Virus genome (UHGV): UHGV-0127759
Reading direction: 5' to 3' (one strand)
Length of the DNA: 36,118 bases
Source of the DNA: a virus
Under the pieces are notes generated by a model, which saw nothing but the letters and a program-made list of their open reading frames with translations, had not been told where the DNA came from and did not search any database. Within the stretch, counting starts at the first letter, position 1. Each line of letters starts with the position of its first letter. Positions 1 to 36,118 of the stretch are shown here, in pieces. A program made the translations under genes and the position numbers.

Positions 1-211
1 ATTAAATGGATTGACAAATCCAAATCTTATTTATCCTGGTCAAGTTTTGAAAGTAAATGGATCAGTAGTAAGCAACGTTTACACAGTTCAATATGGTGAT
101 AATTTATCAAGTATTGCAGCCAAACTCGGTACTACTTATCAAGCCTTAGCTGCATTAAACGGACTATCAAATCCTAACTTGATTTATCCTGGTCAAACAT
201 TGAACTATTGA
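1..211 (+). CDS. C-terminal LysM repeats of the cell-wall hydrolase; 5'-partial here and most likely the continuation of the endolysin that starts at 35028 (wrap-around)
   Basis: Translation ...[20 protein letters not shown]...[44 protein letters not shown] shows two LysM repeats. The reading frame is continuous with the final codons of the window (..DYQALA + gt|a). Confidence 0.7.
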
Positions 212-360
212 TAGTTTTAATATAAAATAAGGATACACTTATTTAAATTCTCTTGAGTCGCCTTCCCAAAGGCGGCTCTTTTTCTAAAAAGCACTTGTAA
301 TAAAATATTCGATTTGGTTTAATTATAGTATATAAGTTTACTGTTAAAGGAGAAATAAGT

Positions 361-1188
361 GTGGATTGGAATGAAGGTCCTTGTAGGATAGATACTTTAG
401 AAAATGTTGATTGTATTTTTTCTATTGATGAAAATGGAAACTCTACTTTAAAAAATGCTCATTTGTTTGATGATAATAATAAGTTATTTACTATAACAGG
501 AGTATATATAGAGACTGAATATCACAATTTAATAAGAGATCAATTAATGGAAATTAAAAATAAATATTGGGAAGATGGTCTATTTCAAGGCAAAAGAGTA
601 GTTTTTCATTCAAAAGAAATACGCAAGAAACAAGGTCCATTTAATCCTAAGTTAATTAATTATATTGATTTTAAAAATAAACTTAATGATTTTCTTTCAG
701 GTTTACCAGTAAAAATGTATTCAGCCACTATTGATAAATTTGAGCATAATAATAGATATATAAATCCTTATCCTGTGTATGAATTAGGGGTAGAATTTAT
801 TATAGAACGGTTTTGTTTTGATCTTAGAAGAAAAAACAAACAAGGAGTTGTTTTATTGGAATCTAGAGGTTTCAAAGAAGACTGCTTAGTATTAAGTAAA
901 TTAAAAAATTTATTAGAATCAGGTAATGATTATAATAGCGAGGATAATTTCTCTTGTATCTCTGGAGTTTATTTTAATCCAAAAAGAACGTCTGATGGGA
1001 GACAATCGTATTGGCCACTTGAAATTTCTGATATTCTTTCATATAGGATACATAGATTCATAAGGACAGGAATTGAAGATGAAGATTTTGTATGTATTAA
1101 GGACAAGATATTTGGATATCCAGATTTTGAAGGAAAAGGATTAAAAATATTTCCATATAAGGAATTACGGAGTGAAAAAAATGAATGA
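361..1188 (+). CDS. Hypothetical cytoplasmic protein, DUF3800-like (predicted RNase H-like fold); first gene of a two-gene moron
   Basis: GTG start lies 8 nt after AGGAGA. It has an N-terminal IFSIDENG motif and a VFHSKEI motif reminiscent of DUF3800 (recalled from memory, not searched). The gene is very AT-rich relative to the phage backbone and its 3' end overlaps the next gene by 17 nt. Confidence 0.45.
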   Translation: MDWNEGPCRIDTLENVDCIFSIDENGNSTLKNAHLFDDNNKLFTITGVYIETEYHNLIRDQLMEIKNKYWEDGLFQGKRVVFHSKEIRKKQGPFNPKLINYIDFKNKLNDFLSGLPVKMYSATIDKFEHNNRYINPYPVYELGVEFIIERFCFDLRRKNKQGVVLLESRGFKEDCLVLSKLKNLLESGNDYNSEDNFSCISGVYFNPKRTSDGRQSYWPLEISDILSYRIHRFIRTGIEDEDFVCIKDKIFGYPDFEGKGLKIFPYKELRSEKNE

Positions 1189-1624
1189 GTTAGATATTCA
1201 AAAAAAGAAACAAGCATTAGATAATTGGGGGGTATCAAAAGAAATCCTTGCCAGAGATTGGTTAGAAATGGAGACAGTTAAAAGAAACCGCCTATTTAGA
1301 CAAGGCGAAATTGTTATGTGTGAACTTGGTGAAAATATTGGATATGAAATTTGTAAGAGAAGACCCGTATTAATTATTTCAGACGATAGATACAGCAAAT
1401 ATGGGCATGTTGTAGTAATTCCTCTTACTAAAAATACTAGACCATTACACACCCATTATATATTAAAAAAAGAAAAATATGATTTTTTAACTTGGGATTC
1501 TTGTGTTAAAACAGAGCAAATTCGAAGTGTTGCTAGTATAAGACTAGAGAATATAATTGGTAAGATTGATTCTTTTGATATGAGAGGCATAAAGAATAGA
1601 CTAAAATCATTAATTAATATATAA
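1172..1624 (+). CDS. MazF/PemK-family (CcdB/MazF fold) endoribonuclease-toxin-like protein with a roughly 45-aa N-terminal extension
   Basis: ATG follows a GGAGTG RBS. GEIVMCELGENIGYEICKRRPVLIIS parallels MazF GDIVWVDFDPTKGSEQAGHRPAVVLS. VVVIPLTKN and the C-terminal helix (IRSVASIRLENIIGKI) fit the PemK/MazF fold. No small MazE-like antitoxin ORF lies upstream. Confidence 0.7.
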   Translation: MKKMNELDIQKKKQALDNWGVSKEILARDWLEMETVKRNRLFRQGEIVMCELGENIGYEICKRRPVLIISDDRYSKYGHVVVIPLTKNTRPLHTHYILKKEKYDFLTWDSCVKTEQIRSVASIRLENIIGKIDSFDMRGIKNRLKSLINI

Positions 1625-1758
1625 TATAGATAGAAGTCAATATTGACATATAAAATATAAATTGATAAAATCTAACTATGTTGTCCATCAAGTCATGGAC
1701 TTTTGACACTTAAGAGTGGTCTGGGGATATCCCAAACGGATAATTAAGTGGTTTTATT

Positions 1759-1785
1759 GCCCCTCCTGTCAGGGGCCTTTTTTAT
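1759..1785 (+). terminator. Rho-independent terminator (GCCCCT-loop-AGGGGC followed by a T-run)
   Basis: Perfect 6-bp stem followed by CTTTTTTATTT. Confidence 0.5.
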
Positions 1786-1855
1786 TTCTAGGATTTTTTA
1801 CTCTAGTCGAATGAGCTAACGTCCATAGATGTGAGTTTATATGGTTCATAATGAA

Positions 1856-1891
1856 TCCCTACTTCTCATTGTGAGAAGTAGGGATTTTTTT
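1856..1891 (+). terminator. Strong rho-independent terminator
   Basis: Perfect 13-bp stem TCCCTACTTCTCA/TGAGAAGTAGGGA with a 3-nt loop and a T7 run. Confidence 0.75.
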
Positions 1892-2086
1892 GTTTATTCG
1901 GTATAATTTATATATCTATTCGCTTGCCTTTTTTAATTTTTTGATGTAGATTTTATCTTGTTGTTATAGTCTATTTTGCTAATTTGAATTAAAATGATAT
2001 TACGTAAACCCTTGTGAGTTCTAGTCTGTCTAAATATGGTGTTGTAGAAAAATTACACCGTGAAACTAAATAATTTATTTGAATAT

Positions 2087-2129
2087 AGCCTAGAATCCTT
2101 GCTTTATAAGGGTTCTAGGCTCTTTTTTT
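2087..2129 (+). terminator. Rho-independent terminator
   Basis: 12-bp stem AGCCTAGAATCC/GGGTTCTAGGCT (one G-U pair), then CTTTTTTT. Confidence 0.65.
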
Positions 2130-2175
2130 GTTGTTAGGAATTTACTGATTTAGTTATTGATGTAGATTTGCTATT

Positions 2176-3357
2176 TTAAAAATTTACATAGCTACTGAAA
2201 GCATCTGTTGCTTCTTTAGTAACTTCATCAGAAACATGAGTGTAAGTATCCATAGTTATTTGTAAAGAAGAATGTCCTAAACGTTCTTGGATTATTTTAG
2301 ACCTAACATTATCTGATTCGAATAATAATGTTGCGTGGGTATGCCGAAAACCATGACAACCAATAGAATGTAAGTTAGCCTTTTCTGCCAATCTTTTGGA
2401 ACGTTGGTAAATGTCTTGACTTCGGAACATGGTACCATCAATTTTTGTAAAAATGAGTTGTGTTTTAAACCCACCTTTTTTCATTAAAGCCTCACGCTGT
2501 CTAAGTTTCCATTTTTTTAAGATATAAGCAGTCTTGTTATCAAAAGAAATTTTACGAATAGAATTGGAAGTTTTAGGATCGTTTATAGTCAATCCATTTG
2601 TACTGATAGCAGTAGTTTTATTTATATTAACTACCTGCTTTTTTAAATCAATATCATTCCAATTCAATGCTAAAGCTTCACCAACACGTATACCAGTAAA
2701 AGAAAGTAAGCGAAAAATAGCACAGTCTAAGTCAGCATAGTATTTTAGAACTAAACTTTCTTCTTTGGCTTGATTGGCAATGCTATCAGCTGTATTTAAG
2801 AAATGTTCCAGTTCGTCTTTTGTATAGAACTTTCTTTTTGTATTCTTTTCTATTTTCTTTAGTGAACTAGGCTTAGTTATTTTCTTAAATGGGTTTGAAT
2901 CTATTATTTCTAAACCAACAGCATAGTCACAAACACGAGAAGCATAACTCAAAAGTACTTTTCCCATTTCATTCTTTTTATACCATTCATTAACAGATTT
3001 TTGCACGATCTTGACTGTTAAACGCTCAAGTCGCATTTTCCCGAATGTGGGTAAAATGTGTTTTTTCATACGTCGTTCAGTAGCTATAAATGTGGATTCC
3101 CTAACTGTTTTTTTGTATTCGTCCAACCACATATAATAAACTTCTTCAAAAGTGGTTAAATGAGTATGCTCGTTAGCTAGATTTCCATTATCAAAATCTA
3201 ATTTTTTTTGATTAAGCTTGAGCTGTGCTTCTTTTTTTGTATTACAGTTTCTGATAGTGACATTAATTTGTTTTCCAGTTAAATAATCTACGCCTAAATA
3301 GGCAGTTACTTTCCAGTATTTTTTTCCTTTTTTTGTATATTGTTTAAAAGTTGCCAT
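2176..3357 (-). CDS. int: Tyrosine site-specific integrase
   Basis: The C-terminal catalytic region contains HGFRHTHATLL...GHSSLQITMDTYTHV (R..HxxR...Y). The N-terminal SAM-like domain is present. The RBS is GGAAAGGA. Confidence 0.95.
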   Translation of the reverse strand: MATFKQYTKKGKKYWKVTAYLGVDYLTGKQINVTIRNCNTKKEAQLKLNQKKLDFDNGNLANEHTHLTTFEEVYYMWLDEYKKTVRESTFIATERRMKKHILPTFGKMRLERLTVKIVQKSVNEWYKKNEMGKVLLSYASRVCDYAVGLEIIDSNPFKKITKPSSLKKIEKNTKRKFYTKDELEHFLNTADSIANQAKEESLVLKYYADLDCAIFRLLSFTGIRVGEALALNWNDIDLKKQVVNINKTTAISTNGLTINDPKTSNSIRKISFDNKTAYILKKWKLRQREALMKKGGFKTQLIFTKIDGTMFRSQDIYQRSKRLAEKANLHSIGCHGFRHTHATLLFESDNVRSKIIQERLGHSSLQITMDTYTHVSDEVTKEATDAFSSYVNF

Positions 3358-3431
3358 TGTTTATCCTTTCCACTTGGGCAAGCGAATAGAAGGAATGACA
3401 AATTTCTAGCACCTCCTTATTAAATTTTAAA

Positions 3432-3463
3432 GCCCCTGGCATGAATCGAACACGCTTAGACTC
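3432..3463 (-). other. tRNA 3'-end-like fragment (T-arm plus acceptor 3' strand) on the minus strand, a candidate attP core
   Basis: The minus strand reads GAGTCTAAGCGTGTTCGATTCATGCCAGGGGC. It has a GCGTG/CATGC T-stem with a TTCGATT T-loop (G53, C61), and no matching 5' half is nearby. It lies immediately beyond the int start. Confidence 0.3.
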
Positions 3464-3542
3464 GCCAGAGAGGGAGATTTATAGAAGAAATTATGTTATA
3501 ATTAGCCTATGAAGAGGTCATCCAATTGTAAAGGGGTTTTCT

Positions 3543-4190
3543 ATGATGGTTACTGAATACTTAAATATTTTTGCAGTACTTATACAATCTACTGCTACAG
3601 GATATTTTACCTATTTCTTAATTAAGAGTAATGACTTGTTAGTTTTATCAAATGCACAAAAAGAAGAAAAAATAGCAGTAGTATCAATATTGTCAGCTAT
3701 TAATTTAGCTGTATTTTTGTTAGCTCAAAGTATCATTTCTTACAATTTGTCGAATATGGAACCGTACATCCAACAAATTGCGGCTGCAATACTATCATTT
3801 GTATTAGTATTAGTAATTGGGTTGTTCGTTTTACCTAAAGCAATTTTATCTTTTTTTTCTTGGATAAATAAACTTAGAAAAAAGAAGGGTAAGCTAGAAT
3901 TTACACATAGAGCAATTAGAGATACTGCGTTGGATAATTCTTATCATCAATACATCTATGTTTTTGATTTTGCAAATAACTATATCGCTTCTGGCTATTT
4001 AAATGTTTATCAATATAATACGGATGAATACAATGAGTTACTATTATATGCACCAAAAGAACCTGAAAAAAGACGAACTGTCGAAGCAGTTGAAATTCTA
4101 TTTAAAAATAATGATATAAATATTTTGATTGATTATGAGAAAAAAGTGAAATTGTATATAGTGCCTATGGACGAGGCTGTGGGCGAGTAG
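3543..4190 (+). CDS. Membrane protein (about 4 predicted TM helices plus a cytoplasmic C-terminal domain); a moron between int and the repressor
   Basis: ATG follows AAAGGGG. Hydrophobic segments include FAVLIQSTATGYFTYFLI, IAVVSILSAINLAVFLLAQSII and AAAILSFVLVLVIGLFVL. The gene is AT-rich and has its own downstream hairpin with a T-run. Confidence 0.7.
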   Translation: MMVTEYLNIFAVLIQSTATGYFTYFLIKSNDLLVLSNAQKEEKIAVVSILSAINLAVFLLAQSIISYNLSNMEPYIQQIAAAILSFVLVLVIGLFVLPKAILSFFSWINKLRKKKGKLEFTHRAIRDTALDNSYHQYIYVFDFANNYIASGYLNVYQYNTDEYNELLLYAPKEPEKRRTVEAVEILFKNNDINILIDYEKKVKLYIVPMDEAVGE

Positions 4191-4283
4191 GTGGCGGAGG
4201 AGGTGCTCCTTTGCCACCATTTCTTTTTTCTCCATAATCGGGCATTGTTCTAGTAGTTGGCATTTTTAATATTCCTTTCTAAT

Positions 4284-5048
4284 TTATTTAATTCGTAGTG
4301 GTTGACCAGGATAAAAAACAGAGTTGTCAATGCCTGGATTTAATGATAATAGTTGTTCTAAGGTTAAGCCATTTCTTTCAGCTACTTGTCGAGCTCCTTC
4401 ACCGCTTCGTACTTTATCATATACAGGTTGTTCAGATTCAGAGCTTTGAGGTTGTTCAATTACTGAAGATGATTGAGTAGATGGCAATGGTTGTTGTGAT
4501 GTAGAAATTTCCGTGTCAACAGCAGCTAATTCGGTGTACAGGTCTGTTAACTTATTTGCTTCAGCAGTATAAACATCTGTTAGTTTATTTGCCCAAGATT
4601 CATATAATGAATAGTCGTCTTTATTAGAAAGTTGTATGTTTGCCATTTCCGAAATTCCAGTATTTGAAATATCTGCTAATTTTCCTATTTTAGAGTTTAA
4701 AACCTCAGCTAATGCTGAAACATTGCCTTTTATAGGTTCTCCTTCATTTCGCAGTTCTTCAATCAATATAGGTGTAGTTGTAGTCAACTTTTGAGTATAA
4801 GTCTCTAAAATTTGGGAATAGGTAGACCCGCCTAATTCTTTTTGTGTTGCTTCATCTGTTTGTGTACTTGAATAATGTATAGTTGATGACTCACCACTTG
4901 AGCTATTAATTTTTTTAGAATCAGAAATATCTTTCTTTTCAGATGTAATTGAGGTAGAACTTGAGTTTTGCTTTGAAACCTGTTTAGTTTCGTTAGAACA
5001 AGCAGTCAGCAGTAATAATGATAAACCTAAAATAACAATTTTTTTCAT
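4284..5048 (-). CDS. Secreted lipoprotein with a Ser/Thr-rich linker, a duplicated ANKLTD(V/L)YT(A)E motif and a C-terminal LysM domain
   Basis: Signal peptide MKKIVILGLSLLLLTAC with an LTAC lipobox. C-terminal LysM (GLTLEQLLSLNPGIDNSVFYPGQPLRIK). The ATG at 5048 is preceded by a GAGGA RBS. Confidence 0.8.
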   Translation of the reverse strand: MKKIVILGLSLLLLTACSNETKQVSKQNSSSTSITSEKKDISDSKKINSSSGESSTIHYSSTQTDEATQKELGGSTYSQILETYTQKLTTTTPILIEELRNEGEPIKGNVSALAEVLNSKIGKLADISNTGISEMANIQLSNKDDYSLYESWANKLTDVYTAEANKLTDLYTELAAVDTEISTSQQPLPSTQSSSVIEQPQSSESEQPVYDKVRSGEGARQVAERNGLTLEQLLSLNPGIDNSVFYPGQPLRIK

Positions 5049-5110
5049 TTTTAAATTAATCCTCATTTCTGTTATAATATGCTTGTCAGTAAATCTCTAA
5101 ATGAGGTTTA

Positions 5111-5140
5111 AGTCCGTGTTCCCAGCACGGACTTTTTTAT
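5111..5140 (+). terminator. Hairpin AGTCCGTG-loop-CACGGACT followed by T6 (+ orientation); it overlaps the ImmA stop codon
   Basis: Perfect 8-bp stem, 7-nt loop and a TTTTTTA run. Confidence 0.5.
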
Positions 5141-5481
5141 TTCAAATAAACTTCTTGTCCCATTTTTAAGTTGTAATGAGCTATAACATTTGAGTAATTG
5201 TATTGTCCTTCATATTTTTCGATTAAGCTTCTAAACATATATTGTTCTGCTTCGGATTCCATCTTAGAACGAAAAACAGGAATTTTATACAATTCCATTA
5301 TATCCACATGGTCTTTTACATGCTTTAATTCGTGATATATTGCTTCTTCTTGTTCTGATGGTGTTAAATTTTGATTTACAAATATGATACCGTAGGTAGG
5401 GTCGAAACATGCGCGTTTATTCAAAGTAGTAAAAACTAACTCCACATTATATTCTTCTACCAACTCTTTGATACTTTTCAT
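5137..5481 (-). CDS. ImmA/IrrE-family metallopeptidase (partner of the XRE repressor)
   Basis: HEXXH motif (YHELKH). About 114 aa, placed directly downstream of a cI-like XRE gene, which is the classic ImmR/ImmA arrangement. Confidence 0.75.
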   Translation of the reverse strand: MKSIKELVEEYNVELVFTTLNKRACFDPTYGIIFVNQNLTPSEQEEAIYHELKHVKDHVDIMELYKIPVFRSKMESEAEQYMFRSLIEKYEGQYNYSNVIAHYNLKMGQEVYLK

Positions 5482-5499
5482 ATAAGCACAACCTTTGAC

Positions 5500-5832
5500 T
5501 TATTTCCCGAATCTACCCTTTAAATATGCACGAATAACTTCTCTGTCATGATCATCAAGTGGTTCACCGTCAAAACTCATGACGTTATCCAGTACATCAT
5601 CTAAATCATCAGAATTTTTTTCATCAGTTGCTTTAGTAGTATCAGTTCTTCCCAATAGATAATCTACCGATACATTGAAGTAGTCCGCAACTTTTTGTAG
5701 GCCTTCTGAGTTTGGAGAAACTTTTTTCCACTTGCTAAAATATCCATTTGAGTAACCTAGAGTAATTTCTAATTGTCGAATAGACATTTTCTTCCTTTTT
5801 GTCAACTCTTTTATTATTTCATAAGTATTCAT
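5500..5832 (-). CDS. XRE-family HTH repressor (cI-like lysogeny maintenance repressor)
   Basis: N-terminal HTH (MSIRQLEITLGYSNGYFSKWKK...LQKVADYFNVSVDYLLGR). It is transcribed divergently from the cro-like gene and followed by ImmA. Confidence 0.85.
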   Translation of the reverse strand: MNTYEIIKELTKRKKMSIRQLEITLGYSNGYFSKWKKVSPNSEGLQKVADYFNVSVDYLLGRTDTTKATDEKNSDDLDDVLDNVMSFDGEPLDDHDREVIRAYLKGRFGK

Positions 5833-5880
5833 TGATTTGACAACCTTTCTGAATGCTTACAAAAAAAAAGTTTAGAAAAA

Positions 5881-6072
5881 AACTCTATTTAGTGTTGACA
5901 AAATAGAGTTAAAGCTCTATACTTTATCTCGTAAACAAGTTAATCAACTAAAAAGACAACGAAAAAACAATATTGATAAATAAACGCTAACCGCCAAGAA
6001 AGCTATAAATCAATGTTTTTGATGTCTTATTTAATTACGGTTTGATTATAGAATAAAACTCTATTTGTGTCA
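5881..6072. promoter_or_regulatory. Genetic switch region with face-to-face consensus sigma-A promoters and three copies of the operator 10-mer AACTCTATTT
   Basis: Plus-strand promoter TTGACA(5895-5900)-17-TATACT(5918-5923). Minus-strand promoter TTGACA (complement of 6068-6073)-17-TATAAT (complement of 6045-6050). The operator 10-mer occurs at 5881-5890, inverted at 5901-5910, and at 6056-6065. Confidence 0.6.
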
Positions 6073-6131
6073 ACTGAATTTAGAAAATAGTTGATTAATT
6101 TGTTTACTAATTTAGAGAAAGGAGAAAAAAC

Positions 6132-6314
6132 ATGGCAAATATTCAAGAAACACGTCAAAAAATCTTGAATCACTTTGAGAAAAATCAATGGGAGATTCCT
6201 GATGTAGCAAGTGCTTTAGGAATTACAGAACAATATCTACGTAAAATCCTAAACAATCCAGAAAAACATCTGAAACAAATGACCGATATTATTGCTTATT
6301 ACAAAATCAGATAG
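6132..6314 (+). CDS. Cro-like small HTH protein
   Basis: 60 aa with the HTH VASALGITEQYLRKILNN. It is the first rightward gene opposite the repressor, and its RBS is AGAGAAAGGAG. Confidence 0.65.
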   Translation: MANIQETRQKILNHFEKNQWEIPDVASALGITEQYLRKILNNPEKHLKQMTDIIAYYKIR

Positions 6315-6326
6315 GAGGTGTAAAAA

Positions 6327-6596
6327 GTGGAAGTGATTTTAACTCCAGAAAGTGAAGCTTCTCTAAGAGATTTTGTACATGGAATTATTGTTGATGAAAT
6401 AGAAAAAGCACGGAGAGATACCGCAGTTGATAAGCGAGTCTTAAATCAAACAGAGATTGCAAAATATTTCAATGTATCCACAACAACAATAAGGGAATGG
6501 GAGAAGCTAGGTCTTCCACATGGATCAGTAAGTAAGCAAGGGAAGTTCTACGACAAAGAAGAGTGTCGCAGATGGCTTCTATCACAAAAAAGATAA
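6327..6596 (+). CDS. HTH DNA-binding protein (excisionase/MerR-like motif)
   Basis: LNQTEIAKYFNVSTTTIREWEKLGLPH resembles excisionase-family HTH domains. The RBS is AGGAGG. Confidence 0.5.
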   Translation: MEVILTPESEASLRDFVHGIIVDEIEKARRDTAVDKRVLNQTEIAKYFNVSTTTIREWEKLGLPHGSVSKQGKFYDKEECRRWLLSQKR

Positions 6597-6630
6597 ATCT
6601 TGGGCAAGCGAAATTTAGGGAGGAAATAAT

Positions 6631-6810
6631 ATGAAAAAAATATATCACTTAAGACGTATAGCGGCATTGCTAATCGTTTTTGGCTTGGGGCTTTTAGTAG
6701 GTGGCAATGTTGGACCATTAATCCAAAACAGTTATATAGCAGCTTTTATCGTTTGGTTGCTCTATTACGATTTAGCGTTAGAAGATCGAGAAATAAAAAA
6801 ACAAAAATAA
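6631..6810 (+). CDS. Small membrane protein (59 aa, 2 TM)
   Basis: ATG follows a GGGAGG RBS. The sequence contains IAALLIVFGLGLLVGG and AAFIVWLLYY. Confidence 0.45.
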   Translation: MKKIYHLRRIAALLIVFGLGLLVGGNVGPLIQNSYIAAFIVWLLYYDLALEDREIKKQK

Positions 6811-6876
6811 AGACCCACTTCGACGGCCATCAAAGTAGGTCAATTACAAATATCAAATTCAAGGAGAGTGTACCAC

Positions 6877-7176
6877 ATGAATAAAGAAATTGAAAGAATG
6901 ATTATTGAACTTGAAAAAGAATGTAAGGCACAGAATGTTGAACTTCTTCTATGTGCTACAAATTTTGAAACAGGCCAAGGAAGTACTGCGTTTTGTGGTT
7001 CAGTTATCGGGTTAGCTATACTCTTGCAAAAACTTGTAGGTGATCTAAAAGAGCAATTAAGTATAAGCGAATCTTGTGATTGTCCAGAATGCGTAGCAGA
7101 AAGAGCCGAAGATGCTGCAAATGAAAAATCTATGGATGAATTACTAACTGCATTTTTACGAGGTGAACTGCAATGA
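6877..7176 (+). CDS. Hypothetical early protein (Cys-containing)
   Basis: ATG lies 9 nt after AAGGAGAG. The protein has a CDCPEC motif and no recognisable family. Confidence 0.5.
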   Translation: MNKEIERMIIELEKECKAQNVELLLCATNFETGQGSTAFCGSVIGLAILLQKLVGDLKEQLSISESCDCPECVAERAEDAANEKSMDELLTAFLRGELQ

Positions 7177-7397
7177 TTGAAGTAAGAGGTTTAAGTGATG
7201 ATGTTTACGAATTAATGTTAGCGAATGCTCAAAATAGAATTGTTCAATCAATTCGAACTGCAGCATCAAATGGTAATACAAGTTGCGTGGTGAATAGTAA
7301 AGGTCTTACATCAACGTTTTTATCTCAATTAGAAACAGAAGGATTTGATCACTTTGAACTTGAAGAAAACAAAACGAAAATATTCTGGGAGTGGTGA
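7173..7397 (+). CDS. Hypothetical early protein
   Basis: Translationally coupled to the upstream gene (ATGA overlap). 74 aa. Confidence 0.5.
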   Translation: MIEVRGLSDDVYELMLANAQNRIVQSIRTAASNGNTSCVVNSKGLTSTFLSQLETEGFDHFELEENKTKIFWEW

Positions 7398-7500
7398 AAA
7401 TGCCTGAATTTGATTCATTAGGAGCTAGACAAGAGCCGCCAGAAGAAAAAGAAGTGTTAGAGCCAACATGGGAATATGACGAAGAAGAGGAGAAACAAAT

Positions 7501-7719
7501 ATGAATAGAAAGCAATTGATAATGAGAATGAGTTTAATGGATCAACGTGAAATTTTAGGTTTTGATTTAGATATTGAGGAAACAGCCTTGTACGATGAGT
7601 TAAAAAAGGTAATAAAAAAACATGGTCTTAGTTATGAACAAATAAATAGGGTCATCACTGTAATTGATGACCGCTATTTTGAAAATGCGGTTACTAAAAA
7701 CCGTACTTTTTCTCAATGA
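7501..7719 (+). CDS. Hypothetical early protein
   Basis: 72 aa ORF beginning at the ATGA of the upstream small ORF. Confidence 0.45.
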   Translation: MNRKQLIMRMSLMDQREILGFDLDIEETALYDELKKVIKKHGLSYEQINRVITVIDDRYFENAVTKNRTFSQ

Positions 7720-7948
7720 GTTTTTCGAGTTCATCCTTAGATTTTTTAATGGGATATTTTTCAGCAGTTTCTTTAGATGCACCCAAAATAAAGAATGATG
7801 ACGCAAAACCTTGTACCGCCCAAGAACCATCAATAGATTCTTGGACAATTGATAATATTTTCCAATCATGATCAAGTAAAAGATTTACAAGCTCTGTTTC
7901 ACTAGTATCAATTTTTTCAACTCTATCAACATCATAATTTAGCAACAT
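7694..7948 (-). CDS. Hypothetical protein encoded antisense to the early operon
   Basis: Strong RBS GCGAGGTGATT before the ATG (MLLNYDVDR...). It is convergent with and 3'-overlaps 7501..7719. Confidence 0.55.
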   Translation of the reverse strand: MLLNYDVDRVEKIDTSETELVNLLLDHDWKILSIVQESIDGSWAVQGFASSFFILGASKETAEKYPIKKSKDELEKLIEKKYGF

Positions 7949-7998
7949 AATCACCTCGCTTTTACGAATAGTATAACAAAGAATAGGAGCAAAAATAT

Positions 7999-8151
7999 AT
8001 GAGTAACGATTTAGATGTAATAGCAGATCAAATTATAATAGCAGTGATTGAACCGTTTTTACCTGCTTTGTATGAATTTCAAGAAAGTACAAAAGATATG
8101 ATTAAAAAAATGCAAGAACTTATAAAGAAGCAATGGATTTACAACGAATGA
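7999..8151 (+). CDS. Small hypothetical protein (50 aa) whose first five codons duplicate the recT start
   Basis: ATAGGAGC RBS followed by ATG. MSNDL... shares a 17-nt exact match with the recT start at 8376-8392. Confidence 0.4.
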   Translation: MSNDLDVIADQIIIAVIEPFLPALYEFQESTKDMIKKMQELIKKQWIYNE

Positions 8152-8377
8152 TAGATTCTAAAGTCGACAGCATTTTGTTAGATGTCTTTGGTAATGAGGA
8201 CACCATGAGAAAGGATAACGCGTTTAGATTACTAAGTGCGACTTTATTATGGACGTACAAAGAAATAGAAAAAGAAGCTATGAATCAAGAAATCAATCCA
8301 TAGCAAAGTTTGTTGTAAATTTCAGATGTATGCATAATGCTCACTTAAAAATATTATACCAAGAAAGGAACATAAAT

Positions 8378-9349
8378 ATGAGTAACGATTTAACACAAAT
8401 GACACAACGATCTTTAGATGAACAAGTCATCGGAAATTTAAATAGATTGCAAGAGCAAGGATTAGAAATGCCGCCAGGCTATAGCCCACAGAATGCTTTG
8501 AAAAGTGCTTTCTTTGAACTAACCAACAATTCAGGAGGAAACCTTCTTCAGTTGGCAGCTAACAACCCTGAAACTAAAACATCTATTTCTAACGCGTTAC
8601 TAGATATGGTCATCCAAGGATTATCACCAGCAAAAAAACAATGTTATTTCATCAAATATGGAAATAAAGTCCAGCTTATGCGTTCATATTTCGGAACCAT
8701 GGCTGTATTAGATCGAGTAACAGGAGGGGCAGATATCACGCCTGTTGTAGTAAGAGAAGGCGATGTATTTGAAATTGCTATGGACGGGCCCGACTTAGTT
8801 GTGGCTAAACATGAAACATCCTTCGAAAACCTAGACAACGACATCAAGGCTGCTTATGTGGTTATTAAGCTAGCAAATGGTAAAGAAGTAACAACGGTCA
8901 TGACTAAAAAACAAATCGATAAGTCATGGAGTAAAGCAAAAACAAAAAATGTTCAAAACGATTTCCCAGAAGAAATGGCAAAAAGAACAGTCATCAATCG
9001 AGCTGCTAAATATTTAATTAACACTAGTAACGATAATGATTTATTTGTGCAAGCTGCTAAAGACACGCTCGAAAATGAATTCGAACGAAAAGATGTGACA
9101 CCAGAGCGAGAAGAACAAACAGCGGTACTCGAAGAAAAAATATTTACCAACAATAAAAAAGTTATTGAGCAAGAAAACGATATTGAACAAGCCAAACCAA
9201 TTGAAAAAGATGATTTAACGAAAGTGGCGGACCAAATTTTAGAAGAACCAGTTCAGGAAACTTTAGATGTGATGGCTGGTTATGAAACCAATCAGAAAGA
9301 GAGTGAAGCTGATGTCTCAACGATTGAAGAAGACGATTATCCTTTCTGA
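8378..9349 (+). CDS. recT: RecT-family single-strand annealing recombinase
   Basis: ATG follows AGAAAGGAA. It has a core CYFIKYGNKVQLMRSYFG typical of RecT and an acidic C-terminal tail. It is paired with a downstream nuclease. Confidence 0.65.
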   Translation: MSNDLTQMTQRSLDEQVIGNLNRLQEQGLEMPPGYSPQNALKSAFFELTNNSGGNLLQLAANNPETKTSISNALLDMVIQGLSPAKKQCYFIKYGNKVQLMRSYFGTMAVLDRVTGGADITPVVVREGDVFEIAMDGPDLVVAKHETSFENLDNDIKAAYVVIKLANGKEVTTVMTKKQIDKSWSKAKTKNVQNDFPEEMAKRTVINRAAKYLINTSNDNDLFVQAAKDTLENEFERKDVTPEREEQTAVLEEKIFTNNKKVIEQENDIEQAKPIEKDDLTKVADQILEEPVQETLDVMAGYETNQKESEADVSTIEEDDYPF

Positions 9350-10127
9350 CGAAAATTATTATTCACAAGAAGCGGACCTAGCTTATATGTCTGTCTCTCA
9401 ATATAAAAAATTTCTTGAATGTGAAGCTGCAGCTCTTGCCAAGTTAAAAGGCGAATGGACACCAGAAAACGATCCTAAAGCATTGCTAGTTGGTAATTAT
9501 GTTCATTCTTACTTTGAATCACCAGAAATTCATGAAGCATTCAAAGAAGAAAACAAAAGCAAGATGTTTTCTTCAAGAAAGCCGTTTGGTCTGCTGAAAG
9601 ATTTCCAAATTGCGGAGCAGATGATTGAAAGATTAAAACAAGAAGAAGCCTTTTTAAATATTTATCAAGGCGAAAAAGAAGTGATCGTCACAGGTGAAAT
9701 TGGCGGTGCAATGTGGAAAGGGAAAATTGATTGTTTGAATTTAGAAGAAAAGTATTTTGTAGACATCAAAACAACCAAAGATATGCACGAGAAAAAGTGG
9801 GACGAACGTTTAAACAGAAAAGCAAACTTCATTGAACGCTTCGGTTACGTGTTACAAATGGCTGTTTATTGCGAATTGCTTCGTCAACAATATGACAAAA
9901 ATTTTCTTCCTCTCATTGCAGCCGTTTCGAAACAAACACCTAGTGAAGCAAAACTAATCACTCTTAGCGAAGAAAAAATGATATACGAATTAGAAGAATT
10001 AAAAGAAAACATCGAGCATGTTGTACGAGTGAAAAACGGTGAAGAAGAACCAGTTAGTTGTGGGATTTGTGAATATTGTAGAGGACACAACAAAATTACA
10101 AATTTTACCAGTATGGACGATTTATAG
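9312..10127 (+). CDS. PD-(D/E)XK (Cas4/RecB-like) exonuclease, partner of RecT
   Basis: VDIKTTKD motif and a C-terminal Cys cluster (CGICEYCRGH). The start overlaps the recT end. Confidence 0.65.
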   Translation: MSQRLKKTIILSDENYYSQEADLAYMSVSQYKKFLECEAAALAKLKGEWTPENDPKALLVGNYVHSYFESPEIHEAFKEENKSKMFSSRKPFGLLKDFQIAEQMIERLKQEEAFLNIYQGEKEVIVTGEIGGAMWKGKIDCLNLEEKYFVDIKTTKDMHEKKWDERLNRKANFIERFGYVLQMAVYCELLRQQYDKNFLPLIAAVSKQTPSEAKLITLSEEKMIYELEELKENIEHVVRVKNGEEEPVSCGICEYCRGHNKITNFTSMDDL

Positions 10128-10141
10128 GAGGTGCATAACGA

Positions 10142-10897
10142 ATGAATGCTGGTTACGTCAAATTGTATCGTAAGGTAATGGATTCATTCGTATGGACTAA
10201 TCCTTACATGTACAAATTGTGGAACTTGTGTTTGATGAAAGCTAGCCACGAAAACAGAAAATTTCTTTTTAATGGAAAAGAAATATGGTTGAACAGCGGA
10301 GAATTCGTCACAGGGCGCGACGCAATAACGTTTGAGATGAATAAAGGTGTCAAACGTGAACATCAAGTGAACAGCGGTTCTGTATGGAGATGGTTAAAAC
10401 GATTTGAAAAAGAAGGAATGTTGAACATCAAATCAACTACGAAATACAGCGTCGTATCAATAAATAACTGGGATGATTATCAAGCAAGTGAACATCAAGT
10501 GAACATCAAACGAACAACAAGTGAACAACAAGTGCACACAAACAAGAATGAAAAGAATGATAAGAATGAAAAGAATGTTGTAGTAGTAGAAGAGCAGCAG
10601 TCAGTTTTTCAACTTTATCAATCAATTTTCGGAATGCTAAATTCGGTCACTACTCAAAATTTAGAGTACTGGTGTAATGATTTATCAACTGAATTAGTAA
10701 GTGAAGCTTTAAAAATTTCCGCAAAATCAAATGCTAGAAATTTCAAATATACAGAAAGCATTTTGAGAAATTGGGAACAAGAAGGCGTTAAAACTTTAGA
10801 TGATGTAAAAGCTTTAGCCGTAAAAAGAGAACGTAATACAACCAAGCAACAGAAATCAAACACAGGTCATTCGGATTACGATGATCTTGGATTTTAG
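10142..10897 (+). CDS. DnaD-domain replisome organiser / replication initiator
   Basis: The C-terminal DnaD-like region contains NFKYTESILRNWEQEGVKTLDDVKA. An iteron array lies inside the gene. Confidence 0.7.
   Translation: MNAGYVKLYRKVMDSFVWTNPYMYKLWNLCLMKASHENRKFLFNGKEIWLNSGEFVTGRDAITFEMNKGVKREHQVNSGSVWRWLKRFEKEGMLNIKSTTKYSVVSINNWDDYQASEHQVNIKRTTSEQQVHTNKNEKNDKNEKNVVVVEEQQSVFQLYQSIFGMLNSVTTQNLEYWCNDLSTELVSEALKISAKSNARNFKYTESILRNWEQEGVKTLDDVKALAVKRERNTTKQQKSNTGHSDYDDLGF
10356..10377. repeat. Two additional copies of the origin iteron (CAAGTGAACA)
   Basis: ACGTGAACATCAAGTGAACAG. Confidence 0.5.
10486..10577. repeat. Putative origin: five tandem 11-bp iterons, then four copies of a 9-bp (A)AGAATGA(A/T)A repeat
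   Basis: CAAGTGAACAT, CAAGTGAACAT, CAAACGAACAA, CAAGTGAACAA and CAAGTGCACAC show 11-bp periodicity. They are followed by AAGAATGAAAAGAATGATAAGAATGAAAAGAATG. Confidence 0.65.
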
Positions 10898-10908
10898 GAA
10901 GTGAAAGA

Positions 10909-11748
10909 ATGCAGTCAGCATCAGATGGATTTTCGAAAATGATTAAAACGTTGCTTTATATCACACCGGATCCATGTCCAGAGTGCGGAGGAAATCTTTA
11001 TGCTTGGCGTGCAAAAAACAAAGATGGGTCCGATAGATGTCCGCCAACTTGTATGGAATGCGGATATAAAGCACGTAAAAAAGCAGAAGACCTCGAAACA
11101 GAGAAAATGTTTAACGATAGTTTGAAAGCTAGAGCGATTAATTACCTGAAATATAGCTCGCTTTATACCGACAAAAATTTAATTAATTGTCGTTTTAAAA
11201 CATACAAAACAGTAGACACAGAAACCAAGCTTGCTTTTGAAATTGCAAATCGAGCCACAACTGAAATTCTTTTGAATAAACCAATTCATATGATTCTTTC
11301 AGGCAAAAGTGGTGTTGGTAAAAGTCATTTAGCTATGTCAACGGCTTGGGAAGTGTTGGAGAAATCAAACTATGATAAACGCTGCTTATTTATTAGCTAT
11401 GCGGAACTCTTAGAACAACTAAAATTTGCGATGAAAGATGAACAAGCCAGAAAGACAATAACAGGAACCTTAATGGCAGAGATAAAAAGCGCTGATTTAG
11501 TTGTTTTGGACGACTTAGGGGCCGAGTTAGGCGTTAAAGGGAATGACAGTACCAACTTCAATAATGACACCTTAAATCGCATTGTAGAAGCTCGGCAGAA
11601 TAAAGCAACAGTATTTACAACGAACTTAACAGGTAAAGAAATGAGTCAAGCTTATGGGGAGAGAATCCTTTCTCGCATCATGAGTAATTCACAAGGTTTT
11701 GTGATGAAAATTGAGGGAACATCGGATAAGCGAGTATCAGGTATCTAA
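10909..11748 (+). CDS. DnaC/IstB-like AAA+ helicase loader with an N-terminal Zn-ribbon
   Basis: Walker A GKSGVGKSHLA and Walker B LVVLDDLG. The N-terminus has CPECGG...CPPTCMECG. Confidence 0.8.
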   Translation: MQSASDGFSKMIKTLLYITPDPCPECGGNLYAWRAKNKDGSDRCPPTCMECGYKARKKAEDLETEKMFNDSLKARAINYLKYSSLYTDKNLINCRFKTYKTVDTETKLAFEIANRATTEILLNKPIHMILSGKSGVGKSHLAMSTAWEVLEKSNYDKRCLFISYAELLEQLKFAMKDEQARKTITGTLMAEIKSADLVVLDDLGAELGVKGNDSTNFNNDTLNRIVEARQNKATVFTTNLTGKEMSQAYGERILSRIMSNSQGFVMKIEGTSDKRVSGI

Positions 11749-11886
11749 AATGTTGTTTTTAGCGAATATATTCAGCTTAGGACAGTTTTACAATCAAGTG
11801 AATATAAATAGATGCAAAGAAAGAAAAACGGCTTAAAACGCATTTTAAAGCCTTAAAAACAAATCGATAGAAAGGGGAATCATTCA

Positions 11887-12156
11887 ATGCCGTATGTAGT
11901 GAAAATTTCAGCCTATCTTGGCAAAGATGGTCGACCAGTAGCCAATTTAAAAGATGCTGTGCTATTTGAGCATAAAGAGACAGCAGCTATTGCAACAATC
12001 GTATCTGGCGGAACCGTTTCAGAAGTAAAGGAAGCCATTATAATGCCAGAAAAACCGAAGAAACATATAGGGAAATCTATTAAACGGATTGATAAGAAGG
12101 AACCGACCGAAAAAGCTACCAAAAGTAATCAAGCCTGGATGAAAGGGGCTAAATAA
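11887..12156 (+). CDS. Hypothetical protein
   Basis: 89 aa with an AAAGGGGAAT RBS. Confidence 0.5.
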   Translation: MPYVVKISAYLGKDGRPVANLKDAVLFEHKETAAIATIVSGGTVSEVKEAIIMPEKPKKHIGKSIKRIDKKEPTEKATKSNQAWMKGAK

Positions 12157-12158
12157 GA

Positions 12159-12326
12159 ATGAAGTGTGTTAGATGTCAAGATCAGCGTGTGATTTGGGGA
12201 AAAGACAGATTTAATTATGCAACACCTATTCCATGCCCAGAATGCAATAAAGATGGAAAAGCAGTTCGAGCGGAAACTGCGACCAAAGAAAGGGAGTTAA
12301 AACAATGCAATCCCCAACAGCCCTGA
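12159..12326 (+). CDS. Small Zn-ribbon protein (55 aa; CxxC...CxxC)
   Basis: MKCVRCQDQ...PCPECNKDG. ATG follows AAGGGG. This ORF is absent from the supplied track, which only lists ORFs of 60 aa or more. Confidence 0.45.
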   Translation: MKCVRCQDQRVIWGKDRFNYATPIPCPECNKDGKAVRAETATKERELKQCNPQQP

Positions 12327-12775
12327 ATAAGCGAGGAAATAAAGTCACGATTGATGGTTACACATTTGATAGCCAGAAGGAAGCAAACTTTTATACAAAG
12401 TTTGTCAAAAATTGTGGGTTACCTTTTGAAGTTCATCCGCGTTTTAAACTAACCGAACTTACACCAACTGCGGATGGTATAGGTAAAATTTCGGCGATAG
12501 CTTATTCACCTGACTTCATCATAAAAAACTTAGATGGAAGTTGGAGACATGTCATTGACATTAAAAACTCTTTTGGCGTGTATGGCATTGACCAATCCGT
12601 TAAGCTTCGTTTTCGTCTATTTGCCCTTAGATATGGTCATCCAGTTGAAGCGGTTGTTGTTCGTGCTAGAGATTTTAAAGTGATCACACAAGGCGTAACT
12701 AAGCCTTTAAACGAAAAAAGACCATTCATAACCGATAATTTCGATTACGAATGGAAAGATGCAACTAATTATTAA
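12305..12775 (+). CDS. DUF1064-family phage protein
   Basis: GYTFDSQKEANFY...IAYSPDFII...WRHVIDIKN...KLRFRLFALRYG matches the DUF1064 pattern (recalled from memory). Confidence 0.6.
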   Translation: MQSPTALNKRGNKVTIDGYTFDSQKEANFYTKFVKNCGLPFEVHPRFKLTELTPTADGIGKISAIAYSPDFIIKNLDGSWRHVIDIKNSFGVYGIDQSVKLRFRLFALRYGHPVEAVVVRARDFKVITQGVTKPLNEKRPFITDNFDYEWKDATNY

Positions 12776-12794
12776 ACGAAAGTAGGAAAATAAA

Positions 12795-13400
12795 ATGACA
12801 AAACAAGTAAATTTTAGACCAGAAGTGAAAAAAGTGACATCTAAATCAAACGGAAATATCGAAGTGCTATTAGTGGTTAGCAACGCTTCATTAAAAGGAA
12901 AATATGAAAGTTTAAACGAATTTTTAGGTAAAACAGTATCAACGACCATTGAGCCAGAAACAGTAGAATACAAGGTACCAGTTAACAAGCAGACGAATAA
13001 GCCAAATGTCGAATACGTTGTAAACAACGACGGAACAGTTGAAGTTCTAAAAGAAGAACAAACTTCTTTAGAAATGGGCGATGATGTGCAAGGAGTCGAA
13101 GAAGTTGCTGTGCAAGTATCGAAAGAAACCATTGACGAATTCATCAAGAAAGCAACGACTATCGAATGGCCAGAATCAGTAACAATCAACGTTCGTGGCG
13201 TGTTGCATCGAATCGATGAAGGGGAAGCGCTAGAAGAAATTGCAGCTGATCATGATGTTTCAGTTGATAATCTAATCAATCAAGTAGAAATCGCACGCCA
13301 ACATTTTGCACCGTTTGCAGATTCTTGGAGCAAAAACAAAGAGAACATCATTTTCCCTGAAAAGACAGATGAAGATGGTGAAGAAGAAACCGAAGAATAA
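12795..13400 (+). CDS. Hypothetical acidic protein
   Basis: 201 aa with an acidic C-terminus (DEDGEEETEE). RBS AGGAAAA. Confidence 0.55.
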   Translation: MTKQVNFRPEVKKVTSKSNGNIEVLLVVSNASLKGKYESLNEFLGKTVSTTIEPETVEYKVPVNKQTNKPNVEYVVNNDGTVEVLKEEQTSLEMGDDVQGVEEVAVQVSKETIDEFIKKATTIEWPESVTINVRGVLHRIDEGEALEEIAADHDVSVDNLINQVEIARQHFAPFADSWSKNKENIIFPEKTDEDGEEETEE

Positions 13401-13415
13401 TCTCGTAGAAAGTGA

Positions 13416-13622
13416 GTGTTCATTTTGCTGGAGATTTATTACACTCCAACATCCGCAATAATAGCGGATGCATTGGCTAAAACATATGAAGTTGTTTCTT
13501 TAGAAATAGCTAGAAATATTGCCAAGAAATTTAAGGCTAGTTTGAAGCAGAAAACGGATCTTTATGTGATTGAGGGAATTTTGATTGACGCTGGTTATCA
13601 AAAAGAGCCAGTGAGTTTGTAA
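13416..13622 (+). CDS. Hypothetical small protein (start uncertain: GTG at 13416 or TTG at 13425)
   Basis: ORF with a weak RBS. Confidence 0.35.
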   Translation: MFILLEIYYTPTSAIIADALAKTYEVVSLEIARNIAKKFKASLKQKTDLYVIEGILIDAGYQKEPVSL

Positions 13623-13673
13623 GAAAGCGAGTTAAGAAGATGATTCCAAAAATAGAAGTATGGTAGATCGATT

Positions 13674-13703
13674 ACAACAAAAAAACAGCCACGAATGGCT
13701 GTT
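13674..13703 (-). terminator. Minus-strand rho-independent terminator
   Basis: AACAGCCA-CGAA-TGGCTGTT stem-loop, followed on the minus strand by TTTTTTGTTGT. It lies just past the stop of 13708..13956. Confidence 0.65.
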
Positions 13704-13707
13704 TAAA

Positions 13708-13956
13708 TCAATTGTACATTAGTTCATTGCACCTGTCGTTTGCTTGAACGAGGGTACTGAATTTTTCAATGTCAATATCTAATATCGATAAACATAGTTC
13801 AATGTTTCTTAGTTCTTTTAAATTTAATACGGCGTAAAAATGTGGAATCAAAAAATTGAGAGGAGTAACTTTTTGCGGTAGATTTGCTTTAATACGTGAA
13901 GAATACAGCCGATAGTTCAAGCTATAAACTTTGACGGGATAAAAATTAGTATTCAT
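13708..13956 (-). CDS. Hypothetical protein, an independently transcribed minus-strand moron
   Basis: RBS AGGTG lies 6 nt before the ATG. Minus-strand terminators sit on both sides of it. Confidence 0.5.
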   Translation of the reverse strand: MNTNFYPVKVYSLNYRLYSSRIKANLPQKVTPLNFLIPHFYAVLNLKELRNIELCLSILDIDIEKFSTLVQANDRCNELMYN

Positions 13957-14069
13957 ACGAACACCTACTTTCTGTCACTATTTAAGAGTAACACGAAATG
14001 TTAGTAATGTCGGTTGCAAAATGTAAATATAAAGAAACCTTAACAAAAATATTTTAGATAGAGAAATAT

Positions 14070-14094
14070 AAAAAAAGCCAGCCGACCACTGGCT
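14070..14094 (-). terminator. Minus-strand rho-independent terminator
   Basis: AGCCAG-7 nt-CTGGCT followed by T7 on the minus strand. Confidence 0.65.
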
Positions 14095-14250
14095 GACTAA
14101 GAAGAATATTTTACCAGAAAAGTGGTAGCTTGTGATATGTGAGGTTACTTTGCCCCAAACATTGGTCACAATAAAAATATTTTATCATGAGTAAAGAAAG
14201 CTGCCAATAAAAAAAGCCGGATTCCTCCGACCGTGGGTAATATTCTCGAC
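14070..14250 (-). ncRNA. Candidate ~180-nt small RNA transcribed divergently from the arpU start region
   Basis: An extended -10 TGGTATAAT on the minus strand (complement of 14257-14265) and the intrinsic terminator at 14070-14094. The only ORF inside is a 25-codon ORF without an RBS. Confidence 0.35.
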
Positions 14251-14284
14251 ACGAATATTATACCATAAACGGGGGAATCAAAGG

Positions 14285-14752
14285 ATGGTACTTTTTGACG
14301 TAAAGAAATATGAAACACCAGATGCAAAGGATGTAGACATGGAACAAACTAAACATAACGTCAGTGTATTCTTGTCTGCGTACCTTGCTGCTAGATGTCG
14401 TGTTGGCCAGCCGAGGGAACCAAAAGTAACAGCTTCATTCTCTTTGGTTCCACCATCAACGGCCAATAACGTTTTCGAAGCCGAACAAATGTTAATCCAG
14501 AAAGAAGAAGCCCAAGAAGAGTTTGATTACCTTCATAAGCTTTTTGTTAGAGGTTATTCTGCGATTCAACATCCGCACAAACCAGATGTAACGGAGAGAA
14601 GAAAAAGAATCTTCTATGATCGCTATATCAACGGCAATCCAATCTATCTAGCAGCACAACGAAACTGTATCAGTGAAGAATCAGTGAAACAAGAATCTAA
14701 CATGATTATTGTTCAATTCGCTTCGGCACTGGAACTGGTTGCTTTTAAGTAG
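14285..14752 (+). CDS. ArpU/Alt-family late-gene transcriptional activator
   Basis: About 155 aa with a sigma-region-4-like C-terminus (IYLAAQRNCISEESVKQES). Its position, between the replication module and packaging, is typical of Alt/ArpU. Confidence 0.55.
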   Translation: MVLFDVKKYETPDAKDVDMEQTKHNVSVFLSAYLAARCRVGQPREPKVTASFSLVPPSTANNVFEAEQMLIQKEEAQEEFDYLHKLFVRGYSAIQHPHKPDVTERRKRIFYDRYINGNPIYLAAQRNCISEESVKQESNMIIVQFASALELVAFK

Positions 14753-14759
14753 CCATTTA

Positions 14760-14814
14760 TTACACTTTTTATACCTCTTTTATACACTTTATCTACACTT
14801 CATATACCTTTGAA
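14760..14814. repeat. Five phased 11-bp direct repeats with core TAC(A/C)CT, a candidate activator-binding array / late promoter
   Basis: ttACACttttt, atACCTctttt, atACACtttat, ctACACttcat and atACCTttgaa lie immediately after the arpU stop. Confidence 0.45.
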
Positions 14815-14972
14815 ACGGGTTATTATGATAGTGTCAAAAAAATAAGAAATGCGACACACTTACACAAATACATTAACGGAACGATTGCCTACTTATTTTT
14901 TTGATTTGAGATTACAAGGAAGTAAAAAAATTCTACTTTCTTCGTTTAGTCACTTGTGATCTCATTTAGATT

Positions 14973-15049
14973 CTCTCGCAAACCACCAATTATAAAACTA
15001 AAGAAGTGAGGTGAATTTCCTCTCTCTTTTTTCTACAGGTTTGCGAGAG
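14973..15049. repeat. 12-bp perfect inverted repeat CTCTCGCAAACC / GGTTTGCGAGAG with a 53-nt spacer, ending 4 nt before the tRNA
   Basis: The two arms are exact reverse complements. Confidence 0.6.
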
Positions 15050-15053
15050 TTAA

Positions 15054-15125
15054 TGGAGCATAGCTTAATCGGTAGAGCAGCGGTCTCGAAAACCGTTAGT
15101 ATAGGTTCGAGTCCTATTGTTCCAG
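15054..15125 (+). tRNA. tRNA gene, anticodon CGA (decodes UCG) but with a class-I 4-nt variable loop; identity uncertain
   Basis: Manual cloverleaf: acceptor TGGAGCA/TGTTCCA (one G-U pair), D-arm GCTT-AATCGGTA-GAGC, anticodon arm GCGGT-CTCGAAA-ACCGT, T-arm ATAGG-TTCGAGT-CCTAT, discriminator G. No CCA is encoded. Confidence 0.6.
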
Positions 15126-15205
15126 TAAGTGGCATAAGCTACTTAAATAATATAGATCGTCAATGAATGTTCGGACAAACAAATTGGCGCTACTACCTTT
15201 CACGA

Positions 15206-15235
15206 GGGCTGCATTTATATGCAGTCCTTTTTGTT
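15206..15235 (+). terminator. Rho-independent terminator after the tRNA
   Basis: GGGCTGCAT-TTAT-ATGCAGTCC followed by TTTTTG. Confidence 0.6.
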
Positions 15236-15400
15236 TGAGACAAAAATTGATACTTAAGGCTCTAGTTACAGAGGTAGCCAGAGTACTTTCTAAATAAACT
15301 TCTCTATTTGTCTTTTGGACAAATTTACGTATGAAGGCGCCTATTAATGTAGATAACTAAAATAAATCTACAAATATATAAAGAAAGGAAAAATAGTGAT

Positions 15401-15655
15401 ATGGAAGAATTTAATAAATTATTACAAAGCAACAATTATTCTCAAATAAAGATGGAGGAAAATAATATGTTTAAAAATGGAAAAATCTTGTCTGCTAAAG
15501 GAGTTATGATTAGTTACATTAACATTATGAATGGAAAAAATAGAAAACGAGATCAAAAAAAAGCTGCAAAAGATCTTTTAAAAATGAAGCAGCATTTAAT
15601 TAAAGAAGGGCTGTGGGATGCTAACGAGGCAAGAATATTAGACTTGTTAAGTTAA
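15401..15655 (+). CDS. Hypothetical protein
   Basis: 84 aa with an AAAGGAAAAA RBS. It is followed by a terminator. Confidence 0.45.
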   Translation: MEEFNKLLQSNNYSQIKMEENNMFKNGKILSAKGVMISYINIMNGKNRKRDQKKAAKDLLKMKQHLIKEGLWDANEARILDLLS

Positions 15656-15689
15656 TGTATATATTCCTTACCAAAGTTAAAAGTTCAAA

Positions 15690-15719
15690 AGAGATTGCTA
15701 AGTGCAATCTCTTTTTTTA
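15690..15719 (+). terminator. Rho-independent terminator
   Basis: AGAGATTGC-TAAGT-GCAATCTCT followed by T7. Confidence 0.7.
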
Positions 15720-15740
15720 TTTTGAAAGGAGGTTTGATTT

Positions 15741-16055
15741 ATGAATAAAAAAGAACAGATTAAAAAGCAGCAAGCACAGTTCTTAGAAATCATGAAGAAG
15801 GTTCGTGAAGAGAAAGATATAGATGCGCTTGCAGAATTGTTTATTGAAATCATTTCGGTATATGGGCTGAAGATGGATGAGACATCAGCATTACTTTATT
15901 ACGTTCAGAAAGAAACACTTGAAGCAGATCACAATGCACAGTTCTTAAAAGAACGGTTGAAACTTGATGTTAAGTCGCTAGGTATTGAAGGTGTGCTGCA
16001 AGTACAACGTGCGTTGGTTAACACTTACCTTTCTAATATTTCCAACAATGATTGA
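15741..16055 (+). CDS. Hypothetical protein
   Basis: 104 aa with an AAGGAGG RBS. Confidence 0.55.
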   Translation: MNKKEQIKKQQAQFLEIMKKVREEKDIDALAELFIEIISVYGLKMDETSALLYYVQKETLEADHNAQFLKERLKLDVKSLGIEGVLQVQRALVNTYLSNISNND

Positions 16056-16359
16056 TGTATCATCCAAACAAGCACGAGCAAAGTTCTATGGCTCATCAGA
16101 GTGGAGAAGATTAAGACAGCAATGTTTAGAGCGTGATCATTACGAATGCCAGTGGTGCAAACAAGAAGGTAAGTTAACAACCCAGTATGATTCTATTCTT
16201 GAAGTGGATCACATTAAAGAGTTGGAACATTATCCGCAGCATGCCTTGAATATAGACAACCTAAGAACATTGTGCAAGGACTGTCATAATAAACGGCACG
16301 GTAGATTTAACTATAGAGAATCGAAAAGAAAAAGAAAGTGGGATGATGAATGGTGGTAA
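16048..16359 (+). CDS. HNH endonuclease (packaging-associated)
   Basis: CxxC...EVDHIKEL...N...CKDCHNKRHG (HNH with a Zn finger). It lies just upstream of the cos/terS region. The start was chosen as the ATG at 16048. Confidence 0.8.
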   Translation: MIDVSSKQARAKFYGSSEWRRLRQQCLERDHYECQWCKQEGKLTTQYDSILEVDHIKELEHYPQHALNIDNLRTLCKDCHNKRHGRFNYRESKRKRKWDDEWW

Positions 16360-16537
16360 GCATGGAAGGAGTAAGAGCATCTGCGTTTTGCATGATTAAC
16401 AACCATCAACACAACGAAATAAATGAGAGGCTAGGTGTGAGATACATAGCACGAGCTGAGGTGTTTTTCCCACCTTGTAAATGGAAAGAACAGAGAAACG
16501 AAGTTGTGGAAAATGATTTGCAAAAATCAACCAAAAG

Positions 16538-16612
16538 TGGGGGATAACTTCCCCCCCGTCGAAATATTTTGCCCTAAAGTGGGGACTGCGGGAACCGGTG
16601 GATGGGGTCAAC
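16538..16612. other. GC-rich island between HNH and terS, a candidate cos site
   Basis: GGGGATAACTTCCCCCCCGTCGAAATATTTTGCCCTAAAGTGGGGACTGCGGGAACCGGTGGATGGGGTCAAC sits in an otherwise AT-rich genome. The HNH-TerS-TerL arrangement is typical of cos phages. Confidence 0.4.
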
Positions 16613-16664
16613 TGTCTAAAAATATACGTTAAATTTTTTTATAGGGGGGTGATTGCTATTGAAA

Positions 16665-16976
16665 ATGGCAGACTTGAAAAAACAGTTGATGAGTCAAATT
16701 GACGAAAACGATCAACTAGAAGTTGAAAAAGTCGAGAGATATCTTGATTTAGTAAAGCTTTATAAAAAAATGAATTCGTCTATTTCTAAGTATGGAACGA
16801 TTGTAGAGTTTGAAAACGGAGCGCAGAAATACTTAAAAATCAATCCAGCAATCGCCGAAAAAGTTAAAATTTCACGTGCATTGATTGCTTTAGGAAAAGA
16901 TCTTAACTTAGATGAATCAACAAAAATTGTGACTAGCGTTGATGATGATAATTATAGCGAGAGTGACTTAGTATGA
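16665..16976 (+). CDS. terS: Terminase small subunit (P27 family); alternative TTG start at 16653
   Basis: About 100 aa with YGTIVEFENGAQKYLKINPA, typical of P27 TerS. It overlaps the terL start. Confidence 0.7.
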   Translation: MADLKKQLMSQIDENDQLEVEKVERYLDLVKLYKKMNSSISKYGTIVEFENGAQKYLKINPAIAEKVKISRALIALGKDLNLDESTKIVTSVDDDNYSESDLV

Positions 16977-18652
16977 TTAAGCAAAAACATGTCGATTACT
17001 ATATACAACAATATAAAAAAGGTGAAATAAAACTAAATAAAGAAAGAATTGAACTAATAGAATATCTTGAAAGAGATATACTTTCAAGAGACGATATATA
17101 TTTTAATGACAAAATGATAGACGATTGCATCAATTATGGTGAGAAATGGTTTTTTGAGTTACAGCCATTTCAAAAATTTTTGATTGCTTTCGTCTTTTTG
17201 TATTTTAAAAAGAATAACAGAAATTTTTATCGTAAATTTCTATGGATGTTTGGCCGTGGTGGCGGTAAAAACGGGCTTCTTTCTGTCGTTCTTAATTTTT
17301 TACAAACTGAATTACATGGAATTCTAGATTACAATATTTCGATTGTTGCGAATTCAGAAGATCAAGCAAAAACTTCTTTCGAAGAGATTTATAATACAAT
17401 CAAACGAAATAAAACACTTCAAAAAGCTTTTGAGTATGGAAAAACAGTTATAACCTCTAAAAAGACTGGCAGCTATATAAGATTTAGAACGTCGAATGGC
17501 GATACTAAAGATGGTTTAAGAGATGGAGCGGTAGCTTTCGACGAAATTCATCAATACCCTTCGAACAAAGATGTGAAAGTGCATATTTCCGGATTAGGAA
17601 AAAAGCCAAACCCTAGAGAATTTTATGTAGGAACAGATGGATATGTTAGAGAGGGATTTTTAGATTCTCTTAAAGAAAAAGCCAAAAGAGTGTTAAGTGG
17701 TTCTAGTCGACCTAATGCTATTTTCCCTTTTATTTGCAAATTAGATTCAGAAGACCAAGTGACAGAATCAGAAAACTGGGAATTAGCAAATCCGATGTTT
17801 CATCAACCTTTATCAGAGTATGCCGAGAGCCTTTTAGAAACTATTTTTGAAGAATATGAAGACTTAGAGGACGATCCGTCAAATAGAGAAGAGTTTATGA
17901 CTAAACGAATGAATTTACCAGTTACAGATTTAGAAAGATCAGTGGCTAGTTATGAAGAAATAATGGACACCAATCGTCCTTTACCAAATTTAGAAGGTAG
18001 ACAAGCAATTGGATGTTTGGACTTTGCTAGCTTGCGAGATTTTGCTGCATGTGGTCTTTTATTTAAAGATAGGGATGACTATGTTTTTAAAACCCATTCA
18101 TTTGTTAGAAAGCAATTTGCAGACATATATTATGGATATTCCAGGAAAGCATCAGAACAAACAAAAGAACGATTCGCACCGATAAAAGAATGGGAAAACA
18201 GAGGATTATTATCTGTAGTTGATGGAGCTACAATTGAACCACAAACAGTTGTCGATTGGTTTGTTGAACAACGATATAAATACGGGGTTACAAAAATTGT
18301 TGCCGATAATTTCAGAATGGATGTATTGAGACCGTTATTAATAGCTGCGGGATTTGAAGTGGTTGTGATAAAAAATCCTAGAGCAGTCGATAGTTTACTT
18401 GCACCGAGAATAGAAACGGCGTTTGCTAATAGACACATCGTTTTTGGAGAAAATCCGTTAATGCGGTGGTACACGAATAATGTATTAGTAAAGACAAACA
18501 ATGATGGAAATAAGACGTACTTAAAAAAGGAAGAAGTTAGAAGGAAAACAGATGGATTTAAAGCATTTGTGTGCGGAATGTATTTGGCAGATGAACTAAC
18601 AGATTATAATTTTGAAGATGCATTTACTATACTAAATGATATTAAATTTTAA
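16973..18652 (+). CDS. terL: Terminase large subunit
   Basis: Walker A FGRGGGKNG. 559 aa with the nuclease domain at the C-terminus. Confidence 0.9.
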   Translation: MIKQKHVDYYIQQYKKGEIKLNKERIELIEYLERDILSRDDIYFNDKMIDDCINYGEKWFFELQPFQKFLIAFVFLYFKKNNRNFYRKFLWMFGRGGGKNGLLSVVLNFLQTELHGILDYNISIVANSEDQAKTSFEEIYNTIKRNKTLQKAFEYGKTVITSKKTGSYIRFRTSNGDTKDGLRDGAVAFDEIHQYPSNKDVKVHISGLGKKPNPREFYVGTDGYVREGFLDSLKEKAKRVLSGSSRPNAIFPFICKLDSEDQVTESENWELANPMFHQPLSEYAESLLETIFEEYEDLEDDPSNREEFMTKRMNLPVTDLERSVASYEEIMDTNRPLPNLEGRQAIGCLDFASLRDFAACGLLFKDRDDYVFKTHSFVRKQFADIYYGYSRKASEQTKERFAPIKEWENRGLLSVVDGATIEPQTVVDWFVEQRYKYGVTKIVADNFRMDVLRPLLIAAGFEVVVIKNPRAVDSLLAPRIETAFANRHIVFGENPLMRWYTNNVLVKTNNDGNKTYLKKEEVRRKTDGFKAFVCGMYLADELTDYNFEDAFTILNDIKF

Positions 18653-18708
18653 TTAATGACGACTCAATATTGTTATTGTATAATTGATTTAAAATGGAGG
18701 TTTTTAAT

Positions 18709-19473
18709 TTGAATCGATTTGGAAAAGAGATTAAGTCTTTTTTTAATAATCCACTGGGGATTATTGGTATGTTCTTAGTATTGACCGAAGGAATAGCAGC
18801 TATTGTTATTACTCAATCACAGTTAGAATTTTTATTGAACTTAATACTTGTTATTTTCATAGTTTTATTTCCTATAGTCACGCTATCTTGCTTTGTTTAT
18901 CTAGTGATAAAACATCATAAAAAATTATATGGACCATCTGATTATAAAGATGAAGCTAACTTTTTACTTACTTTCAATAATGAAACACAGGAGACAGAAG
19001 TTATAAAGGTTACATCTGTATCAGAAAATAAATCTTTGCATATTGATAGTAATATGCAACAATTTGAAAAGAAAGACTTTCAGGTACTAGTGAATCAAAG
19101 ATTAGATAATTATAGAAAACTAATTGATAATTTAGAACTTAAGTCTATACCTGCAAAAATTTATAGTAGTAGTCTTAACTATGGAACGAATGAAGATGAT
19201 GCTGCAGAATCAATATGGCTAGGTAAAGATGTCCCTCTAGATCTTGCAAAAAAAGTTTTGGATATTTGTTTCAATACAAGTGAAAAATTAAAATATATCA
19301 GATTAAGCGAACCTAATATAGGAAGTGCTCAACTACAAATATTTATTGGTGGAAGCAAAAACACATCTTTGAAAAGAGGAACAAAAGAACTAAACGATGA
19401 TTTAAAAGAAAAATTGGTAGCTTCAAATACAATAGAAGAATTGCATAGTTTGATTATGGATAACTATATATAA
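18709..19473 (+). CDS. AT-rich membrane protein (2 N-terminal TM helices plus a soluble domain), a moron inserted between terL and portal; alternative ATG at 18694
   Basis: GGAGG lies 8 nt before the TTG. TM segments LGIIGMFLVLTEGIAAIVI and LILVIFIVLFPIVTLSCFVYLVI. It has its own terminator at 19472-19499. Confidence 0.6.
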   Translation: MNRFGKEIKSFFNNPLGIIGMFLVLTEGIAAIVITQSQLEFLLNLILVIFIVLFPIVTLSCFVYLVIKHHKKLYGPSDYKDEANFLLTFNNETQETEVIKVTSVSENKSLHIDSNMQQFEKKDFQVLVNQRLDNYRKLIDNLELKSIPAKIYSSSLNYGTNEDDAAESIWLGKDVPLDLAKKVLDICFNTSEKLKYIRLSEPNIGSAQLQIFIGGSKNTSLKRGTKELNDDLKEKLVASNTIEELHSLIMDNYI

Positions 19474-19499
19474 AAAAAACCTAGAAATAGGTTTTTTTT
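19472..19499. terminator. Bidirectional-looking hairpin terminator (A8-CCTAGAAATAGG-T8)
   Basis: AACCTA-GAAA-TAGGTT flanked by an A-run and a T-run. Confidence 0.6.
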
Positions 19500-19520
19500 A
19501 TTGTGAAAGGGGGTGAATGA

Positions 19521-20684
19521 GTGAGTTTATTTGATGTCTTCAAACTATCAGCAAAAAATGAAGAACCGTCTGATTGGCTTCCAGATTTTGTTGCAGGGGA
19601 TGAATTAGCTACACGATCATATTTAAAAACAATGGCTAAAAATACCGTTATAGATTTTGTTTCAAGGACTATGTCCACATTAGAAATAAAATTCAAAAGT
19701 ACAGGAATGGAAGAATGGGATTATATATTAAACGTTCGGCCCAACTCTGATATGTCGGCTACCACATTTTGGCAAACCTTCTTCTTTCGCTTGTTAGATG
19801 AAAATGAAGTATTGGTTATTTTAAAAGATGATCAACTTTTAATAGCTGATGACTATACAAGAGAACAAAAAACAATCACAGATGATTGCTTTAGCAACGT
19901 TTACGTTAAAGATCAAGTGTTTACAGAAAAATTTTACATGTCAGACGTCATTTATTTAAAGTACAACAGTAAAGAGCTTGATTCATTTACTAAGGGTTTA
20001 TTTAATGACTATTCGGAATTGTTCGGACGAATACTAGAAATCTCCATGCGAAATAATCAGATTCGTGGTTCTGTTTCAATTGAAGCCACTGGATCAATGA
20101 ATGAAGAAAAAGGAAAAGATGGCAAAACACGTTCGGAAAGATTACAAGAGTATGTAAATAAAATTTATCACGCTTTTAGCACTAAAGCAGTTGCTATAGT
20201 ACCAAAAGTTAAAGGATTTGATTATGAAGAATATACGAACAAACAAGGTTCTTCTAATCAGTCTCTTGAGGAATTAAATAAAATGAAATCATCGTTAATT
20301 GATGATGTAGCCAACGCCATAGGGGTACCTACGGCGCTTATTTATGGTGAAAAATCAGAACTTGATTCCAATATCAAAGCTTTTAGAAAACTATGTATTA
20401 TTCCTTTAATGAAAAAGCTGCAAGATGAATTAACTGCAAAAGTTCTTACACGCCAAGAGTATAAAAATGGCGAACGAATTAAAGTAACTAAAGTTTTACC
20501 TGTAAGTATTCTAGAAAATGCAACTCAAATTGACAAAATCGTCTCTAGTGGAACATTCCTAAGAGATGAAGTGAGGGAAGAAACGGATTATGATTCGTTG
20601 CCAGATGGAGAAGGTAAGAAGCTAATTATGACTAAAAATTATGCACTCGTGAAAGGGGGTGAGGAAGAGAATGACAAAGACTAG
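19521..20684 (+). CDS. Portal protein (HK97-type)
   Basis: 387 aa. GTG start after GGGGGTGAATGA. It is positioned between terL and the prohead protease. Confidence 0.8.
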   Translation: MSLFDVFKLSAKNEEPSDWLPDFVAGDELATRSYLKTMAKNTVIDFVSRTMSTLEIKFKSTGMEEWDYILNVRPNSDMSATTFWQTFFFRLLDENEVLVILKDDQLLIADDYTREQKTITDDCFSNVYVKDQVFTEKFYMSDVIYLKYNSKELDSFTKGLFNDYSELFGRILEISMRNNQIRGSVSIEATGSMNEEKGKDGKTRSERLQEYVNKIYHAFSTKAVAIVPKVKGFDYEEYTNKQGSSNQSLEELNKMKSSLIDDVANAIGVPTALIYGEKSELDSNIKAFRKLCIIPLMKKLQDELTAKVLTRQEYKNGERIKVTKVLPVSILENATQIDKIVSSGTFLRDEVREETDYDSLPDGEGKKLIMTKNYALVKGGEEENDKD

Positions 20685-21390
20685 AAACGTGCCGTTTCAG
20701 TTTTCTAACGAGTTAGTTGAAGGTAAAAGAGTTTTAACTCTTTCGGGAAATATCAGAAAAAAATATTGGTCCGATGATGATGTTATTGATGCGAAAAGCA
20801 TCAGGGAAACTTTAGATGGAGTGACAGACGATATTACCATTAAATTAAATAGCCCAGGTGGAGATGTGTTTGAAGGTGTTGAAATTTACAATTATTTAAA
20901 AGATCACCCCTCAAAAGTAACGGTAGAAGTTACTGGTGTAGCAGCTTCAGCAGCAACATTCATTTTGTCGGCAGCTGATGAAGCGATTATGAATGTAGGG
21001 ACTTCAGTTATGATTCATGAAGCTTCGACTTTTACATGGGGAAATAAACAAGATATTCAAAAGACTTTGAATGCTTTGGAAACTATCGATGATTCCATTC
21101 TTTCAATTTATTCACAAAAAACAGGTCAAACAACAGATCAATTAGAAACATGGATGAAGGAAGAAAAATGGTTCACAGCTGAAGAAGCTGTAGAATATGG
21201 TTTTGCAACAGAAGTTAAGAAAAACACCGAAAAAAAATCAACTGATTCAAAGGAAAATATAGCTGAAATGGTGAAAAATGCTGTTGCGGAAGCTATGTCT
21301 TTAAACCAACAAGCTGTGACGAATGAAGCAAAACAAGAATCAAAACCAAAACAAAAATCTTTAATAAATAGATTAACTAAAGGAGCATGA
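20671..21390 (+). CDS. ClpP-family prohead protease
   Basis: LNSPGGDVFEGVEIYN...TGVAASAATFILSAADE...MIHEAS (S14 ClpP signature). Confidence 0.85.
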   Translation: MTKTRNVPFQFSNELVEGKRVLTLSGNIRKKYWSDDDVIDAKSIRETLDGVTDDITIKLNSPGGDVFEGVEIYNYLKDHPSKVTVEVTGVAASAATFILSAADEAIMNVGTSVMIHEASTFTWGNKQDIQKTLNALETIDDSILSIYSQKTGQTTDQLETWMKEEKWFTAEEAVEYGFATEVKKNTEKKSTDSKENIAEMVKNAVAEAMSLNQQAVTNEAKQESKPKQKSLINRLTKGA

Positions 21391-21392
21391 TT

Positions 21393-22574
21393 ATGACATT
21401 AACATTAAAAAACAAAACAGATGAAGCGAAGAAACAATTTAATGCAGTATCAACAAATGAAGAGGCGACATCAGAACAGGTAAATGCTGCTTTAGAAGCA
21501 TATGTTACTGCTGTTGCAGAAGATGCAGGAAAGCAAGTACGAGCTGAATATGAAGAGCTGAAAAATGTAACAGATAACCGTGTGCTTGAAGCTCGCGGCA
21601 TTCACACTTTAACTAATGAAGAAACAAAATTTTATAACGAAGTTGAAAAAGCGGGTGGATTTGATGAAGATTTAGTCTGGCCAGAAACAATTTTAGAACG
21701 TGTTTTTGAAGGTTTACAAGAAGAACGTCCATTGTTAAAAATTATTAATTTTACACCTTCAGTAGGTAAAACTAAAATTACTCGTTCTCGTCGTAAAGGT
21801 GTAGCGGTATGGGGGCCACTTCATAAAGATATTGAAGGGAAATTAGATGCACAATTTGGTGCAACAGAATTTAATCAATTGGCTTTAACAGCGTTTTTCT
21901 TAATTTCAAATGACACTTTAGAATTAGGTCCACGCTGGGTTGACCGATACGTTCGTTTATGTTTATCTGAAGCAATCGCAGAAGCATGGGAAAAAGCAAT
22001 TATCAATGGGTCTGGTCATGATCAACCTATTGGACTAACAAAAGATATGAATGCGGCAATTGATCCGACAAATGGATATGCTGATAAAGAATCAGCAGGG
22101 ATCTTAACTTTTAAAGATTCACAGACAATGGTTAAAGAATTCGCAATGTTATTGAAGAAAGCTTCTAAATATACCGATAAAGTCGGCGATGGTGACGAGG
22201 GAGAGGAAAAAACAAGAAAAGTTAAAGGGAATGTATACTTAATTGTTAATCCATTGAACTATTACGATATTGTTGCTCGTGTCACTACGCAAAATGCAAA
22301 TGGCGTATTCGTTTCAAACTTACCATTTATTTCTGAAGACCATATCATTGAATCTTTAGAAGTAAAAGAGAATAAATTGATTGCTTTTGTTGGTGGAGAA
22401 TATGATGCTACGCAATCACGTGCAGAAAAAGTCTATGTTTATAAAGAAACATTTGCAATGAAACGTGCAACATTATACGCTGCCGACTTATTGGGCAATG
22501 GTGAGCCAGCTGATAACGATGCAGCGCAAATTTATGATATTAAAATTGACGATGGAGAACCAGCAACAAAGTAA
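21393..22574 (+). CDS. Major capsid protein (HK97 fold); alternative ATG at 21387
   Basis: About 393 aa, following the portal-protease module. RBS AAGGAG. Confidence 0.8.
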   Translation: MTLTLKNKTDEAKKQFNAVSTNEEATSEQVNAALEAYVTAVAEDAGKQVRAEYEELKNVTDNRVLEARGIHTLTNEETKFYNEVEKAGGFDEDLVWPETILERVFEGLQEERPLLKIINFTPSVGKTKITRSRRKGVAVWGPLHKDIEGKLDAQFGATEFNQLALTAFFLISNDTLELGPRWVDRYVRLCLSEAIAEAWEKAIINGSGHDQPIGLTKDMNAAIDPTNGYADKESAGILTFKDSQTMVKEFAMLLKKASKYTDKVGDGDEGEEKTRKVKGNVYLIVNPLNYYDIVARVTTQNANGVFVSNLPFISEDHIIESLEVKENKLIAFVGGEYDATQSRAEKVYVYKETFAMKRATLYAADLLGNGEPADNDAAQIYDIKIDDGEPATK

Positions 22575-22577
22575 ACA

Positions 22578-22636
22578 CCCCTGTTGTTAATAAGATAAAC
22601 CCAACAACAGATGGGGCAACTATCGATTTGAAATAG
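22578..22636 (+). promoter_or_regulatory. Structured RNA motif, copy A (CCCC...stem-loop...ACAGATGGGG + CAACTATCGATTTGAAATAG), downstream of the major capsid gene
   Basis: 11-bp bulged hairpin. Its 3' part is conserved with copy B at 24729-24786. Confidence 0.4.
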
Positions 22637-22650
22637 CACGGGGGGATTAG

Positions 22651-22932
22651 ATGGAATCATATTTAAAGGAGTTCAAAGAAAGAAATCAAATCTTTCATTC
22701 GTCAGACGATGACTCTATAAAAGAACAATTAAATGATTCCTTTGAAGATATTCGAACGCTTATAGGAGATTTTGATCCAAAAGTATATCGAAAAGGAAAA
22801 GAACTTGTTTTTGAAAGAACTCGTTATGTAAGAAACGAAGCCTTAGAATATTTTTATCCCAACTTTCAGCAAAGCATTATGGATGCTTCCATCGATATTT
22901 CAGGAGGTGAAGGATTTGGCAATACACCCTAA
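22651..22932 (+). CDS. Head-tail connector (gp6-like DNA-packaging/connector protein)
   Basis: 93 aa, located right after the MCP gene. RBS GGGGGG. Confidence 0.55.
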   Translation: MESYLKEFKERNQIFHSSDDDSIKEQLNDSFEDIRTLIGDFDPKVYRKGKELVFERTRYVRNEALEYFYPNFQQSIMDASIDISGGEGFGNTP

Positions 22933-23293
22933 TTATAAACGTCCCAAAATAGGAGCTGGCGAATTAAAAACGCCAGTTTCTTTTTTTCAGTTTATTCCGG
23001 GAGAAGGACCTGAACCTGGCGAAATAGTAAAGAAAGAACTTCATTCATGTAAAGCGCAAATCTACAATCCGTCAATGAAAGATATGGAAATATTGAACGC
23101 AAAAGGAACTAAAGAGGGGCTGACAATTAAAATCCGTGATCCACACCAAGACTATATTCCAACAAACAAACATAAAGTTGTTATTGACGACTATAGAGCC
23201 TTACCAATAGGAAAAGAATGGGAAATCATAGATGTTTCACCGGATTTTGAAGATAACCGTTTTATCAAAATCGTTTTAGGGGCTACGTCATGA
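22883..23293 (+). CDS. Head closure / head-tail adaptor protein (start uncertain, probably TTG near 22919)
   Basis: About 125 aa in the expected position; TIGR01563-like. It overlaps the preceding gene. Confidence 0.5.
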   Translation: MLPSIFQEVKDLAIHPNYKRPKIGAGELKTPVSFFQFIPGEGPEPGEIVKKELHSCKAQIYNPSMKDMEILNAKGTKEGLTIKIRDPHQDYIPTNKHKVVIDDYRALPIGKEWEIIDVSPDFEDNRFIKIVLGATS

Positions 23294-23682
23294 GCGAAGT
23301 TACAGGGTTAGAAGAAATTCTCAAAAATATGGAAGATAAACTAGGACAAGCACGAGTAAATAGAATTTCCAACAAAGCTTTAAAAAAACAAGGCGAAAGA
23401 AACAAGCAGATTGTTAAAAAATATATGGCTAGTTATATCTATTCAGGAAAAACACACGACTTAGTTATAAGTAGCGGTGTGAAAAGTAATCCAAAACGAG
23501 TTGAGACTGGCTGGGCTTCAAAGGAACGTGCGCCTATCGTCCATTTAAATGAGTTTGGTTATACACGCTATGGTACTTATGTGCGACCTCGTGGAATGGG
23601 AAAACTACAGGCTGCAGCTGATGAAATTCAAGCGAAAGCATTTGGAGAGATGAAGTCGAATATGGAGGAATTAGCTAAATGA
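23290..23682 (+). CDS. HK97 gp10-family tail-completion protein
   Basis: 130 aa, translationally coupled (ATGA). Confidence 0.55.
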   Translation: MSEVTGLEEILKNMEDKLGQARVNRISNKALKKQGERNKQIVKKYMASYIYSGKTHDLVISSGVKSNPKRVETGWASKERAPIVHLNEFGYTRYGTYVRPRGMGKLQAAADEIQAKAFGEMKSNMEELAK

Positions 23683-24098
23683 AAGACATGATGATGGAAG
23701 TTTACAATCGATTAATTGATAATCCTCTGATTCGAGAAAAAACTAGTTTTATTAATGACAATGGTAAAACTGAATATCGCATTAAATTTTATGAAGTACC
23801 AGAAACTTTGGATACTACCAAACCTTTCATTGTCATTGATAACTTTCTTGGTCCACAAACTAACGCTTATTTTGCCAACAACAAAGCTTTATCAATTCGG
23901 TTTAATTATCAAATTAACGTTGAAAGCATGGATAGAATGACAACCAAGCAAATTTCTAAAGCAGTTGAAGAAACAATGAAACAAATTGGATTTGGCCGTC
24001 TTGATGGTGGCTTAGATCAGTACTTTAACGAAACAAAGCGTTTTGTGGATGCGAGACGTTACAGAAAAAATACACAAATTCACGACACCGACTACTAA
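23679..24098 (+). CDS. Tail terminator-like structural protein
   Basis: 139 aa, coupled to the preceding gene, immediately upstream of the major tail gene. Confidence 0.5.
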   Translation: MKDMMMEVYNRLIDNPLIREKTSFINDNGKTEYRIKFYEVPETLDTTKPFIVIDNFLGPQTNAYFANNKALSIRFNYQINVESMDRMTTKQISKAVEETMKQIGFGRLDGGLDQYFNETKRFVDARRYRKNTQIHDTDY

Positions 24099-24130
24099 GT
24101 TGGTGTCTATTTTTTAGGAGGAAAAAATAT

Positions 24131-24724
24131 ATGCAAACTTATGGATTTAGCAGAATCACTATTCAACAATTGGACAATGAATTAAAGCCAGTCGCTGGTA
24201 AGAAACATGTCATTGATGGCAAGCCAAAAGAAGGGGCCGCAGCAAGCTTTGAAATTACAGGACTAACCAAAGAACCGTCAAAAGTTTTCGGTTCAAACAT
24301 TGCATATTACGTGGCACGTAAAGGGCACGGAGATATTGCAGCAAACTTAGGTATCTTAGATGTACCATCAGCCATTGAACATGAAATGTTAGGGCATAAA
24401 AAAGCTAGCGAGGAAAGCAAAGTTTATCATATTGGCGAGGATACAGAGCCACCTTACTACGCAGTATTAATCGAATCAGAAGATTTATATGGTGAAAAAC
24501 TCGGCTTCGGCATGTATGCAGGCACATTCTCATTAGATGGTGTCAAAGGCGAAACATTAAATGATGACGACTTTACGCCAGAGCCTGGCGAATATGTTTA
24601 TTCTGCTGTTTCTCGTCAAATTAACGGTAAAAAAGTTACTGTCGGTTTTGCAGATAATTCAGAAGCTCTAGCAGAATTGACAACAGAATTATTTGGTGAA
24701 GAAACACCAGCGCCGGAAAAGTAG
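24131..24724 (+). CDS. Major tail protein (phi13 family)
   Basis: 197 aa. RBS AGGAGG. TIGR01603-like sequence. Confidence 0.7.
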   Translation: MQTYGFSRITIQQLDNELKPVAGKKHVIDGKPKEGAAASFEITGLTKEPSKVFGSNIAYYVARKGHGDIAANLGILDVPSAIEHEMLGHKKASEESKVYHIGEDTEPPYYAVLIESEDLYGEKLGFGMYAGTFSLDGVKGETLNDDDFTPEPGEYVYSAVSRQINGKKVTVGFADNSEALAELTTELFGEETPAPEK

Positions 24725-24728
24725 CAAG

Positions 24729-24786
24729 CCCCACAGTGGGAGCTGTTACTCCCACCACAGATGGGGCCAATATTGAATTAAGTTAG
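24729..24786 (+). promoter_or_regulatory. Structured RNA motif, copy B (CCCC...GTGGGA-loop-TCCCAC...CACAGATGGGG + CCAATATTGAATTAAGTTAG), downstream of the major tail gene
   Basis: Shares CCCA.CACAGATGGGGC.AA.TAT.GA.TT.AA.TAG with copy A. Confidence 0.4.
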
Positions 24787-24797
24787 GAGGACAAGAA

Positions 24798-25271
24798 ATG
24801 CCGTTTATTCCACCAGAAAAATTTAGACTTTATAAAAAAGGTGAAACTAATCCTGTTGCAGAAAGTGTTTCGCCTTTAGCTATTACAGGAATTACCGCAA
24901 ACACGGATGTTTTAGCGGGTGACTTTACTGTCACAGGCGTTGCCACCGTTGACGGTGTAGAAAAAGAATCTGATCATGTCGATGTACCAGCGTTTAAAAC
25001 ACTACCTATTGCAGTAACAGGAATTACCTTGGATAAGACTGAATTAGCTTTAAAAGTTGGTGAAACAGCAACTTTAACACCTACAATCATGCCAGAAAAC
25101 GCAACAAACAAAGTATACAGTTTCAGTTCTGAAGATACAGCGATCGGAACAGTAACGCCTGTACAGGGGAAAGTAACAGGAGTTGCGGAAGGTGTTACAA
25201 AAATTGTTGGCACAACTGAGGACGGTAATTTTACAGCAGAATGCACTTTGACTGTATCAGCAGCAGAATAA
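24798..25271 (+). CDS. Ig-like (Big_2) domain protein, a tail decoration protein
   Basis: GITLDKTELALKVGETATLTPTIMPENATNKVYSFSSEDTAIGTVT... is a Big_2 motif. Confidence 0.65.
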   Translation: MPFIPPEKFRLYKKGETNPVAESVSPLAITGITANTDVLAGDFTVTGVATVDGVEKESDHVDVPAFKTLPIAVTGITLDKTELALKVGETATLTPTIMPENATNKVYSFSSEDTAIGTVTPVQGKVTGVAEGVTKIVGTTEDGNFTAECTLTVSAAE

Positions 25272-25285
25272 AAATTTATTGATTA

Positions 25286-25316
25286 AGGACGACTTTAATT
25301 AGTCGTCCTTTTTTTG
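25286..25316 (+). terminator. Rho-independent terminator
   Basis: AGGACGACT-TTAATT-AGTCGTCCT followed by T7. Confidence 0.75.
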
Positions 25317-25327
25317 GAGGTTAAAAA

Positions 25328-25675
25328 ATGGAACGCAAGATTGAACTTACTTTACGTATTGATGGCGAAGAAAAAACTTTTACACAGGACTTTGTGCCGT
25401 TTTCTAAGCGTACAGACTATATAAAAAAAGAAAATTCACTTAGAGAAGAAAAAACAAGCAAAGGATTAGAACCAACAGCTGACGAGTATTTAGAAATGCA
25501 AATTCAATTCGTCGCCGATTTATTCGATGAAAAGGAACTTACTAAAGAAGCAATCCTTAACGGTATGGATGCTTTAGACATTGACGAAATATGGGAAATT
25601 ATCAGCTATCGAGTTCTAGGCCTGTCTAAGACAGATGTGGAAGAGTCAAAAAAGGAAGAGGCGGAGGAAATCTAA
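25328..25675 (+). CDS. Tail assembly chaperone G
   Basis: 115 aa and acidic, immediately upstream of the tape measure gene. Confidence 0.7.
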   Translation: MERKIELTLRIDGEEKTFTQDFVPFSKRTDYIKKENSLREEKTSKGLEPTADEYLEMQIQFVADLFDEKELTKEAILNGMDALDIDEIWEIISYRVLGLSKTDVEESKKEEAEEI

Positions 25676-25878
25676 GTTGGTCTGAATTTTATGACCTGCA
25701 GATTGGTTTTGTCCGTGATTCAGTTACAGAACTTGGGTGGACGATTCGGGATTTCATGAATACTGATTGCTTGGATATTGATGAAATTTTATTGAAGGCA
25801 CCAAAGAACAAGAAAACTAAAAAGAAAAAACAAGAGGTGCGACCATTAAGTGAATTAGTCAAGCGTGGTGGTGCATAA
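25328..25878 (+). CDS. Tail assembly chaperone G-T fusion, made by a -1 programmed frameshift at A_AAA_AAG (25648-25654)
   Basis: The -1 frame is open from 25630 to 25878 and encodes ...WSEFYDLQIGFVRDSVTELGWTIRDFMNTDCLDIDEILLKAPKNKK.... A classic XXXYYYZ heptamer lies near the end of G. Confidence 0.6.
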
Positions 25879-25896
25879 AGGGAAGGAGGTAACTAA

Positions 25897-28800
25897 ATGA
25901 GTGGTGGAACACCGTTAGGGAACATGGTCATAAAGCTAGGCTTGGATAGTTCTGATTTCGGTCGTGGTGCAGCAAATGCTAAAAAAGAAGTTCGCTATTT
26001 AGCGAAAGAAATGCAAGCTAATGCAAAAATCGCTGATATGGCGGGCAATCAAATGGGCAAGCTTGGCACTCGTTTTGATGGCTTAACTAAAATCATTGGA
26101 GCACAAGAGAAACAAGTTGCTGCGCTGAAAAAGGCTTATGACGAATCTTTTGTAGATGGAAAAGCGACAGAATCCACCAAAAGGCTAGCAACTCAATTGC
26201 AAGATGCCAATGGAAAACTAGCAAATTATCGATCTCAATTAATTCAAACAGCTGGTCAGATGGCAGAAATGCAAGTCAAAACCACTGGTGCAACTGGTGC
26301 CATTTATAATGCCAGCGAAAAAATGATTTCTAGTGGGCAAAAAATGGAAAAAGTGGGCGGAGCCTTAACAAAAGGTATAACTTTGCCAATTCTCGCAGGA
26401 GCTGCAGCAGTAACAACGGCCGCTGTTAAATGGGAATCTGATTTTGCAGGTGTGAAAAAGACCAATGATGAAGTTGTTGATTCGACAGGTAAGGTTGTTT
26501 ACTCATACAAAGATTTAGAAAATGGTCTTCGTGGACTAGCCAAAGAATTACCTTCAAGTCACACGGAAATTGCAAACGTTGCAGAAGCAGCAGGGCAGTT
26601 AGGGATCAAAACTAAAAATGTAGTTGGCTTCACCAAGACAATGATTGATTTAGGCGAGTCAACGAACATGAGTGCAGAAGAAGCAGCAACTGCTTTAGCT
26701 CGATTGGCCAACATTACAGGAATGCCACAAACAGAATTTGATAAGTTAGGTTCGGTTATTGTTGATTTGGGTAATAATTTTGCGACAACCGAATCAGAAA
26801 TAACCGCAATGGGTTTACGTCTGGCAGGAGCTGGTCATCAGGTTGGCATGAGTGAAGCTCAAATCATGGGATTTGCGGCTGCATTGAGTTCTGTAGGGAT
26901 TGAAGCAGAAGCGGGCGGTTCCGCATTTTCTAAAGTAATGGTTCAAATGCAACTTGCTGTTGAAAATGGAGCCAATGCATTTGCGGGACTAGAGAGCTTA
27001 AGTCAACAGACAGGCGTATCTATGGAGCAGGTTTCTAGCGCTGTCAGAAATGGTGGTAAAGAGTTAAAAAATACTGCTGGGGCAATGGGATTAACTAGTA
27101 AAGAGTTAAAAACAATGCATAAAGAAGCCACGGATGCATCAGGGAAATTAAATGATTTTGCAGAAGTAGCAGGAATGTCTGCCGAACAATTCTCTAAAGC
27201 GTTTAAAGAAGATGCTTCAGGTGCTATTATCAAATTTATTGAAGGCCTAGGGAAAACGAAGGAGCATGGACAATCTGCAATTGCTGTTTTAGATGATATG
27301 GGAATAACAGAAGTTCGTCTTCGTGATAGTCTCCTTCGTGCCGCTGGTGCCAGTGATGTATTTAAAAGCGCTGTAGATCGTGGAACGAAAGCTTGGGGTC
27401 AAAACACCGCTTTAACAGAAGAAGCAAACAAACGATACCAAACTACCGAATCTCAATTAAAGATGCTTAAAAATGAAGCGGTAGATGTTGGGATTACGTT
27501 TGGTGGTCCATTAGTAAAAGCATTACGAGATGTGCTTCAAGCAACTAAGCCAATGATTAAAACCGTAACGAACTTAGCGGAATCTTTCTCAAATGCTAAT
27601 CCTAAAACACAGCAAACAATTGTTAAAATGATTGCATTAACTGCTGCAATGGGTCCTGCTATTAAGTTAACAGGCACTTTAACAAAGGGTGTAGGATTTT
27701 TAGGCAAAGGCTTTGTTGAAACAATGGCTGCTATGTCTAAAAAAAGAGCAATCGAAGATGTTACAAAAGCTTTTGCAGAAGGTAGTTCTGTTTCTATTGG
27801 ATTCGGAAAAGACATTGCTTCTTCTGGTTCGGCATTAGGAGGATTGACTGCTAAAATCGGAGGAACCACTACACAAATTGGTTCATTGACTAAAGGGTTT
27901 AGTTTATTGAATCCTTGGGTGTTAGGTGCAACTGCAGCGATTGGGGCAGGTGTAGCAGTGTGGAAACTCTGGGGAGAAGAGGCATGGAATAGTTCCCAAC
28001 GTGTTAAGCAATGGGGAACTGATGTCGGACGAGAAGTTGACAAAACCTTAAACGGGGTGCAAGACAAAACCAAAGCCGCAAATGGTCAGTTTGGCTTATT
28101 AAAAGATGGATTTAATCAATCAGATGCTTCTAAAATGGCAGAAAATTTTGAAGCAGCGGGTCAGTCTCTTGAAAAGTCTTTAAATAAAAAAGTAGATGGA
28201 TTGAATCAATTATTAAAGCAGTTACCAGGAACCGCTACAGACTCAATGAAAGAAATCATTGAGAATGAGAAAAAACTAAATCAGTCTGCTGTGGAAGAAA
28301 TCCAATCGAATAATAAGCAAATTCAAGAGATTAGACAAAGGGCTGCAAACGAAAATCGTCAATTGAGTGTTTCTGAAGCTCAAATGATTAGTGATTTATC
28401 AAAGAATACTGCGGAAGCTTACGTTAATACTCTGGATGTTTCGGCGGAACAAAAAAGAACTATTTTGAAATCAATGACTGGTGATGTAGCGAATGCTACG
28501 AAAGAAGAAGCAGAAATATGGTTAAAATCATTAGGAGAGCAAAGGAATGCATCACAGACTCATGCCGCTAAAATGAAAGAAGAGCAAAAAAAATGGTTGA
28601 AAGATTGGGGATATAACCTTGATGGTGAATTTGCTCAGAAGTATCTTGAAGAATGGGATAAAATAAACGAAACTACGACTGAAGGTTTTGATAACCAAAT
28701 GGCCGCCATTGTTGAGAAATTCCCTGAACTAAAAGATAAAATTCATTTGGCTTCTGGACAAGTAATAAAAGAGAGCGGAAATGCTTCACAATACCTTATT

Positions 28801-30648
28801 GAAGATAACGAGAAATTATTGGAGAATGTTACCAAAACAACAAATAAAGTTGCTGAAAATGCTAAGAAGAACGCTGAACAACTTAAATATGTTGGTAATG
28901 AAGCAAGTGAATATGGGAAAATGTGGAATAATCTTGTTCTTGATCCAAAAACAGGCGAAGTCAAAACCAATGCACAAGAAGCAGTTAACGAAGCTGCAAA
29001 TTCTGAAAAAGGATGGAACCAACTCCTATATGCTTCCAAACATGCCGACCTAAAAAGTAATGCTAAATTAATGATTGCCGAAGCAGCAATTGCTAACGGA
29101 AAATGGGACAGCATGACGTTTAAGGAACAACAAGCGCTTTTAGATACAAATGCCAAGAAGACTGTAACTCAGGCATTACAAGCCAACGGAAAATGGGACA
29201 AACTTAATTTTGAAGAGAAGAAGGCCATTCTGTATTCTAATACCCCTGAAAAAATGGCTGAAAATATGCTTAATCTTGGACTTTGGGAAGATTACAAGTT
29301 ACATGACAAAGAAATTAAAGCTGATAACAAAGAGTTTTTAGAAGTGCTTAGTGATTCACAAGAAAAAATTGTCAATTGGTCTAATTTACCAGATGATGTT
29401 AAAAAATTTTATGCAGATAATCAAGATTTACTGACAAAAATTTATGGATCAGAACGAGCCTTTAATGCTTGGAAAAATTTACCAGATGAAAGCAAACTGC
29501 TTTTAGCAAATAACACGGATGTGCTACAAAAGATTCTTTCTTCAGAAACATATCTAACAAATTGGAATAACCTTCCAATAGACCAGAAAAAAATGCTTGC
29601 CAATAATGATGATTTACTAACAAAGGTAATGAAATCAGAAGAAAGTATGAATGCGTGGAATTCATTACCTGATCCAGTAAAAAAAATGCTTGGTAATAAT
29701 GAAGATTTAAAAGCAAAAATAGCTGATGGAACATTAAGCGTGCAAACTTATGACCAAATAAAGCCACAATTAAAAAAATTACTCGGAGATGCTTCCAATG
29801 TATCAAATCAATCACAGGTAGGTATTCAAAACTTAAATGCATTTAACGCAAACAATCCAGCACAGAAAATACTACGTGGAGATTCTTCAAATGCACAAGC
29901 TGCAGCTCGACAAGGTGGCAATGCATTGAACACCTACAATGCCAATAATCCAGGGACGAAAAACTTGCGAGGAAATGCAGGTGGAGTTGTCGGTGCGGCT
30001 TCAAGTGGTAATAGTAGCTTAAATATTTTCGCAGCAAACAATCCAGTAGAAAAACTATTAAGGGCTAATGATCAAGCGAGTGGACCAGCATCTCAAGCGA
30101 AAAATGCAGTAAGTGACTTTAATTCTGGCCCTTCGGTAATTACCAAAACTTTGAACGTAGTAGCTAATTTAGGCGCTGGCGTAGCAAAAATTTTAGGGCT
30201 AGAAACAGGAACAAATAATCATATTGGTGGTCCGGCAATCGTCAATGACCAAAAAGGACGCACTTATAAAGAATTGGTGATTCCTAAAGGTGGCGTGCCT
30301 TTCATTCCAGAAGGTAGAAATGTATTCTTACCAGATTTACCAAAAGGATCAAAAGTAATCAAAGCTTCAGAAACAAAGAAACTAATTCCTCATTATGAAA
30401 ACGGCGTGGGAGTTCCGAGAAACTCTTCAGTTGTTAAAAATCTAATTGCTGTTCAAGATTCACATGAATCAAATGATTTTAGCGAACTTGCTTCTCTAAT
30501 GCGTGAAATGGTTTCTTACTTGAAAGACGGAAATATTAAAAACATGGAAGTAACACAATATATCACAGGTGCTGACACAAAAACACCGAGAGAAACAGCG
30601 ATTGAAACAAAACGCCAACTTCGTGACTTGGCTAGGGGGTTTAAATAG
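25897..30648 (+). CDS. Tail tape measure protein (1583 aa)
   Basis: TP901-like core region, hydrophobic TM segments mid-protein and extensive C-terminal tandem repeats. RBS AGGAGG. Confidence 0.9.
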   Translation: MSGGTPLGNMVIKLGLDSSDFGRGAANAKKEVRYLAKEMQANAKIADMAGNQMGKLGTRFDGLTKIIGAQEKQVAALKKAYDESFVDGKATESTKRLATQLQDANGKLANYRSQLIQTAGQMAEMQVKTTGATGAIYNASEKMISSGQKMEKVGGALTKGITLPILAGAAAVTTAAVKWESDFAGVKKTNDEVVDSTGKVVYSYKDLENGLRGLAKELPSSHTEIANVAEAAGQLGIKTKNVVGFTKTMIDLGESTNMSAEEAATALARLANITGMPQTEFDKLGSVIVDLGNNFATTESEITAMGLRLAGAGHQVGMSEAQIMGFAAALSSVGIEAEAGGSAFSKVMVQMQLAVENGANAFAGLESLSQQTGVSMEQVSSAVRNGGKELKNTAGAMGLTSKELKTMHKEATDASGKLNDFAEVAGMSAEQFSKAFKEDASGAIIKFIEGLGKTKEHGQSAIAVLDDMGITEVRLRDSLLRAAGASDVFKSAVDRGTKAWGQNTALTEEANKRYQTTESQLKMLKNEAVDVGITFGGPLVKALRDVLQATKPMIKTVTNLAESFSNANPKTQQTIVKMIALTAAMGPAIKLTGTLTKGVGFLGKGFVETMAAMSKKRAIEDVTKAFAEGSSVSIGFGKDIASSGSALGGLTAKIGGTTTQIGSLTKGFSLLNPWVLGATAAIGAGVAVWKLWGEEAWNSSQRVKQWGTDVGREVDKTLNGVQDKTKAANGQFGLLKDGFNQSDASKMAENFEAAGQSLEKSLNKKVDGLNQLLKQLPGTATDSMKEIIENEKKLNQSAVEEIQSNNKQIQEIRQRAANENRQLSVSEAQMISDLSKNTAEAYVNTLDVSAEQKRTILKSMTGDVANATKEEAEIWLKSLGEQRNASQTHAAKMKEEQKKWLKDWGYNLDGEFAQKYLEEWDKINETTTEGFDNQMAAIVEKFPELKDKIHLASGQVIKESGNASQYLIEDNEKLLENVTKTTNKVAENAKKNAEQLKYVGNEASEYGKMWNNLVLDPKTGEVKTNAQEAVNEAANSEKGWNQLLYASKHADLKSNAKLMIAEAAIANGKWDSMTFKEQQALLDTNAKKTVTQALQANGKWDKLNFEEKKAILYSNTPEKMAENMLNLGLWEDYKLHDKEIKADNKEFLEVLSDSQEKIVNWSNLPDDVKKFYADNQDLLTKIYGSERAFNAWKNLPDESKLLLANNTDVLQKILSSETYLTNWNNLPIDQKKMLANNDDLLTKVMKSEESMNAWNSLPDPVKKMLGNNEDLKAKIADGTLSVQTYDQIKPQLKKLLGDASNVSNQSQVGIQNLNAFNANNPAQKILRGDSSNAQAAARQGGNALNTYNANNPGTKNLRGNAGGVVGAASSGNSSLNIFAANNPVEKLLRANDQASGPASQAKNAVSDFNSGPSVITKTLNVVANLGAGVAKILGLETGTNNHIGGPAIVNDQKGRTYKELVIPKGGVPFIPEGRNVFLPDLPKGSKVIKASETKKLIPHYENGVGVPRNSSVVKNLIAVQDSHESNDFSELASLMREMVSYLKDGNIKNMEVTQYITGADTKTPRETAIETKRQLRDLARGFK
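29370..30060 (+). repeat. In-frame tandem repeats within the TMP: four copies of a ~40-aa W(N)NLPD..K..LANN.DLL.K repeat and three copies of a ~27-aa NAxNANNP..K.LRG repeat
   Basis: The repeats are visible at both the DNA and protein level. Confidence 0.7.
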
Positions 30649-31547
30649 TGAAACTAGAATTAGTTTATACGAATCAAAATGGGGAGCAACTCGTTTTTAA
30701 TGAGGAAGCTCCTTATTTTTTGCAAAATGTTGAAGGTCTAGAAGCGCCAGAAAATGTCGTGCTAGCAGAAGAAGTATTTGGAGAGGACGGTGCAAAAGTT
30801 GTTGGAATCCGTTTAAGCACTCGGAAACCATTGCTAGAAGGCACTTTAATTGGAAAAACAGAAGAAGAAATTTATCAGCTGCGCCGAGATATGATTCAAA
30901 AAATCGATCTAAAACAAACAGGTAAGCTAACACTTAAAGTCTATGACAAAGAGTATGAAACCGACGTTCTACCAATTCAAGCGCCTAGCTTCAAGCTGTA
31001 TGAAGATAATCCTTATAAGGTTGACGAATGGAACTTATTTTCTTTACAGTTTGAAGCATTTGATTCTTATTTCCGTGATGTGTCGTTTTATAACTCACTG
31101 GTTCCTTTGGCAACATTGAAGCCAACGCTTATTTTTCCAATGGTTTTTGTTCAAGGCGAGAAGCATACGTTTGGTCGCTTTGAATCAGGGAATATTGAAA
31201 AGATTGTAAACAATGGAGATGTGCAGGTTGGAGCAGTTTTTCATATGAAATGTGTAACAACCGTGACTGATCCGCAGATTTACGATGTGACAAAACAAAC
31301 CTTCTTTGGATTTAAAGGAACCTTTGAACCTGGAACAAGATTCGAACTTTCAACGGTACGTGGAAAGTTGTATGCGAAAAAAATTGTTAATGGTGTAGAA
31401 ACTAATGCTGTTCCAGAACGTATGGAGGGTAGTAGTTTCTTTCGATTATCTAAAGGAGATAACTATTTACAACTAAAAGCGGCCAACAATTCTCAAAATG
31501 GAATTACATGTGAAATGCAATTTACACCATTAGTTAGCGGGGTGTAG
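30648..31547 (+). CDS. Distal tail protein (Dit)
   Basis: 299 aa directly after the TMP. GTG start overlapping the TMP stop. Confidence 0.65.
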   Translation: MKLELVYTNQNGEQLVFNEEAPYFLQNVEGLEAPENVVLAEEVFGEDGAKVVGIRLSTRKPLLEGTLIGKTEEEIYQLRRDMIQKIDLKQTGKLTLKVYDKEYETDVLPIQAPSFKLYEDNPYKVDEWNLFSLQFEAFDSYFRDVSFYNSLVPLATLKPTLIFPMVFVQGEKHTFGRFESGNIEKIVNNGDVQVGAVFHMKCVTTVTDPQIYDVTKQTFFGFKGTFEPGTRFELSTVRGKLYAKKIVNGVETNAVPERMEGSSFFRLSKGDNYLQLKAANNSQNGITCEMQFTPLVSGV

Positions 31548-31549
31548 CT

Positions 31550-32674
31550 ATGGATTTTATGCCATTACCTTTTGTAGAGGTGTTTCGAAGAAAGTCTGGC
31601 TTTGATTATGAGTCAACGGCAGTTCTGGACATATGGAAATCAATGAGTGTCAAAGAAAATTTCAAGTCAGCCAATACTTTTGAAACGGTTGTTCTTTTAA
31701 AGTATATGCCAAAAGAATTAATGGACGAAGACACAGTGCTATTAATTAATAATTGCTTTTACTATATTGATTCTATTATTTGCGATGATTTGAGCAGTGG
31801 ATTAATTACAATTTCTGGGAAGTCTCTTTTTGCAAAATCTGGTAAGAGAATTGTTTATCGAATTTACAATCAAACAAAAAGACCAGAGCTGATTTGCTAC
31901 GATCACTTACGGAACGAAGTGGTCTCTCCGTCAGATGCTAAAAGAAAAATAAATTACTTATCTGTTGAACAACCGCCAGCAATTACTAATTCAAACATTA
32001 GTTATCAAAACAGTTATGGGAATGTTGAAGAAGAAATAGAGGGCCTGTGTGAAAGTTACAATTTTGGTTTTGACGAAATTCCTATCTCGAATGGGCGTAT
32101 TGGCTCAACATCAAACGGCCAAGTTGGAACAAATATTCGTTTTAGAAAAAGTGAAGATGTTTCTAGTGTAGTTCAATTTAGTGCAGAGTTTGAAAATGTT
32201 ACTAATGAATCATTAGAAAAGAACAACTATGATGAAGCGACTACAGCCCTTATTTATGGAGAAGGCGAAGGAAAAGCTCGTAAGCATACTCAAGTAAATA
32301 ACAATTTGAGTGGCCTCGAACGAAAAGAAATATACGTCGATGCTCGTGACTTACAACAGACTGTTGATGATGTAAAAATGCCAGATGCACAATATATTGC
32401 CACATTGCAATCAAGAGGAAAAGAAAAATTAACTGAACAACCAAGAGTTTTGGCATTGAATGGGACTATCAATTTGAATGATAGTCTTTTTGTTTATGGT
32501 CGAGATTATAAATTGGGGGATCGTGTAAAACGTATTTCTTCTTTTGGCTATTCAGATACAGTGGTTCTAAATTCTGTAACTCAGACTTGGGATGAGAAAG
32601 GCTACCATATTGACGGCGAATTCGGTAACCAAAGTAAAACAATTATTGATGTAATCAAGAGAAAAGGAAAGTAG
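31550..32674 (+). CDS. Tal-like baseplate hub protein (N-terminal hub domain only, no C-terminal lysin domain)
   Basis: 374 aa in the position of Tal. Confidence 0.5.
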   Translation: MDFMPLPFVEVFRRKSGFDYESTAVLDIWKSMSVKENFKSANTFETVVLLKYMPKELMDEDTVLLINNCFYYIDSIICDDLSSGLITISGKSLFAKSGKRIVYRIYNQTKRPELICYDHLRNEVVSPSDAKRKINYLSVEQPPAITNSNISYQNSYGNVEEEIEGLCESYNFGFDEIPISNGRIGSTSNGQVGTNIRFRKSEDVSSVVQFSAEFENVTNESLEKNNYDEATTALIYGEGEGKARKHTQVNNNLSGLERKEIYVDARDLQQTVDDVKMPDAQYIATLQSRGKEKLTEQPRVLALNGTINLNDSLFVYGRDYKLGDRVKRISSFGYSDTVVLNSVTQTWDEKGYHIDGEFGNQSKTIIDVIKRKGK

Positions 32675-32684
32675 GTGGTTATTT

Positions 32685-33740
32685 TTGGCGGAATTAAGTT
32701 TATTTTATGATGCCGTTTTGCAAGATGATGGCACATACGATCGTGCTTATACATCGGCAGACTGGGCAAAATACTTTGAAAATATCTTTCGCAATGGCGT
32801 CATGATGTCAGTCGGTGAAGCATTAAGAGTGACTGCAGCTGATTCTGTTGGAATGAGAATTGTTGTAAAAGCAGGTTCAGCAAGCTTAAAAGGTTATCAA
32901 TATATAAATACGTCTGCTTTTGCAGTACCTATTGACGTTGCTTCTTCAACACAAGATCGAACAGATTCAATTGTTGTTCGTCATGACTTGAACGCTAGAC
33001 AAGCTTATGTAGCAGTCAAAAAAGGCAATGTCTCTGTAGAGCGCTCAACAGAAGTTTATGAAATCCAACTAGCAACGGTCAAAGTACCAAGGAACAGTTC
33101 GGCGATTACTGCAGATTTAATCACAGATAAGAGATCAGATGCAAAAGTTTGTGGTTATTCAACACCTTTTGCCAATGTTTCTGTATCAGGATTAGAAGCA
33201 CAATATGAAGCAATGCTAAAAAAAATTGTAGAAACCAACAAGGCAAGTTATGAAAAAATCCTAAATGATTTTAAAAACTACGTTGCAAAAGCACAAACCG
33301 ATATGGATTCTAATATTGAAGAGATAATCCGTACAGGAAATGGAAAAGTAAATGCTTTTGATGTTTTAATTCATGAATGGTTTGCAGCTTTAAAAAATGA
33401 GCTAGATGCAAATCAAGCATCAAATTTACAGAATCAAATCAATGAAATGAAAGCTACTGAAGATTTACCAGCTATAGAGCATAATTTACTCGGTTATCCC
33501 AATGTACAAGTTTTGTATTGGGAATACGGTATTGGCCTATCAGGATTAGCTAATGAGCCAACAGGTCTAGGCGGTAGCAATGTGAAAAAGATTCCTCACA
33601 GTGTAGAATATCTTGATTTATTCAGTTTCAAAGTTAAAGTGCCAATGAACTTTAAAATGGTAAATCCAACAGTAACAAAAATAGATAGTCGAACTATTCG
33701 CTTTATTGAAGCATTTAAAGTTATAGAAATTAAATTTTAG
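32685..33740 (+). CDS. Baseplate / receptor-binding protein candidate
   Basis: 351 aa in the tail-tip module. Confidence 0.45.
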   Translation: MAELSLFYDAVLQDDGTYDRAYTSADWAKYFENIFRNGVMMSVGEALRVTAADSVGMRIVVKAGSASLKGYQYINTSAFAVPIDVASSTQDRTDSIVVRHDLNARQAYVAVKKGNVSVERSTEVYEIQLATVKVPRNSSAITADLITDKRSDAKVCGYSTPFANVSVSGLEAQYEAMLKKIVETNKASYEKILNDFKNYVAKAQTDMDSNIEEIIRTGNGKVNAFDVLIHEWFAALKNELDANQASNLQNQINEMKATEDLPAIEHNLLGYPNVQVLYWEYGIGLSGLANEPTGLGGSNVKKIPHSVEYLDLFSFKVKVPMNFKMVNPTVTKIDSRTIRFIEAFKVIEIKF

Positions 33741-33750
33741 GAGGAAAAGA

Positions 33751-34539
33751 ATGTATACATTTAAAAAAGGTGATGCAGACTATCAAGTCATGCTGAACGA
33801 AAACTTTAGCGAAATAACGGATGCTTTAGAAAATGGCGCACTGGTTTCTAAGAAAACCGTTATTAAGGCACAGGACTGGGATGAAATTTTAGACAAAGGA
33901 ATTTACACCGTCTTCGGTGCTTCTGGCGCAAATAGACCTTATTCGGGTGCAGCTTATGGTGCTTTAGTTGTTTATGCTGATAATACATTTGTAAGTCAAA
34001 CGTATATGTATAAAGGTGAAACATACACCCGTAGCAGACAAGGGAGCCCTGCCACATGGACACCATGGAATAAACTTCTTTCAGATAATGAACAACCATT
34101 TGAAGTCTATTTTGGAAGAGCAGAGGATAGTAGCGATGTCAATACAGGTTTCCAGTATCCTATCGGCAGTATCGTTGCTACTGATAAATATCATAAACCA
34201 GAAGATTTACCATTTTCGATTAGCGCTGATAAAAAGAAATTAACTTTTACTAAAACAACAACGATTCATGTTAGTGGTTCAGCGAAGTTTCATGGAAACT
34301 CTTCTGGAACAGATTATGCTTATTTTAAAATATTTTGGGGCGCTTCTAATGATCACATGATTCAATACGGTACTCCGACAAACACAGCAATCAATGTTTC
34401 AACAACGATTGGGGGAGAAAAAACTCTAACAATCAAAGCTGGGGATTCACTAAGATTTGAATTAGAGAGTCGACCAAACAAAAGTTTATTTAGAACACAG
34501 ATTGCTTCATTATCTATCAAAGAAGTGAAAAGTATCTAA
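33751..34539 (+). CDS. Baseplate / receptor-binding protein candidate
   Basis: 262 aa with a beta-rich C-terminus. It is the last structural gene before the holin. Confidence 0.45.
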   Translation: MYTFKKGDADYQVMLNENFSEITDALENGALVSKKTVIKAQDWDEILDKGIYTVFGASGANRPYSGAAYGALVVYADNTFVSQTYMYKGETYTRSRQGSPATWTPWNKLLSDNEQPFEVYFGRAEDSSDVNTGFQYPIGSIVATDKYHKPEDLPFSISADKKKLTFTKTTTIHVSGSAKFHGNSSGTDYAYFKIFWGASNDHMIQYGTPTNTAINVSTTIGGEKTLTIKAGDSLRFELESRPNKSLFRTQIASLSIKEVKSI

Positions 34540-34574
34540 TATGTTTCAAGTAGACATAAGTGGGAGGTGAGTTA

Positions 34575-34973
34575 GTGGAAAAATATTTTAACCACCTATC
34601 AATTGCAGCAAGTATTGTAGGTGGTATTTGCGTTAGCTTTCTTGGGGGAATGGATCAGTTGCTAGATGTTTTGTTATTTTTGATGATTGTTGATTTTGTA
34701 ACAGGTTGGCTTAAAGCAATCGCTACTAAATCACTATCAAGTAAAATAGGTATGTTGGGAATCGCCAAAAAAGTAATGATTTTATTTGTAGTGGCAGTTT
34801 CTGTGAAAGTTGAATGTATAGTAGGGAATAATATTCCTATTAGGGAAATGGTGATTATTTTTTACATTGCAAATGAAGGCATTTCATTTTGCGAGAATGT
34901 ATTGGAATTCATTCCTTTACCAGAAAAGTTAAAGGATTATTTTATTCAATTACGAAATAAAGACAAGAATTGA
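34575..34973 (+). CDS. Holin (phi LC3 / Phage_holin_4_1 family)
   Basis: GGGAGG lies 7 nt before the GTG. DFVTGWLKAIATKSLSSKIGMLGIAKKV is a family motif. 2-3 TM segments. Confidence 0.8.
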   Translation: MEKYFNHLSIAASIVGGICVSFLGGMDQLLDVLLFLMIVDFVTGWLKAIATKSLSSKIGMLGIAKKVMILFVVAVSVKVECIVGNNIPIREMVIIFYIANEGISFCENVLEFIPLPEKLKDYFIQLRNKDKN

Positions 34974-35027
34974 AGCGGCTTGTGTCGTTTCTTTTTTTGT
35001 TTAAAAAAATAGGAAAGAGGTTTTTAA

Positions 35028-36118
35028 ATGAAAAAGAAAATTTTAGCAGGAGCGCTTGTCGCTCTGTTTTTTATGCCTACAGCTGTATTTGCCGCAAAAG
35101 GAGACCAAGGTGTGGATTGGGCGATTTATCAAGGCGAACAAGGTCGTTTTGGTTATGCTCATGATAAATTCGCTATTGCTCAAATTGGCGGCTATAATGC
35201 TAGTGGTATTTACGAGCAGTATACTTATAAAACGCAAGTAGCAAGTGCCATTGCTCAAGGAAAACGAGCGCACACTTATATTTGGTACGACACGTTCGGT
35301 AGCATGGACATTGCCAAAACGACAATGGATTACTTTTTGCCACGTATTCAAACGCCTAAAAATTCCATCGTTGCATTAGATTTTGAACATGGAGCGTTGG
35401 CTAGTGTTCCAGATGGATATGGTGGATATGTAAGTTCAGATGCCGAAAAAGCAGCAAATACAGAGACAATTTTGTACGGTATGCGCAGAATCAAACAGGC
35501 TGGCTATACTCCAATGTATTACAGCTATAAGCCATTTACATTAAATCATGTAAACTATCAACAAATCATCAAAGAGTTTCCTAACTCTTTATGGATTGCT
35601 GCGTATCCTATCGATGGTGTGTCACCATATCCATTGTATGCTTATTTCCCAAGCATGGATGGTATTGGTATTTGGCAATTCACATCCGCTTATATTGCAG
35701 GTGGTTTAGATGGTAACGTAGATTTAACAGGTATTACTGATAACGGGTATACTGCAATTGACAAACCAGAAACCGAAACTCCAGCAATTGATGCAGGTGA
35801 AGAAGTAGAAAATACGCCAAGTTCCGATGTTAAAGTGGGCGACACTGTTAAAGTGAAATTTAGTGTTGATGTTTGGGCAACTGGTGAAGCTATTCCGCAA
35901 TGGGTAAAAGGAAACAGCTATAAAGTACAAGAAGTAACTGAGAGCAGAGTATTGCTTGAAGGTATCTTGTCATGGATCAGCAAAGGCGATATTGAATTAT
36001 TGCCAGATGCGGTAACTGTTCCTGATAAACAACCAGAAGCGACTCATGTGGTACAATACGGTGAAACGTTATTCAGCATTGCTTATCAATATGGAACAGA
36101 CTATCAAGCGTTGGCGGT
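35028..36118 (+). CDS. Endolysin with an N-terminal signal peptide, a GH25 muramidase domain and LysM repeats (3'-partial at the window edge; appears to continue at 1..211)
   Basis: MKKKILAGALVALFFMPTAVFA|AKG signal peptide. GVDWAIYQG...KFAIAQIGG...HTYIWYD are GH25 motifs. A LysM repeat begins at VVQYGETLFSIAYQYGTDYQALA. Confidence 0.85.
   Translation, partial: MKKKILAGALVALFFMPTAVFAAKGDQGVDWAIYQGEQGRFGYAHDKFAIAQIGGYNASGIYEQYTYKTQVASAIAQGKRAHTYIWYDTFGSMDIAKTTMDYFLPRIQTPKNSIVALDFEHGALASVPDGYGGYVSSDAEKAANTETILYGMRRIKQAGYTPMYYSYKPFTLNHVNYQQIIKEFPNSLWIAAYPIDGVSPYPLYAYFPSMDGIGIWQFTSAYIAGGLDGNVDLTGITDNGYTAIDKPETETPAIDAGEEVENTPSSDVKVGDTVKVKFSVDVWATGEAIPQWVKGNSYKVQEVTESRVLLEGILSWISKGDIELLPDAVTVPDKQPEATHVVQYGETLFSIAYQYGTDYQALA

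What the first reader, a model, noticed from the sequence alone, without database searches (positions are those of the whole stretch)
361..1624. Two-gene AT-rich moron: DUF3800-like protein overlapping a MazF/PemK-like toxin with no canonical antitoxin, a candidate undescribed defense/abortive-infection cassette
The 150-aa product is clearly CcdB/MazF-fold (GEIVMCELGENIGYEICKRRPVLIIS..VVVIPLTKN). Instead of a small MazE/PemI antitoxin, it is preceded by and translationally overlapped (17 nt) with a 275-aa cytoplasmic protein carrying DUF3800-like motifs (IFSIDENG, VFHSKEI) and a predicted RNase H-like fold. The MazF-like protein also has an unusual ~45-aa N-terminal extension. The pair is much more AT-rich than the phage backbone, sits in the classic moron slot between the lysis cassette and int/attP, and is followed by three terminators. 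I do not know this pairing as a named system. It looks like a sensor/regulator plus ribonuclease-effector module, or a toxin-antitoxin pair with a non-canonical large antitoxin.
Basis: partly seen in the sequence, partly recalled or inferred. Interest (0 to 1): 0.85.

Follow-up and report, generated by a model that had tools for sequence, protein, structure and literature searches.

The report
Two nucleases sharing one small RNA
An Enterococcus prophage carries two nuclease genes (an RNase H-like DUF3800 protein and an unusual MazF toxin) with no protein antidote, followed by an overlooked small structured RNA gene whose two halves each travel with one of the nucleases across many bacteria, which makes the RNA the likely missing antidote or regulator of a new kind of phage-borne toxin/defence module.

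Summary
361-1188 encodes a DUF3800-family, RNase H2-like protein. 1181-1624 encodes a PemK/MazF endoribonuclease with a conserved ~37-aa N-terminal extension. No protein antitoxin is present. The pair is the most AT-rich stretch of this temperate Enterococcus phage and lies between the lysin and attP/integrase.

Its first "terminator" belongs to a ~106-nt small RNA gene (about 1678-1783) with its own near-consensus promoter (1643-1671). Comparative analysis shows the RNA is modular. Hairpin P2 accompanies DUF3800 genes everywhere, including ~34 stand-alone relatives and a distant Bacteroidota/CPR clade. The P1-type hairpin (CNNGUY hexaloop, two copies) accompanies N-extended MazF genes, including loci with no DUF3800. 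In the window P2 sits inside a stem of the MazF-type RNA. The RNA matches no Rfam 15 family, and neither protein matches a PADLOC model.

Best reading (inferred, confidence ~0.5): a type III-like toxin-antitoxin or abortive-infection module in which one composite RNA binds and restrains both nucleases. DUF3800 acting as MazF's protein antitoxin is unlikely, because each protein occurs alone with its own RNA. Orphan P2 hairpins in other phage genomes hint at RNA decoys. This is a new variant of a known kind, and the interest is high.

The parts
255..278 (+). Rho-independent terminator of the upstream lysis module; it insulates the cassette from the lysin gene
   Evidence: 10-bp stem with 6 GC pairs plus a T-run. 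Homology with relatives carrying the cassette begins at ~248-279.
347..353 (+). Shine-Dalgarno AAAGGAG for the DUF3800 gene
   Evidence: Sequence read; it lies 7 nt before the GTG at 361.
361..1188 (+). DUF3800-family gene (275 aa), an RNase H2-like fold with invariant D23, E24, E149, E167 and D224; predicted active nuclease
   Evidence: alignment A1. AF2 pLDDT 93.6. Foldseek best hits are RNase HII 1eke (E=5.7e-4), human RNase H2A 3puf and Bst RNase HIII. No direct Pfam hit.
1181..1624 (+). PemK/MazF-family endoribonuclease gene (147 aa from ATG 1181; the alternative GTG 1172 gives 150 aa) with a conserved ~37-aa N-terminal extension (invariant W16, K20)
   Evidence: PF02452 at E=1.6e-22. Homologs are 147 aa. 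SD GGAG at 1169-1172. R61-P62 are invariant and position 83 is T/S; these are read as the catalytic Arg-Pro and Thr/Ser by analogy with E. coli MazF R29/T52 (from memory). Fold match to solved MazFs over residues 38-142 only. The extension has no PDB sequence match.
1643..1671 (+). Promoter of the small RNA: -35 TTGACA (1643-1648), 17-nt spacer, extended -10 TGnTAAAAT (1663-1671)
   Evidence: Scores 11/12 and is the best site in 1-4200. Conserved in the relatives. A promoter of >=9/12 sits at the equivalent place in 39/43 loci against 12% of random windows.
1678..1783 (+). Predicted ~106-nt composite small RNA; the 5' end is inferred from the -10 element and the 3' end from the U-tract
   Evidence: cmsearch model R1 scores 81 bits at 1676-1741. 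The MFE fold gives P1, P2a, P2 and the terminator. The same architecture appears in 11/14 independently folded orthologues. No Rfam 15 match at E<=10.
1683..1700 (+). P1 (unit 1): 6-bp stem GUCCAU/AUGGAC with hexaloop CAAGUC; this is the MazF-associated hairpin
   Evidence: Six of 6 pairs are compensatory in A4 and 5 of 6 in A9. Of 50 motif occurrences in 2.1 Mb, 39 lie directly 3' of N-extended MazF genes, against 1-11 in shuffles. The hairpin is present in MazF-only loci.
1707..1750 (+). P2a: stem CACUUAA (1707-1713) / UUAAGUG (1744-1750) enclosing P2; it corresponds to the CACG...CGUG hairpin of the MazF-only RNAs
   Evidence: The helix sequence differs between orthologues while pairing is kept: CAUUAGU/ACUAAUG, GUGAUA/UAUCAC, and UGUGAAAA/UUUUCACA in L171.
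1719..1737 (+). P2: 7-bp stem GUCUGGG/CCCAAAC with pentaloop GAUAU, flanked by G...G; this is the DUF3800-associated hairpin
   Evidence: Alignment A5 (39 sequences): 98.5% paired against 19-46% when slid, with 4/6 pairs compensatory. Present next to ~34 stand-alone DUF3800 genes and next to the distant DUF3800 clade.
1759..1783 (+). Unit 2 / intrinsic terminator: 6-bp stem GCCCCU/AGGGGC with hexaloop CCUGUC, a second P1-type hairpin, then C and U6
1885..1895 (.). Approximate prophage end / att core (context, not part of the cassette). The terminators at 1853-1887 and 2087-2121 are outside the conserved module.
   Evidence: Homology with the integrated relative L082 stops at window 1891. Homology with L083 and L084 stops at 1785.

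Best explanation
The feature is a three-part prophage cassette, not a two-gene one.

SHOWN by sequence and comparison:
(1) A DUF3800 protein with an RNase H2-like fold and an intact acidic motif.
(2) A MazF-family endoribonuclease with R61-P62 and T/S83 conserved (the presumed catalytic positions) and a family-specific N-terminal extension.
(3) A ~106-nt structured RNA with its own near-consensus promoter and terminator, encoded immediately after MazF.
(4) The RNA is modular. Hairpin P2 co-occurs with DUF3800 genes whether or not MazF is present. The P1-type hairpins (two per RNA, CNNGUY loop) and the enclosing stem co-occur with N-extended MazF whether or not DUF3800 is present.
(5) No protein antitoxin exists.

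INFERRED mechanism: the RNA is made in excess from its strong promoter and binds both nucleases directly. P2 binds DUF3800. The two P1-type hairpins bind MazF, presumably as a dimer, probably through the N-terminal extension. This holds both enzymes inactive, as a type III toxin-antitoxin RNA does. If RNA supply collapses (phage-induced transcription shut-off, RNA decay, or loss of the prophage), MazF is freed to cut RNA and DUF3800 to cut its substrate, which may be RNA within a duplex or hybrid. The result would be growth arrest, which aborts a superinfecting phage or stabilises the prophage.
For: There is no antitoxin ORF in or around the cassette, or upstream of the MazF-only loci.

RNA gene. 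The promoter, three hairpins and terminator are conserved where the proteins are only ~55% identical. P1 covaries at 6/6 pairs. Model R1 scores 55-82 bits directly 3' of MazF in the 9 MazF-bearing loci then in hand, and in the later set all but three divergent composite loci (L105, L119, L120, 19-22 bits) score 33-82. R1 scores nothing in canonical MazF loci L121-L170. A promoter of >=9/12 is present in 39/43 loci against 12% of controls.

P2 and DUF3800. Convergent mini-genes abut the stop codon in ~34 stand-alone loci and in a distant clade. P2 is 98.5% paired with 4/6 pairs compensatory, and its frequent G-U pairs fix the transcribed strand.

P1 and MazF. Of 50 motif hits, 39 lie 3' of N-extended MazF. 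MazF-only loci have two tandem units. In the window the terminator is a second unit.

RNA-first search: 8/8 composite-type P2 hits lie 3' of MazF.

Precedents. ToxN and AbiQ are MazF homologs with extra residues for binding antitoxin RNA (PMC7781912). A prophage AbiF toxin is neutralised by an ncRNA carrying two hairpin motifs through direct binding (PMC12373285).

Seven orphan P2 hairpins occur in phage contigs without DUF3800. This fits RNA decoys that inhibit DUF3800.

The cassette sits in MGE contexts next to lysins, integrases or recombinases.
Against: There are no expression, toxicity or binding data. The RNA's 5' end is only predicted.

The P1 and P2 sets were partly collected by searching for stems, so the pairing percentages are inflated. 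The background and slid controls mitigate this but do not remove it.

The layout differs from classical type III loci. The RNA lies downstream of or convergent to the toxin and has its own promoter. Its units are hairpins, not 34-36-nt pseudoknot repeats. No toxin cleavage site is evident.

DUF3800 has not been shown to be toxic. An RNase H-like enzyme could equally use the RNA as a cofactor or guide.

Some distant DUF3800 genes lack the RNA at that position (L047, L048, L057, L063-65).

The tight operon linkage of DUF3800 and MazF would also fit a protein-protein relationship.
Confidence: 0.5

Rival explanations
1. The RNA is a positive cofactor (guide, scaffold or activator) rather than an inhibitor. 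DUF3800 plus P2 would form a ribonucleoprotein nuclease or sensor, comparable to retron ncRNA-effector complexes or RNA-guided nucleases. MazF would be the downstream effector that it controls.
For: DUF3800 is the effector of type VII retrons, which are built around an ncRNA (PMC7736814). It also accompanies Cas12a2/a3 loci. Weinberg et al. found 11 unrelated structured RNAs next to DUF3800 genes in either orientation. The P2 association is family-wide. The protein keeps its catalytic acidic residues.
Against: P2 is a short closed hairpin with no variable, guide-like segment. The conserved parts are the stem shape, the flanks and the loop. Orphan P2 copies in phages make more sense as inhibitors than as activators of a host nuclease. 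The MazF-only loci need some neutraliser, and the RNA is the only conserved candidate.
Confidence: 0.2
2. DUF3800 is a large non-canonical protein antitoxin or sensor for MazF in a type II-like pair, and the RNA is incidental or only regulatory.
For: The two genes are co-directional and tightly linked, with an 8-nt overlap here. They co-occur in about 20 loci from several genera. There is no MazE.
Against: About 34 close DUF3800 homologs have no MazF and no conserved protein neighbour. N-extended MazF occurs without DUF3800 in L111-L114 and L118. The overlap is not conserved, with spacing from -8 to +26 nt. DUF3800 keeps nuclease catalytic residues, which an antitoxin would not need.
Confidence: 0.12
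3. MazF is auto-inhibited in cis by its own N-terminal extension, as a fused antitoxin. The RNA then only tunes expression or serves DUF3800.
For: The extension is conserved, with W16 and K20 invariant, and is absent from all solved MazFs. PHROG 1412, labelled 'antitoxin mazE-like', matches residues 10-86. From memory, the DNWG...DW segment recalls the acidic Trp-containing tail of MazE.
Against: The extension has no sequence match to any solved protein, MazE included. AF2 gives it low confidence (50-70) and does not show it docked in the active site. This model does not explain why P1-type hairpins follow precisely these MazF genes.
Confidence: 0.08
4. The downstream element is not a separate gene. 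It is only the operon's 3' UTR and terminator, or a stabilising stem-loop.
For: It lies on the same strand directly after MazF and ends in the operon's only nearby terminator.
Against: Near-consensus promoters are conserved in front of it. In stand-alone DUF3800 loci it is transcribed convergently. Non-terminator hairpins covary and keep conserved loops. The identical P2 occurs in unrelated phage contexts.
Confidence: 0.03

Closest known systems
Type III toxin-antitoxin / abortive-infection systems (ToxIN, AbiQ-antiQ, CptIN, TenpIN)
   Same: They pair an endoribonuclease toxin of the MazF/Kid fold with an adjacent non-coding RNA instead of a protein antitoxin. The RNA has repeated units. They are carried on mobile elements. 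ToxN and AbiQ are described as MazF homologs with extra residues for RNA binding (PMC7781912), and here the toxin has an extra N-terminal segment.
   Different: The toxin here is a sequence-detectable PemK/MazF (PF02452), not ToxN, CptN or TenpN. The RNA lies downstream with its own promoter, rather than upstream and separated from the toxin by a terminator. Its units are two simple hairpins with a CNNGUY loop, not 34-36-nt pseudoknot repeats. Processing by the toxin is not evident. A second, unrelated nuclease (DUF3800) shares the RNA.
AbiF-RCd22 of Clostridioides difficile (PMC12373285)
   Same: It is a prophage-encoded toxic protein neutralised by direct binding of a neighbouring ncRNA that contains two copies of a conserved hairpin motif. 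That motif was first found as a protein-associated RNA in the Weinberg 2017 screen.
   Different: The protein family differs (Abi_2/HEPN-like, versus MazF and DUF3800 here), and so does the RNA motif. RCd22 lies upstream of and in cis to abiF. It serves a single effector.
DUF3800-associated RNA motifs DUF3800-I to -XI, drum and skipping-rope (Weinberg et al. 2017, PMC5737381)
   Same: They are structured RNAs that sit beside DUF3800 genes in either orientation and often end in intrinsic terminators. Their function is unknown.
   Different: The P2 RNA matches no Rfam 15 family even at E<=10. It is a minimal hairpin plus terminator. Here it is fused into a MazF-type RNA. I could not compare it with Weinberg motifs that may be absent from Rfam.
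Type VII retrons (RT + ncRNA + DUF3800 effector; PMC7736814)
   Same: A DUF3800 RNase H2-like protein works together with a structured ncRNA in an anti-phage context.
   Different: There is no reverse transcriptase next to this cassette or next to the stand-alone relatives. The retron DUF3800 clade lacks the C-terminal Q of QxxD, while the window subfamily has ExxD.
Canonical type II MazEF/PemIK
   Same: The toxin fold matches, and the presumed catalytic positions R61-P62 and T/S83 are conserved.
   Different: There is no MazE/PemI gene. The toxin has an N-terminal extension, and an RNA gene follows it.

Membership tests
PemK/MazF toxin (PF02452) | Profile match above the curated threshold | tested here: met
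   80.2 bits against a cutoff of 23.1, E=1.6e-22, residues 43-147.
PemK/MazF toxin (PF02452) | MazF/CcdB SH3-like barrel fold | tested here: met
   The AF2 core superposes on S. aureus and B. subtilis MazF with TMt 0.84 and rmsd ~2.1 A.
PemK/MazF toxin (PF02452) | Catalytic Arg (Arg-Pro) and Thr/Ser conserved | tested here: met
   R61 and P62 are invariant, and T/S83 lies in the (I/V)PL(T/S) motif across 19 sequences. Assignment to the E. coli R29/T52 positions is from memory.
Type II MazEF/PemIK toxin-antitoxin system | Adjacent small protein antitoxin (MazE/PemI; AbrB or RHH type) | tested here: not met
   No ORF of >=30 aa in or around 212-2175 matches any antitoxin family at E<=1. The same holds upstream of the MazF-only loci.
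DUF3800 (PF12686) | Profile match | tested here: inconclusive
   The window protein gives no Pfam hit at E<=1. Homologs from 64% identity downward carry PF12686, and NCBI names the 86%-identical protein DUF3800.
DUF3800 (PF12686) | N-terminal DE motif and C-terminal QxxD motif | tested here: inconclusive
   D23-E24 is invariant. The C-terminal motif is ExxD (E221...D224) in this subfamily and QxxD only in the distant members.
DUF3800 (PF12686) | RNase H(2)-like fold | tested here: met
   pLDDT 93.6. Best PDB matches are RNase HII 1eke, RNase H2A 3puf and RNase HIII 2d0a, though the TM-scores are modest at 0.37-0.44.
Type III toxin-antitoxin | Endoribonuclease toxin with an adjacent non-coding RNA gene in place of a protein antitoxin | tested here: met
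Type III toxin-antitoxin | Tandem ~34-36-nt RNA repeats upstream of the toxin, separated from it by a terminator | tested here: not met
   The RNA is downstream with its own promoter. The units are two hairpins ~76 nt apart in the window and ~145 nt apart in the MazF-only loci.
Type III toxin-antitoxin | RNA binds and neutralises the toxin; the toxin processes the RNA | not testable with these tools
   Needs toxicity-rescue assays, co-purification and cleavage mapping.
Retron type VII | Reverse transcriptase and msr/msd next to DUF3800 | tested here: not met
   The neighbours here are the lysin, MazF and integrase. Stand-alone relatives have no conserved protein neighbour. No retron or RT RNA family was found in Rfam scans.
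Rfam DUF3800-I/-IX, pemK, abiF and all other Rfam 15 families | Covariance-model match at the RNA site | tested here: not met
   No hit at the gathering score or at E<=10 in the window, the subfamily loci or the distant-clade loci.
Known or candidate defence systems (PADLOC-DB 2.0) | Any model match for either protein | tested here: not met
   Zero families at E<=1 for both proteins.

The most novel reading that the evidence does not exclude
One composite 'hub' RNA acts as the shared antitoxin or gate of two unrelated nucleases, forming a dual-effector abortive-infection system. It does so by fusing a MazF-binding module (two CNNGUY hairpins) with a DUF3800-binding hairpin. More broadly, the whole DUF3800 family would be RNA-gated RNase H-like toxins. 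N-extended PemK/MazF proteins would be a fourth, previously unseen type III toxin family. Phages would counter DUF3800 with orphan P2 hairpin decoys, some co-transcribed with their tRNA arrays.
Probability: 0.3. Interest if true: 0.9.

Novelty: new variant of a known kind. Interest (0 to 1): 0.8.

Why it matters
If the RNA is the antidote, four things follow.

First, the 2017 puzzle of the "curious" structured RNAs beside DUF3800 genes gets a concrete, testable function. The authors of that screen said they had no hypothesis for them.

Second, RNA-antitoxin (type III-like) control would extend to bona fide PemK/MazF toxins and to an RNase H-like nuclease family. That family also appears in type VII retrons and Cas12a2/a3 loci.

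Third, it would show that antitoxin RNAs can be built modularly, so that one transcript controls two effectors.

Fourth, the orphan P2 hairpins in phage genomes suggest a new class of RNA anti-defence decoys.

In practice, many "orphan" MazF and DUF3800 genes in prophages of Enterococcus, Staphylococcus, Bacillus, lactic acid bacteria and gut Clostridia would be re-annotated as complete systems. This bears on phage therapy against E. faecalis and on starter-culture phage resistance.

Tried and rejected
1. A direct Pfam call of DUF3800 on the window protein gave no hit. The assignment rests on homologs and structure.

2. PADLOC, NCBIfam and PHROGs gave nothing beyond 'MazF-like'.

3. No known DUF3800, pemK or abiF RNA motif was found in the window or in ~60 loci at gathering or E<=10 thresholds. 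My intended positive control, known DUF3800 motifs near distant DUF3800 genes, also returned nothing. I can therefore say 'not in Rfam 15' but not 'different from every Weinberg motif'. The paper's supplement is not held.

4. A hidden small protein antitoxin was rejected.

5. I recalled a resemblance between the N-extension and the MazE C-terminal tail. Sequence search of the PDB gave no support, and AF2 confidence there is low. It is kept only as a minor rival.

6. MAFFT alignments of the full RNA misplace the arms of P2a and the extra hairpin P3. I used independent MFE folds instead and did not obtain a formal pair count for P2a.

8. The region 1786-1891, including the terminator at 1853-1887, was considered as a possible second RNA unit. 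It is not conserved beyond near-identical phages and was dropped.

9. The weak Rfam hits sbrA and RefA9 are terminator look-alikes.

10. A protein-protein complex prediction (DUF3800 with MazF) is not possible with the tools given.
Full report
**1. What is in the sequence**

The window is a temperate Enterococcus faecalis phage. Its nearest deposited DNA matches are E. faecalis phages. The 3' end of a LysM lysin gene (11-211) is followed by a terminator at 255-278.

Two co-directional ORFs follow. The first is 361-1188 (275 aa, GTG start, strong RBS). The second is 1172-1624 (150 aa). The second gene probably starts at ATG 1181. A GGAG lies 8 nt upstream, and every homolog is 147 aa. The overlap with the first gene is therefore 8 nt (ATGAATGA), not 17.

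An integrase runs on the opposite strand at 2176-3357. Comparison with an integrated 97%-identical relative (L082) places the prophage end and att site near 1891. The two genes have 27.9% GC, the lowest 0.5% of windows in a 35% GC phage.

**2. The two proteins**

The 147-aa product is a PemK/MazF protein (PF02452, E=1.6e-22). Its AF2 core superposes on S. aureus and B. subtilis MazF with TM 0.84 and rmsd 2.1 A. R61-P62 and T/S83, the presumed catalytic Arg-Pro and Thr/Ser, are conserved.

About 37 residues precede the core. No solved MazF has them, and they match nothing in the PDB by sequence. They are nonetheless conserved across the subfamily, with W16 and K20 invariant.

The 275-aa product gets no direct Pfam hit. 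Roughly 120 homologs were found, and most carry PF12686 DUF3800. The subfamily keeps D23, E24, E149, E167 and D224. A confident AF2 model (pLDDT 93.6) is closest to RNase HII, RNase H2A and RNase HIII, in line with published remarks on DUF3800.

Neither protein matches any PADLOC model. No ORF of 30 aa or more in or around the cassette resembles an antitoxin.

**3. The missed third component**

Published work links DUF3800 genes to structured RNAs of unknown function (PMC5737381), so I examined the DNA after MazF.

The best promoter-like site in the first 4.2 kb lies just after the MazF stop. It reads TTGACA, a 17-nt spacer, then TGnTAAAAT at 1643-1671, and scores 11/12. The first "terminator" (1759-1776) follows about 90 nt later.

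Aligning this stretch with relatives whose proteins are only ~55% identical shows that the promoter, three hairpins and U-tract are all conserved. The stems carry compensatory changes, for example GUCCAU/AUGGAC, GUUCAC/GUGAAC and GCUUAU/AUAAGC. On the core alignment, all six P1 pairs show changes on both sides. Overall 93% of cells pair, against 28-43% in slid controls.

A covariance model of the core scores 55-82 bits directly 3' of MazF in the nine MazF-bearing loci then in hand. In the later locus set all but three divergent composite loci (L105, L119, L120, 19-22 bits) score 33-82 bits. It scores nothing in ~50 canonical MazF loci that lack the extension.

The MFE fold of 1676-1786 gives these elements:
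- P1 at 1683-1700.
- P2a, a stem with arms at 1707-1713 and 1744-1750, which encloses P2.
- P2 at 1719-1737.
- The terminator hairpin at 1759-1776.

Eleven of 14 orthologues, folded independently, adopt the same architecture. The RNA matches no Rfam 15 family, even at E<=10.

**4. The RNA is modular, and each module follows one protein**

Only the DUF3800 genes closest to the query are followed by MazF, 8 of the first 97 loci. The other members of the subfamily stand alone with no conserved protein neighbour.

Every one of those ~34 loci has a convergent mini-gene abutting the DUF3800 stop codon. It consists of a near-consensus promoter, sometimes a variable 5' hairpin, then GG, the P2 stem-loop, G and a terminator. 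Across 39 sequences P2 is 98.5% paired, against 19-46% when slid. Four of its six pairs are compensatory, and one uses all four Watson-Crick types. Abundant G-U pairs fit only the inferred transcribed strand. The caveat is that my extraction required a stem.

A much more distant DUF3800 clade (Bacteroidota, Ignavibacteria, CPR, Deltaproteobacteria) has the same arrangement, with P2 in the form GGAUyGGGG-UGU-CCCCrrUCGG.

The reverse is also true. N-extended MazF genes occur without any DUF3800 (L111-L114, L118). These are followed by a promoter-driven RNA with the P1 hairpin, which is nearly identical to the window's (GUCCAU-CUCGUC-AUGGAC). A short CACG...CGUG hairpin and a terminator follow, but there is no P2. 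The P1 unit is present twice in tandem, and in L111 the second copy has a fully compensated stem.

In the window's group the terminator hairpin is itself a second P1-type unit, with a 6-bp stem and a CNNGUY hexaloop. A background scan of 2.1 Mb found 50 such hairpins. Thirty-nine lie directly 3' of an N-extended MazF gene, and shuffled sequence gives 1-11.

P2a corresponds to the CACG...CGUG hairpin of the MazF-only RNAs. The 3' tail, including the shared UUCUUAGG, is also common to both. The window's RNA is therefore a MazF-type RNA with the DUF3800-type hairpin inserted into an apical loop.

A sigma-70-type promoter scoring at least 9/12 sits at the expected place in 39 of 43 loci, against 12% of random windows.

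RNA-first searches of IMG/VR confirm the link. All eight exact matches to the composite-type P2 pattern lie just 3' of MazF. DUF3800 is in view in six of them, and two are at contig edges.

A cultured example exists. Latilactobacillus phage TMW 1.1365 P2 has DUF3800, MazF (both annotated "hypothetical protein"), the composite RNA and then the integrase.

**5. How it most likely works**

Shown: two predicted active nucleases, no protein antitoxin, and a separately promoted structured RNA whose sub-domains co-occur with each nuclease.

Inferred: the RNA is the neutraliser, and the logic is that of type III toxin-antitoxin systems. Three lines of reasoning support this.

- The MazF-only loci must restrain an intact endoribonuclease, and the RNA is the only conserved neighbour.
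- Type III toxins (ToxN, AbiQ) are MazF-fold enzymes with added residues for RNA binding (PMC7781912). The conserved N-extension would play that role here.
- A prophage AbiF toxin is neutralised by direct binding of an ncRNA carrying two hairpin motifs (PMC12373285). That motif also came from the Weinberg screen.

The RNA's promoter is near consensus, whereas I could not find a comparable promoter for the operon between 279 and 346. This would give RNA excess.

An unexpected observation also fits. Seven of 12 exact matches to the distant-type P2 hairpin in viral contigs have no DUF3800 gene within the 6-14 kb held:
- One lies just upstream of a 16-tRNA array.
- Two lie directly before tRNA-like genes.
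- Three are nested inside another hairpin.
- One has its own terminator.

Orphan copies of a defence system's RNA in phages are what RNA-mimicry anti-defence looks like. The pseudo-ToxI precedent is cited from memory. This is suggestive only.

I put about 0.5 on the RNA-antitoxin model, and above 0.9 on the existence and modular association of the RNA.

**6. Rivals**

- The RNA could be a positive cofactor or guide of DUF3800, by the retron and Cas12 analogies (0.2).
- Cis auto-inhibition by the N-extension (0.08) has no structural or sequence support.
- A mere 3' UTR or terminator (0.03) is contradicted by the promoters, the convergent orientation in stand-alone loci and the covariation.

**7. 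Novelty**

I found no paper describing a DUF3800-MazF system, or a PemK/MazF toxin with an RNA antitoxin. Neither protein has a PADLOC model, and the RNA has no Rfam family.

The general association of DUF3800 genes with structured RNAs is known. I could not exclude that P2 equals one of the Weinberg motifs that is not deposited in Rfam.

The kind of system, a nuclease toxin restrained by an RNA, is known. The toxin families, the RNA architecture, the gene order and the sharing of one composite RNA by two nucleases are new. I therefore rate it a new variant of a known kind, with high interest.

Noticed in passing
L036, L037, L046, L051-L054, L056, L066, L068, L073-L075, L089, L092, L093, L096 (about 10-80 nt after the DUF3800 stop, opposite strand): A distant DUF3800 clade (25-33% identity; Bacteroidota, Ignavibacteria, CPR, Deltaproteobacteria) also has a convergent hairpin GGAUyGGGG-UGU-CCCCrrUCGG plus terminator abutting the stop codon. 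The P2 RNA therefore seems to be a family-wide partner. Some members (L047, L048, L057, L063-L065) lack it at that position.
   Followed up: partly
L175 461-482, L177 5970-5991, L178 8947-8968, L179 1650-1671, L181 4092-4113, L182 9760-9781, L183 8188-8209: Exact copies of the 22-nt P2 hairpin occur in viral contigs with no DUF3800 gene in the held 6-14 kb. One is upstream of a 16-tRNA array, two lie directly before tRNA-like genes, and others are nested inside another hairpin or followed by their own terminator. These are candidate phage-encoded RNA decoys against DUF3800 systems.
   Followed up: partly
L111 3575-3790, L112 1050-1250, L113 2550-2755, L114 3575-3790, L118 2698-2880: N-extended MazF genes without DUF3800 or any protein antitoxin are followed by two tandem P1-type RNA units behind a TTGACA promoter. 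This is a candidate new type III-like toxin-antitoxin family with a PemK-family toxin and the RNA downstream.
   Followed up: partly
L171 (OQ240256.1) 1824-3270: Latilactobacillus phage TMW 1.1365 P2, induced from a cultured strain, carries DUF3800, MazF (both annotated hypothetical) and the composite RNA next to its integrase. It is a ready experimental system.
   Followed up: yes
window 15054-15125 (+): The phage encodes a tRNA-Ser (anticodon CGA), scoring 68 bits in Rfam.
   Followed up: no
L052 3922-3957 (+): A sub-threshold match to the abiF RNA motif (RF03085, 32 bits against a gathering score of 37) lies just upstream of a DUF3800 gene that also has the P2 RNA downstream.
   Followed up: no
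L018 2450-2527 (+): A Gut-1 RNA (RF01706, 82.6 bits) lies ~250 nt downstream of a stand-alone DUF3800 gene, beyond its P2 RNA.
   Followed up: no
window 1853-1887 and 2087-2121 (+); L082 6393-6759: The second and third 'terminators' are strong hairpins (16 and 15 bp) that lie outside the conserved cassette, on either side of the inferred att site near 1891. The integrated relative L082 has tmRNA ~860 nt beyond the prophage end.
   Followed up: partly
window 3543-4190 (+): A 215-aa ORF with predicted membrane-spanning N-terminal segments lies divergent from the integrase, a typical position for a lysogeny-module accessory gene. It was not analysed.
   Followed up: no
L184 1368-1895 (-): In one viral contig the MazF homolog next to DUF3800 and the RNA is split over two reading frames. 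This may be a frameshifted pseudogene or a sequencing error.
   Followed up: no
L001, L002, L007, L086, L102 (between P2 and the terminator): One group of composite RNAs has an additional hairpin, P3 (for example CAUGCUCGAUGGCAUG), inside P2a, which makes a three-way junction. L105, L119 and L120 have a different, shorter 5' hairpin (GGGA-CNAGA-UCCC).
   Followed up: partly

What the first reader, a model, noticed from the sequence alone, without database searches (positions are those of the whole stretch)
14753..15235. Late-regulatory block: five phased 11-bp TAC(A/C)CT repeats after arpU, a 12-bp inverted repeat, then a phage tRNA with anticodon CGA but a class-I (short variable loop) structure
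The phased repeats at 14760-14814 resemble the direct-repeat activator sites of Alt/ArpU-dependent late promoters such as TP901-1. The tRNA at 15054-15125 folds well (GGTTCGAGTCC T-arm, standard D-arm), but its anticodon loop CTCGAAA gives CGA (a Ser UCG decoder) while the variable loop is only 4 nt. Bacterial tRNA-Ser normally needs a long variable arm for SerRS recognition, so aminoacylation identity is unclear. It could be a rare-codon supplier charged by another synthetase, a missense tRNA, or a tRNA-like element. A perfect 12-bp inverted repeat with a 53-nt loop ends 4 nt before the tRNA 5' end, suggesting a processing or leader structure.
Basis: partly seen in the sequence, partly recalled or inferred. 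Interest (0 to 1): 0.55.

Follow-up and report, generated by a model that had tools for sequence, protein, structure and literature searches.

The report
Phage tRNA-Trp with a mutated anticodon
The odd "serine" tRNA is an ordinary Enterococcus phage tryptophan tRNA that carries a single-base change in its anticodon in this genome only, and it sits behind a known type of activator-controlled late promoter, so the finding is explained and largely ordinary.

Summary
All three observations are real: five 11-bp phased TACAC/TACCT repeats directly after arpU, a perfect 12-bp inverted repeat, and a well-formed 72-nt tRNA with anticodon CGA and a 4-nt variable loop.

The tRNA is not a serine tRNA. In 85 other copies of the same tRNA from Enterococcus genomes, IMG/VR contigs and metagenomes, 84 read CCA (tRNA-Trp), one reads CAA and none reads CGA. 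Two genomes are identical to the window over 2.77 kb except for base 15088, the middle anticodon base (C35 to G). The class-I shape is therefore simply the tRNA-Trp shape. C35 is a TrpRS identity base, so this allele is most likely a crippled, dispensable copy. A base-calling error cannot be excluded.

The repeats match the experimentally defined layout of ArpU binding sites in phage phiFL2A. They vary between 4 and 6 copies. Where the ArpU type differs, they are replaced by 3x TTGGCGG.

The inverted repeat is the last of three long hairpins in a conserved late leader. It shows compensatory changes and is kept in phages with no tRNA next to it, so it is not tRNA-specific.

Related phages carry Arg, Asn or Lys tRNAs in the same slot.

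Interest is low: a new member of a known kind.

The parts
14285..14752 (+). arpU, the late-gene transcriptional activator (155 aa), last gene of the early/replication cluster
   Evidence: NCBIfam TIGR01637 phage_arpU, 48.7 bits against a cut-off of 43.1. The identical protein is indexed in 4699 blocks of the public assembly collection.
14756..14811 (+). Array of five 11-bp phased direct repeats (core TACAC/TACCT at 14761, 14772, 14783, 14794, 14805); inferred ArpU binding sites
   Evidence: TRF period 11, 5.3 copies. Unique in the window with 0 expected by chance. Relatives have 4, 5 or 6 copies, and the E. hirae phage EH-TP1 keeps the array. Prophages with a phiFL2A/phiEf11-type ArpU have 3x TTGGCGG at 11-bp spacing instead. 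The functional precedent is PMC3753634.
14824..14829 (+). Inferred -10 box TATGAT of the ArpU-dependent late promoter. There is no good -35; the last repeat occupies that position. The transcription start is inferred near 14836.
   Evidence: The block TTATTATGATAGTGTC is conserved in both repeat classes and in EH-TP1. It aligns with TGcTAATAT in phiFL2A. The consensus scan lists TTCATA-16-TATTAT at 14799-14826. The start site has not been mapped.
14836..14902 (+). Leader hairpin H1 (11-13 bp A/U stem) at the inferred 5' end of the late transcript
   Evidence: Inverted repeat I6, 13/13 complementary. MFE fold of 14836-15053: -50.6 kcal/mol, z=-4.4. Class-2 prophages, phiFL2A and EH-TP1 have hairpins of different sequence at the same place.
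14907..14964 (+). Leader hairpin H2; its 3' side carries the conserved motif GTTTAGTCAC
   Evidence: Inverted repeat I2. MFE fold. The motif is kept across leader classes.
14973..15049 (+). Leader hairpin H3. The outer stem is the 12-bp inverted repeat (14973-14984 / 15038-15049). It encloses an inner hairpin at 15000-15029 that runs into a U6 tract at 15027-15032.
   Evidence: On 16 distinct relatives, 96.6% of cells pair and 4 outer-stem pairs change on both sides; slid controls give 44-67% paired and 0-1 such pairs. H3 is present without an adjacent tRNA in L001, L003, L006 and phiFL2A.
15054..15125 (+). tRNA gene with a tRNA-Trp body and anticodon CGA (15087-15089). Base 15088 (tRNA position 35) is G here and C in relatives. 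Discriminator is G73 and no CCA is encoded.
   Evidence: ARAGORN and Rfam tRNA, 68.2 bits. Phage Efs 1-1-1 is 99% identical across the cassette and reads CCA. All 14 tRNAs found at this position in 17 Enterococcus genome or metagenome loci read CCA. The census is 84 CCA, 1 CAA and 0 CGA among 85 other copies.
15126..15203 (+). tRNA 3' trailer with a small hairpin directly after the discriminator
   Evidence: Conserved together with the tRNA cassette up to 15236. A homologous trailer follows tRNA-Arg in phiFL2A.
15204..15236 (+). Intrinsic-terminator-like hairpin plus T-run that closes the tRNA cassette; the mosaic boundary lies just after it
   Evidence: Terminator scan: 11-pair stem, 5 G-C pairs, T-run. 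Similarity to Efs 1-1-1 ends at 15236.

Best explanation
The block is the late-promoter region of a temperate Enterococcus siphophage. ArpU, encoded just upstream, binds the five phased TACAC/TACCT repeats and activates a promoter that has only a -10 box (TATGAT, 14824-14829). The transcript starts near 14836 with a roughly 215-nt leader made of three long hairpins, and the 12-bp inverted repeat is the stem of the third hairpin. Next comes a cargo tRNA gene, which would be released by RNase P and RNase Z and completed by CCA addition. A leaky terminator follows, and transcription continues into the HNH, terS and terL late genes. The cargo gene is the tRNA-Trp found at this position in most related prophages. 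In this genome its middle anticodon base has changed from C to G, so tRNA finders translate CGA as 'Ser'. Bacterial TrpRS reads C35 directly, and the tRNA lacks the long variable arm that SerRS needs. The allele is therefore most likely a poorly charged, loss-of-function copy of a dispensable accessory gene. Any residual Trp charging would put Trp at UCG codons. Shown here: the tRNA-Trp ancestry, the one-base difference, its rarity, and conservation of the repeats and hairpins. Inferred: ArpU binding to these particular repeats, the transcription start, RNA processing, and the charging defect.
For: Ancestry. A 99%-identical cassette in phage Efs 1-1-1 has CCA, and the only difference inside the tRNA is at position 35. 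Seven of 10 loci encoding the identical ArpU, and 7 of 7 encoding the identical downstream 84-aa protein, carry tRNA-Trp(cca) at the same place. L014 and L018 are identical to the window from 13901 to 16672 except for 15088.

Rarity. The exact CGA 27-mer is absent from genome contigs and metagenome contigs. The census of other copies is 84 CCA, 1 CAA and 0 CGA.

Body type. In 36 independent species genomes, the same D-arm and anticodon-stem frame goes with CCA in 33. The discriminator G73 and the pairs G2-C71 and G3-C70 fit bacterial Trp identity (PMC9976931).

Charging. In the E. coli TrpRS-tRNA complex, C35 is read by three hydrogen bonds from residues conserved among bacterial TrpRS (PMC12135181).

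Dispensability. Three of 10 prophages with the same ArpU lack the tRNA. Other alleles carry single stem mismatches. Clinical isolates have deleted the tRNA-Trp/ArpU segment of V583 prophage pp4 (PMC8158287).

Promoter. ArpU family membership is confirmed. phiFL2A has 3x TTGGCGG at 11-bp spacing right after arpU, and the repeats there were shown to be required for ArpU binding and terS activation. The repeat type switches together with the ArpU type while the -10 block is kept.

Leader. Folds give z-scores of -4.4, -5.9 and -6.0 in three divergent phages, and the inverted-repeat stem shows compensatory changes.
Against: There is no read-level evidence that 15088 is really G. No expression, processing or charging data exist for this tRNA. 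A second independent position-35 variant (CAA, in L076) hints that the site could be under some selection, although 2 of 6 singleton changes falling on one position has roughly a 19% chance (my calculation). The TACAC repeats differ in sequence from the phiFL2A repeats that were actually tested, and the window's ArpU is only distantly related to phiFL2A ArpU: tblastn with the window's ArpU did not recover it at E<=1e-5. Three terminator-like sites lie between the inferred promoter and terS, so read-through is assumed rather than shown.
Confidence: 0.7

Rival explanations
1. The G at 15088 is a sequencing or assembly error, and the real phage carries a normal tRNA-Trp(CCA).
For: It is the only difference from two other genomes across 2.77 kb. 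The allele was found in no other sequence in three collections or among 85 other copies. The window's own terS variant occurs in only one other contig, so no independent copy of this exact phage was available for comparison.
Against: Substitution errors are rare in finished assemblies compared with real SNPs among Enterococcus prophages. Real single-base variants of this tRNA exist in other contigs, including another at position 35. The site is not in a homopolymer run.
Confidence: 0.2
2. The anticodon change is adaptive. The tRNA-Trp body with CGA might be kept as a missense suppressor that inserts Trp at UCG. Alternatively it might be a decoy or escape variant against an anticodon-targeting nuclease, or a way to silence a costly tRNA.
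For: The rest of the tRNA is intact, and A36-A37-A38 is retained, which suits decoding of U-starting codons. A second independent change at the same position, CAA, exists in gut-metagenome contig L076.
Against: It is a singleton allele. All 40 UCG codons in the window's ORFs are Ser or other non-Trp codons in relatives, and none is UGG, so there is no phage-internal Trp-to-Ser lesion to suppress. UCG usage is low and equal in early and late genes. C35 is a direct TrpRS contact. The recurrence at position 35 is not statistically significant.
Confidence: 0.07
3. It is a genuine serine tRNA (UCG decoder) with an unusual class-I architecture, charged by SerRS.
For: The anticodon is CGA. G73 and G2-C71 are also features of bacterial tRNA-Ser (PMC9976931).
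Against: There is no long variable arm, whose size is the major serine identity element (PMC9976931). All but one of its 85 homologues are tRNA-Trp(CCA), from which it differs by a single base.
Confidence: 0.02

Closest known systems
tRNA-Trp of E. faecalis V583 prophage pp4 (EF_tRNATrp2), annotated beside the ArpU-family gene EF_2024
   Same: Both are a tRNA-Trp gene placed next to an ArpU regulator gene in a temperate Enterococcus phage (PMC8158287). The same arrangement, with CCA, is seen in 14 of the 17 genome or metagenome loci fetched here.
   Different: The window's copy has G instead of C at anticodon position 35. I could not fetch the V583 sequence itself, so base-for-base identity with EF_tRNATrp2 was not checked.
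ArpU-dependent terS (late) promoter of E. faecalis phage phiFL2A, Ltr superfamily (Quiles-Puchalt et al. 2013, PMC3753634)
   Same: The activator gene ends the early cluster and direct repeats follow its stop codon at 11-bp spacing. A long structured leader then leads to a cargo tRNA, a terminator-like hairpin and terS. The H3 hairpin and the tRNA trailer are homologous.
   Different: The repeats are 5x TACAC/TACCT here against 3x TTGGCGG in phiFL2A. The ArpU proteins are only distantly related. The cargo is tRNA-Trp rather than tRNA-Arg(ACG). phiFL2A has about 390 nt of extra leader. Binding was tested only for phiFL2A.
Alt / P-late of lactococcal phage TP901-1
   Same: From my own knowledge, not checked here: a phage activator that binds a series of direct repeats upstream of a late promoter lacking a -35 box.
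   Different: The activator family and host are different, and no sequence relationship was tested. phiFL2A is the much closer precedent.
Anticodon-mutant tRNA-Trp suppressors such as E. coli su7 (tRNA-Trp CUA)
   Same: Both have a tRNA-Trp body with a single substitution at position 35 that changes the codon read and weakens or redirects aminoacylation. The amber tRNA-Trp is charged with Gln (PMC9976931).
   Different: su7 is a selected nonsense suppressor with a known phenotype. Here the new anticodon reads a sense codon, no selection is evident, and charging is unknown.

Membership tests
Bacterial tRNA-Trp | Canonical class-I cloverleaf with a short variable loop | tested here: met
   Rfam tRNA, 68.2 bits, full length. 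The variable loop is 4 nt.
Bacterial tRNA-Trp | Anticodon CCA (C34, C35 and A36 are identity elements) | tested here: not met
   The window has CGA, whereas 84 of 85 homologous copies have CCA. By descent it is a tRNA-Trp gene; by anticodon it no longer qualifies.
Bacterial tRNA-Trp | Discriminator G73 and acceptor pairs G2-C71 and G3-C70 | tested here: met
   Read from the sequence. The identity set is taken from PMC9976931. Pair 1:72 is U-A rather than A-U, and pair 4:69 is A-U; some relatives have G-C there.
Bacterial tRNA-Trp | Aminoacylation by TrpRS | not testable with these tools
   Only inference is possible: C35 is contacted by three conserved TrpRS residues (PMC12135181).
Bacterial tRNA-Ser | Long variable arm (class II), the major SerRS determinant | tested here: not met
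   The variable loop is 4 nt. The determinant is as described in PMC9976931.
Bacterial tRNA-Ser | Serine anticodon (NGA or GCU) | tested here: met
   The anticodon is CGA, but SerRS does not use the anticodon for recognition.
Ltr/ArpU-dependent late promoter | [quoted passage not shown] | tested here: met
   TIGR01637, 48.7 bits against a cut-off of 43.1. The gene order is replication genes, arpU, HNH, terS, terL.
Ltr/ArpU-dependent late promoter | Direct repeats immediately after the activator's stop codon, upstream of terS | tested here: met
   The array starts 4 nt after the stop codon. terS lies 1.9 kb downstream on the same strand.
Ltr/ArpU-dependent late promoter | Repeat sequence specific to the cognate activator | tested here: met
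   TACAC-type repeats go with this ArpU, and also with the 87%-identical ArpU of the E. hirae phage. TTGGCGG repeats go with the phiEf11/phiFL2A-type ArpU. Both share the same -10 block.
Ltr/ArpU-dependent late promoter | Activator binds the repeats and is required for late transcription | not testable with these tools
   This was shown for phiFL2A only (PMC3753634).
Rfam cis-regulatory or leader RNA families | A match to any curated covariance model over 14753-15053 | tested here: not met
   Apart from the tRNA, nothing scored more than 16.6 bits, far below any family's gathering score, even with E-values up to 10 allowed.

The most novel reading that the evidence does not exclude
The CGA allele is real and expressed from the late promoter, and it keeps enough TrpRS recognition through C34, A36 and G73 to be partly charged. 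The phage would then recode a fraction of UCG (Ser) codons as Trp during late infection. More broadly, recurrent position-35 changes in this prophage tRNA (CGA here, CAA in L076) would reflect selection, for example escape from or decoying of an anticodon-directed host nuclease, rather than decay.
Probability: 0.06. Interest if true: 0.6.

Novelty: new member of a known kind. Interest (0 to 1): 0.2.

Why it matters
The main value is as a corrected annotation. Any pipeline would call this gene tRNA-Ser(CGA), and the mismatch with its class-I shape looks like an exotic identity switch, but one comparison with relatives shows a tRNA-Trp with a point mutation. The survey also documents something useful for Enterococcus phage biology. 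ArpU-type late promoters share a modular layout: activator-specific phased repeats, a common -10 box, a three-hairpin leader, an exchangeable tRNA cargo (Trp, Arg, Asn or Lys) and a leaky terminator. This gives clear targets for EMSA, reporter and RNA-processing experiments. If the CGA tRNA were charged, it would be a natural sense-codon missense tRNA in a phage, but the evidence points away from that.

Tried and rejected
- My first IMG/VR pattern contained one A too many and found nothing. That result is void, and the search was repeated correctly.
- Exact-match scans for the CGA allele in genome contigs and metagenome contigs found nothing.
- Looking up the window's own terS variant, to find the source genome or a sister genome, gave a single contig that starts at terS and does not reach the tRNA.
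- Rare-codon supply was rejected. UGG is about 1% and UCG about 0.5% of codons in both early and late genes.
- Missense suppression of a phage Trp-to-Ser lesion was rejected within the phage. None of the 40 UCG codons corresponds to UGG in relatives. Host genes could not be tested.
- Rfam gave no family for the leader or the inverted repeat, nor for the extra roughly 390 nt in phiFL2A. A weak FMN hit of 16.5 bits there is chance.
- The phiFL2A repeat sequences are not given in the paper's text and no supplement is held. I read them from the phage genome instead.
- The primary paper on E. coli tRNA-Trp identity (PMC329181) is not held, so the fold-loss in charging for C35 mutants is not quoted.
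- I considered claiming a common helical phase between the repeats and the -10 box across classes. I dropped it because the gaps are 13, 21 and 24 nt.
- The host chromosomal tRNA-Trp could not be fetched because the collection scans were exhausted, so the phage and host tRNA-Trp were not compared.

Full report
**Context.** The window is a temperate Enterococcus siphophage. Its closest database DNA matches are Enterococcus phages whose host is E. faecalis. The gene order around the finding is replication genes, arpU (14285-14752), a 650-nt non-coding stretch, two small ORFs, an HNH endonuclease, terS and terL. The 155-aa protein passes the NCBIfam ArpU model (TIGR01637, 48.7 bits, cut-off 43.1). 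The two ends of the window join inside the lysis region of relatives, so the window is probably a complete, circularly permuted phage genome.

**Checking the observation.**
- Tandem Repeats Finder reports an 11-bp period with 5.3 copies at 14756-14811.
- Three consecutive TACMY cores at 11-bp spacing occur only there in the window, with none expected in 100 shuffles. The cores are TACACT, TACCTC, TACACT, TACACT and TACCTT, so the consensus is TACAC/TACCT rather than TAC(A/C)CT.
- The 12-bp inverted repeat (14973-14984 / 15038-15049) is perfect and ends 4 nt before the tRNA.
- ARAGORN and Rfam both find one tRNA at 15054-15125. It has anticodon CGA, a 4-nt variable loop, discriminator G73 and no encoded CCA.
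- A terminator-like hairpin with a T-run at 15204-15236 ends the block.

**What the tRNA is.** Phage Efs 1-1-1 is 99% identical to the window across 14710-15236, and ARAGORN calls its tRNA Trp(cca). The only difference inside the tRNA is position 35, C there and G here.
- I fetched contigs that encode the identical ArpU. Seven of 10 have tRNA-Trp(cca) at the same position and three have no tRNA.
- All seven contigs that encode the identical downstream 84-aa protein have CCA.
- Two of those genomes (L014, L018) are identical to the window from 13901 to 16672 except for base 15088, the middle anticodon base.
- Exact-match scans for the CGA version found nothing in one-genome-per-species contigs or in JGI metagenomes.
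- Scans that left the anticodon free, and then the whole 5' half free, gave 85 other copies of this tRNA family: 84 CCA, one CAA (gut-metagenome contig L076) and no CGA.
- In 36 unrelated bacterial genomes the same D-arm and anticodon-stem frame goes with CCA in 33.

The same pairing of a tRNA-Trp with an ArpU gene is annotated in V583 prophage pp4 (EF_tRNATrp2 beside EF_2024; PMC8158287).

**Consequence of the change.**
- Bacterial tRNA-Trp identity rests on G73, the anticodon and the top of the acceptor stem (PMC9976931).
- In the E. coli TrpRS-tRNA complex, C35 is read by three hydrogen bonds from Lys274, Thr225 and Asp226, residues conserved among bacterial TrpRS (PMC12135181).
- The window's tRNA keeps G73, G2-C71, G3-C70, C34 and A36 but loses C35.
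- SerRS depends on the long variable arm, which is absent.

My inference is that the allele is poorly charged, and that any residual charging would be with Trp and would misread UCG. Three results argue against an adaptive role:
- UCG is 0.5% of codons in both early and late genes, and UGG about 1% in both.
- None of the 40 UCG codons in the window's ORFs corresponds to UGG in relatives, so there is no phage-internal Trp-to-Ser lesion to suppress.
- The gene is dispensable. It is absent from 3 of 10 sister prophages, it has been deleted in clinical isolates, and several other alleles carry single stem mismatches.

The second position-35 variant (CAA) is worth noting. However, with six singleton changes over 72 positions, a coincidence at some position has about a 19% chance (my calculation). 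I cannot tell a real mutation from a base-calling error without the reads. I rate a real mutation as the more likely of the two.

**The repeats.** In E. faecalis phage phiFL2A, ArpU was shown to be essential for late transcription. It binds direct repeats that lie immediately after arpU. Replacing the three 7-nt repeats abolished activation, mutating two or more abolished the gel shift, and swapping repeat regions swapped specificity (PMC3753634). The phiFL2A genome has TTGGCGG three times at 11-bp spacing right after the arpU stop codon. Among the fetched loci I found two classes:
- The window's ArpU type is always followed by TACAC/TACCT repeats. Most loci have five copies; some have four or six. 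Six copies follow the 87%-identical ArpU of E. hirae phage EH-TP1.
- A strong ArpU of the phiEf11/phiFL2A type (TIGR01637, 132.7 bits) is followed by 3x TTGGCGG.

Several loci of both classes share the same downstream block TTATTATGATAGTGTC. Repeats that change with the activator while the core promoter stays the same are what binding sites should look like. The last repeat ends 13 nt before TATGAT (14824-14829), which is where a -35 box would sit.

**The inverted repeat and leader.**
- From the inferred start near 14836 to the tRNA, the RNA folds into three long hairpins: H1 14836-14902, H2 14907-14964 and H3 14973-15049. The fold energy is -50.6 kcal/mol with z=-4.4. The 12-bp inverted repeat is the outer stem of H3, which encloses a smaller hairpin running into a U6 tract.
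- Across 16 distinct relatives, 96.6% of cells in H3 pair and four outer-stem pairs change on both sides. Class-2 prophages have CACTCACAAATC/GATTTGTGAGTG. Slid controls give 44-67% pairing and at most one such pair. These changes stem from only two or three lineages, so the support is real but thin.
- EH-TP1 has an unrelated 14-bp perfect stem at the same place, and phiFL2A has a 15-bp one. Their leaders also fold far better than shuffles (z=-6.0 and -5.9).
- H3 is present where no tRNA follows (L001, L003, L006) and in phiFL2A, where the tRNA lies about 390 nt further on.

H3 therefore belongs to the late leader, not to the tRNA. Its role is unknown. It could be a processing site (for example for RNase III), it could stabilise the RNA, or it could attenuate transcription. 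H1 at the very 5' end looks like a 5' stabiliser. Both ideas are inference only. No Rfam family matches the leader.

**The cassette.** Similarity to Efs 1-1-1 stops at 15236, just after the terminator. Similarity to IME_EF3, which lacks the tRNA, stops at 15051, just after H3. The tRNA, its trailer and the terminator therefore form an exchangeable module. The same slot holds tRNA-Arg(ACG) in phiFL2A, tRNA-Asn(GTT) in phiEf11 and tRNA-Lys(UUU) in EH-TP1. The phiFL2A cassette shares the trailer and terminator layout. In phiFL2A the whole arpU-terS interval, which contains a tRNA and a terminator-like hairpin, drove ArpU-dependent reporter expression. Read-through of such hairpins from the late promoter therefore has a precedent.

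**Verdict.** The promoter interpretation is supported. The tRNA mystery dissolves into a singleton C35-to-G allele of a common, already annotated prophage tRNA-Trp. It is a new member of a known kind and of low interest. The only exciting reading, a partly charged missense tRNA or selection on position 35, is not excluded but has little support.

Noticed in passing
window 1-212 and 26550-36115: The two ends of the window are contiguous in relatives: L165 aligns to 26550-36115 and then continues into 2-209. The window therefore looks like a complete, circularly permuted phage genome of about 36.1 kb, with the junction in the lysis region.
   Followed up: partly
L184 (phiFL2A) 3033-3107; L185 (phiEf11) 3157-3229; L164 (EH-TP1) 4603-4677: The slot between the ArpU late promoter and the packaging genes holds different tRNAs in related phages: Arg-ACG, Asn-GTT and Lys-UUU, against Trp-CCA here. 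The Arg cassette in phiFL2A also shares a homologous 3' trailer and terminator, which suggests a modular tRNA cargo site.
   Followed up: partly
L076 (OBUO01000050.1), tRNA on the minus strand near 6513-6539: A second anticodon variant of the same tRNA, CAA (C35 to A), occurs in a gut-metagenome Enterococcus prophage. That prophage also has only four repeats in the ArpU array.
   Followed up: partly
window 14756-14811 and relatives: The copy number of the 11-bp repeat is polymorphic among otherwise near-identical prophages. Most have 5 units, some have 4 or 6, and changes are always by whole units.
   Followed up: yes
window 15000-15032, 15204-15236, 15687-15722: Three terminator-like hairpins with U/T-runs lie between the inferred late promoter and terS, and the scan found no consensus promoter on the + strand between 15236 and 15400. 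Late transcription must therefore read through them or be antiterminated.
   Followed up: no
window 14947-14956 (GTTTAGTCAC): This short motif in hairpin H2 is kept in the leaders of class-1 prophages, class-2 prophages and phiFL2A even though the flanking sequences differ. Its function is unknown.
   Followed up: no
L184 (phiFL2A) about 2645-3030, also L006: About 390 nt of extra non-coding sequence sits between hairpin H3 and the tRNA in phiFL2A-type leaders. It matches no Rfam family; a 16.5-bit FMN hit is chance.
   Followed up: partly
window 14065-14210, minus strand: There is a weak Rfam hit to Enterococcus sRNA Ref1C (28.8 bits against a gathering score of 90, E=0.21) that includes a strong hairpin, GTCAGCCAGTGGTCGGCTGGC. 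It lies in the gap upstream of arpU, next to an 82-aa minus-strand ORF that is called in relatives.
   Followed up: no
L171, L175, L177, L180; L005; L029; L079: Several copies of the prophage tRNA-Trp carry single changes that weaken a stem: G30 to A in four contigs, an acceptor mismatch in L005, a D-stem mismatch in L029 and U1-G72 in L079. This is consistent with weak purifying selection on an accessory tRNA.
   Followed up: partly
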